This document shows, piece by piece, positions 1 through 35,877 of a DNA stretch of 35,877 nt. A model generated the notes under the pieces. It did not search any database and was not told the origin of the DNA. It was given only the letters and a program-made list of their open reading frames with translations. The translations under genes and the position numbers were made by a program. The DNA is taken from the IMG/VR virus record IMGVR_UViG_3300045988_053149, positions 1 through 35,877 of that record, one strand, 5' to 3'. Numbering within the stretch: the first letter of the stretch is position 1; each line of letters starts with the position of its first letter. This DNA is from a virus.

Positions 1-55
1 CCGAGTTTGCCGTCATGTCAACGACATACGAATCGGCAATGAGGTAGTTCTTGGA
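1..55. repeat. 55-bp terminal direct repeat, identical to 35823-35877 (circular-assembly overlap)
   Basis: Direct comparison of the two window ends. The repeat lies inside an ORF that stays in frame across the junction. Confidence 0.95.
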
Positions 56-319
56 GTCGTAGAAAACATGCCACGCCTTGAGCGAAACCTTGGTGCTCTT
101 CTTGGTAACGTCGGAGATGCGGAACGCCTGAGCGCCCTGCGGAGTGTCGGCTACGATTATCCTTCCGCTGGTCAGATAATCGGCGTACTTTGTGCTAGCT
201 TCCAAGTCCAGATAGTAATCGCCGTTGTCTTTCTTGGTCACTTTGGCCTTCGTCGGCAGAATGACTATATCGCCGTTGGTGGTGAAGCTCTTGTCGGTCG
301 CTTCGAAAACCCTAATCAT
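1..319 (-). CDS. Tal-like tail-tip protein (prophage tail endopeptidase / phage minor structural protein N-terminal family), first ~106 codons; same gene as 34495..35877 across the circular junction (548 aa total)
   Basis: ATG at 319-317 is preceded by GGGAGGTG. The translation MIRVFEATDKSFTTNGDIVILPTKAKV...LIADSYVVDMTANS runs without a stop into the 447-aa track ORF, and the frame is conserved through the 55-bp overlap. Confidence 0.75.
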   Translation of the reverse strand, partial: MIRVFEATDKSFTTNGDIVILPTKAKVTKKDNGDYYLDLEASTKYADYLTSGRIIVADTPQGAQAFRISDVTKKSTKVSLKAWHVFYDSKNYLIADSYVVDMTANS

Positions 320-447
320 AGATGCACCTCCCTATATGCCAAGGGGGGCGCATCGCTGCACCCCCCTCATTCTAGCAACGCGTTGTCCCATGCCGCGCAG
401 TTGGCATGTTGGTTTCGGCGGTCATGCTCCGCCATAGCGCATGGACG

Positions 448-570
448 CTATTTCAGCTCGATGCCGTAAATGTCCTTGTATGCGGCCTTCGCAGCGTCCT
501 TGTACTTCTCGGGAACGCTGTCGAAAGTGCGAAGCCCCTTATAAATCAATCGCGCGTAGATGTAACCCAT
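448..570 (-). CDS. 40-aa XkdX-like small tail-fibre-associated protein
   Basis: Below the ORF-track size cutoff. MGYIYARLIYKGLRTFDSVPEKYKDAAKAAYKDIYGIELK. Its ATG lies 2 nt after the upstream stop. Size and position after fibre genes resemble XkdX-type proteins. Confidence 0.45.
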   Translation of the reverse strand: MGYIYARLIYKGLRTFDSVPEKYKDAAKAAYKDIYGIELK

Positions 571-571
571 T

Positions 572-892
572 CTATGCCCCTTCCACGATGGTCGCTACAG
601 CTTCCTGCAGCTCGCTGATTTGCTCGGCGTTGATTTCGTCCTGTCCCTTCACGCGGTTGGCGAAGTGGGCAACGATGTTCTCGCCGTCCGTCTCTGCCTT
701 CACGGAAACGGGAACGAGGTGCTGCACAACGGTGTCGTCGAACTCCGCGCCCTTCAGGTTGTCCTCGGTGAACTCCGCGCGGATTGCGTCAAGCTCCGCG
801 AAGGTCTTAACCACCGCAACGCAATCGAGCGCTGTGCTCGAGTCTGTAAAATCATAAGTCTTGCCATTTGCGAACTTGTAAGTTTTTGCCAT
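572..892 (-). CDS. Hypothetical tail-fibre-associated protein (106 aa, XkdW-like position)
   Basis: Track ORF 572..910. The internal ATG at 892 follows AAGGAG with 6-nt spacing (MAKTYKFANGKTYDF...). Confidence 0.55.
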   Translation of the reverse strand: MAKTYKFANGKTYDFTDSSTALDCVAVVKTFAELDAIRAEFTEDNLKGAEFDDTVVQHLVPVSVKAETDGENIVAHFANRVKGQDEINAEQISELQEAVATIVEGA

Positions 893-932
893 TGTTTGCT
901 CCTTAATCACACGTAAAAACGTATAACGCTAT

Positions 933-1616
933 CTATTTTGCAATCCAGACAGAATGGCCGATGTTGCGTCCGCCGTTCACCGACGCCCCGCAAACAAACG
1001 TGACGCGGCCGGTATCCGCGACCTCGACGTTTGCCGTGTTGTTAGAGGTGACACCCCCCGGTTTGGTCAATACAGAAGGCTCTATGAAGCTTTTGGCCGG
1101 ACGGAATCCGTCGGGTAGCGTTCCGGCAACCCACAAATCGGTTGTCTCTTGACCGAAGTTCCACAACATCTCTGCCATGAACCCCTTTTTGCGGTAAGCC
1201 ACAAAGTCATCGGAGAATCCGTTCCCGTATAGGAACTGAAAGTTGGTCTCTCCGGATACGGAATTCCCGATGGTAGTTAGCTCACCCGTTACCGTCGTGG
1301 CTGTCGAATTGGAATCTGAGATGGCATTGCCCTTGGCAATTGCGCTCTTTACCTTGCGCAGCACGCCACCAACGACAACGTAACCCCCAGCGGTGTACGC
1401 CTGCGATGCCGTGGTCGAGGATTCGACCGCAGCGCTCGGGACGATTTGGCGCTGAAGCGAAATGTTGCTTGATTTGTTGATAGTGAAAGTGCTCGTTGTG
1501 TTGTCGGTGTATGTGATTGTGTAGGTATCAACGGTATCCGTGCTAGCGGTCTTAATAATTTCCGTGATGCCGCGACCGTCCTTGCCCTTCACGTTTCCGA
1601 TGATGATTTTAGCCAT
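933..1616 (-). CDS. Tail fibre / receptor-binding protein, paralog 3 (227 aa; shared N-terminal anchor, unique C-terminal head)
   Basis: The N-terminus MAKIIIGNVKGKDGRGITEIIKTASTDTVDTYTITY matches the N-termini of the 1627..2631 and 2647..2988 products. The C-terminal ~130 aa are unrelated to them. Confidence 0.65.
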   Translation of the reverse strand: MAKIIIGNVKGKDGRGITEIIKTASTDTVDTYTITYTDNTTSTFTINKSSNISLQRQIVPSAAVESSTTASQAYTAGGYVVVGGVLRKVKSAIAKGNAISDSNSTATTVTGELTTIGNSVSGETNFQFLYGNGFSDDFVAYRKKGFMAEMLWNFGQETTDLWVAGTLPDGFRPAKSFIEPSVLTKPGGVTSNNTANVEVADTGRVTFVCGASVNGGRNIGHSVWIAK

Positions 1617-1626
1617 TCTATCCCTC

Positions 1627-2631
1627 CTAAATTATATAATAAACGTTTCCAGTGCTTTTATCATACTCGAATTTGGGAGCGGTGCTTGCTGCGTCGCTGT
1701 AATATGCGACAAGATTGCCAGCGTCATCTACACCAAGCGAGAAAAGCCCAGATATAGGCACCGTAATACCTGCATCGCCCTTGTCTCCCTTTGCACCAGG
1801 GTCTCCCTTGTCGCCCTTTGCGCCAGTAACCCCGTTCTGCCCCTGCCTTGCGACGCTGTAGGCTACTGAGCCGTCAGAATAGGTGAGCTTAGTCCAAAGG
1901 TACTGACCCTGTGGTACTGATACTACGCTGTTGCTCCACGTCCCCGAGGGGGGGGTGGTGCTGCTCGCCCCCGCTTGGTACTGGATGGACGATGTTTTTA
2001 GCGGCGCACCAGTCGCGCCCTTAGGGCCGGTCGCGCCGGTATCGCCCTTGACGCCCTGAATTCCCTGCGGGCCGGTGTTCCCCCTTGGGCCTTGGGGCCC
2101 AGTGGGGCCTTGTGCTCCGGTGGCTCCGGTCGCGCCCGTGTCGCCTTTGAGCCCCTTCGGCCCCTGTGGGCCTTGAGCTCCCGTCGCTCCCTTGATGGAG
2201 CCCGCGTAGGCCCACTCCGCCGCGCTCGCCGCGCCCGATACCGTGCAGCGGTACACCGCGCCCGTGGACGTGTTGAGGTAGTAGTCGCCGACGAGCGCCG
2301 ACGAGATGCCCGTTGAGAATACGGCGCCGGTTGTGGACGTGCCCGTCACTGCGGTCCCGCTGTACCATTGACTGCCGCGCTGGCCCGTGGCTCCCGTCGC
2401 TCCGGTTGGCCCCGTCGCTCCCTTCGGCCCTTGCGGCCCGGTGGCCCCCTTGTCCCCCTTGTCGCCCTTTGCGCCGTTGGTTACCGTGAAGCTGCCAGCG
2501 GCGGTACCGTCCGAAAAAGTGGCGGTATAGGTATCGACAAGCCCGGAACTTGCGGTTTTCTCGATTTTAGAGATTCCGCGCCCGTCATCGCCCTTGTCGC
2601 CCTTTACATTTCCGATTAAGATTCTAGCCAC
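1627..2631 (-). CDS. Collagen-like repeat tail fibre protein, paralog 2 (about 334 aa)
   Basis: Three Gly-X-Y runs (GDKGDKGATGPQGPKGATGPTGATGATG; GATGAQGPQGPKGLKGDTGATGATGAQGPTGPQGPRGNTGPQGIQGVKGDTGATGPKGATG; GAKGDKGDPGAKGDKGD). The GTG at 2631 sits 6 nt after GGAGAGGTGG and gives (M)ARILIGNVKG, parallel to paralog 3. Confidence 0.8.
   Translation of the reverse strand: MARILIGNVKGDKGDDGRGISKIEKTASSGLVDTYTATFSDGTAAGSFTVTNGAKGDKGDKGATGPQGPKGATGPTGATGATGQRGSQWYSGTAVTGTSTTGAVFSTGISSALVGDYYLNTSTGAVYRCTVSGAASAAEWAYAGSIKGATGAQGPQGPKGLKGDTGATGATGAQGPTGPQGPRGNTGPQGIQGVKGDTGATGPKGATGAPLKTSSIQYQAGASSTTPPSGTWSNSVVSVPQGQYLWTKLTYSDGSVAYSVARQGQNGVTGAKGDKGDPGAKGDKGDAGITVPISGLFSLGVDDAGNLVAYYSDAASTAPKFEYDKSTGNVYYII
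2473..2568. repeat. 96-bp direct repeat copy B (92/96 identical to 2827-2922)
   Basis: Aligned by eye. The 4 mismatches are all synonymous third-codon positions. The repeat encodes KIEKTASSGLVDTYTATFSDGTAAGSFTVTNG in both fibre paralogs. Confidence 0.9.
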
Positions 2632-2646
2632 CAAATACCACCTCTC

Positions 2647-2988
2647 CTAGATTATGTAGTATACGTTTCCGCTCTCGCGGTCGTATTCGAATTTGGGCGT
2701 TTCGCCCGTTCCTGTATCATTGTAGCTTGCGATTATGTTACCGTCAGCGTCAACGCCCAAGCTGAAAAGGCCAGACATGGGAACGGTTATGCCAGCGTCC
2801 CCCTTGTCCCCCTTGTCTCCCTTCACGCCGTTGGTTACCGTGAAGCTGCCAGCGGCTGTACCGTCCGAAAAAGTTGCGGTGTAGGTATCGACAAGCCCGG
2901 AACTTGCGGTCTTCTCGATTTTCTGGATGCCAGCGCCGCGCTCGCCTTTGAGCATCATCACCTTGACGGTCTCGTCTATCTTCGCCAT
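2647..2988 (-). CDS. Short fibre paralog 1 (113 aa): shared N-domain + GDKGDKGD + shared C-terminal domain
   Basis: The N-terminal 36-aa block is identical to the collagen-like paralog. The C-terminus GITVPMSGLFSLGVDADGN...PKFEYDRESGNVYYII matches GITVPISGLFSLGVDDAGN...PKFEYDKSTGNVYYII. Confidence 0.75.
   Translation of the reverse strand: MAKIDETVKVMMLKGERGAGIQKIEKTASSGLVDTYTATFSDGTAAGSFTVTNGVKGDKGDKGDAGITVPMSGLFSLGVDADGNIIASYNDTGTGETPKFEYDRESGNVYYII
2827..2922. repeat. 96-bp direct repeat copy A (92/96 identical to 2473-2568)
   Basis: See copy B. The offset between copies is 354 bp, same orientation. Confidence 0.9.
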
Positions 2989-2999
2989 TCAAACACCCC

Positions 3000-3356
3000 C
3001 TAAAAAGTAACGTCCTGCATGATTTCGAGCACTCCGCGCATGACCGTGAAAACGTCACCGTTGCACCCGATTTCGAAGTCGTAGAAGTACTTGCCGGGCT
3101 TCGCACCGGCAGTGTCGCTCGGTGCGACCCTCACGACGTAAGCCCCTTGGCCTACCTTGGAAACGCCATCCGAAAGCGACTTCCTGAAAATGAATCGGTT
3201 GTCGCTGCGGTTCGATTTGCAGGTGAAATAGGCTCGCTCCAAGTCCTGAGCGAACGGCTCGCCTTCCTCGTCCATGACCTGCAAGCCAAACGAAAGTGTA
3301 TCGCCGCGAACCATTCGGATGTACTTGTCCTCCATTGTGAAATTCGTCCGCATCAT
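3000..3356 (-). CDS. Hypothetical baseplate/tail protein, 118 aa (possibly an Ig-like, BppU-N-like fold)
   Basis: The ATG at 3356 overlaps the Dit stop (ATGA). MMRTNFTMEDKYIRMVRGDTLSFGLQV...YFYDFEIGCNGDVFTVMRGVLEIMQDVTF. The fold assignment is only a weak recollection. Confidence 0.5.
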   Translation of the reverse strand: MMRTNFTMEDKYIRMVRGDTLSFGLQVMDEEGEPFAQDLERAYFTCKSNRSDNRFIFRKSLSDGVSKVGQGAYVVRVAPSDTAGAKPGKYFYDFEIGCNGDVFTVMRGVLEIMQDVTF

Positions 3357-4429
3357 ACCCACCTCGAAAAGTCCTCGACCTTGATTTCCGTGACGTTTCC
3401 GCGCCACGATATGGCGTTCTCGCCGACCTTCAGAGCCAAATCGGAGTAATCGCCGGTGACGCGCCGATTCATCAGGGTGTCACCATGGTACGCATTCATC
3501 TCGTCGGCGTCTATCGTGATATATCCACCGTCTATCGAGAATGACAGCACGGTGATTGCATTGATTGCAAGCTCGACGTTTCCGCTGCCGTGCACCGTGA
3601 CGGTCGGCCTTGACACGACGTTTCCGCGATTGGTCAGGGCGATTTGGTTGAAGCTGTTGCTCGCCATGGTAGCGCTCAACGTAAAATCTACCGAAGTGCC
3701 AGCTTTGATGTCGAGCCACAGCGCATCGTACGCGACGTTGGAATCTGCCGCTGCGGTTATCGTGGAATCGCCGTTGCTCTTCAGCTCCATATACGAACCG
3801 CCGAAAGACCTGTCATCCGAAGGGAACCCAGCGATAAGCCTTAACGCGCACCCAGCGGCGCTGCCGCTAGCCGAAGCCGTTAGAGTGTAGTTCCCAGAAA
3901 GTGACATGCTCTCGATTGGAACCTCTATATCGACGTCGCTCGTCGCCCTGCCAGACACCCTAATGCTGCCGCCGCTTGAAGTTGCTGTGATGCCGAACCT
4001 GCTAGCCGTCGAATCCTTGACGTGCATGAACTGGTTCACGATGTCGAAAGTCCTGTCAACCGCGTCGTACTTGAAGGGCTGCACGTGCATCTTGACCTTC
4101 GCCGTGCGGAACCGTATCAGGCGTTCGAAGTCGATTTGGTCGAGAATCTGGTAGCGGTAGTACTTGTCTGGCTCGTTGCCGAAAACGACCTCACCCTCCG
4201 AATCGAAGAAGGCGATTGCGTCGTCGGTGTCGAAGTCACCGTGAAGGCCGATGCTCACCTCCTTGTCGTAGGCTGCGTATCCCAGCTTCGTGACGATATC
4301 GCCGTCGCGCCCGTCGATTTCCTCTTTGCTCGTGCGCATCTTCGGCTTCGTAATCGGAGGAAGGGATTGGATTATCAAGCCTTTGACGTTCGTGCTCTTC
4401 TCGCCGTTCAATTCGATATAGCTAATCAT
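3353..4429 (-). CDS. Distal tail protein (Dit, phage tail family), enlarged form (358 aa)
   Basis: Lies immediately downstream of the tape measure. The N-terminus MISYIELNGEKSTNVKGLIIQSLPPITKPKMRTSKEEIDGRDGDI is typical of Sipho_tail/Dit. About 100 extra residues suggest an inserted domain. Confidence 0.75.
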   Translation of the reverse strand: MISYIELNGEKSTNVKGLIIQSLPPITKPKMRTSKEEIDGRDGDIVTKLGYAAYDKEVSIGLHGDFDTDDAIAFFDSEGEVVFGNEPDKYYRYQILDQIDFERLIRFRTAKVKMHVQPFKYDAVDRTFDIVNQFMHVKDSTASRFGITATSSGGSIRVSGRATSDVDIEVPIESMSLSGNYTLTASASGSAAGCALRLIAGFPSDDRSFGGSYMELKSNGDSTITAAADSNVAYDALWLDIKAGTSVDFTLSATMASNSFNQIALTNRGNVVSRPTVTVHGSGNVELAINAITVLSFSIDGGYITIDADEMNAYHGDTLMNRRVTGDYSDLALKVGENAISWRGNVTEIKVEDFSRWV

Positions 4430-4440
4430 GTAAACACCCC

Positions 4441-6990
4441 CTATGCGTAAATCGCGTTCGCGACAGTGCGCTCCACGAACTTGCCGGCCACCTCGTCATC
4501 GAGCACGATGTGGACGCGCTCAAGGGCTTCGACAACCGCGTCAACCACGCTGGAATTGGCGACCGTCCCGGCTGCGGAATAGCCGCTGTAGGCAATCTGC
4601 TGGTCGCTCACGAAAGCCGAAGGGTCGGGCATGGCGTCCTGCATCTGACCGACAACGCTTCCAATCTCGTCGGTGAAGCCCTCGCCGATGCCTTGGGCGA
4701 TGTACTTGCCTACTTGGTCGCGGAACAGCCGTGAAGGCGAGTGGATGCCGAGGGCGTTCTTCATTCCGTCGAGGATGCCAGACGCAAAGCTCTTCACCTT
4801 GCCAGCCAGCCATCCAGCAGCTCCGCTGATACCGTTCCAGATACCGTGCACGATGTCGGAGCCGATGCTGAGCACGCGCCCGGGGAGCGAAGCCAGCCCG
4901 TTGACCACCGCGTTGAACATGTTCCTTGCGCCCTGTGCGCCCTTCGACGCCATCTGCCCAGCCCAAGAACCGAGGTTCGAGATGACGTTGCCAAGGAAGC
5001 TCGCGATGCGCCCGGGCAGCTGCGAGATGAAGTTGATTGCGTTGCTCAGGAACTGCGAGCCAGCACGCGAAGCGTTGGATGCCATGTTCGAGACCCAGCC
5101 AACGACGTTTGAAATGACGTTGCTCAGGAAGCTCGCGACGTTCGCGGGCAGGTTCTGGATGAAAGTCTCGACATTGTGGACGAATTGCGAACCCGCGATT
5201 GCTGCGTTGCTCGCCATGTACGAAACCCAATCTGTAACCGTGTCAATGACGCCGTTGAGCCAGTCGGAGAACATCTGCGGCAGCTGCGAGATTGTGGTGC
5301 CGAGGTTAGAGAAGAAGTCCCCGATTGCCTGGACCGCATTGCCGATGAAGTCCTTGACGCCATTCCACACGTTCGCCACGGCGTCGCGGAAGCCCTCGTT
5401 GGTGTTCCAGAGCACGACGATGCCTGCGACCAATGCGGCGATTGCGGCGACCGCAAGGCCGATAGGGGACGAGAGCTGCGCGGCATTGAGAAGCCGCTGT
5501 GCGACTGTCATTCCCTCGGTCGCGGTCTTCCAGCTCTTGAACGCAGTGACTAGCGCTTCGACTTTCTGCGCGACCATGATGGTGCCCAACGCTGTGGAGA
5601 TTCCCGCCAGCAGCGGAGCTATCGTCGGCAAGTTGTCCTTCAGCCACGATATGCCTTTCTTGATTGGCGGGATGACCTTTGAAACGCCGTCGCTGATTGA
5701 GTTGATGAAGCCGGTCACGTTCTCACTGCCGATTGCATCGTAAATCTGCATCAGGCCATCAGTGACAGCCGCCTGCATGTTTCCCATCGCGCCCTCGAAA
5801 GTTGACGTTGAAGTGGCGGCCTGCTGGGCGGCGTCGGTGAAGCCCAAATCCATGATTGCCTGATTGAATTCATCGGCTGTAATCTGGCCCTGTGCCATAG
5901 CGTCGCGGAAATTCCCCGTGTATGCGCCGTTCTTCTGCAACGCTTCTTGCAGCTTGCCGGACGCGCCGGGAATCGCGTCAGCCATTTGGTTCCAGTTCTC
6001 CGTCGTGAGCTTGCCAGCACCAGCCGTCTGCGTTAACACCATCGCCACGCTCTTGAACGTGTCGGCGTTGCCGCCAGCGACTGCGTTCAGGTTGCCAGCG
6101 GCCTGCGTCAGACCCGTGTAGTCCTGAATGCCGTTGGCAGCGAGCTGCGCGGTCGTGTTGGCAACCGTGTCGAGGTCGTACACCGTCTGGTCGGCGTACG
6201 TCTTCATGTCATCCTTTGCCTTTGCGATTGTCGAATCGTCGTAACCCGCGAAGCTCATGGTCGATTCGAACTTCTTCAGAGCATCGGAGGAGTTGATTGC
6301 TTCGCCCACAAGGCTCTGCACGCCGTTTATTGCCGACGTGATGATGTTGCCGGCGAGGTTTGCGATAGCGCCCTTCAGGACGGTGAATCCGCCCTCGGCA
6401 CTGCGTGCCTTATCGCCAGCGTCCTCGACGGCTTTGCCTAGCTTCTCGCTCGAATCGGACGATTTCCCCATCTGCGATTCGAGGTCTTTGATGTCGGCTT
6501 TCGTCTTGTTGATGTCCGTCTGTGCGCTGTTCATCTGCGTGCGCATACGCGACATGGAGCGCTCGTTCTGGTCGTTGGCGAGCGTCGATTTCTCGACCTG
6601 CTCCTTCAGGTTCGCGACCACTTCAGCTTGCTGCTTGTACTCGGTCGAAGACGTTCCCAGCTCTCGCCCGATGCGCTCAAGCTCGGATTTCTCCTTGTTG
6701 TACGAGGCGACCAGCTGCTCGTGCTTCTCCTTGTTCTGCTGGTACTCGCTGCCCATCTTCTCGTACTGCTCGCGGAGAACCGAAAGCTTCGACTTCTGCT
6801 CTTCGAGCCGATGTGTTAGCGCCGACTGCTTGGCGGTCAGCGCTTCGATGCTCGTGTCGTTCTTGTCGTACTGCGAGGACACGAGCTTGAGTTCGGACGA
6901 AACTTCCTTCAGGTTCTGCGAGATGTTGCGCAATGCGGCGCGGTACTCTGATTCGCCCGTGAGCTTGACCGCGCCACCGAAACTTGCCAT
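4441..6990 (-). CDS. Tail tape measure protein (849 aa)
   Basis: Follows the G/T chaperones. It has a coiled-coil N-terminus, hydrophobic central segments, internal repeats (LPANVASFLSNVISNVVGWVSNMAS / LPGRIASFLGNVISNLGSWAGQMAS) and a GIHSPSRLFRD motif near the C-terminus. Confidence 0.9.
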   Translation of the reverse strand: MASFGGAVKLTGESEYRAALRNISQNLKEVSSELKLVSSQYDKNDTSIEALTAKQSALTHRLEEQKSKLSVLREQYEKMGSEYQQNKEKHEQLVASYNKEKSELERIGRELGTSSTEYKQQAEVVANLKEQVEKSTLANDQNERSMSRMRTQMNSAQTDINKTKADIKDLESQMGKSSDSSEKLGKAVEDAGDKARSAEGGFTVLKGAIANLAGNIITSAINGVQSLVGEAINSSDALKKFESTMSFAGYDDSTIAKAKDDMKTYADQTVYDLDTVANTTAQLAANGIQDYTGLTQAAGNLNAVAGGNADTFKSVAMVLTQTAGAGKLTTENWNQMADAIPGASGKLQEALQKNGAYTGNFRDAMAQGQITADEFNQAIMDLGFTDAAQQAATSTSTFEGAMGNMQAAVTDGLMQIYDAIGSENVTGFINSISDGVSKVIPPIKKGISWLKDNLPTIAPLLAGISTALGTIMVAQKVEALVTAFKSWKTATEGMTVAQRLLNAAQLSSPIGLAVAAIAALVAGIVVLWNTNEGFRDAVANVWNGVKDFIGNAVQAIGDFFSNLGTTISQLPQMFSDWLNGVIDTVTDWVSYMASNAAIAGSQFVHNVETFIQNLPANVASFLSNVISNVVGWVSNMASNASRAGSQFLSNAINFISQLPGRIASFLGNVISNLGSWAGQMASKGAQGARNMFNAVVNGLASLPGRVLSIGSDIVHGIWNGISGAAGWLAGKVKSFASGILDGMKNALGIHSPSRLFRDQVGKYIAQGIGEGFTDEIGSVVGQMQDAMPDPSAFVSDQQIAYSGYSAAGTVANSSVVDAVVEALERVHIVLDDEVAGKFVERTVANAIYA

Positions 6991-7005
6991 AGAATCACCC
7001 CCTGT

Positions 7006-7263
7006 TTAAAACCATTCCTCGTCGCTCATTGACTGCGCTTCGAGCTTCGCATAGGTCGAACCGTTCGCCCTCAGCTGTGTCTCGATGTCGAACGTGTCCT
7101 TGTACGCCTGATACAGCGCCCGAAACCGTCTGAGCGTCAATCTCCCGACTTCCCTGTCGGACGAAAGCCCCAACCGCGTCCGCCCGATGAAGTAATACCA
7201 CGCGAAGTTAATCGTCGGGTCGTAATCAAAAATCACGTCTTCGTCGTGGACTATGCGTTTTTT
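7006..7263 (-). CDS. Tail assembly chaperone, GT frameshift extension (-1 frame of 7251..7598)
   Basis: The ORF is in the -1 frame relative to G and starts at the slippery heptamer. It reads KKRIVHDEDVIFDYDPTINFAWYYFIGRTRLG... and lies directly upstream of the tape measure. Confidence 0.75.
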   Translation of the reverse strand, partial: KKRIVHDEDVIFDYDPTINFAWYYFIGRTRLGLSSDREVGRLTLRRFRALYQAYKDTFDIETQLRANGSTYAKLEAQSMSDEEWF

Positions 7264-7598
7264 GAATCATCGGCTGCGGAATCGACAACCGTCTGCTGCA
7301 CCTTGCTCGTCACCGATTCGAGACCGACAGCCGTCAGGATGCGGGCCACCTTGCGATGCGTCAGCGGCTTCTCGTCGGTGCCATCCTCCTCGTTGGAGAT
7401 TTCGATGCCCTCGTTAATCATCTGCATCGCGCCGAACACGAGCGCCTTGATGTTAGTCTCGCCTTTGTCAGGCTCTATCAGATTGCCCCACGCTTCGATG
7501 CTCCCGTACTCGTCCTGAATCGCTTCCATGACGTTGAGGTCGAAATCGAGCTTGTATTTCTTGTCTTTGTACTCGATTTCCTGCAATTTGCTTTTCAT
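7251..7598 (-). CDS. Tail assembly chaperone (gpG-like, 115 aa)
   Basis: Positioned between the major tail and tape measure genes, with an acidic C-terminus, and ends just after a slippery site. Confidence 0.75.
   Translation of the reverse strand: MKSKLQEIEYKDKKYKLDFDLNVMEAIQDEYGSIEAWGNLIEPDKGETNIKALVFGAMQMINEGIEISNEEDGTDEKPLTHRKVARILTAVGLESVTSKVQQTVVDSAADDSKNA
7257..7263 (-). other. Programmed -1 ribosomal frameshift site A_AAA_AAC
   Basis: Minus strand reads tcA AAA AAC gca TAG with AAA and AAC as zero-frame codons. The -1 frame is continuous with ORF 7006..7236. The G/GT arrangement is conserved in tailed phages. Confidence 0.8.
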
Positions 7599-7615
7599 GC
7601 CTTCCCTTCCTCCTT

Positions 7616-7650
7616 AAAACAATGGGCCACGGCTTTTGCCATGACCCATT
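7616..7650 (-). terminator. Partial intrinsic terminator/attenuator after the major tail gene
   Basis: Minus strand has the imperfect hairpin AATGGGTCATGGC-aaaa-GCCGTGGCCCATT followed by GTTTT. Confidence 0.45.
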
Positions 7651-7671
7651 ATCGCACACATGTCACAGCTA

Positions 7672-8250
7672 CTAGGCTGCTAGCGATGCTGCCTTGAGCT
7701 TGTCCTTCACCCAAGTGACCGCCGCGTCCTTGGTGTCGAAGGTCTGTGCGGCAGACCAATTGCCGTTCGCAAGGCTCGCCGCAGACCCCTCGATTTCGGG
7801 CGTCTTGAAGTCGACCTTCTCGCCCTTCGTCTGGTCCTCCTGCGACGGCTCGGAGAACTTGACCTTGTACAGGAACTCGCCCTTGTACTTCATAGCGCCG
7901 TTGACCATCTTGGTGATGACTCGACCAAGGCCGATGTAGGGGGCGACGTCGTTAGCGTTGCGCACCATCTCGCCCTTGCCTTCCTTGCCGTCATTGACGG
8001 TGTGGCCGAGGATGGGCGCGAAAATCGTATCGTCATCGTCGGCAACGCCGAGCGTCACGCTTGCGCTGTTGAAGCTCTTGTCGGATTCTGCCAAAGTGTC
8101 CTCGGCATAGAGCGTCGCATCGTTGTTGGTCACGGAAACCTTGCACGACACGGCCTTGCCGAATGTCTTCGGGCCGTCGTAGGACGGAGTGCCGTCCTCT
8201 GCTTCGGTGAGCTTGCCCCACCAAATGTTAGTTAGGCCGATTTTTGCCAT
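7672..8250 (-). CDS. Major tail protein (phi13-like family, 192 aa)
   Basis: MAKIGLTNIWWGKLTEAEDGTPSYDGPKTFGKAVSCKVSVTNNDATLYAEDTLAES matches the phi13-type major tail pattern. The position is upstream of the chaperones. Confidence 0.8.
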   Translation of the reverse strand: MAKIGLTNIWWGKLTEAEDGTPSYDGPKTFGKAVSCKVSVTNNDATLYAEDTLAESDKSFNSASVTLGVADDDDTIFAPILGHTVNDGKEGKGEMVRNANDVAPYIGLGRVITKMVNGAMKYKGEFLYKVKFSEPSQEDQTKGEKVDFKTPEIEGSAASLANGNWSAAQTFDTKDAAVTWVKDKLKAASLAA

Positions 8251-8251
8251 A

Positions 8252-8599
8252 TCAAACCCCTCTTTCCTTTGCGAAACTTAGCGTCACGTGGAAATACCCA
8301 GTGTCGCTCTCGTACATGTCGGAAGACGAACGCGAAACCTGCCACGTCCAGCCCGCGTCCGTCATCGTTTTCTTCACGGCTTTGACAAGCTCGTTGAAAT
8401 TGCCCTTGGCGTAAACGTCGAAGTCGTAGTAGGTGACGTAGCCGAGAATCGAATCGTCCCCGGCATACGAGCTATCGTCGTACTCGCGGCAGAAGATGAC
8501 GTAAGGCTCGCCGTGCCCCTCGTACTCCATGAACCTGACGGGAATCTCCTTGCCGTTGACGGTGAAGCCGTCGAACAGCTTGACGATTTCAGCGTTCAT
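8252..8599 (-). CDS. Tail terminator / tail completion-like protein (115 aa)
   Basis: Call rests on position between the gp10-like gene and the major tail gene; the sequence is not diagnostic on its own. Confidence 0.5.
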   Translation of the reverse strand: MNAEIVKLFDGFTVNGKEIPVRFMEYEGHGEPYVIFCREYDDSSYAGDDSILGYVTYYDFDVYAKGNFNELVKAVKKTMTDAGWTWQVSRSSSDMYESDTGYFHVTLSFAKERGV

Positions 8600-8603
8600 C
8601 GGC

Positions 8604-9023
8604 TCACCCCTTCGGCAGGTACTTGTCCTGCACCTTTTTCATAGCCGATTCAATCTCGCTGCTCACGAAGCTGCGGCGCATGAACGGGTGCTTCGGATAC
8701 GGCGAGTTGCTGCGCCCGTACTCGAAAAGGTTGCAGACCAAGGGCGCGGGCGTTTCCGTCCCGTCCTCGTTTTTGAAGTACCCGTAGAAAGCGACCTTGG
8801 TGGCAACGCCGTCATCGGACGGCGTTTTGTACGAGCGCGTCAGCTTCAGGCACTTCATGATGCCCGATTTTCGGAAACTTGCGGGGACGTTGGCCTTGAC
8901 GTTCGCCAATACCTTTTTAGCCCCCTCGCGCGTCATCTCCTTCAGCATCGTGTCCGTGTTCTTGTCAAGATACTCGAACTGCTCCATAAGCTCGGTCGGA
9001 AGTTGCTCATCGAATGATGCCAT
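8604..9023 (-). CDS. HK97 gp10-family head-tail joining protein (139 aa)
   Basis: The ATG at 9023 overlaps the upstream TGA (TGATG), with GAGGAGGTGA 5 nt upstream. MASFDEQLPTELMEQFEYLDKNTDTMLKEMTREGAKKVLANVKANVP resembles gp10-type proteins. Confidence 0.6.
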   Translation of the reverse strand: MASFDEQLPTELMEQFEYLDKNTDTMLKEMTREGAKKVLANVKANVPASFRKSGIMKCLKLTRSYKTPSDDGVATKVAFYGYFKNEDGTETPAPLVCNLFEYGRSNSPYPKHPFMRRSFVSSEIESAMKKVQDKYLPKG

Positions 9024-9688
9024 CAGTGCGTCACCTCCTCTATGTATTTGAAATGATACCACTTGCTATGCTTGCGTTCACCTCTAGCAACCGCAGAGAC
9101 GTTGCCTTGCGACAACCCAAGCGCTTTTGCTGCTTCTGTTGCGCTTACGAAAGTTTCACCAGTCTCGACGCACAGCACATGTTTGCAAAGCTTGCCGCGC
9201 TTATGCGCTTCGCTCATTTTGCGCCTTGTTTCTTCTGACACGGTTTTGCCGTACATCGGGTTTTTAGCGCCTTTATGCAATTCGCTCAGCTTGCGCTTTG
9301 TTTCTGCCGTGTGGTGCTTGCCAAGCCAAGGCGCTACATCTTTGCGCCGACCTTTTAGCGACTTTCTTATTTTGCGCTTAGTCTCTTCTGACATTTTGCC
9401 TGACGAATTTCCGCCATGCTCGACGTTGTAACCATGGGCTTTTTCGTCGCTGTGGTATTGCGCTATAAGCTCCATTTCCTTACGTTCAGCTTCCTCTTTA
9501 CTCAAGCCGACGAAGAGTATTTCATGCTTGAAGTTGTCCCAACCATACTTGCGGATAGCATTCATAAAGTATGGCTGGCGCTTGTACCCATAGCCGTTGT
9601 TCCAGCGTCTCTCAGGCTCCATAGACGTTATGCCTATGTAGACTTTGCCATTTGGCGCGGTGTGTCTGTATACGGTGTATCTCTGCAT
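9023..9688 (-). CDS. Free-standing GIY-YIG homing endonuclease with NUMOD3-type repeats and a C-terminal HTH (221 aa)
   Basis: YTVYRHTAPNGKVYIGIT...RRWNNGYGY...KYGWDNFKHEIL...YNVEHGGN, repeated (S/T)EETKRKI(R/S)..LKG motifs, and a C-terminal VETGETFVSATEAAKALGLSQGNVSAVARG. GC is visibly lower than in the flanking genes. Confidence 0.85.
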   Translation of the reverse strand: MQRYTVYRHTAPNGKVYIGITSMEPERRWNNGYGYKRQPYFMNAIRKYGWDNFKHEILFVGLSKEEAERKEMELIAQYHSDEKAHGYNVEHGGNSSGKMSEETKRKIRKSLKGRRKDVAPWLGKHHTAETKRKLSELHKGAKNPMYGKTVSEETRRKMSEAHKRGKLCKHVLCVETGETFVSATEAAKALGLSQGNVSAVARGERKHSKWYHFKYIEEVTH

Positions 9689-9692
9689 AGCT

Positions 9693-10022
9693 CTATATTA
9701 CTACAAGTTTTGCCTGAATCTCCAACTCGACGTTGGCGTAGTCCACGTTGTTCAGATACTGAATCTCGTAGCGCCTTCCGTCGAACAGGACGACCATATC
9801 ACGGTCGATTTTCGTTTTGCGCGGGTAGCGGATCGTGAAGTTGGTCGTTGCCGCCTCGAAGCTCGTCCCGCTCTTGATGAGCGTGTAGCCGCTCGTCGTT
9901 CTCACGCTCGCGTAGGCTTCGAGAACGGGTTCGTCAACCGTGGTCGGGAAGCCCTCCGCATCGTGCGATACCTTCGGCCTGACGATTTTGATGCGGTGGC
10001 TGTACTTACCGGCGTTAATCAT
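9693..10022 (-). CDS. Head-tail adaptor / head closure protein (SPP1 gp16-like, 109 aa)
   Basis: The internal ATG at 10022 overlaps the upstream gene by 8 nt. MINAGKYSHRIKIVRPKVSHDAEGFPTTVDEPVLEAYASVRTTSGYT is typical of this family. Confidence 0.7.
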   Translation of the reverse strand: MINAGKYSHRIKIVRPKVSHDAEGFPTTVDEPVLEAYASVRTTSGYTLIKSGTSFEAATTNFTIRYPRKTKIDRDMVVLFDGRRYEIQYLNNVDYANVELEIQAKLVVI

Positions 10023-10338
10023 TTCGCACCGCCGAAGGCAGAAGGTTGACCGAGTGCATGTCGAGGATGCTCTGCACCGCCAAGTTGACGTTGGACGAAT
10101 CGACGTACATGGCGCGGTTGTCGTACATGTCTTGGGCGAGCACGAACAGCGCGACAACGAAGTCCTCGCTCTCGTCGAGCTGAGCCGCCGTCAGGCCAGT
10201 GTACTTGCACATGTAGGCGGTCGCCGCGCCGATTATCGTCTTGAGAAACCCGTCCTCGGATGCGGTCACCTCGCCGACCCTGAGATATTCAGCAAGGTCG
10301 GTCGAAGTGACCTCCGAGACTTTCGCAATCTGGTTCAT
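10015..10338 (-). CDS. gp6-like head-tail connector protein (107 aa)
   Basis: VTSTDLAEYLRVGEVTASEDGFLKTIIGAATAYMCKYTGL matches the typical gp6-like pattern. The position is after the capsid gene. Confidence 0.7.
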   Translation of the reverse strand: MNQIAKVSEVTSTDLAEYLRVGEVTASEDGFLKTIIGAATAYMCKYTGLTAAQLDESEDFVVALFVLAQDMYDNRAMYVDSSNVNLAVQSILDMHSVNLLPSAVRND

Positions 10339-10348
10339 CTAATCCCCC

Positions 10349-10525
10349 CTACTCTTGGGGATTCGCGTCCCCAGACTTCTTGGCGCTCCTGCCGCGCTTG
10401 GGCTTCACCTCTTCGATGTAGCCCGCCTTCAGCAGGTCGGCCACGATTGCGGCGTCCTCAATCTCCCGCGTCTCGCCCTCGTACATCGAGATTGCGCCGC
10501 TGAAAGACTTCAGAGCTTTATGCAC
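10349..10525 (-). CDS. Small protein after the capsid gene (58 aa, possible HeH/SAP-like motif)
   Basis: Below the track cutoff. The GTG at 10525 sits 6 nt after GGTGAT. (M)HKALKSFSGAISMYEGETREIEDAAIVADLLKAGYIEEVKPKRGRSAKKSGDANPQE fills an otherwise empty 180-nt gap. Confidence 0.45.
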   Translation of the reverse strand: MHKALKSFSGAISMYEGETREIEDAAIVADLLKAGYIEEVKPKRGRSAKKSGDANPQE

Positions 10526-11699
10526 TTGCCATCACCAGCTTGGCAATCTTCTGCGCATCCTGAACCTTGGAGTCAAACTCGAACCAAGAGGCAACGCCGG
10601 TGGCATGCTCGTCGGCGTACTTCTCGCGCCAGACCTCAGTGGTGATGTTCTCGGAGAACTTGGTCGCGAGTCCGGTCATGTCGCCGTAGTAGATGACGGT
10701 CTTGCCATTGGCGATGTCGGGCATGTTGTCGGACACGTAGACGGGCTTGCCGAGAAGGACGGTTCCGAACGGGGAGGAGATGTCGTCGTTGAGCAGGTAA
10801 TGCCCGTCAGAACCCTTGAGCAGGCGGAGCGCCGTGCGGGTTGCGGGGGACATAATCCAGATTGCGTTGGTCTGGTAGACGTCCTTGACGGAGTCCTTCA
10901 ACTTGACGACCTCGTCGGCGGTGATTGCGGTCTGAGCCGCAGCGGTCACGGCGTGGGTGAGCTTGGAAAGGCCCTCCACCTTGTCATCGGTGCCGAGGAG
11001 AAGCTCGCGCTCGATGAAGCGCGCGATGTCCTCGCCCATCTGGTTGACGACGAAGGAGACGATGTCGAACTGGCTGTTGTTGATGAGCGAGTTGCTAATC
11101 TTGGAAAGCGCACCAGTGAGGAAGCCGTCAAGCTGGATGTTCTTGAACTTGCCGTTGCTGGAAGTAAGCGGGGTGAACTCCTCGGCATACGCGACGGTGA
11201 TGCCGCCGCCGGTGGTGTCGTAATACGGAATCTGGAGCTTGCCCTTGACGTTGTACTTCTGCGACTTCTCGAGAATCGGCGAGACGTCGTAAACCTTCTT
11301 GACAATCTTCTGCGCGATGGTGGTGGGGATGACAGAACCGTTGTCGGTCTTTGTCAGCTCGCCAGCACGCTCGTGGACGATGCGGCCACGGATGAAGTTC
11401 TCGAAGGCGCGGGTGTCCTGCTGCTCCTGAGTCGGCTTCGGCTCGCCGCCAGCGGGCACAGGCTCCTGCTTCGGCTTCTTGTCCTTGGAATCGTCCAGCT
11501 CGTCGCCAATCTTGAGCGCTTCCTTGATGCGCCTCACGTCGTCGCGAATCTCGGCCAGCTCCTCGACCTCGTCCTCGGTAAGCTCGCGCTTGTTGACCTC
11601 GGCGTCTGCGAGAATCTTCTCGGCCTTGTTAATCTTGTCGTTCTTCAGCTCCACGAGGTTCTTGTAGCTCAGGGAGCGGGTGTGGTAAATCTTCTGCAT
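10518..11699 (-). CDS. Major capsid protein, HK97 family (393 aa)
   Basis: Coiled-coil delta domain (LKNDKINKAEKILADAEVNKRELTEDEVEELAEIRDDVRRIKE) followed by a typical HK97-fold body. It lies directly after the prohead protease. Confidence 0.9.
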   Translation of the reverse strand: MQKIYHTRSLSYKNLVELKNDKINKAEKILADAEVNKRELTEDEVEELAEIRDDVRRIKEALKIGDELDDSKDKKPKQEPVPAGGEPKPTQEQQDTRAFENFIRGRIVHERAGELTKTDNGSVIPTTIAQKIVKKVYDVSPILEKSQKYNVKGKLQIPYYDTTGGGITVAYAEEFTPLTSSNGKFKNIQLDGFLTGALSKISNSLINNSQFDIVSFVVNQMGEDIARFIERELLLGTDDKVEGLSKLTHAVTAAAQTAITADEVVKLKDSVKDVYQTNAIWIMSPATRTALRLLKGSDGHYLLNDDISSPFGTVLLGKPVYVSDNMPDIANGKTVIYYGDMTGLATKFSENITTEVWREKYADEHATGVASWFEFDSKVQDAQKIAKLVMASA

Positions 11700-11701
11700 T
11701 G

Positions 11702-12337
11702 CTAGTCCTCCTTCATCTCGGCAATCATTGCCTTGAATTTGCTGTAGTCAATTTCCTGCTTGGTTTCACGTGAAACATCGTCGTCCTTGTCCTCTCGCGT
11801 TTCACGTGAAACGTCGTGTTCGTCATCGTCGGCGTCAAACACGTCGGAGACGAAAATCCTATTCTCGGAATCCTCGCTCCTAGCCATGATGAGCGTGCCG
11901 TCGTAGGCTGGAACCTTGGAACGGTCGAGGATGGAAACCTCTTCGAGGTCGAGGTCGTTGACCTCGCGCGTTAGCACCCCGTTCTCGACACCGTTCTTGA
12001 CGTCGCGGTCGTAGAAGCCGAACGACCAGCCCACCAGGTCGCCGCGCTTCGCCATCTCCATGACCTCCTTGTCGGAAATGGCGCACTTGGCGCGAAGCCC
12101 GATGTTGTCCTCGGTGAGTTCGAGGTTGCCCTTCTTGGTGCTGCCAAGGTCTCGCTGCCAGTCGTGGTTGAGCAGGACGTGAACATCGTCGTTGCGCTTC
12201 AGGGCACGCGCGAACGCGCCCTTCTTGATTCGCTCGATAAACTTGCCCATGCGCGAAAGCAGCGGTTTGCTGTTCCGCTCCACGGCGTTCACGTAGCCTT
12301 CGATTTCGACCGCATCCTCGCGAATGTTAATCTGCAT
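11702..12337 (-). CDS. Prohead maturation protease, HK97 family (about 211 aa)
   Basis: Contains the VLLNHDWQRDLGSTKKGNLELTEDNIGL motif. The ATG at 12337 follows AAGGGGGTGA. The acidic C-terminal tail carries a 12-aa duplication. Confidence 0.85.
   Translation of the reverse strand: MQINIREDAVEIEGYVNAVERNSKPLLSRMGKFIERIKKGAFARALKRNDDVHVLLNHDWQRDLGSTKKGNLELTEDNIGLRAKCAISDKEVMEMAKRGDLVGWSFGFYDRDVKNGVENGVLTREVNDLDLEEVSILDRSKVPAYDGTLIMARSEDSENRIFVSDVFDADDDEHDVSRETREDKDDDVSRETKQEIDYSKFKAMIAEMKED
11763..11776. other. parS-like palindrome GTTTCACGTGAAAC (site A; 16-mer GGTTTCACGTGAAACA)
   Basis: Perfect 14-bp palindrome identical to the chromosomal parS core consensus. It is in frame as V-S-R-E-T in the protease tail. 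Confidence 0.8.
11799..11812. other. parS-like palindrome GTTTCACGTGAAAC (site B; 16-mer CGTTTCACGTGAAACG)
   Basis: Perfect 14-bp palindrome 36 bp from site A, in frame as V-S-R-E-T. Confidence 0.8.
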
Positions 12338-13553
12338 TTGCATCACCCCCTTGCGCATGAAGTGCGCCGTCAGAATCCGAAATGCCCTTGGTCGAGTCCG
12401 TGTTGGGTGTGTAGACCTCGCCAGTAGACGTATCGAACAGAACGGAGCCAAGTCCAAGGTCGATGATGTCCAACCCCTGCACCTCGTTCATGTTCTCGTT
12501 TCGGCGCATCTCGTTAATCGTCATTATGCCACATTCTTTTGCAAGCTGGTACGTCTCGTATCGCTCCTTCAGACTGGCCTTGATGATTTCGCGGCTGTCG
12601 AAAGCGAAGAAGTAATTGCGCTTCTCCTTTTCCAGCAGCAGGTCGCGGTTAAGCGCCGTCTCGAACGCCCGCACAATCGGGTAGATTGCGAACTTGTACG
12701 TCTCCTCGAAGTTCTCCTTGATGTGGAAGATGCCGTTAATCTCGTCCGCCATCGTCCGCTTGTTCTCGTTGAGCTGCATCTCGGTTGAAGTGCTCGACGC
12801 TTCTTGGAACTCAAGGCCGTTGTTGAGCACCACGACGTTTTCCTCAGAGTTGCCGTAAAGGTTCGCCCATCCGCTCTTGAGCGCGTCGATTTCGTCCTGC
12901 CCGAGCTTTCGTTCCGCCTTCAGGAACCCGCGCTTGTTGCCGCCCGCCTTCACAAGCCCAAGCTGATACATGAGCGTCTGATATGCGGTTTCGAGAGCCT
13001 TCGCGACCTCGACGGTAAGCCCAACGCCAGACGCGCCGTCCTTCGTGTTGCGCAGAATCTTGATGAACTCGAACGGCTTGTAAATGCCGTCCCCGACGAT
13101 GATGTCATAGTCCTTGTAAATCGGGTCGCTGTTGATGTTGATGCTCACCGCGTCGCATTTGACATAGTAAAGCCCCGTCACGTCGTTTCGGCTGCGCTCA
13201 ATGTAGCAGTACCCGCCCTTGCCCATGAGATAGTCCTCGACCATCGCCTTCTTGAGCTGGAAGCCGTCCAACGTGTCTCCCGTGTCTACGTTGAGCATCT
13301 TCGTGCGCGGGTCGCCCTCAACTTCCTCGACAACGCCCTTCTTGGTGCGGTAAAGGCGCACGGGCATGCACGCGACCGCGCTCGTGATGAAGTCAACCGC
13401 ACCGGATACGGCTGGAAGCATCATGGCCTTGTCGCGGTCGATTGGCTCGTTTGCAAGCAGCGCCCTGAGCAGCACGTCGTTTACCGTGCCGTCATCGCCG
13501 ATGATGTTCTCGGCGGAACGCTTTCGCTCGAGCATGTTTTTAATCCATCCCAT
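12327..13553 (-). CDS. Portal protein, HK97 family (408 aa)
   Basis: Size, position between TerL and the protease, and overall HK97-type portal pattern. Confidence 0.85.
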   Translation of the reverse strand: MGWIKNMLERKRSAENIIGDDGTVNDVLLRALLANEPIDRDKAMMLPAVSGAVDFITSAVACMPVRLYRTKKGVVEEVEGDPRTKMLNVDTGDTLDGFQLKKAMVEDYLMGKGGYCYIERSRNDVTGLYYVKCDAVSININSDPIYKDYDIIVGDGIYKPFEFIKILRNTKDGASGVGLTVEVAKALETAYQTLMYQLGLVKAGGNKRGFLKAERKLGQDEIDALKSGWANLYGNSEENVVVLNNGLEFQEASSTSTEMQLNENKRTMADEINGIFHIKENFEETYKFAIYPIVRAFETALNRDLLLEKEKRNYFFAFDSREIIKASLKERYETYQLAKECGIMTINEMRRNENMNEVQGLDIIDLGLGSVLFDTSTGEVYTPNTDSTKGISDSDGALHAQGGDANAD

Positions 13554-13566
13554 CGAATCACCCCTC

Positions 13567-15258
13567 CTAGATAACCTGAATCGTGAAGTCGGGCATTTGC
13601 CCGAAAACCACGTCCTGCTGCAACAAGTATACGGCGTTGATGAGCGAGACGACCATATCGACCTTTCCCTTGCTCTTCTTCTTGTGGACGTACATGTTGC
13701 GGTTGGTGTCGTAGCTGCAACGCGCGTTCTGGAAGTTGATTTCCAGCAGCTTGTTGTCGGTGTACTCGAACTCGCCGCACAGAATCTTTTCTTTCAGCAG
13801 CTTGATCGGCGGATGGAGCACGCTCGAATGCTGCCTGATTTCGACGGTGTTGTACCCTGCGCCTTCCAACTTCTGCGCAGTGCTGAGCGCGTTCCAGCGG
13901 TCGTAGCCGATTGCCTGAACCTGCACGCCGTACTTGTCCTCGATGCCGAGAATGAAGTCCTCGACCACCTTGTAATCGATAACCCTGTCACCGCACGCGA
14001 TGCACTTTCCGGCACGGATGAACTCGTTGTAGTCGATTTTCTCGTAGGCGTTCTTCTCGGTGATTCGGCCTTCAGGAACGAATGCGAACACGTCCGCGAG
14101 GATGTTGCCGTCATCGTCTGCCGCCACCATAGCGACTGAGGTGTTGTCGTTCGTCTCAGACAAGTCCAATCCGAGATACACCACGCGCCCGCGCCAGTCG
14201 ATGTTCGCCACCTTGCAAGACTGCACGTCCGCGACGTCGATGAACGTCTCGGTGCCCTGACCCTGATAGATGATGTTGCAGTGCTTGGTCAGGAAGTTCT
14301 CGCGTGCCGATTCCACCGCGATTGCGTAGGCTCGTTTCTTCTTCAGGTCTTCCCAGATTTCGGGAATCTCCAAACTCACGGGGTTGGCGTGGCGCATGAC
14401 CAAATCGTCGGTCATCCAGTCCTTCGTATCGTCAGGCTCGTAGAGCAGCGCGAACAGCGTATCGTCCTCTGCGATGCCATCGAGAACCTTCTTGGCGTAT
14501 GCGACCTCGTCCTCGAAAGGATTGTCTATCGTCGGGTACTTGGTGCTGATGATGAAGCCGAGCTTGTTCAAGATGTTCAACTGGCCAGACTTCATCGCTT
14601 CCACCGCGTAGCTCGTCGGCAGCGCCCCTACCTCGTCGGCGCAGAAGGCGCTCGGAAGCCGGCCATCCATTCGAGACGTTGAATAGCTCAAGGGAACGTA
14701 CGTCGAGCTTTTCGGTATGAACGTGATGGACGGATTGATAATCTTGAATCGCTTGTTGCCCTTGTACTCGTAGACCAGTGGGGACGAGCGCAGCGTCTGC
14801 GATATTGCTTCGCGAATCTGCTTTGACAACGCCCCGTCTGGCGCGACTGAGAAGAACTCCGCGAATCGCGGCTCGGTAAGCATGAGGATGATGAAGATGG
14901 TCGCTACCGTGTACGTCTTGAAGTTCTTACGCGCGATTTCAAGCAGCCCGATTTCGTAACGTCGCTTCTCGGGATTGTCTCGGTAGACGGTGCAGAGCAC
15001 GGCGATGTAGAGCAGCCATTGGTAACCCGTCGTGCACTCATAGAGCGTCTGTCCAGCCTTCAGGCCCTTCGGCATGACGAGCAGCTTCAGGATTGATTCG
15101 ACCTGTTGAATCTTGGCTTCGCTGACGAAATACTTCTCGCTCTTGCCCTCGCAGACGTCCATCCATAGGCGCATCTGTTTTTTAACGTACTTGGGGCAAG
15201 CTTGTTTTTCGTAGCTTTCCTGACAGAATTTATAAGCTTTGTTATCTTTTATATTCAA
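13567..15258 (-). CDS. terL: Terminase large subunit (Terminase_1 / HK97 gp2-like, 563 aa)
   Basis: LLEIARKNFKTYT aligns with the HK97 TerL Walker A region SIARKNGKT. C-terminal nuclease-type motifs are present (VYLGLDLSETNDNTSVAMV). The position is upstream of the portal. Confidence 0.9.
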   Translation of the reverse strand: MNIKDNKAYKFCQESYEKQACPKYVKKQMRLWMDVCEGKSEKYFVSEAKIQQVESILKLLVMPKGLKAGQTLYECTTGYQWLLYIAVLCTVYRDNPEKRRYEIGLLEIARKNFKTYTVATIFIILMLTEPRFAEFFSVAPDGALSKQIREAISQTLRSSPLVYEYKGNKRFKIINPSITFIPKSSTYVPLSYSTSRMDGRLPSAFCADEVGALPTSYAVEAMKSGQLNILNKLGFIISTKYPTIDNPFEDEVAYAKKVLDGIAEDDTLFALLYEPDDTKDWMTDDLVMRHANPVSLEIPEIWEDLKKKRAYAIAVESARENFLTKHCNIIYQGQGTETFIDVADVQSCKVANIDWRGRVVYLGLDLSETNDNTSVAMVAADDDGNILADVFAFVPEGRITEKNAYEKIDYNEFIRAGKCIACGDRVIDYKVVEDFILGIEDKYGVQVQAIGYDRWNALSTAQKLEGAGYNTVEIRQHSSVLHPPIKLLKEKILCGEFEYTDNKLLEINFQNARCSYDTNRNMYVHKKKSKGKVDMVVSLINAVYLLQQDVVFGQMPDFTIQVI

Positions 15259-15853
15259 ACTTCATCCCCCTTGTCTGCGAATATTCCCCCTTGAGAACCC
15301 TTGATATACCAGCCCTGTCGCACCCAGTGACGCGCGACGCTTCTCTTATGCTGTAAAACTCTTCGCCTGTGTTTACGCATACGATGGAGGTTCCCACTGC
15401 GGCACGTTGCTCGACGCTCCAATGCCTGCCCTTCATCGGCGATTTGCGACCCTTTAGCTTTTCACTTATCGCCCGCTTTTCCTCTTCTGTGTGTTTTCTT
15501 CTGTTCGGGCATTTGCGTCCCTTTAGAGCCTTACTGATTTTTGCGCGCGTCTCTTCTGACATCTTCGGAGTATTGCCGCCGCGCTCGATGTTGTACCCTT
15601 TCTCAGGGTTGGTGCTGTCGTACTTTTTTATAAGCTCTATTTCCTTGTTCTCTGCGTCCTCGCGGGAAAGGCCATCGCATAGAACCTCATGCTTTATGTT
15701 GTCCCACCCGTATTTGGCTATTGCGCTGTTGAAATGCGTGCTGTTCTTATAGTTCCTGCCACCTTGCCACCGTCTTTCAACGCCAAGCTTCGTAATGCCT
15801 ATATACACTTTGCCTGATGGCGATGTGTGCTTATACACGGTATAGGATTCCAT
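15242..15853 (-). CDS. Free-standing GIY-YIG homing endonuclease, paralog of 9023..9688 (203 aa)
   Basis: The ATG at 15853 follows GAAAGGAG. YTVYKHTSPSGKVYIGIT...RRWQGGRNY...KYGWDNIKHEVL...YNIERGGN, plus NUMOD3-like repeats and a C-terminal VNTGEEFYSIREASRVTGCDRAGISRVLKG. Its 3' end overlaps the terL start. Confidence 0.85.
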   Translation of the reverse strand: MESYTVYKHTSPSGKVYIGITKLGVERRWQGGRNYKNSTHFNSAIAKYGWDNIKHEVLCDGLSREDAENKEIELIKKYDSTNPEKGYNIERGGNTPKMSEETRAKISKALKGRKCPNRRKHTEEEKRAISEKLKGRKSPMKGRHWSVEQRAAVGTSIVCVNTGEEFYSIREASRVTGCDRAGISRVLKGEYSQTRGMKFEYKR

Positions 15854-15946
15854 GATTTGCTCCTTTCTACCGTGCATTATACACCACCTTTCACATACTT
15901 CGGTGTGGTTTCCGCGTCGATTGCAGCCTTGCAGTATTCGTAACCC

Positions 15947-16318
15947 CTATTCCTCGCCATCGCTGTCACCGTTGATTATCGCCATGAGCGGGTCGTAATC
16001 CGAATCGCGTTCCTCGTCCTCCTTGGCGAATCCCTTGATAATCTTCATCAGTGTCGTTACGGTGCGGTTTGCGCTGTCCGTGGTCTTGTTGTACTCCGTG
16101 ACCGCTGGGTTTACGTAGATGTTCGCGCGGCCCTTCACGTATTCCTTCGTAACGAGCGTGCCAGTCTCGCGGATTGCCGCTTCCAGCTCCGTGAGGTTGT
16201 TGAGCTGAACCTGATACCGCTTGAACGTAGTCATGAAGAAGAAGTTGGTCTGTACGCCCGTCTCTTCGGCGATTTTCAGGATTTCCTGCGCCTGCTCGTT
16301 GAGTGTTTTCTTTGCCAT
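15947..16318 (-). CDS. terS: Terminase small subunit, P27 family (123 aa)
   Basis: The pattern FKRYQVQLNNLTELEAAIRETGTLVTKEYVKGRANIYVNPAVTEYNKTTD is typical of P27-type TerS. An HNH endonuclease is encoded upstream, as is usual for this type. Confidence 0.7.
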   Translation of the reverse strand: MAKKTLNEQAQEILKIAEETGVQTNFFFMTTFKRYQVQLNNLTELEAAIRETGTLVTKEYVKGRANIYVNPAVTEYNKTTDSANRTVTTLMKIIKGFAKEDEERDSDYDPLMAIINGDSDGEE

Positions 16319-16324
16319 GCTCCG

Positions 16325-17173
16325 CTACCTCCGTTTTCTGTATCTATCGCTGATAATCTTCGGCGTGCACGCGTTCCAGTTTACACGATGGTGCATTCGC
16401 CTGTGGTGCGCCCCCATCTCGGCCACCTTCACGGCCTGCGGCGAGAATATGACGCTATAGAACGACTTGACGTATGTGCCGCTATCGAGGTACATCTCGG
16501 ACATTCCACCAGCCTGCGATTGTGTTCCTTGCTGACAAATCTGCGTGTTGGTAATCGTGAGGAACAGCCCGCCCTTGTTCCCAAGGCTCGTGTACGTGTT
16601 GACGTCCTCGTTGACCCTACCGACGAACCAGAACCGCCTTGAGGTCTTGCAGAAAAAGGTGTTCATTGCCTTGCGAGAAAGACCCTTATGGAAGAAATTG
16701 TTCGCACCACCGATGAGGTCACCGCCCTGCGCAAGCGCGATGGAAAGCGCACCGCTCGAATCAAGGAACTCGATACAATCCTCGAACAGCCTATCGAGGT
16801 CTTTGCAATCGGTGTGCTTGAGCTGTGCACCAGAAATGTACCTGAACATGAACGCGGTGTAGTCATCGTCGAGTTCGAGGAAGTATTCTAAACCCAACTT
16901 CTCGGCGAGTTCGAAACAGACGTTGCGAGCGTAGACGATTGCTCGCCTGTCCTCCGATAGGTCTGCTGTGTCGAACTTCTTGGACTCTGCAAGTTTGTCG
17001 AACTGAATCACCTTGTCGCCGTACAGCTCTCGATACCTGTCTGCCGTGTCATCCTCGTTGTCAATGACGATATAGAGCTTGCCAGTGTAGTTCCCCATAT
17101 TCAGAGCACGGAGCGTCTTGATGTTGTCAGGCCTGCCGTGCGTGAGGATGAATACTTCAAAATCACTTCGCAT
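16325..17173 (-). CDS. Putative GT-A-fold nucleotide-sugar transferase, paralog 2 (282 aa)
   Basis: MRSDFEVFILTHGRPDN...KLYIVIDNEDD...YARNVCFELAEKLGLEYFLELDDDY shows alternating beta/alpha segments ending in a DxD-type DDD near residue 100. It is clearly paralogous to 17163..18005. Confidence 0.45.
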   Translation of the reverse strand: MRSDFEVFILTHGRPDNIKTLRALNMGNYTGKLYIVIDNEDDTADRYRELYGDKVIQFDKLAESKKFDTADLSEDRRAIVYARNVCFELAEKLGLEYFLELDDDYTAFMFRYISGAQLKHTDCKDLDRLFEDCIEFLDSSGALSIALAQGGDLIGGANNFFHKGLSRKAMNTFFCKTSRRFWFVGRVNEDVNTYTSLGNKGGLFLTITNTQICQQGTQSQAGGMSEMYLDSGTYVKSFYSVIFSPQAVKVAEMGAHHRRMHHRVNWNACTPKIISDRYRKRR

Positions 17174-18005
17174 TCTTGCGCCACCTCCCGCTGAGAATCT
17201 TCGGATACATGAGGGCCTTGCTCTTCCTCAGACTTGTGCCGTCCTTGCTGACGATGATTCTCAGGCTGCTCGGGTCGATTATCACGGAATAGAAGTCGCA
17301 CACGTACTGCTTGTTGTCATCGTACAAGCCGTGCAGTCCTCCTTCGTTCGTTCCGCGCTGCGGAGTGCTCTTCGTTATCGCGTAAGCTTCGAGCATGACC
17401 TGCCCAGCGTCCTTGCCCAGCAGAAGCGCGTTCATGTCCTCGTTGAGGATACCGACGAACTTGAGCCTGTCATCCGCGCGAACGACGAACGCCTGATTGA
17501 TGTTCCAGCACATGCCATTCCCATACACGCCTTGCAACCCGCCTATGAGCGCACCACTCGAAGCGATGTTGAGCGACGTGACTCCCGTAGTATCAAGGAA
17601 CCCCACCATTGACTCGAACAGCGCGTCGAAGTCGGTCACTGGTGCCGACATGAGCCTGCCGTCCCTGACGTACCTGAACGTGAACGAGCTGAGGTCATCG
17701 TCGAACATGGCGAAGTAGCTCAGGCCCAAATCGTCCGCGATGTCGTACGCGGCGTTCCTTGCGAACACGACGGAGCGAAGCTCGTCCTCGGTGGTCATGG
17801 TATCGACGCGCTTGGCGTACTCGCGTTTGTCGAACACGATTACGCTGTCGCCGTAAAGCCGTTCGTACTCATCCCTCTGCTCGTCGAGGTCATCTATTAC
17901 AAGGTAGACGTTGCCAGTGTATCCATGCTTCTCCAACTCGTGGAACGTCACTTGGTCGTGCGCCCTCCCGTGCGTGAGAATCAGCACGGCGAAGTCGCTA
18001 CGCAT
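17163..18005 (-). CDS. Putative GT-A-fold nucleotide-sugar transferase, paralog 1 (about 280 aa)
   Basis: MRSDFAVLILTHGRAHD...NVYLVIDDLDE...FARNAAYDIADDLGLSYFAMFDDDL has the same architecture as paralog 2. The ATG at 18005 overlaps the ParB-domain gene end. Confidence 0.45.
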   Translation of the reverse strand: MRSDFAVLILTHGRAHDQVTFHELEKHGYTGNVYLVIDDLDEQRDEYERLYGDSVIVFDKREYAKRVDTMTTEDELRSVVFARNAAYDIADDLGLSYFAMFDDDLSSFTFRYVRDGRLMSAPVTDFDALFESMVGFLDTTGVTSLNIASSGALIGGLQGVYGNGMCWNINQAFVVRADDRLKFVGILNEDMNALLLGKDAGQVMLEAYAITKSTPQRGTNEGGLHGLYDDNKQYVCDFYSVIIDPSSLRIIVSKDGTSLRKSKALMYPKILSGRWRKNAK

Positions 18006-18744
18006 CGTCTTCACCGCTCATGAAGTCGATGTCCTCGGTAAGCTTCGCGTATCCCTTGGCGATTGCATCATCAACGTCGATTATCACGAGCGCGGAGTCC
18101 TCCATAAGCTCCTGCATCTCGGGCGTCGCGTTAGCGTAGTATTCCGCGACCTTCTTGTAGTTGAATGCATAGTGTCTGGTTGCTGCCTTGATTAGAAACT
18201 CGCGCTCCTCGGGCGTGACGTTCGAATCCTGAATCCTCATGACAAGCTCGTTGGCCTTCGAATCGTCAACGAGTTCGTCAATGGAAGGGCACTCGCCGGT
18301 CGGCTCGTACTGCGGTATGTTCACCTTCTTGGTGTAGGTATCGTCCGCCTGCGGCTCGTCCTCTTCCAGCTCTTCGAAGTCGAAGCCGAAGTCGGTCATG
18401 TCGATATCGTCTATGCCCTCAAGCTCGATGCCAAGCTTCGCCATGTCCCACTGGGCAAGCTCGCCGGTCTTGTTGTCCGCGAGGCGGAACGCCTTCACCT
18501 GCTCGGGCGTCAAATCGTCCGCCACGATGACTGGCACCTGCTTGAGTCCGAGCTTGTGAGCGGCCTTGAGCCGAGTATGCCCGTTGATAATGACGTTCTC
18601 GCCGTCTACGACGATTGGAACCTTGAAACCGAACTCCTTGATGCTCGCCGCGACCGCATCCACCGCATTGTCGTTCAATCGCGGGTTGTTCGCGTACGGA
18701 ATGAGCGAATCAACGTCCATGTAGGTGACTTTTGTCTTGTCCAT
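17998..18744 (-). CDS. ParB/Srx N-terminal-domain protein (ParB-like nuclease domain, 248 aa) without a methyltransferase or canonical ParB HTH
   Basis: VDSLIPYANNPRLNDNAVDAVAASIKEFGFKVPIVVDGENVIINGHTRLKAAHKLGL contains the GxxRxxA box. It is followed by LTPEQVKAFRLADNK, as in phage ParB-methylase fusions. RBS is GAAAGGAG. Confidence 0.75.
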   Translation of the reverse strand: MDKTKVTYMDVDSLIPYANNPRLNDNAVDAVAASIKEFGFKVPIVVDGENVIINGHTRLKAAHKLGLKQVPVIVADDLTPEQVKAFRLADNKTGELAQWDMAKLGIELEGIDDIDMTDFGFDFEELEEDEPQADDTYTKKVNIPQYEPTGECPSIDELVDDSKANELVMRIQDSNVTPEEREFLIKAATRHYAFNYKKVAEYYANATPEMQELMEDSALVIIDVDDAIAKGYAKLTEDIDFMSGEDDA

Positions 18745-18973
18745 GCTTGAAAATCTCCTTTCTCAATACGTTCGAAGGCTCTATGGGGAAACTCTCGAAA
18801 GAATCCCCGATAATCGCCCTTATTGAATGATAATCGCAGTTTTAAGCCCAAAAACCGCCGTTTTCCAAAAAAGCCCAGCAGATAAAAGATTTAGTGTCCA
18901 GAGGGGGGCAGTCAGATAGCCCGCCCGTTCGGACGCTCCGACCCCATGGCAGGGGGGATTGTCTTTCAACAGG

Positions 18974-19366
18974 TTACCCTTCCGCATCTCGGCACGCAGC
19001 TCGCCTCTTCGCAGCCAGCCCACGTAGGTATGCTTTGCCAAGCTCGCCATCATCCGCCATCCTGTGGTGCATCCTACATAGGCACACGAGGTTATCGTCC
19101 TCTATCAACCCGTCCGGGTCTTCCCTCAGCTTCTCGATATGGTGAACCTCCAACCCATCGGTCGTTGCCTTCCCTTGGTCTCGGCATACCTCGCACATCC
19201 AGTGCGCATCGTCTCGCACCTGTAGGCTCTTCCTCTTCCACCTTGAGGTGAAGCGCAGCCTGTCCGCTCCCGTCCTCTCGTACCTGTATGTCGGCCTCTT
19301 CCTCGGGCACGGCTGGTCGTATGGGTGCATCTTCCCGCAGCGCGGGCACGCCCTGTATGCTCCCAT
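18974..19366 (-). CDS. HNH endonuclease (terminase-associated, about 130 aa)
   Basis: CEVCRDQG...LEVHHIEKLREDPDGLIEDDNLVCLCRMHH. The ATG at 19366 follows GGGAGGA. HNH with P27 TerS and HK97-type head genes is the usual cos-packaging set. Confidence 0.85.
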   Translation of the reverse strand: MGAYRACPRCGKMHPYDQPCPRKRPTYRYERTGADRLRFTSRWKRKSLQVRDDAHWMCEVCRDQGKATTDGLEVHHIEKLREDPDGLIEDDNLVCLCRMHHRMADDGELGKAYLRGLAAKRRAACRDAEG

Positions 19367-19447
19367 GTGCGTCCTCCCTTCAACCGGCAACGGGCCTCGC
19401 CGACTAGACGAGACCCGCTTCGTGGTCTTGCTCAGTTGTCTTGCTGC

Positions 19448-20413
19448 CTACACCTTCAGTGCGCCGCTTGCATCAGAACCCACGCCATACTGCATCTCGC
19501 CGTCCGCGCCGAAGGCATACCACTTTCCGCCGATGCTCTCGACATCAGCCGCGTGCATCGCTCCCGTTTCCGGGTCCATGTAGTACCACTTGCCTCCATC
19601 TTGCACCCAGCCGGTGGCCATCGCGCCGGAATCGGTGAGGTAGTACCACTTGCCGCCGACCTGCTGCCATCCGGTCAGCATCCAGCCGTCAGCATCGAAG
19701 AGGTACCATTTGCCATCAATATGCTCCCATCCGCTCTTGGTATACGAGCCGTCTGCATGCCTGTACCACCAGCGGCCATCCTGCTTAATCCAGCCGGTCT
19801 GCTTGGCGCTGGCCGTTCCGACGTACCTCGCCCATCCATCGGCGTCCATGTAAGCCTTGTCTAGGTCTAGGTTGCCATTGTATCCCGCAAGCCTTCCGGT
19901 TGAACTGTACTGCCTGATAGCACAGTTATACGCGCCCTCGTTCCAAGGGCTGTCTTGGTATCCGGTGGGCTTTTTGTTCGCATACTGTGCGACCCATGCG
20001 CCGCAATTGAGAGCCTGCGCGACGTCCCACGGGAATGAGCCTGCGGGCGCGTAGATGAGCGGATTGACTCCCGTGCGGTCGATGACTCGCTGGACAAGCT
20101 GCTTGAGGTAGCCGGTGTTGCCCCACGCGGCGTTCTCCGCGCTCTCCCAGTCGATGCACGGGATGCCCTTGCCGAAGTATCCTGCGCAATGGTCGATGAA
20201 GAAGTCGGCTTCTGCCTGTGCTCCGCTGCCGTCCACGTAATGGTAGAAGCCGAACGGCTTGCCGAGGGCAATGGCCTGCTGAACCTGCGCGTCGCAGGCG
20301 TCAGAGACGAAATTCACGCCCTGCGTCGCCTTTACGATTACGAAATCACATGGAACCTTCGAGAGGTCGATTCCCGCCTGCCATCCGCTGATGTCGATTC
20401 CCTGCATTGCCAT
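19448..20413 (-). CDS. Endolysin: GH25 muramidase + C-terminal choline-binding-type (CW_binding_1) repeats (321 aa)
   Basis: GIDISGWQAGIDLSKVPCDFVIVKATQGVNFVSD...FGFYHY is a GH25 signature. The C-terminus has about 5-6 repeats of the GW..DGGKWYY...G.M.TGW type. Confidence 0.9.
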   Translation of the reverse strand: MAMQGIDISGWQAGIDLSKVPCDFVIVKATQGVNFVSDACDAQVQQAIALGKPFGFYHYVDGSGAQAEADFFIDHCAGYFGKGIPCIDWESAENAAWGNTGYLKQLVQRVIDRTGVNPLIYAPAGSFPWDVAQALNCGAWVAQYANKKPTGYQDSPWNEGAYNCAIRQYSSTGRLAGYNGNLDLDKAYMDADGWARYVGTASAKQTGWIKQDGRWWYRHADGSYTKSGWEHIDGKWYLFDADGWMLTGWQQVGGKWYYLTDSGAMATGWVQDGGKWYYMDPETGAMHAADVESIGGKWYAFGADGEMQYGVGSDASGALKV

Positions 20414-20415
20414 GT

Positions 20416-20649
20416 CTACTCGCTCCTTTCAGATACCTGCTTCGATGTTGCCGCGCTGACTCCAATCAGGGCACCGATAAGAACCCCTGTCGCGTTGAGC
20501 GTGAGCACGATTGCATCGACGTTCGGGATGCCCCACGCCGGGAAGACCGCGCCCACGAAAGTCGCGACTGCCGGGCATGCGATAAGCCCGAGCCATTTCA
20601 GCACGTGATACAGTTTGTCATTGATGATGTACTCTTTCATTCTTTCCAC
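20416..20649 (-). CDS. Holin (phage_holin_1 / phi LC3-like, 77 aa)
   Basis: DKLYHVLKWLGLIACPAVATFVGAVFPAWGIPNVDAIVLTLNATGVLIGALIGVS shows two transmembrane segments. It lies directly upstream of the lysin. Confidence 0.75.
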   Translation of the reverse strand: MERMKEYIINDKLYHVLKWLGLIACPAVATFVGAVFPAWGIPNVDAIVLTLNATGVLIGALIGVSAATSKQVSERSE

Positions 20650-20653
20650 CTTC

Positions 20654-21046
20654 CTAATCGTCCTTTGTCGGCAACGCCATCATCTCGTCGTGGAGGTTCG
20701 TGGCGATGCCGTTGCCGCCTAGCCTGTGGTAGCTTTGATAGGTGCGCTCCATGACTTCCTTGTCCACGGTCGAGGCGTGGCCGTCGCGCACGGCATGATG
20801 ATGCGTCCGCATGAGCTCGCTTCTCAGCAGCGCCCGCAAGGCCGATTTGAAAAGCTCGTTCTCCTCTTCGGCCTTCTCCTTCTCGACGCGCCTGTTCGAC
20901 AGCGTTACGCCAAAGAGAGCGACAACTGCCGCCCCCGAGTAAATTGCGAACTGCGAATCGAGTCCCGGCTTCGACACGAGCGTAGCGGTCGCTGCCAGCG
21001 CAGACGGGATGCACACCCACAGAAGCTTTTCCCAAAATCCCTGCAA
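20654..21046 (-). CDS. Membrane protein of the lysis cassette (130 aa, TTG start; function unknown)
   Basis: Two N-terminal hydrophobic segments, then a charged helix and YHRLGGNGIATNLHDEMMALP. TTG is the first start codon after the in-frame upstream stop. Confidence 0.45.
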   Translation of the reverse strand: MQGFWEKLLWVCIPSALAATATLVSKPGLDSQFAIYSGAAVVALFGVTLSNRRVEKEKAEEENELFKSALRALLRSELMRTHHHAVRDGHASTVDKEVMERTYQSYHRLGGNGIATNLHDEMMALPTKDD

Positions 21047-21167
21047 TGCCGCTCTTTTCCGATTGGTTTTTTACACTCCCTTTATTATACGGCACGCTGA
21101 GCGGGAATTGCGGGAACGATGAAAAGTCCCCAACAATGGGGCCTTCATGCTGCATCTCTTTCTGCTT

Positions 21168-21386
21168 TTACAGCTCTTCTGCCTTGAGGAACTTGACTCC
21201 GAGGTAATCAAGGTCGTAGTTGTCTGCGGTCTCCCTATCGAGCTTGCTGATGTAGTAGACGAAGTTGTGGTACCTGTAGTCATCTGCTGTTCCGCCTTCC
21301 GCCACGCATACGAACCCATCCTTTGGCTGGCAACCAATGTCGTAGGGGCGCAGGCGCATTCCGTACTTGTAAGCTTGGATTTCCAT
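21168..21386 (-). CDS. Hypothetical protein (72 aa)
   Basis: The ATG follows AGAGAAAGGAA. MEIQAYKYGMRLRPYDIGCQPKDGF... It is the first gene after the strong terminator at 21475-21507. Confidence 0.55.
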   Translation of the reverse strand: MEIQAYKYGMRLRPYDIGCQPKDGFVCVAEGGTADDYRYHNFVYYISKLDRETADNYDLDYLGVKFLKAEEL

Positions 21387-21474
21387 TTTATGGTTTCCTT
21401 TCTCTCTTCCTCACTTGCTGATACTAGTATACACATATAACGACCTTATGCAGGCGCACCTCGGAAGTTTTCTC

Positions 21475-21507
21475 AAAATAAAAAACGGGAACCCTCTCGG
21501 ATTCCCG
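21475..21507 (-). terminator. Rho-independent terminator (minus strand) separating early/accessory genes from the lysis-packaging-structural genes
   Basis: Minus strand has CGGGAATCC-gaga-GGGTTCCCG followed by TTTTTATTTTG. Confidence 0.8.
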
Positions 21508-21514
21508 TCAGTTC

Positions 21515-21688
21515 CTATTTTTCCAAATCGGCGCGTATCAGCGCTTTGATGTAACCCTGCTTGCTGGGCACGCTGTCGAGCTTTTCCAGAACGTCCTCGT
21601 CGGTGCGGCAGTTCAGCTTCAGGTGAACCTGCCGCGTGTTCTCCGCGTCGTACTTCTTCTGTGCCTTGATTTGCGCTTCAGTTGCCAT
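21515..21688 (-). CDS. Small ribbon-helix-helix-like protein (57 aa)
   Basis: The ATG at 21688 sits 5 nt after GGAGGTGA. MATEAQIKAQKKYDAENTRQVHLKLNCRTDEDVLEKLDSVPSKQGYIKALIRADLEK resembles Arc/CopG-type small regulators. Confidence 0.45.
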   Translation of the reverse strand: MATEAQIKAQKKYDAENTRQVHLKLNCRTDEDVLEKLDSVPSKQGYIKALIRADLEK

Positions 21689-21740
21689 GCGCGTCACCTC
21701 CGGTTGTCGGTTAAGTCTTTCGGCAGGTCGGTGTCCCTCA

Positions 21741-22100
21741 TCATTGCTGCACCATCTCCAGCATGTCGTTAATCATTGCCACTTGCGGAACGGCCAGATG
21801 CACAACGGCGTCCACGGCGAAGCACCCGAAGATTACGAGCGCCACCAATCCGAATGCGGTGAGCGTGACCACGACGCAGGGCTTGTCGTAGCCAAACGCC
21901 TCGTCGCCCTCCGCCTTCAAGGCCTTCCACAGAACGAAGGCGATTGTCGCGAGGATTATGCCCATCAGCAACACCCCCGCCAAGTCCTGAATGGCTTTGA
22001 ACATCCCCCACTGCGGGGCGAAGTCAACGAGGTGCTCGGCAAGGTAGTTCGCCCCCACTCCCAGCTGCTTCGCGATTTCCTTGATTGCGTCCTGATTCAT
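21741..22100 (-). CDS. Membrane protein (119 aa, 2-3 transmembrane segments)
   Basis: The ATG at 22100 follows GGGAAGAA. Hydrophobic segments are LAGVLLMGIILATIAFVLW and VVVTLTAFGLVALVIFGCFAV. Confidence 0.55.
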   Translation of the reverse strand: MNQDAIKEIAKQLGVGANYLAEHLVDFAPQWGMFKAIQDLAGVLLMGIILATIAFVLWKALKAEGDEAFGYDKPCVVVTLTAFGLVALVIFGCFAVDAVVHLAVPQVAMINDMLEMVQQ

Positions 22101-22252
22101 CAGTTCTTCCCTTCGATTAGGTCTACCAGCCTCTGCCACATTCCCGGCCCCGAGCTGTCTAGGTTGCAGAGCGCGTCGTCGTTGCCGAACAGCGCCCTGC
22201 TCGCCCTGATGCATCCGAGGCAGTTGCCTTCAGCCCTTCAATCGAATCTAGC

Positions 22253-22510
22253 TCATTCACGGTCGAACATCCCTTCCCAGTCGTCGCATGTCTCGTTCCA
22301 TTGCCGTATGACATCTAGAGTCAGCTGCAGGTCGCTCGGGCGACACGCCTTGGCGAGCGGCCCGGTGAGTACATAGTCGTGTTGTGCGTAGATGTTGCAC
22401 TCCTTGCAGACGACTATCGCTGACAGGGTACGGTTCAGGTAGTCCTCGTTTATCCCGATGCGCAGGTGCTCGGTCGAATGGCACTTCGGACACGGCTTCA
22501 TGGTCGTCAT
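22253..22510 (-). CDS. Lar-family restriction-alleviation-like zinc-ribbon protein (85 aa)
   Basis: MKPCPKCHS...VVCKECNIYAQ...VIRQWNE shows two CxxC pairs and a terminal WN motif, as in Lar-family proteins. Confidence 0.5.
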   Translation of the reverse strand: MTTMKPCPKCHSTEHLRIGINEDYLNRTLSAIVVCKECNIYAQHDYVLTGPLAKACRPSDLQLTLDVIRQWNETCDDWEGMFDRE

Positions 22511-22884
22511 TCGCTCTCACCCCTCAGCTTGCGGATGCGGGATGCGATGTTTTTGAGTATCGTTTTCTGGCATTCGGAGCATGGTTTTCCGCACATTGCC
22601 TCTGGGCACTCTTCGAGATAGCCGCATATGTCCGTATCTTTGTCTAAGTCTTTCAGTAGCTTCTCCCAGCTGTCGGGCTTGGTGAGGTGCATCTGTTCTG
22701 GTTTGGCAGTTTTACAGTCGTCTACGACCATATACCAGCTGTTCATCCACTTGTCGCCTAAATCGAAGTCGTTCGTGTAGATGAATCGGCGGACACTGTG
22801 AACGTTGCCGCCATCGTCGTACATCGCAACTGTATCCAGCGGAATCTATCGACCTTCGGCATCCTTCGGCAATTCGATTTCCAT
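22507..22884 (-). pseudogene. Cys-rich hypothetical gene interrupted by an in-frame amber codon at codon 13 (TAG at 22846-22848)
   Basis: The ATG at 22884 follows GAAAGGAA. MEIELPKDAEGR*IPLDTVAMYDDGGNVHSV... The track ORF starts only at the internal ATG 22824, which lacks an SD. Confidence 0.6.
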
Positions 22885-22910
22885 TTGTATTCCTTTCTGT
22901 CGCTGCGTGG

Positions 22911-23276
22911 CTATTCGCCGCTTTCCTCTGGCTGATGGGTGCGGTTGAGTACCTTTCGCCTGATTTTCGCCGGGTCGTGGCGATAGGCAGGCTCGACCTC
23001 CTTGCGAATCACTGTCGCGCAATACATGATGCCGTATGCCCTCGCCTGGTCATCGTAGGTCTTGACTCCCTCGTCCACTAGGTGGAAAAGCTCATCCGCT
23101 TTGGCTAGCGCCGTCTCCCACGCGCGGCAGCGCTCGCGGTAGAGCTTCATGCGTCCGCGCGTCTTGGATAGCTTCGATTCAAGCCCCAGGCAGTGGCGCT
23201 CTAGGCTCGCGTACCGACGCTTTAGGTCGGCTAGCTCATCGGCGTAGCTCAGGGCCAGCGTTTGATAGTCCTGCAT
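22911..23276 (-). CDS. Hypothetical coiled-coil protein (121 aa)
   Basis: ORF track entry, with ATG after GAGGTGGATGA. Confidence 0.55.
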   Translation of the reverse strand: MQDYQTLALSYADELADLKRRYASLERHCLGLESKLSKTRGRMKLYRERCRAWETALAKADELFHLVDEGVKTYDDQARAYGIMYCATVIRKEVEPAYRHDPAKIRRKVLNRTHQPEESGE

Positions 23277-23293
23277 CACTCATCCACCTCGCA

Positions 23294-23485
23294 TCACTCT
23301 TCATCGGTAATGTCGATAAGGTCTGCAATAGCATTGAAGGTCTCTTTCGGGTCTGCGAAATCGACCTCACCCGTCACGGTATCTTGCAACCGCTGCCACC
23401 ATTCGGATAATGAGCCGTCGCAATACGCAGCTTGCTTGCGCAGCTCTGCCGCCACCTCGCAGCGCTCTTCGCTAGTGAATGTCAT
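23294..23485 (-). CDS. Hypothetical acidic protein (63 aa)
   Basis: The ATG at 23485 overlaps the upstream gene end. MTFTSEERCEVAAELRKQAAYCDGSLSEWW... Confidence 0.5.
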   Translation of the reverse strand: MTFTSEERCEVAAELRKQAAYCDGSLSEWWQRLQDTVTGEVDFADPKETFNAIADLIDITDEE

Positions 23486-23801
23486 CAAAACCAGCTCCAA
23501 ACATACAGTCGTAGTCGCACTTCCAAGTCTCTCCGTCGCGGCTCATGGTCGCACCGTACCTCGGAGTACCGCCGTTATCGTCGCCCCAGAAGTGGAAGTG
23601 CCATCCCAAGAAGTCGAACTCCTCGTCGTACTTGTCGGCGGCGTACCTCGTGTCGCCGTACTCCTCGTAATCGTCCCACCCGAACTTGCGGGAAAGGTCA
23701 TCGAACGTGTATATGGTCGGCTTGTCCTCGCCGTCCTCCCACTCGTAGACCTCCGGCCATCCCTGCTTGTAGCACCCGACGCGGACATTGCCGTCGCCCA
23801 T
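23472..23801 (-). CDS. Hypothetical protein (109 aa), in the same frame as 23835..23981 across a single TGA
   Basis: MGDGNVRVGCYKQGWPEVYEWEDG... GGAG lies only 2 nt before the ATG, which is poor spacing. Confidence 0.5.
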   Translation of the reverse strand: MGDGNVRVGCYKQGWPEVYEWEDGEDKPTIYTFDDLSRKFGWDDYEEYGDTRYAADKYDEEFDFLGWHFHFWGDDNGGTPRYGATMSRDGETWKCDYDCMFGAGFDDIH

Positions 23802-23834
23802 GACTCCATGGTGCGAGAACTCGAACCACTCGAA

Positions 23835-23981
23835 TCAGTCACTATGCTTAATGATGTTCGCGTACACGCGGAGTCCAGAAGGCAAGGAAGCCTCGTCTCT
23901 GTCGTATACTCCTACGTCCTCCTTATCGGTTCTGCGCTCGCCGTTGAGGTACACGAACGCGCCGTAGTCGCTGTATGCCAT
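23835..23981 (-). CDS. Hypothetical protein (48 aa) ending in a TGA that is in frame with the next ORF
   Basis: The ATG at 23981 follows GGAGACGGAGG. MAYSDYGAFVYLNGERRTDKEDVGVYDRDEASLPSGLRVYANIIKHSD*. Confidence 0.5.
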   Translation of the reverse strand: MAYSDYGAFVYLNGERRTDKEDVGVYDRDEASLPSGLRVYANIIKHSD

Positions 23982-24021
23982 AGCTAGACCTCCGTCTCCG
24001 CCAGAATGCCGTCGTTCCTCT

Positions 24022-24186
24022 TCACAGTACCGACCCCATCCCGAGCGCCACGCTGATGCCGTCGGCGAGGACGAGCACCGTCCACAGCACAGCCGGGATA
24101 ACGACGTACTCGACAACCCAGCAGAGTACGATGAACCCGACCGCTGCGCCCGCCGCCTTCACGATGTCGTTCTTTGAGATGTTCAT
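24022..24186 (-). CDS. 54-aa hydrophobic membrane peptide
   Basis: Below the track cutoff. The ATG at 24186 follows GGAAAGGAG. MNISKNDIVKAAGAAVGFIVLCWVVEYVVIPAVLWTVLVLADGISVALGMGSVL. Confidence 0.5.
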   Translation of the reverse strand: MNISKNDIVKAAGAAVGFIVLCWVVEYVVIPAVLWTVLVLADGISVALGMGSVL

Positions 24187-24206
24187 TTGAACTCCTTTCC
24201 CTTCCT

Positions 24207-24248
24207 AACTTGCAACTATAGTATATACCTATATACCGTAGTTGCAAG
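24207..24248 (-). promoter_or_regulatory. Candidate internal promoter embedded in a 10-bp perfect inverted repeat
   Basis: Minus strand has TTGCAA (24247-24242), a 16-nt spacer and TATACT (24225-24220). The repeat arms CTTGCAACTA (24209-24218) and TAGTTGCAAG (24239-24248) cover the -35 and +1 regions. Confidence 0.45.
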
Positions 24249-24270
24249 CCAGATTCGGGAAAAACTTCTG

Positions 24271-24669
24271 CTAGTACCAACCCTTCTCGTAGGCAATGCG
24301 AAGGAAGTCACCGCGAGCATCGTGGTATGCGGCCTTGGTTACTAGCGAAAGCCCCATCGCGTCCATGTACTCATCGACGTCCTTGCCGTCCTCGTACTCG
24401 CACACGTCATCGTCAAGGCCAAAGCAGCTGAGCACGTCCCAATCGCCCTGCCAGTTGATGTGGTACTCGTGGTTGCCCATCTCATAGAAAAAGGCGTCGT
24501 ATGCATGCTCGTAGTCCGCGATGAACTCGCGCTTCGCATCGTCCACCGCATGAAGCTCGCTCAGGACGTAATCGAGGTCGCTCTTAACAAGGGAAAAGCC
24601 GAAAAACTTCCAAACAAGGAGTGGCCCCCAGCTGTTCAAAGGCTGGAGGCCACGAGAGAAAGGAGCCAT
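24271..24669 (-). CDS. Hypothetical acidic protein (132 aa)
   Basis: ORF track entry. The ATG overlaps the upstream TGA (TGATG). Confidence 0.55.
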   Translation of the reverse strand: MAPFSRGLQPLNSWGPLLVWKFFGFSLVKSDLDYVLSELHAVDDAKREFIADYEHAYDAFFYEMGNHEYHINWQGDWDVLSCFGLDDDVCEYEDGKDVDEYMDAMGLSLVTKAAYHDARGDFLRIAYEKGWY

Positions 24670-24989
24670 CACTTGGATGGCGGTTGCATTGTACCACGAA
24701 GGAACCTCCTGAGTCGCTTCGCGGGTGAAGTCCTGTCATAGTGCATGCGCCTCGCTATCGTCTCCCAGCTCTTCCCCTCAAGGAACCGCATGACGGCTAT
24801 CGCCCTGATTCCGGGGTCAGGTATCGTCGCTATGAACGCCATCGCCTCAAGCCTCGCGGACTCCACCGCCCTAGCCTGCCCCTCTATGGCGTCCAGCACC
24901 TCCAGGCTAGGCTCAAGGGCCGCAACCCTGCGGAGCGCGTCCAACTCCGCCTGTAGGCTGCGGGCCTGCGAAAGCTCGCGCTCGGTCAC
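24669..24989 (-). CDS. Sigma-70 region-4-like / phage transcriptional regulator (106 aa)
   Basis: The GTG at 24989 overlaps the DnaC-like stop (GTGA). IPDPGIRAIAVMRFLEGKSWETIARRMHYDRTSPAKRL resembles sigma region 4 / DUF1492-type HTH. Confidence 0.45.
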   Translation of the reverse strand: MTERELSQARSLQAELDALRRVAALEPSLEVLDAIEGQARAVESARLEAMAFIATIPDPGIRAIAVMRFLEGKSWETIARRMHYDRTSPAKRLRRFLRGTMQPPSK

Positions 24990-25825
24990 AGCCCCAGCAG
25001 CTCCTTGGCTGCTGCCGTCCTTGCGGCATACTCGGAGCGCCTGCGGTCGCAGCCGTTGAACGCCACCGGAACGCACATGTCCATGATTCGGCTGTACACA
25101 CGCTGCTCGCCTATCCCGTCTGCCGCCATGAGGTCACGCGGGTTGATGTTGGTCGTGACTATAAGGGGAAGCTTCGAGCGGTAGCGGGCGTCAATCACGG
25201 CGGTGACCTGCTCGGTCATGTACTCTGTCTTACGCTCGGTGGCGAAGTCATCGATAATCAGCAGGTCGAACTTCTGGAGGCCGTCGATGTACTCCTGCCT
25301 ACCCGAGAAGCCGTTCGAGAGCTTGTTCACGATGCGCTGGAAGTTGGTCATGAGGCACGGCGTGCCGTTCTCAATCAGCGCGTTCGCTATACATGCGGCC
25401 GCAAAGCTCTTCCCGCTGCCCACGTTGCCGTATAGCATCAGCCCCGTACCGCTCTCCAGCATCTGCGGGAACTTCTCGACGTAGCGCTTCATTGCGGCCA
25501 TCGTCCTCGCGTCCTTGCCGTCATCGTTGGCGAACGTCCACTCCCGCATCTCGGAGTCTGGGAAGCCGGTGCGGCGCATCCTGTCCACGCGCTGCATCCT
25601 CTCGCGTGCCCTGTCCTCTTCCTTGAGCCTTTCCTCCGTCTCTACCTCACACTTGCACATGCAGTATGGCTTGATGACCCTGCCGCCGCACTCTATCTCG
25701 CACTGCTTGGGCGTGTGGCACTTGCCGCAGTACAGCAGGCCGTCCTTGATGTAGTCGCCCTTGTGCCCTTTCGCGTTCCTCGCTGCTGCCTTTGCCAATC
25801 CCTCGATTATCCCGTTCATTTCCAT
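24986..25825 (-). CDS. DnaC/IstB-like AAA+ helicase loader (279 aa)
   Basis: Walker A LMLYGNVGSGKSF, Walker B LLIIDDFATE, an N-terminal Cys-rich zinc module, and position after the DnaD-like gene. Confidence 0.8.
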   Translation of the reverse strand: MEMNGIIEGLAKAAARNAKGHKGDYIKDGLLYCGKCHTPKQCEIECGGRVIKPYCMCKCEVETEERLKEEDRARERMQRVDRMRRTGFPDSEMREWTFANDDGKDARTMAAMKRYVEKFPQMLESGTGLMLYGNVGSGKSFAAACIANALIENGTPCLMTNFQRIVNKLSNGFSGRQEYIDGLQKFDLLIIDDFATERKTEYMTEQVTAVIDARYRSKLPLIVTTNINPRDLMAADGIGEQRVYSRIMDMCVPVAFNGCDRRRSEYAARTAAAKELLGL

Positions 25826-25840
25826 GATTTTCCTTCCTCT

Positions 25841-26572
25841 CTATCGCTTATTCGGCGCGTACTTGCCGAGGCCGAGAACCTTGTCGACCTCTTCGTCGCC
25901 GGTGCTCTGGTAGTAGTAGTCGGCGTCTACCTTCTTGTTGAAGCCGCTTGATGTTTCACGTGAAACGCCGACTTTATTTCCGCTCCTATCACGACGCGCC
26001 CAATTCCGAATCGTGGCTAGGTGGTTCTTGTAGCTCTTGCCAGTTGATGCCATGTAGGCGCTGAGCCTTTCGACTCTCTCTTCCCAGTCCGTGGGGAACT
26101 CGGCTTTGAGCTTCGCCAAATCTGTATCGCTGAGAAGGACGTTTGAGTATTCGCCGTACTTGTGGCGCGTCTCCTTCTTAGTAATTGATTCTTTAGTATT
26201 TGGTTTATTAGTACTTTGTTGTTTAGTACTTAATTGGGGTTCATTTCCCAAGTTGGAATTTACCAAGTTTGGGTTTTCAAAGCGTGGATAATCGCTCACA
26301 ATCCATACGCACCGCCCCATTCTCCCGTTTTCGTCGCGCTCCCTCGTGCGCGATAGGAACCCGTCGGATTCGAGTTCCTTAATTGCTGACCTTACCGAAG
26401 TCTGGCCGTCTTCCAGTATCGCCTGCAACCCGTTCTCGCTGAACTCCCAATCATCGGGAAGTGAAAGCATCGTGCATAACATCCCGCGAGCCTTGAGTGA
26501 TAAATCGCTCTTGAAAACGTCGTTGCTGATGCACGTGTAGTTTTCCTTGTGCTCCTTGCGTAAAAATGCCAT
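25841..26572 (-). CDS. Replication organizer: N-terminal winged-helix + C-terminal DnaD/DnaB_2-like domain (243 aa)
   Basis: The ATG at 26572 follows AGGTGGTG. MAFLRKEHKENYTCISNDVFKSDLSLKARGMLCTMLSLPDDWEF... and C-terminal SAYMASTGKSYKNHLATIRNWARRD. Confidence 0.7.
   Translation of the reverse strand: MAFLRKEHKENYTCISNDVFKSDLSLKARGMLCTMLSLPDDWEFSENGLQAILEDGQTSVRSAIKELESDGFLSRTRERDENGRMGRCVWIVSDYPRFENPNLVNSNLGNEPQLSTKQQSTNKPNTKESITKKETRHKYGEYSNVLLSDTDLAKLKAEFPTDWEERVERLSAYMASTGKSYKNHLATIRNWARRDRSGNKVGVSRETSSGFNKKVDADYYYQSTGDEEVDKVLGLGKYAPNKR
25953..25966. other. parS-like palindrome GTTTCACGTGAAAC (site C; 16-mer TGTTTCACGTGAAACG)
   Basis: Third perfect copy, in frame as V-S-R-E-T in the C-terminal linker of the replication organizer. 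Confidence 0.8.
26178..26273. repeat. AT-rich patch with six 15-bp-phased short repeats (candidate origin iterons)
   Basis: TTAGTA starts at 26178, 26193, 26208 and 26223. CCAAGTT starts at 26248 and 26263. The local GC drop is obvious by eye. Confidence 0.6.
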
Positions 26573-26588
26573 TTTGCACCACCTAAGC

Positions 26589-26627
26589 GAAAGCCCCATC
26601 ACAGGTAACGGCTGTGATGGGGCTTTC
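26589..26627. promoter_or_regulatory. Perfect 16-bp-stem hairpin in the leader of the replication organizer gene
   Basis: GAAAGCCCCATCACAG-gtaacgg-CTGTGATGGGGCTTTC. On the plus strand it is followed by TATTTTT. The loop region GGTAACGGC (26604-26612) is complementary to GCCGTTACC (26670-26678). Confidence 0.7.
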
Positions 26628-26691
26628 TATTTTTCATGCCATGAAGGCTTGAAAACTATGTCATACAAGGCCGTTACCCTCGCGTTCCTAA

Positions 26692-26720
26692 ATTATATCA
26701 TCAAGATTCCTCGATGTTTA
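26692..26720 (-). promoter_or_regulatory. Candidate extended -10 promoter for the replication genes
   Basis: Minus strand has TAAACA (26720-26715), a 17-nt spacer and TGATATAAT (26700-26692), immediately after the DUF1064 stop codon. Confidence 0.45.
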
Positions 26721-27042
26721 TGTGATTGATAAATGCCATCAGCTTTTTTTTCATCTTGTACTCGGGCGTTTTGAAGCCCTTGCAGTCCTCGACTACCACC
26801 TTGCCGTCTCGGTAGTAGACGAAGTCGGCGATGTACCTCATGCCACGGTATTTCACGCCGTCGCACTCAAAGCTCGGCAGAATCTCGAAGGACACCTGAA
26901 GGCGAAGCCCATGAATCCTTCCAGCTTCCTGCATGTCGCGGAGCTTGACGTATCGCTTCGCCTCCTTGGCGCTGTCGAACTCGATGCCGTCAACGACCGT
27001 CTTCTTCGCGTGGTACTTACCTCCCCGTGCTGCCATAGCCAT
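26701..27042 (-). CDS. DUF1064-family protein (putative resolvase-like nuclease fold, 113 aa)
   Basis: GGKYHAKKTVVDGIEFDSAKEAKRYVKLRDMQEAGRIHGLRLQVSFEILP...YIADFVYYRDGKVVVEDCKGFKTPEYKMKKKL matches the DUF1064 pattern. The ATG at 27042 follows GGAGAGGGG. Confidence 0.7.
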   Translation of the reverse strand: MAMAARGGKYHAKKTVVDGIEFDSAKEAKRYVKLRDMQEAGRIHGLRLQVSFEILPSFECDGVKYRGMRYIADFVYYRDGKVVVEDCKGFKTPEYKMKKKLMAFINHINIEES

Positions 27043-27427
27043 TGTCGCCCCTCTCCGAGTCATCGAGCTCTTCGACGCGCTCGAAACCAACGTAGGCGCA
27101 CGGTATGATAACGAGCTGCGTAATCTTGTCACCGCGCAGAACGTGATATGGCGCGTTGCTATAGTTGTAGAGCTTGACCTTGATTGCCCCCGTGTAGCCC
27201 TCGTCTATGACCTCCTCGGACGTAATGCCGTGCTTTACGTTCAGCCCCGACTTGCTCTTGAGCATACCGACGTAGCCGTGCGGCAGCTGGATGTGAACGC
27301 CAGTGTCGATTACGCGAGAACCCCTCGCTGGAACCATCGCGTCAACCGGCGAGCGCAGGTCTGCCCCCGCGTCCGTCTCATGCGCCCTTACTGGCATGAA
27401 TGCCCATGAGTCTAGCTTAATCTTCAC
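27017..27427 (-). CDS. dut: dUTP diphosphatase (trimeric dUTPase, about 136 aa)
   Basis: RAHETDAGADLRS...GYVGMLKSKSGL...IDEGYTGAIKVKLYN...GDKITQLVI...RGDNGYGSTGR covers the dUTPase motifs. The GTG at 27427 follows GGGAGGGA. Confidence 0.85.
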   Translation of the reverse strand: MKIKLDSWAFMPVRAHETDAGADLRSPVDAMVPARGSRVIDTGVHIQLPHGYVGMLKSKSGLNVKHGITSEEVIDEGYTGAIKVKLYNYSNAPYHVLRGDKITQLVIIPCAYVGFERVEELDDSERGDNGYGSTGR

Positions 27428-27644
27428 GCTCGTCCCTCCCGAAGCTGTATCGTGCGTACCTGACCTTCTGACCGTATCTGTTGAATGCATGCTCTCGCTC
27501 CTTGTGGATGTCGTGCCCATCGTCCCTGAGCGCGAACACGACAGCTGCGAGCCTCGTTATTCCCAAGTCCCTGAACGCATCGACAGGCGTGATGCTGCCG
27601 AACTCGCGTATGTAGTCAAGAACCATCTGCTTTTTACTCGCCAT
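27417..27644 (-). CDS. Small winged-helix DNA-binding-like protein (75 aa)
   Basis: MASKKQMVLDYIREFGSITPVDAFRDLGITRLAAVVFALRDDGHDI. The assignment is tentative. Confidence 0.4.
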   Translation of the reverse strand: MASKKQMVLDYIREFGSITPVDAFRDLGITRLAAVVFALRDDGHDIHKEREHAFNRYGQKVRYARYSFGRDERED

Positions 27645-27658
27645 CGTCTCCCCCCTCT

Positions 27659-27973
27659 CTAAACGTAGTTCCTCCCGATTATCCTTATAAAATCATCGAG
27701 CGACCACCCGTAGTGCTCCATCGCACGCCGCTGCGAGACCTCCTGAAGGTAAGTCTCGAACGGTCGGTTGAAGTGAACCGCGAAGTCGCTCATGTTGTGC
27801 GCTTCGGGCGGCAGGAAGACATAAAGGCCATACTCGATTGATGTCTGGCGGTTCGGCCCATGGAAAACCTCGTGGCGCACGAGCCACGGTTCGCGATGGT
27901 CGTACCAGCGAATCATGACGCCGTGGCGCTCGTCGTACCACTCGCCGCAGCCTAAAACGCTATGCTCTTTCAT
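27659..27973 (-). CDS. Hypothetical protein (104 aa)
   Basis: ORF track entry, translationally coupled to the NinB-like gene. It weakly resembles a small Cys/His phage family ending in ...F...GRNY. Confidence 0.5.
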   Translation of the reverse strand: MKEHSVLGCGEWYDERHGVMIRWYDHREPWLVRHEVFHGPNRQTSIEYGLYVFLPPEAHNMSDFAVHFNRPFETYLQEVSQRRAMEHYGWSLDDFIRIIGRNYV

Positions 27974-28440
27974 CCTTCGCCCTCCACGTACCTCAATCTA
28001 GCTATTTCCTCGCGCGTGAGCACGGAAATGCCCTGCGCCTCGCATTCCTCGCGAACGCCGTCAACCAGACGTGAGAACTCCGTCGAGTCCATGTGACTCG
28101 AACCCTTGTAGATCCGGTAATGCGTGAACTCGCGACCGCCCGCGAAGCCCGTGCCTATTTCCTCGTAATAGCGGAAGTATCCAGACACATCTATGTCGGA
28201 ACGGACGCTCACGACCTCGAATGGCGCATGCTCCTTGAGCATACGGAAGTGAAGTTCTGAGGTCGGTATCCTCAAGACCCTGCCGAGCTGGTTCAACATT
28301 GACCAATAGTAGGCGTTCTGGGTGAGCGTGCGCTTGCGCTTGCGTTCCTTTATCTCGTACAGACGTTCCTTGCCGTCCTGCGGCTGCGAGAACAGCCAAT
28401 GAATTATCTCCTCGGCTGTCCCAATCATGCCACCAATCAT
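27970..28440 (-). CDS. NinB/Orf-family recombination mediator-like protein (156 aa)
   Basis: RTLTQNAYYWSMLNQLGRVL parallels lambda NinB RSLDQNRKLWACLGDV. GSSHMDSTEFSRLVDGVREECEAQGISV parallels QSTSRMRVGEFAELLELIQAFGTERGVKW. Confidence 0.55.
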   Translation of the reverse strand: MIGGMIGTAEEIIHWLFSQPQDGKERLYEIKERKRKRTLTQNAYYWSMLNQLGRVLRIPTSELHFRMLKEHAPFEVVSVRSDIDVSGYFRYYEEIGTGFAGGREFTHYRIYKGSSHMDSTEFSRLVDGVREECEAQGISVLTREEIARLRYVEGEG

Positions 28441-28521
28441 CCAGAGTCACCCCCAATCAGTAACAGATGTGGGGCGTGGAGCCCCATTGATGGAGCACCA
28501 CACCCCACTGTCGGCCAATCC

Positions 28522-28968
28522 CTAGAATGGGATGTACTCATCGTAGGACTCGGGCTGCGGGGCCTCGGCGTATGCCTGCCGGGCGTTCCACTGCGGCGCG
28601 GGCTGCGCCTGCTGTGGCGGCTGGTAGTCCTGCTGCTGTGGCTTGCGGTTCTGCATAAGCTCGATTTCCCGTACGATGATATCGACCTTTGAATGCTTCT
28701 TGCCGTCCTTCCCCCAGCTCGAATAGTGGAGCTTTCCAGTGATTGCGACCTTCATGCCCTTCGCGAGGATGTCGCTCAGCACCGTGGCTCGGTTCCCGAA
28801 CGTCGAGCACTCGAAGAAGTTGGGAACGTCCTCCCACTGCCCCGAAGCGTTCTTGCGGCTGTCATTCACAGCGATGCCGAAGCTCAGCACAGGCGTGCCG
28901 CTTGCCGTGCTGCGAAGCTCTGGTGCCCTCGTCAAATTTCCTACTAATGCGACATGGTTAATGCTCAT
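28522..28968 (-). CDS. ssb: Single-stranded DNA-binding protein (148 aa)
   Basis: OB-fold N-terminus MSINHVALVGNLTRAPELRSTASGTPVLSFGIAVN, a Gln/Pro-rich linker and the acidic tip DEYIPF. Confidence 0.9.
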   Translation of the reverse strand: MSINHVALVGNLTRAPELRSTASGTPVLSFGIAVNDSRKNASGQWEDVPNFFECSTFGNRATVLSDILAKGMKVAITGKLHYSSWGKDGKKHSKVDIIVREIELMQNRKPQQQDYQPPQQAQPAPQWNARQAYAEAPQPESYDEYIPF

Positions 28969-29240
28969 TATTCGACGCCCCCCTTGTCGTTCAGCTCTTC
29001 GAGCTTCTTGTCGTATGCGTCCCCCATGATGTGGCGCATAACGGCGCTGGTGGTCTCGTCACTCCACGTGAGGTATTTTCCCGCCCAGTCAGTGCTCGCC
29101 CTGTTGAGCAGAACGTCCTTGACCATTTCAAGGTCGAATTTCGCCTTCAGCAGATTCTCGAATTCTGCTTTCGTAATCTGAACCGTGTTTTCCATTTTCG
29201 TCGTTCCTTTCTCTACTGTAAGTTGAACCGTGTTTTCCAT
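28968..29240 (-). CDS. Hypothetical protein (90 aa from ATG 29240, or 75 aa from the duplicated in-frame ATG 29195)
   Basis: Two identical SD+ATG+MENTVQ units lie 45 nt apart in frame. The TAATG overlaps the ssb start. Confidence 0.55.
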   Translation of the reverse strand: MENTVQLTVEKGTTKMENTVQITKAEFENLLKAKFDLEMVKDVLLNRASTDWAGKYLTWSDETTSAVMRHIMGDAYDKKLEELNDKGGVE

Positions 29241-29253
29241 TTTTGTCGTTCCT
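29177..29253. repeat. Tandem 45-bp duplication of a translation-initiation region
   Basis: TGAACCGTGTTTTCCATTTT(C/T)GTCGTTCCT occurs at 29179-29208 and 29224-29253 with 1 mismatch. Confidence 0.85.
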
Positions 29254-29257
29254 CTCT

Positions 29258-29764
29258 CTATCTGTCTTTCACGAATACGTAGGCCCTGCAACCCTTGGTA
29301 TCGTTGTAGATGCTCAATCCCGTTATGATGCCGTTCTCGATGCGAACCTTCTCGCAGCGGAACTTGTCGTAGCATTGCATGCGCCCGTTCTTCCAGGGCT
29401 TGACGCTGCACTTCTCAGCAGGAACCCAAATGAACGGTGCTTCGTAAAGCTCGCGCCCGATGCCTAGCATGAACCCAGCCCGCTTGAACGCGTCCGAAGC
29501 GCGTCCCTTCTCTGCTTCCATGTTGGAAGGCGTTCCGTTCGACTGCTTGGCAATCCACTGCTGCTTCTCCGCGTCCCAGACCTCGATAGTGCAGAACAGC
29601 TCGCCGTTGATGCTCTGGTACGAGTCGCGCCACCCCATCACGCCGAAAGTCTCGTCAAGGATGCGCATGTCGCAACGGCTGTCTTTGTAAAGCAGAAGCG
29701 ACACGCCCTTCTGGCTGCACTGTGCCACGCGAACCTCGATTTCGTCTGCCCTCAGCTCGCGCAT
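29258..29764 (-). CDS. Rad52/Sak-type single-strand annealing protein (168 aa)
   Basis: YKDSRCDMRILDETFGVMGWRDSY...GTPSNMEAEKGRASDAFKRAGFMLGIGRELY matches the Rad52/22-family core pattern. Confidence 0.65.
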   Translation of the reverse strand: MRELRADEIEVRVAQCSQKGVSLLLYKDSRCDMRILDETFGVMGWRDSYQSINGELFCTIEVWDAEKQQWIAKQSNGTPSNMEAEKGRASDAFKRAGFMLGIGRELYEAPFIWVPAEKCSVKPWKNGRMQCYDKFRCEKVRIENGIITGLSIYNDTKGCRAYVFVKDR

Positions 29765-29765
29765 G

Positions 29766-30248
29766 TCACTTCACCTGCAAGCTTTCGTTCGTGATGATTT
29801 CGGCGTGCTCGATTTCGCGCCCGTCTTCCAAAGCCGCCTTGATTGCCGTGAGGTTCGGAGTAGGCTCCTTGTGCGTGAGCACATCGTCGGCGTGCTCCTG
29901 CGCCCATGCGACGAAGCTTTCATCGACCTGAACGCTCTTGGCTTTGCGGTAGCTGCAACGCACCTTGGGCGATTCGAACTTTTCACCTTTAAGCGCGTAA
30001 ACGAGAAGGTTCTTGATGCGCTCGGCCTTGTTCTCCACTGCCTTGCGGCGCTGGGCGAGGTTCGCTTCCTCTTCCTTCATTGCCTTCGCTTCGGCGATGA
30101 GGTTCTTGTAGTAGCAGCCGATGTTCTCCACCTTCTGCGTGCGCTCCATCTGCAACTCGTCGAAGCGCTTCTCGTCCTCGATTTCGCCCGTCTCCATGTC
30201 CACGATGGACAAGATGGCGTCATCGATGTCGTAGATGCTCATACCCAT
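29766..30248 (-). CDS. Siphovirus Gp157-family protein (160 aa)
   Basis: An N-terminal acidic helix, a coiled-coil KNLIAEAKAMKEEEANLAQRRKAVENKAERIKNLL, and the C-terminal AIKAALEDGREIEHAEI... pattern. Confidence 0.65.
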   Translation of the reverse strand: MGMSIYDIDDAILSIVDMETGEIEDEKRFDELQMERTQKVENIGCYYKNLIAEAKAMKEEEANLAQRRKAVENKAERIKNLLVYALKGEKFESPKVRCSYRKAKSVQVDESFVAWAQEHADDVLTHKEPTPNLTAIKAALEDGREIEHAEIITNESLQVK

Positions 30249-30379
30249 GTCGTTGCCCCTTTCTCTTTCAGCTCTTCCAGCTCTTCCTCGGTATAGAACA
30301 CGTCTTTTCCCTCGAATAGGCTGTTAATCAGGTCGTACAGAGCCGTCATGTGCTCCTTTGTCGGATTGCCCCTCTCCAT
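30239..30379 (-). CDS. Possible 46-aa ORF overlapping the Cro-like 3' end
   Basis: MERGNPTKEHMTALYDLINSLFEGKDVFYTEEELEELKEKGATTWV. Its stop overlaps the Gp157 start codon region. The SD is weak (GGTGA). Confidence 0.3.
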   Translation of the reverse strand: MERGNPTKEHMTALYDLINSLFEGKDVFYTEEELEELKEKGATTWV

Positions 30380-30593
30380 AATCGTCACCGTCCCCGAAAA
30401 GATAGTCGAGCGTGTAGGTCGCGCCGTTGCGCTCTTCCAGCTCCGATTGGATGGCCATCATCTGGACGAGCCTGAAAGGCTGCTTGCCAGACAATAGGCG
30501 CAACAACGTGGGAACCGACTTCCCGATAACGTCCGCAACGTCTGCGTTCGTCATCCCCGCACGTGCCACCTCGGCTCGTAGATTCTTGAACAT
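30324..30593 (-). CDS. Cro-like XRE-family HTH regulator (89 aa)
   Basis: The HTH is MTNADVADVIGKSVPTLLRLLSGKQ. It is divergent from the cI-like gene and is the first gene of the minus-strand early operon. Confidence 0.65.
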   Translation of the reverse strand: MFKNLRAEVARAGMTNADVADVIGKSVPTLLRLLSGKQPFRLVQMMAIQSELEERNGATYTLDYLFGDGDDYGEGQSDKGAHDGSVRPD

Positions 30594-30647
30594 TCGCTCA
30601 CCCCCTTATGTGCTCGGTGTGCGCACTTTTGTGCTCTAATAATTTCC

Positions 30648-30675
30648 ATTATAGGCAAGAAGTTTCAAAATTCAA
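30648..30675 (-). promoter_or_regulatory. Early (PR-like) promoter for the minus-strand operon
   Basis: Minus strand has TTGAAT (30675-30670), a 16-nt spacer and TATAAT (30653-30648). Downstream are candidate operators: TGTGCTC direct repeats at 30609 and 30630 and the GTGCGCAC palindrome at 30619-30626. Confidence 0.55.
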
Positions 30676-30728
30676 TAGGTTTTTCTAAAAATGTTAAAAC
30701 TTACTTTCACTTTTTGAACACTTTAGTG

Positions 30729-30758
30729 TTTACAGTGCACACCTATAAATTATATAAT
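30729..30758 (+). promoter_or_regulatory. Promoter for the cI-like/integrase operon
   Basis: TTTACA (30729-30734), an 18-nt spacer and TATAAT (30753-30758). It overlaps the inverted repeat AACACTTTAGTGTT (30717-30730). Confidence 0.5.
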
Positions 30759-30814
30759 TATCTCAGCAAACGTGGTAACACCAACGTTTAGCGGGGAAAG
30801 GAGTCGAATTTTGG

Positions 30815-31123
30815 ATGGCGTTTACTGACAATTTGCAGTCTCTTATGAGCGCAAAAGGGATATCCCGTCGAAAATTGGCGAAAGAGTGCGGGATAAGCCC
30901 CAGCGCGGTGAACTCATGGTTCAACCGCAGCGCCGAGAACATCAGCTTGCAGACGTTGAAGAAGCTGTCGGACTACTTCGGTATAAGCATCGAGGAGCTT
31001 GTCCACGGCAGCAAGCAAACGCGCGAGATAACATTTTCGAGCAGCGCGTACACTGACGAAGAATTGAAACAGATAAAACAGTTCGCACACTTTTTGATAA
31101 GGCAACGAGAAAGGAATGAATGA
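30815..31123 (+). CDS. cI-like XRE-family repressor (102 aa)
   Basis: The HTH is ISRRKLAKECGISPSAVNSWFN. RBS is GGAAAGGAG. It is divergent from the Cro-like gene and 3 nt upstream of the integrase. Confidence 0.8.
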   Translation: MAFTDNLQSLMSAKGISRRKLAKECGISPSAVNSWFNRSAENISLQTLKKLSDYFGISIEELVHGSKQTREITFSSSAYTDEELKQIKQFAHFLIRQRERNE

Positions 31124-31126
31124 TGG

Positions 31127-32629
31127 ATGGCATACGCAATGTACCTGCGCAAGTCACGCGCAGACGAGGAACTAGGATACGAGAACACGCTTGAACGACA
31201 CGAGGAAATGTTGCGCAACCTAGCGGCGCAGACTGGAATCCACGTAGACGAATCGCACATCTACAGGGAAATTGTCTCGGGTGAGAGCATCGAAGCCCGC
31301 CCGCAGATGCAGAAGCTGCTGAAGGCGGTCGAGATGGGACTTTACACTGGCGTGCTCTGCATAGAGCTTGAACGCCTCAGCCGTGGGGACGGAGCCGACC
31401 AACAAAGGATACTGAAGGCGTTCCAGTTCTCCGATACGAAGATAATCACGCTAACAAAGACCTACGACCTAGCGGGAGACGATTCATTCGACGAGGAATT
31501 CTTCGAGTTCGGGCTTTTCATGAGCCGCCGCGAGTACAAGATGATTAAAAAGCGCCTGTATCGCGGAAGGATACAGGCGCAGAAGGAAGGATATTTTATC
31601 GGGTCGCGCCCGCCTTACGGGTACGACAAGAAGCGAATCGGCAAGGGCTATGTTCTGGTACCAAACGAGAACGCGGAAGTTGTGCGATACATCTTCAGAA
31701 GGTACGCGCAACGCGAGACGGCGGCGAACATCCTGCACGACCTGAACAACATGGCTATCCCGACAGTGACCGGCACGAAGTGGACGGCCTACGCGATTCG
31801 CGAGGTCATCAAGAACCAGACGTACATCGGGAAGATAAACACCAAGACGGTTCGCTGTGAGAAGTCAATCAAGGACGGGAAGGTCGTTCAAAGGTGGCTG
31901 AACAACTACGAACCCGTTGTGGTGGAAGGAAAGCACGAGCCGATAGTCGATGAAGAGCTGTTCTGGAAGTGTCAGGAAGTCCGCGACAGCAAGAAGACGA
32001 GAATGAGGTCAGACCTGACATTGAAGAACCCGCTGGCATCGATAATGTTCTGCAGCGTGTGCGGCAAGACGATTCGCCGCACACATTACGACTATAAGGG
32101 CGAAAGGACTTTCTACTATGGTTGCGTCACGTCACGCTGCGAGACGAAGAACACTTTCACCCATGTTGTCTACGATATGGTAATTGACGAACTCAAGAAG
32201 GAATTGGAACGCCAGCAGGTCGTGCTCGCAAGCTACGACACATCGCCAGAGCATGACGCGAGAAGGGACGAACTCGAAATGCTCAGGGCGGAACTTGGCA
32301 AGAAGTCGATGATGCTGGAAAGGGCCTGCGAGGCATATGAGACTGGAATCTACGACCGACAGACGTATCTTGAGCGTGTGCAGAAGGTCAACGCCGCGAG
32401 GGCGGAGCTTCAGGCGAGGGTCGAGGAACTTGAAGCGAGCATCGAGGAAAGCGAGGAAAGGCACGAGAAGGCCGTGCCGATTCTCACAAGGGTTGTCGAG
32501 GAAATGCACACCTTGGAGCCGAAGGAGCAGAACGACCTGCTCAAGATGATTATCGATAGAATCGAATATGAAAAGACTGAGTCGGGCGCGGCGATAGAAC
32601 CCACGCTTCGAATCAGTCTCAAAATATAA
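31127..32629 (+). CDS. int: Large serine recombinase (integrase, 500 aa)
   Basis: The N-terminal resolvase domain has YLRKSRAD (catalytic Ser). It is followed by a recombinase domain, a Cys-rich zinc beta-ribbon (CSVCGK...YYGC) and a C-terminal coiled coil. Confidence 0.9.
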   Translation: MAYAMYLRKSRADEELGYENTLERHEEMLRNLAAQTGIHVDESHIYREIVSGESIEARPQMQKLLKAVEMGLYTGVLCIELERLSRGDGADQQRILKAFQFSDTKIITLTKTYDLAGDDSFDEEFFEFGLFMSRREYKMIKKRLYRGRIQAQKEGYFIGSRPPYGYDKKRIGKGYVLVPNENAEVVRYIFRRYAQRETAANILHDLNNMAIPTVTGTKWTAYAIREVIKNQTYIGKINTKTVRCEKSIKDGKVVQRWLNNYEPVVVEGKHEPIVDEELFWKCQEVRDSKKTRMRSDLTLKNPLASIMFCSVCGKTIRRTHYDYKGERTFYYGCVTSRCETKNTFTHVVYDMVIDELKKELERQQVVLASYDTSPEHDARRDELEMLRAELGKKSMMLERACEAYETGIYDRQTYLERVQKVNAARAELQARVEELEASIEESEERHEKAVPILTRVVEEMHTLEPKEQNDLLKMIIDRIEYEKTESGAAIEPTLRISLKI

Positions 32630-32639
32630 TCTTTCCACC

Positions 32640-32675
32640 ATCATGAGGGGACGCATTTATGCACCCCTCCATGAT
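32640..32675. other. Imperfect inverted repeat, candidate attP core
   Basis: ATCATGAGGGG-13 nt-CCCCTCCATGAT lies directly after the integrase stop and has no T-run, so it is not a typical terminator. Confidence 0.3.
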
Positions 32676-32690
32676 TCCAGAAACATAATT

Positions 32691-32723
32691 AAGGCGGATA
32701 GCTCAAGTGCTACCCGCCTTTTT
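32691..32723 (+). terminator. Intrinsic terminator between the convergent integrase and fibre genes
   Basis: AAGGCGG-A-TAGC-tcaagt-GCTA-C-CCGCCTT followed by TTT. The opposite direction has only a weak AATTAT tail. Confidence 0.6.
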
Positions 32724-32724
32724 G

Positions 32725-34479
32725 CTATGCGGTGCGTTTCCACATGTAAACTGCCAGATACGGCGGCATGTTGTTGTGCGCCTTGTTTCCGCCAGTGTAA
32801 AGCGTGTTGACGTTGCCGCTGTAGCCCTTCTTGTCGTTCGCCTGGACCGTCATGAACGAGGTTGTCCCGCCCGTGACGTTGTAGTTGTCCAGCGCGTGGT
32901 TATGCGACGGCATCTCGGACGTTGTGAGCTGGTGAACTGCTTCGCCGCCAGTGCTGCCAGCCGCATATGTCGAATCGGCTCCGAGGAGGAAGCGCCCGCC
33001 GATGCGCTCCCATGTCCCACCGAACAATGCAGCGGGATTCGCGTCGAGCACGCTCAGATAGATTGCCCCGACTGGGTAAGCGCCCTGAGCCGTCAGCCAT
33101 GCCGAATCGCCTAGCTGCAAAACGTCCGATTGGCTTGGCAGGCAGTTCACGCCGACGCTGGATTTCTTGGTGTCGATGAAGAACGCGGGGATGCCCTTGC
33201 CGAGAGCGAGGTTGTATTCGGTCGTTTCCAGCTTGTCCGCGATTGTCGCAACGAAGTCGTAGGCGGAATCCCTGTCGCACGTCACCGTTGATTGGATGGA
33301 ATCCTCCAACTCGATTGGCGTTCCGTAGCTCGAATCCGAAACCTTCTTGAACTTCACCGTGATGGTGATGGCGTTCTTGCCATTAAGGTACGCGTACCGC
33401 GAGTTCGCGGTGATGTACGTCGTAGGCTCGAAGTTGTTCAGGCGGTGCAGGTCGATGACGGCAGTCGGGGCGCTGTAATCATCGACGGTCACCTGAACCG
33501 ATTTGCTCGCAGTGAACCCACGGCTGTCTTTTGCCGTGACGGTCAGCGCCTGAGAATACGAAACGTCCACAGTGCCGATTGAGACAGCACCAGCGCTCAG
33601 CACCTTCTTCGACACGCCGCCGAACGAGATTTCATAGCTCGCGATTGTCGCGCCCTTCTTCGCCGTTGCTGTCGGAATCGTCACGGTCAATACTGAGTGG
33701 TTCTGGACGATTCGCGACTTGTCACCAGTCACCGCCACCGTGGCGGCATTGGTGTCCTCGTACGAGACTTCCCCAAGCGCTGGCGCTGCGTCAACGACGT
33801 TCATCTTCCTTTCGGCCCGCGAGTAGTACGCGGTGCCATCGATTGTCGTTTTCAGAACGTACGTGACCTTCAGCGTCGGCGAGTCCTCGCTCGCGTTACG
33901 CAGGGTCGTGCGCTCAGAATCTGTGAGCTGCATCGTGTACGAGCCGCCTGCACCGCTTATCGCACCTGCCCTAGTGATGCTTCCGCCTGCAAATTCTATT
34001 GACACGTCGCACGAGAACGAGGACGGATTGCTGTAGGTCAGCGTCGGGTTCGTCTCGTCCGTGAAGTCGTTGGCGGTCACGATTGTCGCGTTTCGGGCTA
34101 TCCTGTCGAGCGTGATGGAGCCTGAAGCCGTGATGCTCCCGACCTTCTTGCCGTCAATCGTGGCGTTGATGTTGAACGTGTCGGTTAGCTTCGCTGTCTT
34201 CGTGCCGTCAGCGTCATGCGACACCCTGTGGACGGTCGTGCCGAGAAGAACCGAGCCGCCCTTCTGGTTGATGCTTCCAGAGGTGTATCCCTGCGAAACA
34301 CCTCCGACCGAGCAGGTGTTCGTGCGCGAAGCGATGTTCAGCGAGTACGCGGAGCCGATGACCAGCGTGTGCTTGACCGTCACGTCGGAATAATTGCCAG
34401 CCGCGTTCTGAACAGCGCTCCAATCCGCCCGCAGCGTGTAACCTCGATATGCGCCTGTGATGCTGCCGCTTGATGCCAT
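32725..34479 (-). CDS. Tail fibre / receptor-binding protein: DUF859-like N-terminus + C-terminal tail-collar-like domain (584 aa)
   Basis: The C-terminus PVGAIYLSVLDANPAALFGGTWERIGGRFLLGA...GGEAVHQLTTSEMPSHNH matches the phage tail-collar pattern. It is the last gene of the tail module. Confidence 0.7.
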   Translation of the reverse strand: MASSGSITGAYRGYTLRADWSAVQNAAGNYSDVTVKHTLVIGSAYSLNIASRTNTCSVGGVSQGYTSGSINQKGGSVLLGTTVHRVSHDADGTKTAKLTDTFNINATIDGKKVGSITASGSITLDRIARNATIVTANDFTDETNPTLTYSNPSSFSCDVSIEFAGGSITRAGAISGAGGSYTMQLTDSERTTLRNASEDSPTLKVTYVLKTTIDGTAYYSRAERKMNVVDAAPALGEVSYEDTNAATVAVTGDKSRIVQNHSVLTVTIPTATAKKGATIASYEISFGGVSKKVLSAGAVSIGTVDVSYSQALTVTAKDSRGFTASKSVQVTVDDYSAPTAVIDLHRLNNFEPTTYITANSRYAYLNGKNAITITVKFKKVSDSSYGTPIELEDSIQSTVTCDRDSAYDFVATIADKLETTEYNLALGKGIPAFFIDTKKSSVGVNCLPSQSDVLQLGDSAWLTAQGAYPVGAIYLSVLDANPAALFGGTWERIGGRFLLGADSTYAAGSTGGEAVHQLTTSEMPSHNHALDNYNVTGGTTSFMTVQANDKKGYSGNVNTLYTGGNKAHNNMPPYLAVYMWKRTA

Positions 34480-34494
34480 TCGATTTCCCCCTTC

Positions 34495-35877
34495 CTATGC
34501 CAGCGCGACGAACGCGATGCCAGTGCTTGCGTTCGTCTGAATCGGTACCATCTTCATCAGACCGCCGATAGCGAGCGAGCTGTTGATGTACCCGTTCGCC
34601 ATGTAGAACACACCGTCGGTAACGCCGTAGGTCGCGTTTCCCTGCGCGTCGTAGCCCACAAGGCCCTGCGAAGCGTTGATTTCGATGCGCGAGCCGTCGT
34701 TGGCCCACATGCGAAGCCCATCCTTGTCGAGCTGTCCCAGCAGCGAGCCGCCCGCCGAGCGAACCTCCATCACGCCGTTGCCGTTTTCGGTACCTCCCAG
34801 CTTCAGCGTGCCGCCCTTGATTAAATCGGCCACGAAATTGATGACGTTGATATTCTGCATGTTCATCGTGCCGTCGATGCCCCACGCGCTCTCGAAAGTC
34901 CCGGCGATGCCGTTGCGCGAGAAGGCGATGCCGTTGTCGTTAATCATGATGACGTTGTGCGCGTCCTCCTTCGGCAGCGAGTCCAGCACCATGATTTTCG
35001 ATCCGTCGTAGATGACGTACGAAGCGCCCATCGACTGCGTGATGGCCTGCGTGACCGTATCCGTAACGCCCTGAATAGCGCTGTTGACCGTGCTCTGTGC
35101 CGCGCTTTGCGCAGACGATTGCAGCGTTCCAGCAAGGCCGCTGAGCGTCTTGGTGAAGTTTCCGAACTCGATTTCTGTGTACTTGCCGAGGATGCAGTCA
35201 TACGTGAACCCGATAACGCTTGTCAGGATATGCACGCCAAGGCGCTCGTCGATGACTTCCACCGTGTCTCCGATGTCGGTCACGCGTTCGAGGTTGGCCT
35301 TCAACGTGTAGTTGACCTTCGGCACGCAGTTTGCGTTGACGTAGTCCTGTGCCTGCCTTCTCAGGTCATCGACAAGGGCTTTACGGTATGCCGTCTCGTC
35401 GTTGCCGTAATCGTCTTTCTCGATTGAGGATTGCGAGAACGAGACGGTCTTGGTGAACGGTATGTCCCATTTCTGCTCGCTCTCGACGTAGATTGACGCG
35501 CTCGGGTCTTGGTCGTTTAGAAGGATGCCGTCCGTGCCCACAGGCAGCAGCTTCGTTACGACGCTGCTCCAATCGTACTTGCACATGAGTTCCTTCAGGT
35601 TCTTGCGGTACCTGACGGTCACGCCGTTGTCTGCCCCGATTGACTGGCGAAGCTCGATGCGGAAATTGTCGCGCACCAGATGCCCGCCCCAGCGCTCGAT
35701 AACCGTTTGAATCGCTTCGTAAAGCGACTTTCTGACGCAGCGGAACGAGTCAATCGTCTGCACGTCCGAGATGGTTACGAACTCGCTCTTCGGCTCCGTG
35801 GCTTCGTTCAGGTGGTCGAGCGCCGAGTTTGCCGTCATGTCAACGACATACGAATCGGCAATGAGGTAGTTCTTGGA
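34495..35877 (-). CDS. Tal-like tail-tip protein, C-terminal 461 codons of the gene that starts at 319 (wraps the circular junction)
   Basis: The frame stays open from the track ATG (35838) to the window end and continues at 56..319 through the 55-bp overlap. Confidence 0.75.
   Translation of the reverse strand, partial: SKNYLIADSYVVDMTANSALDHLNEATEPKSEFVTISDVQTIDSFRCVRKSLYEAIQTVIERWGGHLVRDNFRIELRQSIGADNGVTVRYRKNLKELMCKYDWSSVVTKLLPVGTDGILLNDQDPSASIYVESEQKWDIPFTKTVSFSQSSIEKDDYGNDETAYRKALVDDLRRQAQDYVNANCVPKVNYTLKANLERVTDIGDTVEVIDERLGVHILTSVIGFTYDCILGKYTEIEFGNFTKTLSGLAGTLQSSAQSAAQSTVNSAIQGVTDTVTQAITQSMGASYVIYDGSKIMVLDSLPKEDAHNVIMINDNGIAFSRNGIAGTFESAWGIDGTMNMQNINVINFVADLIKGGTLKLGGTENGNGVMEVRSAGGSLLGQLDKDGLRMWANDGSRIEINASQGLVGYDAQGNATYGVTDGVFYMANGYINSSLAIGGLMKMVPIQTNASTGIAFVALA
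35823..35877. repeat. 55-bp terminal direct repeat, identical to 1-55
   Basis: Direct comparison of the window ends. Confidence 0.95.

Follow-up and report, generated by a model that had tools for sequence, protein, structure and literature searches.

We found that the genome of a phage lineage common in the human gut carries three exact copies of the chromosomal parS core. These palindromes are, in our judgment, rather probably true parS sites of the chromosomal type, kept in the DNA by selection, and the explanation we favor, by a modest balance of probability, is that the phage borrows host ParB through them to segregate its non-integrated genome. The window, meaning the whole stretch of DNA analyzed here (35,877 nt; IMG/VR record IMGVR_UViG_3300045988_053149; scaffold_569 of ENA ERZ28597968), was assembled as a circle and has a terminal repeat of 55 nt. 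It represents a cos-type siphophage of 35.8 kb, a relative of Lactobacillus phage c5, and encodes a serine integrase and a cI-like repressor.

Three predicted parS sites

The 14-bp palindrome GTTTCACGTGAAAC occurs at 11763–11776 (copy A), 11799–11812 (copy B), and 25953–25966 (copy C), with no fourth copy in the phage genome even when two mismatches are allowed. Against the 16-mer parS consensus TGTTTCACGTGAAACA, copies A, B, and C have 1, 2, and 1 mismatches, respectively (15/16, with the 16-mer at 11762–11777 for copy A; 14/16; 15/16), and this recount agrees with the positions and scores given in an earlier sequence-only reading of this DNA. All three are of the tGTTTCACGTGAAACa type, not of the tATTTCCCGGGAAATa type, as judged from G at position 2 and A at position 7, which we take to be the bases setting parS apart from the Noc site. 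The centers of copies A and B are 36 bp apart.

The occurrence of three copies is not attributable to chance, as the same reading had argued: GTTTCACGTGAAAC was expected 0.08 times, none of 100 dinucleotide-preserving shuffles gave three copies, and 300 synonymous-codon shuffles of the phage genes gave no copy at all. Also as described there, each copy is read in frame as V-S-R-E-T within an acidic linker, in our analysis always on the minus strand, two in the tail of a protease (D-V-S-R-E-T-K for copy A, near the gene end, and D-V-S-R-E-T-R for copy B) and one in the linker of a replication organizer (G-V-S-R-E-T-S for copy C). The palindrome has a TGA in its third reading frame, which leaves only VSRET and FHVK usable inside genes; the shared frame is therefore uninformative. 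A 12-aa duplication had been proposed for the protease tail, but it is poorly supported: the two 36-nt units share 72% identity, owed mainly to the palindrome itself (about 55% outside it), and we rejected a true tandem duplication of 12 codons.

Genes carrying the sites and their relatives

Copies A and B lie in ...DDEHDVSRETREDKDDDVSRETKQE... of an S78 prohead serine protease encoded on the minus strand at 11702..12343 (Peptidase_S78, Pfam E = 7.5e-33; PHROG head maturation protease), with the start inferred at 12343 or 12337. An alignment of 31 relatives places both copies in a variable acidic linker (11753..11836, minus strand) between the S78 domain and a conserved C-terminal peptide, IDYSK(F/Y)KAMIAEMKE(D/G). 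The gene order of portal, protease, and major capsid is the same in phage c5. In relatives, the two protease copies are 27, 36, or 45 nt apart.

Copy C lies in ...GNKVGVSRETSSGF... of the replication organizer or initiator (25841..26599, minus strand), which has an HTH_36 N-terminal part and a DnaD-like C-terminal part and is followed by a DnaC/IstB-like loader gene (24986–25825); in the relative L312, a 252-aa gene is called at the organizer position. Exact copy C was present in 7 of the 24 organizer relatives, including proteins merely 60–63% identical, and a further 2 retained VSRET with one DNA mismatch, whereas about 11 had a parS-free linker allele of the SQQPRRAQE type. We also considered copy C as part of a replication origin and rejected this, since no iterons were found around the site.

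The sites are polymorphic among close relatives. Both parS-bearing and parS-free linker alleles were found among phages with 85–91% identical capsid proteins; the protease sites were absent from about one-third of equally close relatives and the organizer site from about half. Together with the decay of single sites in some relatives (L018, L026, L036, and L045), this suggests that the sites are dispensable or useful only sometimes. In L017, L018, L023, L026, and L048, the exact 14-mer is intergenic, between the stop codon and the ribosome-binding site of the next gene, and in L036 a copy with one mismatch lies at that offset. These alignments indicate that the location of parS is not fixed across relatives.

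Conservation at the DNA level

The codons that write the palindrome, GTT, TCA, CGT, and GAA, are minority codons in this phage (0.16, 0.10, 0.095, and 0.32, respectively), so that the probability of the palindrome given VSRET is approximately 5e-4 per site under the codon usage of the phage. Alignment of homologues for conservation at wobble positions, a check that the sequence-only reading had put forward, bore out its idea of a DNA-level signal: among 15 distinct parS-bearing protease genes, the four codons were kept in 14/15, 15/15, 15/15, and 15/15, whereas 77% of the amino-acid-invariant degenerate codons in the same genes varied (mean minor-codon fraction 0.19). These rare codons, conserved at wobble positions, and the intergenic copies in relatives indicate that selection acts on the DNA and not on the VSRET peptide. 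Retention of the sites for a DNA-level function is further consistent with the same design in other viral contigs and with the ParB_N ortholog of phage c5, which occurs without parS (both below).

The opposite explanation, that there is no DNA-level function and that VSRET is selected as a peptide (e.g., as a site of protease cleavage or for targeting) or that the copies arose by duplication and chance, is almost certainly wrong. Two copies do lie in a repetitive acidic tail, and all three sites share a frame. However, the rare codons recur at all three sites and are conserved at wobble positions, the 36-nt units have little in common beyond the palindrome, no shuffle yielded three copies, and parS occurs between genes in relatives, as well as in the FHVK frame and in non-coding DNA in other viral contigs. 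The codon and intergenic evidence already contradicts peptide-level selection or chance, and we rejected both.

Partition genes and the ParB_N protein

No partition genes of the phage itself were detected. The deviant Walker A motif of ParA, KGGxGK[ST], and the ParB box II motif, GERRxRA, were both absent from the six-frame translation of the phage genome, and Pfam scans of 40 phage ORFs gave no match to the ParA family, which upholds the statement of the earlier reading that no ParA-type ATPase gene is present. Its statement that the only ParB-domain protein (17998–18744) has no recognizable HTH was likewise sustained: the ParB_N match covers residues 8–86 only, and matches to solved ParB, Noc, and Spo0J structures span residues 3–93 only, so that all Pfam and structure matches are confined to the N-terminal domain.

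This protein, or another regulator of the phage, might itself bind the palindromes as operators. It has a ParB fold, and operators are typically palindromic, but we consider such binding very improbable. The gene lies 6–7 kb from the nearest parS copy, with two TAGT (TET-associated) glycosyltransferase genes immediately downstream, and this cassette resembles those of phage ParBs that have no DNA-binding domain and activate T-dioxygenases (5mYOX) in DNA hypermodification clusters (PMC13229309). The protein is like these 5mYOX-associated ParBs in its N-terminal ParB fold, its lack of a recognizable DNA-binding domain, and its DNA glycosyltransferase neighbors, and unlike them in that no TET/JBP (5mYOX) dioxygenase gene was matched among the 40 phage ORFs in Pfam scans. 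Phage c5 has a full-length ortholog at the same position, 54% identical, yet no parS. Among 80 loci with ParB_N homologs, only 9 had parS within 8 kb, all of them matching at 65% identity or more, and none with weaker homologs did. Neither the homolog loci nor the comparison with phage c5 gave any link between the 17998–18744 protein and the parS sites, and the site sequence itself is identical to the universal chromosomal consensus. We therefore rejected the ParB_N protein as the binder and favor host ParB, whose presence and specificity we assume from the wide conservation of parS. Hypermodification of the phage DNA, if present, could block ParB binding.

Orphan parS in other viral contigs

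We compared IMG/VR loci on a sample basis, using the matches listed for the 14-mer and for a control palindrome, GTTTCAGCTGAAAC. Two or more copies were present in 21 of the 119 sampled loci with the 14-mer vs. 0 of 120 with the control. Additionally, T...A flanks were found at 114/159 parS sites vs. 22/120 control sites, and 28% of the parS sites in the sample lay outside any long open frame, compared with 1.7% of the control sites. At least 119 viral contigs carried paired sites 4–34 nt apart. Of the paired-site loci analyzed, 51/129 (approximately 40%) were phi29-like, and the ParA motif was found in 0/129. Coding of the sites as [DN]VSRET was seen again in other viral contigs, where it occupied connector and portal protein tails as well as a linker of TerL. 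The design of orphan parS recurs in unrelated viral contigs and in different phage lineages.

More tentatively, orphan host-consensus parS may be a widespread and so far unrecognized strategy that extends well beyond phi29-like phages, often as tight pairs or in [D/N]VSRET linkers, and the integrase-bearing gut lineage studied here, not found integrated, may persist as a plasmid prophage that has no partition genes and is segregated by host ParB, ParA, and SMC. This broader proposal is possible, although we hold it with clearly less confidence than the borrowing of host ParB by the present phage. Orphan sites also provide a simple sequence marker, namely consensus parS, single or paired, with no parAB nearby, which flags at least 119 viral contigs.

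Comparison with known systems

The three copies have the same 14-bp core as the parS of the chromosomal parS/ParB(Spo0J)–ParA(Soj)–SMC system of Firmicutes and Actinobacteria, matching the 16-mer consensus at 14–15 of 16 positions. The location of chromosomal parS inside coding sequence is normal. Unlike the chromosomal sites, those described here are phage-borne, are not beside oriC, and have no linked parAB operon. The cassettes of P1 (parABS), N15 (sopAB, with dispersed centromeres), and mycobacteriophages (parABS) similarly provide centromere-like repeats for inheriting an extrachromosomal phage genome, a role that is proposed here, but they bring a ParA of their own and a DNA-binding ParB for phage-specific sites, whereas our phage has neither gene and carries host-consensus sites. 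The dependence of a mobile element on the partition system of another replicon for its stability, as proposed here, has a counterpart in SGI1, which hijacks the parABS system of an IncC plasmid (PMC10954446); SGI1 is an integrative mobilizable island and not a phage, and the exploited system is that of a helper plasmid and not of the host chromosome.

The closest known case is phi29. To the knowledge of the sequence-only reading, host-type parS in coding sequence without ParA was undescribed, a novelty that does not hold: in our check of the phi29 sequence, we found four exact B. subtilis parS sites and one degenerate site, the exact ones at 10445 (C-terminal tail of connector gp10), 15903 (gp15), 18760 (gp17), and 17243 (intergenic), so that three of the four are inside genes, and PMC2731898 describes phi29 as having host-type parS and no ParAB. 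Host Spo0J uses these sites to trap the phage in spores (Meijer et al. 2005, as cited in PMC2731898), and they are paired with Spo0A boxes at early and late promoters, which suppress the lytic cycle. Our phage resembles phi29 in having several host-type parS sites, some inside genes, with no ParA or ParB of its own for them, and in its reliance on host ParB, here proposed from the sequence. They differ in that phi29 (19 kb) is a virulent podophage with protein-primed replication that infects a sporulating Bacillus and whose sites match the B. subtilis variant TGTTCCACGTGAAACA, whereas all copies here have the symmetric core, are arranged as a tandem pair plus a single site, and accompany an integrase and a repressor, with no convincing Spo0A-box signal. 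In the literature searched, we found no description of host-type parS on phages outside the phi29 family. The novelty lies in the lineage: host-type parS is here borne by a c5-like, integrase-encoding siphophage that was never found integrated.

Lifestyle and proposed mechanism

No integrated copy of this lineage was found in the species genomes, the metagenome scan, or exact-protein look-ups, the latter two returning only phage-length contigs with the unintegrated junction. The contigs examined with this or a closely related integrase kept the unintegrated integrase-to-tail-gene junction, and the longest contig among hundreds of cluster members was at most 36.4 kb. A scan of 185,579 species genomes gave a single match, a 14.9-kb contig of a metagenome-assembled genome (MAG) in a bin labeled 'uncultured Clostridia'. 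The search of these data for an integrated prophage with host flanks gave, apart from the 14.9-kb contig, only the phage-length contigs. Classical integration may still occur, since the phage has both a serine integrase and a cI-like repressor, and the absence of integrated copies may stem from assembly breaks at att junctions.

A role in an integrated prophage, in which the sites would load SMC as ectopic parS on the chromosome or would silence late genes through ParB spreading, had been among the possibilities raised by the sequence-only reading, and would accord with the integrase and repressor genes. It found no support in a lineage never found integrated in any collection searched, and we consider it improbable. 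Several relatives with internal deletions of cI and/or integrase still assemble as 24–34-kb contigs, and chromosomal ParB spreading represses weakly.

A role in lytic growth, in which hundreds of phage genomes would titrate host ParB or recruit SMC, thereby disturbing nucleoid segregation or condensing and resolving replicating phage DNA, is slightly less improbable. The sites are of consensus grade, with the pair in the late region and the single site in the replication module, and virulent phi29-like phages bear such sites too. On the other hand, no benefit is evident when the cell lyses after a single cycle; phage c5, the nearest virulent relative in culture, is devoid of parS; and the presence of the sites in some close relatives but not in others speaks against a core lytic function.

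We return to the borrowing of host ParB for segregation. According to this proposal, parS would be encoded as (D/G)VSRET in low-complexity protein linkers that tolerate it; host ParB (Spo0J) would nucleate on the phage sites and load CTP-dependent sliding clamps onto the phage DNA; and the clamps would couple the non-integrated circular genome to the host segregation machinery (ParA/Soj and/or SMC), so that it would be positioned and inherited with the nucleoid while the phage is in a carrier, plasmid-like, or pseudolysogenic state. If the host forms spores, the phage genome might also be pulled into the forespore, in the manner of phi29. The binding of host ParB and the benefit for inheritance are the steps that we infer. 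Lin and Grossman reportedly observed in 1998 that one parS is enough to stabilize an otherwise unstable plasmid in B. subtilis, and that this depends on Spo0J and Soj.

If host ParB truly loads on these sites, a very common gut phage lineage would enroll host chromosome segregation without any partition protein. This might explain how non-integrated phages persist in dividing gut bacteria, in the carrier or pseudolysogenic states that are much discussed for gut phages and for which mechanisms are lacking. The natural presence/absence polymorphism of parS among near-identical phages constitutes a ready-made experiment on persistence in longitudinal metagenomes.

Host clues

A strictly phi29-type role, in which host Spo0J drags the infecting, silenced genome into the forespore and the phage survives in the spore, is unlikely, although it is the foremost of the alternatives to segregation of a non-integrated genome. 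It is the one use of phage-borne host parS for which experiments are described (PMC2731898); the phi29-like share of the paired-site loci is in its favor, as is the one host clue that points to Clostridia, many of which form spores. However, the Spo0A-box half of such a system is not evident here. The 0A box TGTCGAA occurs 18 times vs. 7–9 expected, an increase not specific to this word, since it ranks 42nd of 5009 7-mers, behind many TCGA-containing words, and it is absent from the cI/cro intergenic region. The lysin also speaks against this role: its closest match bearing a bacterial organism name, at 78% identity, is that of an Olsenella prophage, and Coriobacteriia are not known to form spores. 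The names of cluster members carried no host, reading only 'Siphoviridae sp. ct2773' or 'Caudoviricetes sp.' The Clostridia bin of the MAG contig and the Olsenella-like lysin thus give conflicting clues to the host.

Results and discussion

The 14-bp parS palindrome GTTTCACGTGAAAC matches exactly at 11763-11776 and 11799-11812, in the C-terminal acidic tail of the Peptidase_S78 prohead protease (...DDEHDVSRETREDKDDDVSRETKQEIDYSKFKAMIAEMKED*), and at 25953-25966, in a linker of the HTH_36/DnaD-like replication organizer (...RSGNKVGVSRETSSGFNKK...). Both genes, like nearly all genes of the window, lie on the minus strand. The copies differ from the 16-mer TGTTTCACGTGAAACA by 1, 2, and 1 mismatches, every one at the outermost positions, and no fourth copy was found in the window even with two mismatches permitted. 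The chance expectation was 0.08 copies; three copies occurred in 0 of 100 dinucleotide-preserving shuffles, and 300 synonymous-codon shuffles of the window genes yielded zero copies. An earlier sequence-only reading had placed these three palindromes accurately, but two of its remarks on them carry little weight. What it called a 12-aa duplication amounts to little beyond the palindromes (the 36-nt units around the protease copies share 72% identity, which drops to about 55% outside the palindrome), and the frame shared by all three copies is uninformative because TGA closes one of the three frames, leaving VSRET or FHVK as the only in-gene readings.

We investigated whether these sites are maintained as DNA rather than as peptide. 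The window phage uses GTT, TCA, CGT, and GAA as minority codons (fractions of 0.16, 0.10, 0.095, and 0.32), and the probability of the palindrome given a VSRET peptide is about 5e-4; the palindrome nonetheless encodes VSRET at all three sites. Relatives were gathered via the adjacent capsid protein, with parS ignored in selection, and 19 of them, window counted, had VSRET in the protease tail (15 distinct protease sequences). Wobble conservation in these homologs, a check proposed in the sequence-only reading, was confirmed: synonymous variation affected 77% of the amino-acid-invariant degenerate codons (mean minor-codon fraction: 0.19), whereas the four wobble positions of the second protease site were kept in 14/15, 15/15, 15/15, and 15/15 sequences. 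The organizer parS was kept in proteins just 60-63% identical, with differing flanking residues. Furthermore, an exact 14-mer is intergenic in five relatives, lying about 4 kb downstream of where the capsid gene starts (L017:7040, L018:7025, L023:6425, L026:7039, and L048:10798). A tail-region gene ends in its stop codon (...SDEEWF*) immediately before this copy, and the ribosome-binding site that follows the copy (MASFGGAVKLTGES...) serves the next gene. In L036 this offset holds a copy with one mismatch, and the window has no parS at this position. Rare codons, wobble conservation, and independence from coding agree; the case for selection on parS as DNA is unusually clean, and it is scarcely credible that the sites lack a DNA-level function.

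Many close relatives do without the sites, which are evidently dispensable. VSRET is missing from the tail allele (...PETRDAEPQQETKQEINYDEYK...) of about seven relatives whose capsids are 85-91% identical, the linker is free of parS (SQQPRRAQE type) in about 11 of the 24 organizer relatives, and a few sites in L018, L026, L036, and L045 have decayed by one or two bases. The cultured outgroup, Lactobacillus phage c5, has a homologous protease tail (...EMETPKEEPKEIDYSK...) and no parS anywhere in its genome; therefore, the sites arose within the gut lineage.

Circular assembly shows the window (ENA ERZ28597968 scaffold_569) to be a complete phage genome of about 35.8 kb: the assembly overlap is an exact 55-nt direct repeat at 1-55 and 35823-35877, and the contig ends fall within the tail-gene region, not at cos. 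Gene order and sequence link it to the group of the cos-type Lactobacillus delbrueckii phage c5 (TerL protein identity: 72%), with which it shares the order cos, ParB-like, glycosyltransferase, TerS, TerL, portal, protease, and capsid, and later holin, lysin, and HNH. Relatives come up in human-gut metagenome records, and capsid homologs at E <= 1e-50 number in the thousands, the best 120 of them being 87-100% identical; this is an abundant lineage in the human gut.

Pfam scans identified a large serine recombinase (31127-32629) and a cI-like repressor (30815-31123), neither of which c5 has. The sequence-only reading had proposed prophage-based roles for parS, but these were not supported: no integrated copy of the lineage was found in the species genomes, metagenome contigs, and protein clusters searched, and we regard a role of parS in an integrated prophage as very unlikely. 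The integrase-to-tail-gene junction was intact in the examined contigs bearing the same or a closely related integrase, and none of the protein clusters examined included a contig longer than 36.4 kb. Among 185,579 species genomes scanned, the sole match was a 14.9-kb contig (L048) with the capsid gene in an “uncultured Clostridia” MAG. Integrated copies might escape assembly, which is a weakness of this evidence. Internal deletions were also seen in gut-metagenome relatives L332, L343, and L380, which have lost part of the cI repressor and/or serine integrase (jumps from 30808 to 31788, 30939 to 31852, and 31293 to 32437 in window coordinates, respectively). L332 and L343 still lie on long contigs (24.3 and 33.6 kb), and L380 is a fragment of only 4.1 kb. 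These variants can evidently do without integration.

Two clues to the host conflict. The lysin (19448-20413; GH25 and choline-binding repeats) is 78% identical, repeats included, to that of another prophage, one integrated in an Olsenella MAG (L466; GCA_029224545.1, contig JAQXUU010000103.1), and this match points to Coriobacteriia over Clostridia, whereas L048 carries the Clostridia label.

As claimed earlier, the phage encodes no ParA-type gene, and its sole ParB-domain protein has no recognizable HTH. Neither the ParA deviant Walker A motif nor the ParB box II motif was present in the six-frame translation, and none of the 40 window ORFs scanned against Pfam hit ParA or a ParB HTH. The one ParB-fold protein (17998-18744, minus strand) matches ParB_N at residues 8-86, and its match to solved ParB, Noc, and Spo0J chains is confined to residues 3-93. 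This N-domain-only protein was considered as the cognate parS binder and rejected, because its c5 ortholog (full-length, 54% identical, at the same position beside cos) occurs in a phage without parS and because parS lay within 8 kb at 9 of the 80 viral loci with homologs. Those nine were all at least 65% identical to the protein, and none of the weaker homologs had parS. Binding of parS by any phage protein is highly improbable.

Two minus-strand genes for TET-associated glycosyltransferases, at 17163-18014 (directly after the ParB_N gene) and 16325-17173, form with it a cassette (16325-18744) adjoining the inferred cos site, and the virulent c5 has the same ParB-like and glycosyltransferase pair at its left end. 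This context resembles that of phage ParBs without a DNA-binding domain, which were recently described as activating thymidine dioxygenases in DNA hypermodification pathways (PMC13229309). Neither a TET/JBP dioxygenase nor a hydroxymethylase was found in the window genome, and the cassette suggests that the DNA is hypermodified through a pathway either incomplete or unknown.

Host-type parS hidden in genes without ParA, which the sequence-only reading had taken to be novel, was already described for Bacillus phage phi29 (2005; as related in PMC2731898), whose sites serve host Spo0J in spore entrapment. In NC_011048 (phi29), TGTTTCACGTGGAACA, the reverse complement of B. subtilis parS TGTTCCACGTGAAACA, occurs exactly at four places: 10445 (C-terminal tail of connector gp10), 15903 (in gp15), 17243 (intergenic), and 18760 (in gp17). 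One further site is degenerate. The window shares this orphan design and is a further case of the known kind, but in a different phage family and ecosystem. Strict phi29-like spore entrapment is unlikely. The promoter Spo0A boxes that phi29 pairs with parS give no convincing signal in the window. The Spo0A-box word TGTCGAA occurs 18 times vs 7-9 expected, yet it ranks only 42nd among 5009 7-mers, below many TCGA-containing words, and is absent from the cI/cro intergenic region.

Among the IMG/VR matches listed, we set 119 loci bearing the 14-mer against 120 bearing the control palindrome GTTTCAGCTGAAAC. Two to five copies were present in 21 of the 119 parS loci vs 0 of the 120 controls, flanks completed the 16-mer (T...A) at 114/159 vs 22/120 sites, and 28% vs 1.7% of the sites were not within an open frame of 80 codons or more. 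Coding copies elsewhere again read [D/N]VSRET within low-complexity segments; for example, L013 has four in the C-terminal tail of its phi29-type connector, L108 two in the C-terminal tail of a portal protein, and L077 one in an N-terminal linker of TerL. At least 119 viral contigs had two copies 4-34 nt apart. Of 129 paired-site loci analyzed, 51 were phi29-like (tblastn), 11 belonged to the window’s lineage, 65 matched no phi29 or window query protein, and two matched only the window TerL or ParB_N; a ParA motif was found in none and a ParB box II motif in one. Paired orphan parS appear to be common among viral contigs, far outside the phi29-like group. This breadth, the gut abundance of the lineage, and the clean DNA-level selection give the finding its interest.

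A separate phage lineage of about 40-43.4 kb (L475, L476, L483, L499, and about 15 other IMG/VR contigs) has two full 16-mer parS 23-25 bp apart, centre to centre, and a GC content of about 54% in the four inspected loci. All reading frames are closed across the pair in three of these four, and the pair appears to be intergenic.

The best-supported reading of these sequences, as the sequence-only reading had also favored, is recruitment of host ParB, which on balance probably forms clamps on a non-integrated circular phage genome. Host ParB would nucleate at the three parS sites and then load CTP-dependent clamps; ParB, ParA, and SMC would position the genome, which would be inherited along with the nucleoid and, in a spore-forming host, also captured in the forespore. 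We infer both the binding and the inheritance benefit. Lin and Grossman reportedly found in 1998 that one parS stabilizes an unstable plasmid in B. subtilis via Spo0J and Soj. The glycosyltransferase cassette might modify the phage DNA and so block ParB. Use of the sites in lytic growth, through ParB titration or SMC recruitment, is distinctly unlikely.

The genome also has three mobile-nuclease-type genes: a GIY-YIG/NUMOD3 gene among the head genes (9023-9688), a NUMOD3 gene in the TerS-TerL gap (15242-15877), and an HNH gene (18974-19390) located upstream of the ParB-like gene at the putative right end of the genome, as in cos/HNH phages such as c5. A tail-region gene (1627-2634) has collagen-like repeats (Pfam Collagen match in the corresponding gene of relative L312). 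Some 7-mers far exceed synonymous-codon-shuffle expectation (AATCGTC/GACGATT, 25 vs 6.2; CGAGGAC, 31 vs 12.8), and words with TCGA or ATCG, the Spo0A-box word TGTCGAA (18 vs 9) included, are enriched window-wide, which may reflect codon-pair bias. Finally, a 16-nt perfect inverted repeat with a 7-nt spacer (GAAAGCCCCATCACAG ... CTGTGATGGGGCTTTC) lies at 26589-26627, its low-coordinate arm overlapping the organizer gene by 11 nt at the gene's called start (26599), and could be a terminator or operator.

Follow-up and report, generated by a model that had tools for sequence, protein, structure and literature searches.

Organization of the locus

The window (the whole 35,877-nt stretch of viral DNA that was analyzed) comes from a temperate phage in which a small ParB-like partner gene and two genes for TET-associated glycosyltransferases (TAGTs) lie immediately ahead of the DNA-packaging genes, all on the minus strand. 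The name TAGT reportedly stems from Iyer et al. in 2013. The partner gene (positions 17998 to 18744; 248 amino acids [aa]) encodes a ParB/Srx-like N-terminal domain, a disordered acidic linker, and a conserved C-terminal domain (CTD). It is followed by TAGT-B (17163 to 18005; 280 aa), a divergent, partner-proximal GT-A glycosyltransferase paralog, and by TAGT-A (16325 to 17173; 282 aa), a canonical member of a widespread partner-linked clade. Upstream lies the gene for a packaging-associated HNH endonuclease (18974 to 19390; Pfam HNH, E=1.6e-4; PHROG 144, E=1.1e-17). Downstream are the genes for the small terminase subunit (terS, 15947 to 16318; a weak Terminase_4 match, E=1.4e-3, with PHROG 13845 and PHROG 5110) and the large subunit (terL, 13567 to 15258; TerL_nuclease, E=9.6e-42; TerL_ATPase, E=3.2e-9).

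The first-pass annotation described three translationally coupled genes between the HNH gene and terS, and the coordinates bear this out. The end of the partner gene runs 8 nt into TAGT-B (ATGCGTAG), the end of TAGT-B runs 11 nt into TAGT-A, and the TAGT-A stop is followed after 6 nt by the terS ATG. Both paralogous open reading frames (ORFs) exist as described, but the start of the upstream one is most likely the ATG at 18005 (MRSDF, 280 aa), as in its orthologs, and not the GTG at 18014.

A 229-nt intergenic region (18745 to 18973, minus strand) precedes the module and carries the ribosome binding site AAGGAGA before the ParB ATG. The only repeats in it are weak (GATAATCGC, twice), and it has a single terminator-like hairpin; compared with shuffled expectation, nothing in this region stood out convincingly as a parS-like or cos-like repeat, a promoter, or a terminator. 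A late promoter or cos site possibly lies within it. The earlier proposal that these are the first genes after cos has an analogy: the linear record of Lactobacillus delbrueckii phage phiLdb opens, at its left end, with the ParB and TAGT genes.

No match to the region turned up by megablast among 50,697 phage records, and the region is therefore without a close annotated relative; a genome-contig scan using TAGT-B alone likewise returned no relative. Choline-binding repeats of the lysin and the metagenome sources suggest gut Clostridia as hosts.

The two transferases

Both paralogs match Pfam PF20691 (TET-associated glycosyltransferase; cutoff, 27.5 bits) well above threshold, TAGT-A over the full profile (129.7 bits, E=1.8e-37) and TAGT-B with 90.6 bits (E=1.8e-25). 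Both also match PHROG 842 (E=6e-72 and E=3.5e-42, respectively). They are 39% identical over their full lengths (E=2e-63), open with MRSDF.V.ILTHGR, and carry LELDDDY or AMFDDDL at residues 100 to 106, as the first-pass annotation had noticed when it likened their layout to that of GT-A enzymes and TAGTs. D102-D103-D104 is kept in all sequences of alignments A1 and A4, D38 and D41 are invariant, and E189/D190 is invariant or nearly so, the TAGT-B lineage included.

The AF2 model of TAGT-A (pLDDT, 88.7; pTM, 0.88) has a GT-A fold. Foldseek searches with this model, a check proposed at the outset, retrieved GT-A enzymes from the PDB (SpsA, GnT-I, K4CP, LARGE1, and ColGalT1 at E=5e-5 to 1e-3; also SunS, ThuS, protein O-glycosyltransferases, RmlT, and polysaccharide synthases), a list that is generic for the GT-A fold and without specific signal. 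Against BFVD, the model matched TAGT proteins at TM 0.87 to 0.89 and the beta-glucosyl-HMC-alpha-glucosyltransferase of a T4-like Klebsiella phage at TM 0.64 (E=1.3e-8). A profile search of PDB sequences with the TAGT alignment gave no meaningful match (gp54, at an E of about 0.08, is noise); the PF20691 TAGT family has no solved structure. By its 39% identity to TAGT-A, TAGT-B would also be a GT-A enzyme.

The TAGT-B lineage is rare, with about 12 ortholog clusters at ≥73% identity. It retains HGR, D38, D41, DDD102-104, E189/D190, and GG222-223 and has conserved motifs of its own. A reading of TAGT-B as a degenerate pseudo-enzyme was rejected, as the lineage keeps the catalytic acidic residues together with its own constrained motifs.

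The partner protein

The first gene had been read as encoding a ParB/Srx-domain protein lacking a methylase, and this agrees with a Pfam ParB_N match (PF02195 superfamily; 31.3 bits versus a cutoff of 26.3), a PHROG 620 match over residues 2 to 237 (E=2.5e-65), and the absence of any methyltransferase Pfam match. The ParB/Srx-like nucleotide-binding domain spans residues 1 to 120 (18385 to 18744, minus strand), and the protein contains NGHTRLKAA and LTPEQVKAFRLADNK. Foldseek with the AF2 model (mean pLDDT, 73.7) retrieved ParB, Noc, KorB, SerK, and Srx, the ParB domain dominating whole-model matches, and phmmer matched Noc and ParB structures. R22 (NNPR), R58 (GHTR), and N91 (DNK), equivalents of phosphate-binding residues, are invariant in alignment A3. 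In the Noc alignment, NNPR lies opposite FQPR and GHTR opposite GERR, so the Gln and Glu of canonical ParB CTP hydrolysis are Asn and His in the partner protein. Nucleotide binding by this domain is therefore plausible on sequence grounds, and hydrolysis is doubtful.

With a pI of 4.2 and a net charge of −30, the partner protein is highly acidic, and a Pfam scan of it found no helix-turn-helix (HTH), ParB C-terminal domain, or other DNA-binding family beyond ParB_N. The notion of ParB-guided targeting through DNA binding is consequently unsupported. The activator role shown for ParB with phage thymine dioxygenases (PMC13229309) is a better analogy than a DNA-binding guide. No ParA-type ATPase was found among the window ORFs scanned. 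A partition function for the gene was ruled out: ParA, HTH, and parS are all missing, and the gene sits in a late operon.

The CTD (residues 137 to 248; 18001 to 18336, minus strand) is an acidic domain of ~110 aa that is not covered by any Pfam family. Its invariant motif YTxKxNIPQYExTGE, a stretch of low model confidence that is probably disordered, precedes a four-helix unit, and the motifs are conserved in alignment A3; helices at residues 162 to 216 are modeled with a pLDDT of 82 to 95. A CTD search of 1.84 billion representatives yielded 1158 clusters at 50% identity (E≤1e-3). In about 80% of loci the partner has a fused ParB/Srx domain, and in 20 loci it consists of the CTD alone; in one locus (L030) the CTD is fused in frame to TAGT. 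The invariant element coupled to TAGT is therefore the CTD and not the ParB/Srx domain, to which the first-pass annotation had attached the linkage.

Distribution and obligate pairing

In all 124 evaluable loci, TAGT lies directly beside a partner gene that encodes the CTD, and in most of those inspected the stop codon of one gene overlaps the start codon of the other, which answers the earlier call for a study of co-occurrence with glycosyltransferase genes in other phages. Carriers of the pair span Firmicutes, Bacteroidota, other phyla, a haloarchaeal virus (HHTV-2), and the ynaK prophages of Escherichia coli, and their terminase, portal, and capsid types vary. Recurrence of the same gene pair in >120 independent loci puts it far outside what chance would give. 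Nor is the arrangement rare, as thousands of other phages carry it: databases hold >7,600 TAGT homologs, and 1580 of 5426 complete E. coli genomes (about 29%) have prophages with the pair. This is a very large class without prior characterization; no functional literature on ynaK or ydaY was found, nor any on DNA modification in HHTV-2.

Usually the terminase genes come directly after the module, with several small genes in between in HHTV-2. The pair also occurs between PolA and a beta-clamp-like gene and between primase and helicase; in PolA-type and jumbo Vibrio phages it is inside the replication module and not the structural module. Directly downstream of TAGT, some relatives carry a GalE equivalog (339 bits) and some a sugar-1-phosphate nucleotidyltransferase. 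A radical-SAM gene adjoins TAGT in 13 related loci and is absent from the window and most loci. Some dairy Lactobacillus phages have a frameshifted or degraded TAGT, which is therefore dispensable in culture; an intact pair is present in L. gasseri phi jlb1, for example, and in HHTV-2.

Missing acceptor chemistry

As first noted from the sequence, the window lacks recognizable enzymes for making a modified base. Pfam scans, which covered essentially every coding-strand ORF of about ≥85 aa, found no TET_JBP dioxygenase, thymidylate-synthase-like (dCMP/dUMP) hydroxymethylase, DNA methyltransferase, alpha-glucosyltransferase (alpha-GT), or beta-GT among window ORFs. Related loci inspected with Pfam annotation (~130, covering immediate neighbors and recurrent clusters for the dioxygenase census) contained no TET/JBP dioxygenase, dCMP/dUMP hydroxymethylase, or C5-methyltransferase. 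With no base-hydroxylating enzyme found, the chemistry known for PF20691 cannot run as described. No unannotated ORF in the early region of the window exceeds about 160 aa; the two that are longer, of 227 and 358 aa, sit in the tail module. The early regions of small temperate phages with the pair, which are fully visible, contain only replication and recombination genes.

Proposed function and alternatives

A partner-dependent glycosyltransferase module acting on phage DNA late in infection is proposed with moderate confidence. TAGT-A and TAGT-B would be metal-dependent GT-A enzymes using nucleotide sugars, and the acidic upstream protein their cognate partner, whose CTD would bind or activate the transferase. 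The ParB/Srx domain is probably nucleotide binding, may not hydrolyze, and could add regulation or access to double-stranded DNA (dsDNA), in parallel with the ParB-like proteins that activate a subclass of phage thymine dioxygenases. As the three genes form one translational unit with terS and terL, sugar would be added to newly replicated DNA just before or during packaging, the likely benefit being shielding from restriction or other DNA-targeting defenses. TAGT-A is the candidate for installing the first sugar because its form also occurs alone with the partner; TAGT-B might then lengthen or vary that sugar, much as a second glucose is added by the T2/T6 enzyme of this family.

This reading draws on the PF20691 matches with their DDD, HGR, and NED-type residues, the predicted GT-A fold, the DNA-acting members of the family, the obligate partner, the ParB precedent, the DNA-related genomic context, and the sugar-nucleotide enzymes beside TAGT in some relatives. 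Counting against a DNA module are the missing hydroxyl-acceptor enzyme, the acidic partner without a DNA-binding family, the distance from the T-even enzyme, and the dispensability of TAGT in culture. A bolder version, put forward tentatively and as unlikely to hold, is that a self-sufficient partner(CTD)-TAGT pair places sugar directly on a canonical DNA component (an exocyclic amine, ring atom, or backbone) with no prior hydroxymethylation. If true, a kind of DNA modification not known before would be at work in thousands of temperate phages that infect gut and environmental bacteria, in a haloarchaeal virus, and in the prophages of about 29% of complete E. coli genomes, and the tandem paralogs of the window would build a two-sugar or dual-site version.

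Other acceptors have to be weighed. The transferases might glycosylate a protein, either a virion protein of the same late operon, with whose structural genes coexpression is likely, or the partner itself, through YTxKxNIPQYExTGE as acceptor or recognition peptide; they would then resemble GT-A peptide glycosyltransferases encoded beside their substrates. The absence of a base-hydroxylating enzyme to create a DNA acceptor favors a protein, and the partner is an obligate neighbor whose most conserved stretch is probably disordered and contains Tyr and Thr. The peptide S-glycosyltransferases SunS and ThuS and protein O-glycosyltransferases are among the structural neighbors, but in a list generic for the fold. 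Moreover, characterized PF20691 members all act on DNA (PMC13216743; 10.1101/2023.12.21.572611), the pair lies inside the replication module in PolA-type and jumbo Vibrio phages, and the frequent fusion of ParB/Srx to the partner is best explained by a nucleic acid-related function, so that a protein target is considered improbable. An ordinary TET/TAGT-type pathway on a conventional 5-hydroxymethyl-pyrimidine, its precursor coming from an unrecognized enzyme (a divergent dioxygenase, another phage oxidizing enzyme, or a host function), is distinctly improbable. Phage-specific 5mYOX profiles do retrieve thousands of contigs that Pfam TET/JBP misses (PMC13229309), and a radical-SAM gene lies beside TAGT in 13 related loci. 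However, that gene is missing from the window and most loci, the early region of the window offers no unannotated ORF above about 160 aa (those of 227 and 358 aa being tail-module ORFs), and the visible early regions of small temperate phages are taken up by replication and recombination genes. A shared host-supplied precursor is unlikely because hosts span many phyla and one archaeon.

Prophage-encoded GT-A enzymes that alter surface glycans, such as TarP and the Gtr systems, exist, and RmlT, a wall-teichoic-acid rhamnosyltransferase, and polysaccharide synthases are structural neighbors of TAGT-A. The module could on this basis modify a host cell envelope polymer (wall teichoic acid or polysaccharide) for lysogenic conversion or superinfection exclusion, the ParB-like gene being an unrelated neighbor. 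This is very improbable: the genes are in a late lytic operon coupled to terS and not in a lysogeny or moron position, the obligate pairing (124 of 124 loci, plus one fusion) means that the partner is not an incidental neighbor, and the pair occurs in hosts with entirely different envelopes (Gram positive, Gram negative, and haloarchaeal).

Significance

"Solitary" TAGT homologs were flagged as unexplained in two recent papers (288 of 753 glycosyltransferase [GT]-encoding phage genomes; about 65% of GT contigs), and such orphan GT contigs were left aside as not obviously DNA related (PMC8256090; bioRxiv 10.1101/2023.12.21.572611). The TAGTs of at least one large clade are not solitary but are always accompanied by a dedicated CTD partner, and an acceptor-making enzyme is never beside that clade in the loci inspected. 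If the pair modifies DNA, it represents a new route to glycosylated DNA, with a bearing on restriction and CRISPR evasion, nanopore base calling of gut viromes, and enzymatic DNA-labeling tools, and it would add to an emerging view of ParB-like proteins as general adaptors for postreplicative DNA-modifying enzymes (methylases, dioxygenases, and now glycosyltransferases). If it does not, thousands of genes bear a misleading label in the name "TET-associated" and in the annotation "beta-glucosyl-HMC-alpha-glucosyltransferase", which has by now spread across phage genomes. The matter can be put to a direct test, given that E. coli prophages (ynaK locus) and cultured viruses of Lactobacillus and Haloarcula carry the pair.

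Comparison with known systems

The T2/T6 beta-glucosyl-HMC-alpha-glucosyltransferase, the founding characterized member of PF20691, adds glucose to glucosyl-5hmC (PMC13216743, PMC13390438). It shares the Pfam family, GT-A fold, and DxD motif with the TAGTs described here and is likewise a stand-alone, soluble protein of about 280 aa; it is also the second of two transferases (PMC13216743), which parallels the tandem paralogs. However, the T-even enzyme extends glucose already present on 5hmC: dCMP hydroxymethylase makes the base before replication and an alpha-GT adds the first sugar, and none of these genes is present here. A ParB/CTD partner is not described for the T-even enzyme, and tblastn found no connection between it and this TAGT clade at E≤0.01.

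Phage GT-A enzymes also glycosylate 5hmC in DNA (bioRxiv 10.1101/2023.12.21.572611). In the TET/5mYOX-linked clusters (Burke 2021, PMC8256090; Pyle 2023, bioRxiv 10.1101/2023.12.21.572611), phage transferases of the GT-A type modify DNA once it has been replicated. Their genes often have ParB-like, terminase, and endonuclease genes nearby, and clusters with several GTs give rise to di- or trisaccharides. Those clusters have their own 5mYOX dioxygenase, with or without a C5-methyltransferase, to provide 5hmC or 5hmU, whereas the window and 130-odd related loci were inspected without finding one.

Phage fusions of ParB to N6/N4 DNA methyltransferases (PHROG 498; PMC12704722) resemble the partner in their ParB domain, matched by partner residues 3 to 136 (E=2.4e-44), and in their position upstream of terminase genes in temperate phages of Gram-positive bacteria. 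Here, in contrast, the CTD follows the ParB domain, Pfam detects no methyltransferase domain, and the catalytic component is a glycosyltransferase with a translationally coupled gene of its own; the survey of ParB folds (PMC12704722) makes no mention of an association with glycosyltransferases.

The ParB-dependent phage thymine dioxygenases (O'Toole et al. 2026, PMC13229309) also have a ParB-like gene adjoining that of the DNA-modifying enzyme. The small ParB-like protein, with a nucleotide-binding domain and CTD and without a recognizable DNA-binding domain, activates phage 5mYOX on dsDNA; it is needed for this activity, in cognate pairs (PMC13229309). By its description, the thymine dioxygenase ParB fits the architecture of the partner protein (N-terminal nucleotide-binding domain, disordered linker, and CTD). 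The client here is a GT-A glycosyltransferase and not a 5-methylpyrimidine dioxygenase, and whereas ParB176 needs both domains (PMC13229309), the TAGT partner can be the CTD alone.

A glycosyltransferase pair coupled to a ParB-like gene

Both paralogs downstream of the ParB-like gene are TET-associated glycosyltransferases (TAGT; Pfam PF20691). TAGT-A and TAGT-B score 129.7 and 90.6 bits, respectively, against a curated threshold of 27.5 bits, both match PHROG 842 (annotated as beta-glucosyl-HMC-alpha-glucosyltransferase), and a full-length comparison of the two gives 39% identity. The AlphaFold2 model of TAGT-A, built with 36 homologs, was confident (pLDDT 88.7, pTM 0.88). Among solved structures it matched the GT-A-fold enzymes SpsA, GnT-I, chondroitin polymerase, LARGE1, ColGalT1, RmlT, and SunS (E values of 5e-5 to 1e-3; TM-scores of 0.35 to 0.5), and among predicted viral structures it matched TAGT-domain proteins (TM of 0.87 to 0.89). 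It also matched the beta-glucosyl-HMC-alpha-glucosyltransferase of a T4-like Klebsiella phage (E = 1.3e-8; TM of 0.64). The first-pass annotation of a ParB-domain protein followed by two GT-A transferases is upheld.

The TAGT-A and TAGT-B lineages share DDD (residues 102 to 104), D38, D41, HGR, and E189/D190. TAGT-A has a near-neutral charge and a basic C-terminal tail. The TAGT-B lineage is rare and divergent, with about 12 ortholog clusters at ≥73% identity and the next relative at 48%. It lacks QGGD, RK..MN, and the C-terminal HH...W.C, motifs almost invariant in A-type enzymes, and conserves SSGALIGG, PQRGTNxGGLHxLY, and LRKSKALxYPKI of its own. The sequence of TAGT-B indicates a putatively functional enzyme with an altered pocket; the pattern of motifs lost together with the conservation of lineage-specific ones argues against a pseudogene.

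The three genes and the surrounding lysis, HNH, and terminase genes are all minus-strand genes. In the direction of transcription, a small holin-like ORF (20416-20649), a GH25 lysin gene with choline-binding repeats (19448-20413), and an HNH endonuclease gene (18974-19390) are followed, after a 229-nt intergenic spacer (18745-18973), by the genes for the ParB-like protein (17998-18744), TAGT-B (17163-18005), TAGT-A (16325-17173), terS (15947-16318), a GIY-YIG/NUMOD homing endonuclease (15242-15877), and terL (13567-15258). The ParB stop and TAGT-B ATG overlap by 8 nt (GATGCGTAG) and the TAGT-B stop and TAGT-A ATG by 11 nt, both read directly from the sequence, which confirms the proposed translational coupling of the three genes. 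terS starts 6 nt past the TAGT-A stop, with a GGAGG within the TAGT-A 3' end. The ORF list offers an alternative GTG start for TAGT-B at 18014; orthologs are 280 aa long and begin MRSDF, which makes the ATG at 18005 the likely one.

The position of the lysis genes (19448-20649) upstream of HNH, terS, and terL (13567-19390) is a lambdoid-like late-operon order, found likewise in E. coli ynaK prophages. The homing endonuclease gene between terS and terL (15242-15877, minus strand) overlaps the terL start, and a second GIY-YIG/NUMOD-type gene lies within the head-tail block (9023-9688, minus strand). The HNH-ParB spacer contains a direct repeat, GATAATCGC, in two copies 20 nt apart (18809-18837), which may bind a regulator or the terminase or may have arisen by chance. 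Tail genes occupy both ends of the window (1-7000, with the tape measure gene at 4441-6990; 32725-35838, with Prophage_tail at 34495-35838), suggesting a circularly permuted or circular contig.

Pairing of TAGT and partner genes

Database homologs number at least 7,600 for TAGT-A and at least 7,900 for the ParB-like protein. The loci collected comprised 11 metagenomic loci found by exact-protein look-up, 80 from IMG/VR, and 39 from GTDB species genomes, plus annotated cultured phages, and the neighbor of each TAGT gene was recorded in a scripted census in which loci with adjoining sequence present were evaluable. The first reading had suggested a study of co-occurrence of this ParB type with glycosyltransferase genes in other phages. 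A homolog of the ParB-like protein (the partner) adjoins TAGT in 124/124 evaluable loci, and in most cases the stop codon of one gene overlaps the start codon of the next.

The partner takes several forms. Both domains are present in 100 of the 124 loci; 20 have only the C-terminal domain (CTD), as a protein of 120 to 150 aa matching residues ~122 to 246 of the window partner; one (L030) has an in-frame partner-TAGT fusion; and three have truncated or partial partners. The CTD is the invariant, true partner element. In some CTD-only loci the pair lies between genes for a family-A DNA polymerase and a beta-clamp-like protein, and one locus (L046) has two TAGT genes, each with its own CTD gene. 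Tandem TAGT genes occur in 13/132 loci; where these have a single partner gene, the divergent copy lies beside it and the A-type copy next, as in the window. The window module is one member of a very large class, here in its less common tandem form.

The fusion ORF (L030:9281-10849) encodes 522 aa, with the ParB-like partner at residues 21 to 235 and TAGT at 241 to 520 in frame, and reflects either a genuine fusion of the two genes or an indel introduced by sequencing. Two TAGT ORFs (L031:5203-5830 and L086:9443-10000) have in-frame N-terminal extensions of 185 to 208 aa that match no Pfam family; these may be an extra domain or an ORF continuing upstream of the true start. Some Lachnospiraceae-type phages (L005-L008:3787-8846) have three consecutive ParB_N-domain genes of 200, 500, and 258 aa, with a class I SAM methyltransferase gene between the second and third and TAGT paired only with the last, which suggests several ParB-client pairs per genome.

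The partner protein

The N terminus of the 248-aa partner is a ParB/Srx domain (Pfam ParB_N above threshold; PHROG 620, E = 2.5e-65), with structural matches to ParB, Noc, KorB, SerK, and sulfiredoxin. The phosphate-binding positions R22 (NNPR), R58 (GHTR), and N91 are invariant, and the canonical ParB CTP-hydrolysis residues align to Asn and His. A disordered acidic linker leads to a helical C-terminal unit modeled with confidence. This CTD matched no Pfam family and consists of four helices preceded by an invariant peptide, YTxKxNIPQYExTGE, in a stretch of low model confidence. A search with the CTD alone against 1.84 billion cluster representatives found 1158 clusters at E ≤ 1e-3; among the best 150 of these, about one-third are short stand-alone proteins and the others are the C termini of proteins of 240 to 340 aa.

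The whole partner is very acidic (pI 4.2; net charge of -30, with -16 for the CTD alone), which lends no support to the initial proposal of ParB-domain-guided DNA modification: the protein resembles one that partners the enzyme and not a DNA-binding guide.

Distribution

Prophages carrying the pair occur in Veillonella, Blautia, Oscillospiraceae, Bacteroides, Muribaculaceae, Dysgonomonas, Spirosoma, Acidobacteriota, and Saccharibacteria, among others. Among cultured viruses, the pair is present in Nocardia phage NTR1 and, as gp21/gp22 likewise with an 11-nt overlap, in the haloarchaeal virus HHTV-2. In 191-kb Vibrio phages TAGT lies between primase and helicase. The gene order in Lactobacillus gasseri phage phi jlb1 is late activator, ParB, TAGT, terS, terL. 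The pair is found in L. delbrueckii phages phiLdb, c5, and PMBT4 and forms the first two genes of the linear phiLdb record. The phiLdb TAGT gene (848-1713) is split by a frameshift, and the gene is partly degraded or nearly lost in Ld17, LL-Ku, and Ld25A; this damage in dairy phages implies that the module is dispensable in laboratory or dairy propagation.

The E. coli pair is part of a late operon of lambdoid type (Q, S, R, Rz, trkG, ParB, TAGT, terS, terL). Megablast located it in 1580/5426 complete genomes, with ≥80% coverage in 889. The partner gene, ynaK, is annotated "ParB/Srx family N-terminal domain-containing protein," and TAGT is annotated "hypothetical protein"; the E. coli and window partners are 40% identical over their full length, CTD included. 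Examples are Escherichia phage vB_EcoS-673R7 and E. coli NZ_CP023820.1 (1563269-1564985). Presumably only remnants survive in the Rac prophage of K-12 (a short ynaK and the pseudogene ydaY).

Acceptor, donor, and proposed function

Pfam scans of the window took in virtually every ORF of ~85 aa or longer on the coding strand and, in agreement with the first-pass annotation, detected no TET/JBP dioxygenase; nor did they detect a thymidylate synthase-like hydroxymethylase, DNA methyltransferase, alpha-GT, or beta-GT. Matches elsewhere were to a serine recombinase, a CI-like repressor, Gp157, a Rad52-like protein, SSB, dUTPase (27017-27520, minus strand), DUF1064, a DnaC-like ATPase, and standard head, tail, and lysis genes. 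Unannotated early-region ORFs are all ≤~160 aa, leaving little room there for a hidden dioxygenase, and the two unannotated ORFs that exceed this length, of 227 and 358 aa, are in the tail module. A tail-region protein has collagen triple-helix repeats (1627-2634, minus strand), and the product of 22253-22510 (minus strand) has a weak, subthreshold match to the Lar restriction alleviation family.

Two kinds of gene beside TAGT in relatives support genuine nucleotide-sugar chemistry with varied donors. A GalE equivalog lies directly 3' of TAGT in one phage (L088/L091:3087-4064; TIGR01179, 339 bits against a cutoff of 262 bits) and a sugar-1-phosphate nucleotidyltransferase gene in another (L010:7816-8634), which implies that sugar donors differ between phages. 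A radical-SAM enzyme of ~320 aa and unassignable subfamily is encoded directly 3' of TAGT in 13 related loci (among them L032, L043, L049, L050, L052, L057, L060, L061, L068, L073, L076, and L090, e.g., L090:10863-11825) and is absent from the window; it could modify the sugar donor or prepare the acceptor. In PolA-type phages, a protein of ~190 aa is encoded next to the CTD and TAGT genes (L036:7738-8298 and L040:6230-6820) and has a weak, subthreshold resemblance to P-loop nucleotide kinase 3 (E = 0.008). In known thymidine hypermodification pathways, 5-hydroxymethyluracil (5hmU) is a substrate of P-loop kinases.

The best-supported reading, in which we place about half of our confidence, is a DNA glycosylation module that is expressed late and depends on its partner. 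The CTD would bind or activate TAGT, and the optional ParB domain would place the enzyme under nucleotide-dependent control or give it access to duplex DNA. TAGT-A would add a sugar that TAGT-B extends or diversifies, with DNA being glycosylated shortly ahead of packaging or in the course of it. The weak point of this reading is chemical, because no enzyme makes a hydroxyl acceptor. Of three ways around this, direct glycosylation of a canonical DNA component by the pair seems unlikely, and supply of the acceptor by an unrecognized precursor step is more doubtful still. The third is an acceptor other than DNA. A protein acceptor, possibly the invariant peptide of the partner itself or a virion protein, is likewise an improbable solution, on a par with the canonical DNA component. 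An envelope polymer as the acceptor is very improbable, since obligate pairing, late-operon position, and the variety of host envelopes are hard to reconcile with it.

Relation to known systems

Among the members of PF20691 is the T2/T6 enzyme, which transfers a second glucose to alpha-glucosyl-5-hydroxymethylcytosine (5hmC) (PMC13216743, PMC13390438), and phage GT-A enzymes from TET-containing clusters glycosylate 5hmC in DNA (PMC8256090; bioRxiv 10.1101/2023.12.21.572611). In a survey from 2025, the usual fusion partners of phage ParB folds were methyltransferases or domains of unknown function, with no mention of glycosyltransferases (PMC12704722). We found neither a description of obligate CTD-TAGT pairing in the literature nor functional studies of ynaK. 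A subclass of phage thymine dioxygenases, reported in 2026, needs an adjacent ParB-like protein for activity on double-stranded DNA; the ParB-like protein combines a nucleotide-binding domain with a C-terminal domain and lacks a DNA-binding domain, and mutation of its putative NTP-binding residues had little effect (PMC13229309). New here are the TAGT-partner pairing rule, the identification of the CTD as the true partner, and a distribution that spans bacteria, an archaeal virus, and E. coli ynaK prophages, from which simple experiments follow.

Follow-up and report, generated by a model that had tools for sequence, protein, structure and literature searches.

A complete temperate phage genome from a gut metagenome contains three palindromes of the chromosomal parS type which, judging from their sequence and their distribution among related phages, are redundant, individually dispensable and probably functional loading sites for the ParB protein of the host.

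Three parS-type sites in one phage genome

The window (the whole stretch of 35,877 nucleotides analysed here) corresponds to ENA metagenome scaffold LIUR17-1_SAMEA3708708_METAG-scaffold_569, from a gut metagenome. A search allowing up to three mismatches to the parS consensus TGTTTCACGTGAAACA returned exactly three matches in the window, at 11762, 11798 and 25952, compared with 0.15 expected from dinucleotide shuffles of the same DNA, none of which reached three in 100 trials. The site at 25952, TGTTTCACGTGAAACG, is identical to TGTTTCACGTGAAACA at 15 of 16 positions, and the exact 14-mer GTTTCACGTGAAAC is common to all three sites. The sites and the head gene that carries two of them are as follows.

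25952 to 25967, no strand assigned: parS-type palindrome TGTTTCACGTGAAACG, 15/16 to consensus with the 14-mer core exact, encoding VSRET in the linker of the replication organizer gene
11762 to 11777, no strand assigned: parS-type palindrome GGTTTCACGTGAAACA, 15/16 to consensus, encoding DVSRET in the C-terminal linker of the prohead protease
11798 to 11813, no strand assigned: parS-type palindrome CGTTTCACGTGAAACG, 14/16 to consensus with the core exact, 36 bp from the 11762 site and encoding DVSRET in the same protease linker
11702 to 12340, minus strand: prohead serine protease (Peptidase_S78), whose acidic C-terminal linker holds two parS sites

Read directly, both half-sites of the palindrome (TGTTTCAC and GTGAAACG) carry G at position 2 and A at position 7, the two bases of the half-site that reportedly separate parS from the Noc-binding site. 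The Firmicutes chromosomal parS consensus is said to be TGTTNCACGTGAAACA, and the 25952 site is a 16-bp palindrome no more than two mismatches away from it. Homology among the three sites ends at the 16-mer and their flanks share nothing, indicating that they are not copies of one segment. Taken by sequence, the identification of the 25952 16-mer as a genuine chromosomal-type parS, far from a chance occurrence, is thus supported. The initial annotation had described a 15/16 palindrome at 25952 to 25967 with two companions at the head genes, all three read in the VSRET frame, and each part of that description was borne out, down to identical codons in the three copies.

A signal in the DNA rather than in the peptide

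The 25952 site falls in the organizer peptide NKVGVSRETSSGFNKK, where it is read as GVSRETS, while the two protease sites appear as DVSRET, twice, beyond the Pfam S78 domain. As noted at the outset of this work, one of the two alternative frames contains TGA; the remaining usable frame reads FHVK. The set of 30 predicted proteins that was examined, 8,235 aa in all, contains three VSRET peptides, and each is spelled GTT TCA CGT GAA, with codons that are each a minor choice in this phage genome (0.19, 0.11, 0.10 and 0.32 respectively). The chance that VSRE is spelled in this way is P = 6.7e-4 per occurrence, and synonymous shuffling of the 30 coding sequences yields a mean of 0.013 core copies against the 3 observed. 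This evidence points to a signal at the DNA rather than the peptide level.

Two other explanations of the palindrome were examined and rejected. A role of the 25952 site as an RNA hairpin or terminator was discarded (local fold z = -0.12, with no terminator or promoter there), as was an explanation by restriction sites, CACGTG being found 9 times against 11.7 expected and so not enriched.

We give very little credence to the idea that VSRET is a functional peptide (a protease cleavage or docking motif), or that the 16-mer is a recombination-promoting sequence at module boundaries. It is true that the sites lie at domain boundaries, that the organizer gene is highly mosaic and that the phage encodes a Rad52-like annealing protein. 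However, one of the positions used within the clade is intergenic, the rare codons are invariant across the three window copies, and other viral contigs make equal use of the FHVK frame and of non-coding positions. Neither extended flank homology nor significant RNA structure accompanies the sites, and under this idea the match to the universal parS consensus would be a coincidence left without explanation.

The phage, its relatives and its probable host

The window represents a complete, circularly assembled temperate phage, with a 55-bp terminal overlap that brings the genome to 35,822 bp. Its GC content is about 56% and nearly all of its genes lie on the minus strand. Two exceptions define its lifestyle.

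31127 to 32629, plus strand: large serine recombinase (integrase)
30815 to 31123, plus strand: CI-like repressor

The presence of both genes marks the phage as temperate. Further genes encode a cro-like protein, the Rad52-like annealing protein, SSB, a dUTPase, a GH25 lysin with choline-binding repeats, an HNH endonuclease, two TET-associated-type glycosyltransferases, TerL, and portal, capsid and tail proteins. With an integrase and a repressor at its disposal, the phage could reside in the host chromosome, and a prophage that is integrated needs no partition aid; this speaks against a partition role for parS sites.

Megablast found no close relatives in the isolated-phage collection, and distant blastn matches to isolated phages were confined to the iteron patch described below and a dUTPase fragment. 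At the protein level TerL is 72% identical to that of the Lactobacillus delbrueckii c5-group cos phages, with which the phage also shares the order ParB-like/glucosyltransferase/TerL. No parS was found in the related isolates L. delbrueckii phage c5 and F. plautii phage Castelnaud. Distant homologues of the organizer gene or its domains come from Lawsonibacter, Oscillospiraceae, Lachnospiraceae and Eubacteriales (best nucleotide match, 75% over 180 nt), which hints at a Clostridia/Oscillospiraceae-like host. Among the 13 contigs with an identical integrase, 10 were examined and none has a host junction, all being in the excised arrangement; what looked like a host junction in one contig (L354) proved to be a tail-fibre indel. 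The circular assembly and the lack of host junctions in these 10 contigs suggest that the phage is frequently encountered while replicating or outside the chromosome.

For comparisons among close relatives we used a clade of about 30 IMG/VR contigs with TerL at least 90% identical, counting parS at up to two mismatches.

The organizer-gene copy and the candidate origin

The 25952 site lies in a replication module comprising the following features.

25841 to 26572, minus strand: replication organizer/initiator gene, called replication initiator / DnaD-like by PHROGs
26175 to 26272, no strand assigned: candidate origin, phased repeats inside the initiator gene with DNA conservation far exceeding protein conservation
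24986 to 25825, minus strand: DnaC/IstB-like helicase loader, immediately downstream of the organizer gene

The organizer protein consists of an N-terminal winged-helix domain, a low-GC linker whose DNA holds the iterons, a conserved C-terminal domain (RHKYGEY...HLATIRNW), the variable linker with parS, and a conserved tail, GFNKKVDADYYYQSTGDEEVDKVLGLGKYAP. The iterons comprise four TTAGTA units at 15-bp spacing (26175 to 26231) and two further 15-nt units (26243 to 26272), and begin about 210 bp from the 25952 parS. GC content falls to 0.49 at 26 to 27 kb, compared with 0.57 to 0.59 in the adjoining kilobases. Over about 45 nt, the iteron DNA shares roughly 90% identity with the rep gene of Bacillus phage vB_BtS_BMBtp16, compared with only 37% between the two proteins. 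As read from these sequence features, the patch is a credible candidate origin. The placement given in the initial annotation, a parS in the linker of a DnaD-like gene with 15-bp-phased iterons some 210 bp away, therefore stands.

The meaning that had been attached to this placement, a chromosomal oriC logic reproduced in miniature, was not supported by the comparison with relatives. Nineteen C-terminal haplotypes of the organizer gene were compared; 13 have a VS[R/H]ET linker, and in the other six, between identical flanks, an unrelated parS-free linker (SQQPRRAQE) takes its place. The parS linker occurs behind at least five different N-terminal (origin-binding) domains, suggesting a swappable module, and its replacement in 6 of 19 haplotypes argues against a fixed arrangement of parS and origin. 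Origin proximity as such is also put in question by sister phages that lack the organizer parS and carry the site in the protease gene or in the spacer before the tape-measure gene. Furthermore, ParB spreading spans 10 to 20 kb, so that on a 35.8-kb genome every position is 'near' the origin. It appears that the adjacency of parS and origin in this phage is incidental.

Within the 13 VS[R/H]ET haplotypes, the core is intact in eight. Three others have GTC and one has GAG, each a synonymous change with one core mismatch, and in the last the peptide has degenerated to VSHET; imperfect cores thus total 5 of 13. Third positions vary at 3 of 4 sites in the core and at 76% in the flanks, the core being only slightly less variable, and purifying selection on the synonymous positions of the 25952 copy was set aside, the signal being weak. 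With the core broken in four haplotypes that keep VSRET, and VSHET in a fifth, this copy is by the pattern of its variants only weakly constrained, at best. The expectation behind the initial annotation, that the site persists in close relatives that keep the linker peptide, thus holds for the eight intact haplotypes and fails for the four in which the peptide outlives the core. Among distant Clostridia homologues, no parS was found in the organizer gene over 973 kb of loci, indicating that the site is not general to this gene family.

Gain, loss and retention at other positions

Within the clade, parS occurs at four positions: the organizer linker, the protease linker (two sites) and an intergenic insert before the tape-measure gene. 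Roughly 22 of the 31 clade contigs have at least one parS site. The other nine have none within their covered part (over 80% of contig 034243, for example, no site is present), and the feature is therefore dispensable.

About half of the protease loci in the clade have two sites, and the others have a PETRD...QQEPQQE linker. Each parS-bearing lineage keeps one site of the pair intact, while the partner may decay, often by CpG-to-TpG/CpA changes. On this comparison, the pattern is one of redundancy with retention. One relative without parS (L041) still has two GAAACG half-sites in its protease linker.

The fourth position is vacant in the phage studied here.

6991 to 7005, no strand assigned: spacer between the tail-chaperone stop and the tape-measure start, empty in the window and the place of a precise 16-bp parS insert in sister phages

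At the insertion spot the window has only 'ACA'. In seven sister phages the 16-mer lies precisely between the chaperone stop (...DEEWF*) and the tape-measure RBS, intact in five and slightly degenerate in two. Distant low-GC relatives (TerL about 75% identical) also have parS in this same spacer, including a symmetric variant, TGTTCCACGTGGAACA, in which both half-sites have changed together, the behaviour to be expected where a dimer binds.

Beyond the clade, the perfect parS 16-mer was found in at least 120 IMG/VR contigs, many of them with several copies, compared with 39 contigs, all single-copy, for a control palindrome in which the central CG is changed to GC. We treat this enrichment as a lead and not as a result, since the contigs with several sites may in part be contaminating chromosome or plasmid DNA. 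In several IMG/VR contigs the site is read as VSRET in low-complexity parts of other phage proteins, namely the C-terminal tail of a portal (two sites), a T7-type scaffold, and large polyvalent and SLT-domain proteins.

The turnover described above raises the question of whether the organizer copy is today a decaying or neutral relic without function, either a short host-like stretch brought in by recombination or something that an acidic, low-complexity linker produced by chance. In favour of this, the linker can be exchanged and six of the 19 haplotypes do without the site; of the 13 that have it, four have synonymous breaks in the core and one has decayed. The region covered is free of parS in some clade members, and the two half-sites in the parS-less protease linker mean that few changes would make a site. 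Against this stand three exact 14-mers, in rare codons, in a single genome; the independent use of four positions in the clade, one of them a clean intergenic insert, together with a symmetric compensated variant in distant relatives; the retention of one protease-pair site in every lineage; and the enrichment of the motif over a matched control palindrome in IMG/VR. We consider a relic improbable.

Host ParB as the likely reader

An Eubacteriales MAG has the identical 16-mer within the parB of a chromosomal parA-parB-DUF4446 operon, where it is also read as VSRET and where the ParB has the full ParB_N + HTH_ParB + ParB_C architecture. In Hi-C work, the parS consensus with up to two mismatches marks the origin domains of gut Clostridia (PMC10197239). 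The phage itself encodes a single candidate.

17998 to 18744, minus strand: orphan ParB_N-only protein with GHTR in place of GERR and without HTH_ParB or ParB_C, in a ParB-like/glycosyltransferase module beside the packaging genes

This protein belongs to the PHROG 'ParB-like partition protein' (E = 2.5e-65). It aligns to ParB/Noc over residues 3 to 93 only, has a C-terminal half without assigned function, and scores 41.6 with TIGR00180, below the cutoff of 58.45. No ParA/CbiA/AAA_31 was found in any ORF scanned, nor in Pfam calls on about 21.5 kb of the same scaffold (L345) or on a 14.7-kb contig with an identical rep gene (L262). The possibility of a self-encoded ParABS cassette was consequently dropped: there is no parA, the ParB-like protein is without HTH and a serine integrase is present. 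Since the phage has neither a canonical ParB nor ParA, the sites could act only through a host protein, and host ParB is, on these domain comparisons, the likely reader of the phage parS.

That the palindrome is instead read by a phage factor, either the orphan ParB_N protein or the adjoining DNA-modification module, seems to us very unlikely, even with a ParB_N-domain protein of this PHROG affiliation encoded in the genome. The confined homology, the GHTR motif, the subthreshold TIGR00180 score and the missing HTH_ParB and ParB_C domains all weigh against it. So does the distribution of the gene, which shows no co-variation with parS: some relatives have the gene but no parS, and one has three parS sites but not the gene. 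The swapping of its C-terminal half among relatives counts against this reading too. L. delbrueckii phage c5 likewise has the ParB-like/glycosyltransferase module and no parS.

Proposed function

We lean towards the view that the parS sites load host ParB and so link non-integrated phage genomes to the ParABS/SMC system for positioning and inheritance; ParB binding, and a benefit of it to the phage, are what we infer from the sites and their context. The CTP-dependent clamp of host ParB/Spo0J would nucleate at the three phage sites and spread over much of the 35.8-kb molecule. Phage DNA that is not integrated, whether after infection, after excision or in a delayed/pseudolysogenic state, would thereby be coupled to the ParABS/SMC machinery of the cell, and would be positioned and inherited like the origin region. 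In a sporulating Clostridia host this would include capture into the forespore, as with phi29. The sites would sit in tolerant linkers and spacers with no required distance from the origin, and the organizer gene would accommodate the 25952 copy because its linker, mutable and apparently unstructured (disorder being judged from alignment variability only), tolerates GTT TCA CGT GAA ACN, read as VSRET.

Host ParB could also bind the sites to a different end. In this alternative, which we judge unlikely though not negligibly so, the benefit to the phage would come from titration of ParB away from the host origin (affecting SMC loading and Soj/DnaA control), with disturbed host segregation, division or sporulation, or from recruitment of SMC that resolves or compacts replicating phage DNA. 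In a further variant, ParB spreading would dampen the transcription of replication and head genes in the prophage. The same sequence evidence underlies this alternative as underlies partition, and does not separate it from the partition/entrapment model. The location of the sites in the replication and late head modules, the several copies per genome, which would suit titration, and the frequently replicative or extrachromosomal state suggested by the contigs all agree with it; but one to four sites per genome would draw off only modest amounts of ParB except at high copy number, and the literature searched offers no precedent.

If host ParB does load on the phage sites as the partition view has it, the phi29 paradigm would extend from one family of Bacillus podoviruses to temperate phages of gut anaerobes, and would offer a simple, protein-free route for the inheritance of phage DNA or its carriage in spores. 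Fluorescent ParB could then also be used to track phage genomes in non-model hosts. Clusters of parS are used to call origins in metagenome-assembled genomes, and sites borne by a prophage would load SMC at ectopic positions that Hi-C could reveal. A 16-bp palindrome hidden as VSRET in tolerant linkers is moreover a clear example of overlapping information at the DNA and protein levels.

More tentatively, such modular mimicry of the host centromere could be widespread, a plausible reading that we nevertheless judge less likely than not. Many phages of Firmicutes and other bacteria would then place parS in disordered linkers (VSRET/FHVK) or in spacers, with copies rapidly gained and lost, and the host ParABS would partition their non-integrated genomes, or spores would carry them, without a phage partition protein. 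If this were so, temperate phages of gut Clostridia could travel between hosts in spores or persist as ParB-tethered episomes.

Comparison with known systems

The replication module resembles lambda O/ori-lambda and SPP1 gene 38/oriL, in which phased iterons likewise lie in an AT-richer stretch of the initiator gene, followed by the gene for the helicase loader. We know of no host parS adjacent to the initiator-embedded origins of lambda and SPP1.

With the chromosomal parS of Firmicutes, where ParB/Spo0J nucleates and SMC is loaded, the phage sites share both the sequence and the same VSRET coding device, as found in Eubacteriales parB. They differ in residing on a 35.8-kb mobile genome and not near the origin of a multi-megabase replicon, and would be ectopic parS sites upon integration. 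Plasmid prophages, such as P1, N15 and the extrachromosomal mycobacteriophages (PMC7157519), resemble the gut phage in having a centromere-like site on phage DNA and possibly in the stable inheritance of non-integrated DNA. Their ParABS systems, however, comprise their own ParA and ParB with a private parS, and an integrase is usually absent, whereas the gut phage has an integrase and neither ParA nor a canonical ParB, and uses the universal chromosomal consensus.

The closest parallel is phi29, whose genome has five parS sites for host Spo0J, and for which evidence has been reported that Spo0J helps to segregate the infecting genome into the prespore (PMC2731898, citing Meijer et al. 2005). 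In our scan of the phi29 sequence (NC_011048), four perfect copies of TGTTTCACGTGGAACA and one weaker copy lie in or at the ends of genes 10/11, 15, 16 and 17. In phi29 and Nf, as in the gut phage, several parS 16-mers of host consensus lie inside phage genes and no phage ParB is encoded; the reader is host ParB in phi29 and would, by inference, be the same in the gut phage. The phages themselves are quite different, phi29 being a virulent, protein-primed Bacillus podovirus and the phage described here a temperate phage of siphovirus type with a serine integrase, from a gut metagenome. In contrast to phi29 and Nf, parS is patchy within the gut phage clade.

A second difference concerns Spo0A. 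In phi29 the parS sites are paired with Spo0A boxes at early promoters, which shut down the lytic programme in sporulating cells, whereas here the switch region has none: no TGTCGAA box was found between about 27 and 32.9 kb, cI/cro switch included. Inside coding sequences there are 15 such boxes against 8.8 +/- 2.1 expected, a modest excess reached in 1 of 300 synonymous shuffles, and these boxes are strand-biased and scattered through the structural genes. A phi29-like co-occurrence of parS and Spo0A boxes was rejected on these grounds. In the literature searched, host-type parS was not described from any temperate or gut phage; host parS on phage DNA is already known from phi29 and Nf, and this gut temperate phage would, by the sequence of its sites, be a further case.

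parS between the tail-chaperone and tape-measure genes

In five sister phages (TerL at least 90% identical), an exact 16-bp insert of parS, the chromosomal-type ParB/Spo0J centromere palindrome, separates the stop codon of the tail chaperone from the ribosome-binding site of the tape-measure gene; the window counterpart (6991-7005) reads only 'ACA'. The same spot is occupied by parS in distant low-GC relatives with TerL about 75% identical, and two of these relatives have TGTTCCACGTGGAACA there, a symmetric form with matching changes to its two half-sites.

Positions of intergenic parS
Sister phages: L279:9294, L282:15003, L289:9270, L290:11007, L292:17570
Distant low-GC relatives: L305:9235, L311:15141, L306:13717

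Directly after the intergenic site, a GIY-YIG homing-endonuclease ORF is inserted in two of the compared contigs (L289 and L285). The window itself has two genes of this general kind:

9023-9688, member of the group I intron GIY-YIG endonuclease family (TIGR01453), among the head-tail genes
15242-15877, second homing-endonuclease-type gene, upstream of TerL

Decay of parS and the glycosyltransferase module

Comparison of decayed copies from the protease linker (L042, L044, L040) and the organizer linker (L007) showed that the central CpG is often the altered position, with CGT becoming CAT, TGT or CAC. Judged from sequence, such changes are the signature that would be expected of methylated-cytosine deamination. 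It is intriguing to see this deamination-like pattern in a phage group that has DNA-modification genes. The module below adjoins the packaging genes of the window. Its gene order recurs in Lactobacillus delbrueckii phage c5, where it runs cos site, ParB-like nuclease, glucosyltransferase:

16325-18744, orphan ParB_N gene with two glycosyltransferase genes of the TET-associated type

The window ORFs scanned yielded no TET/JBP dioxygenase, C5-methyltransferase or dCMP hydroxymethylase.

parS across viral contigs

The perfect parS 16-mer occurs in at least 120 IMG/VR viral contigs (L062-L181), compared with 39 for a matched control palindrome, in a set that includes multi-site contigs resembling chromosomal origin regions (L082, L122). 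Several of the sites fall in low-complexity stretches of phage genes.

Phage genes with perfect parS in IMG/VR contigs
L084, portal C-tail, two sites
L135, T7-type scaffold
L064 and L163, polyvalent proteins
L137, SLT protein

Genome form and Spo0A boxes

Because its ends overlap by 55 bp (1-55 = 35823-35877), the window is a circular assembly. Thirteen public contigs carry an identical integrase; none of the 10 examined (L345-L354) contained a host junction, and in every one the integrase adjoins the tail-fibre gene. The phage has therefore been seen repeatedly in an excised, replicative or episomal form.

The Spo0A-box heptamer TGTCGAA (e.g. at 16969, 16996, 20895 and 20970) is found 18 times in the window against 6.95 expected from dinucleotide shuffles, and 15 times within coding sequences, where synonymous shuffling gives 8.8. 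The occurrences show a strand bias (TTCGACA, Phe-Asp codons), and the cI/cro switch has none of the 18.

Organizer region and relation to known systems

Two elements lie near the replication organizer gene. The first resembles a terminator only when read on the plus strand, and may serve as a terminator, an operator or an origin element:

26589-26627, perfect inverted repeat, 16-bp stem, GAAAGCCCCATCACAG...CTGTGATGGGGCTTTC, upstream of the organizer gene, 17 nt from its start codon
26720-26692, minus strand, promoter-like site, 10/12, with TG

Within the gene, the iteron DNA (TTAGTA units, 26190-26235) is about 90% identical to that of Bacillus phage vB_BtS_BMBtp16 (L355:601-654), although identity between the initiator proteins is just 37%. 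This similarity links a gut phage of 56% GC to Bacillus phages of low GC, and very distant phages appear to have an origin/initiator-domain pair in common.

The coding use of parS has a chromosomal counterpart. In an Eubacteriales MAG (L182:641-1573), a perfect parS (site at 781) lies within parB of a chromosomal parA-parB-DUF4446 operon, where, in the N-terminal region of ParB, it is read as VSRET, the same coding trick as in the phage.
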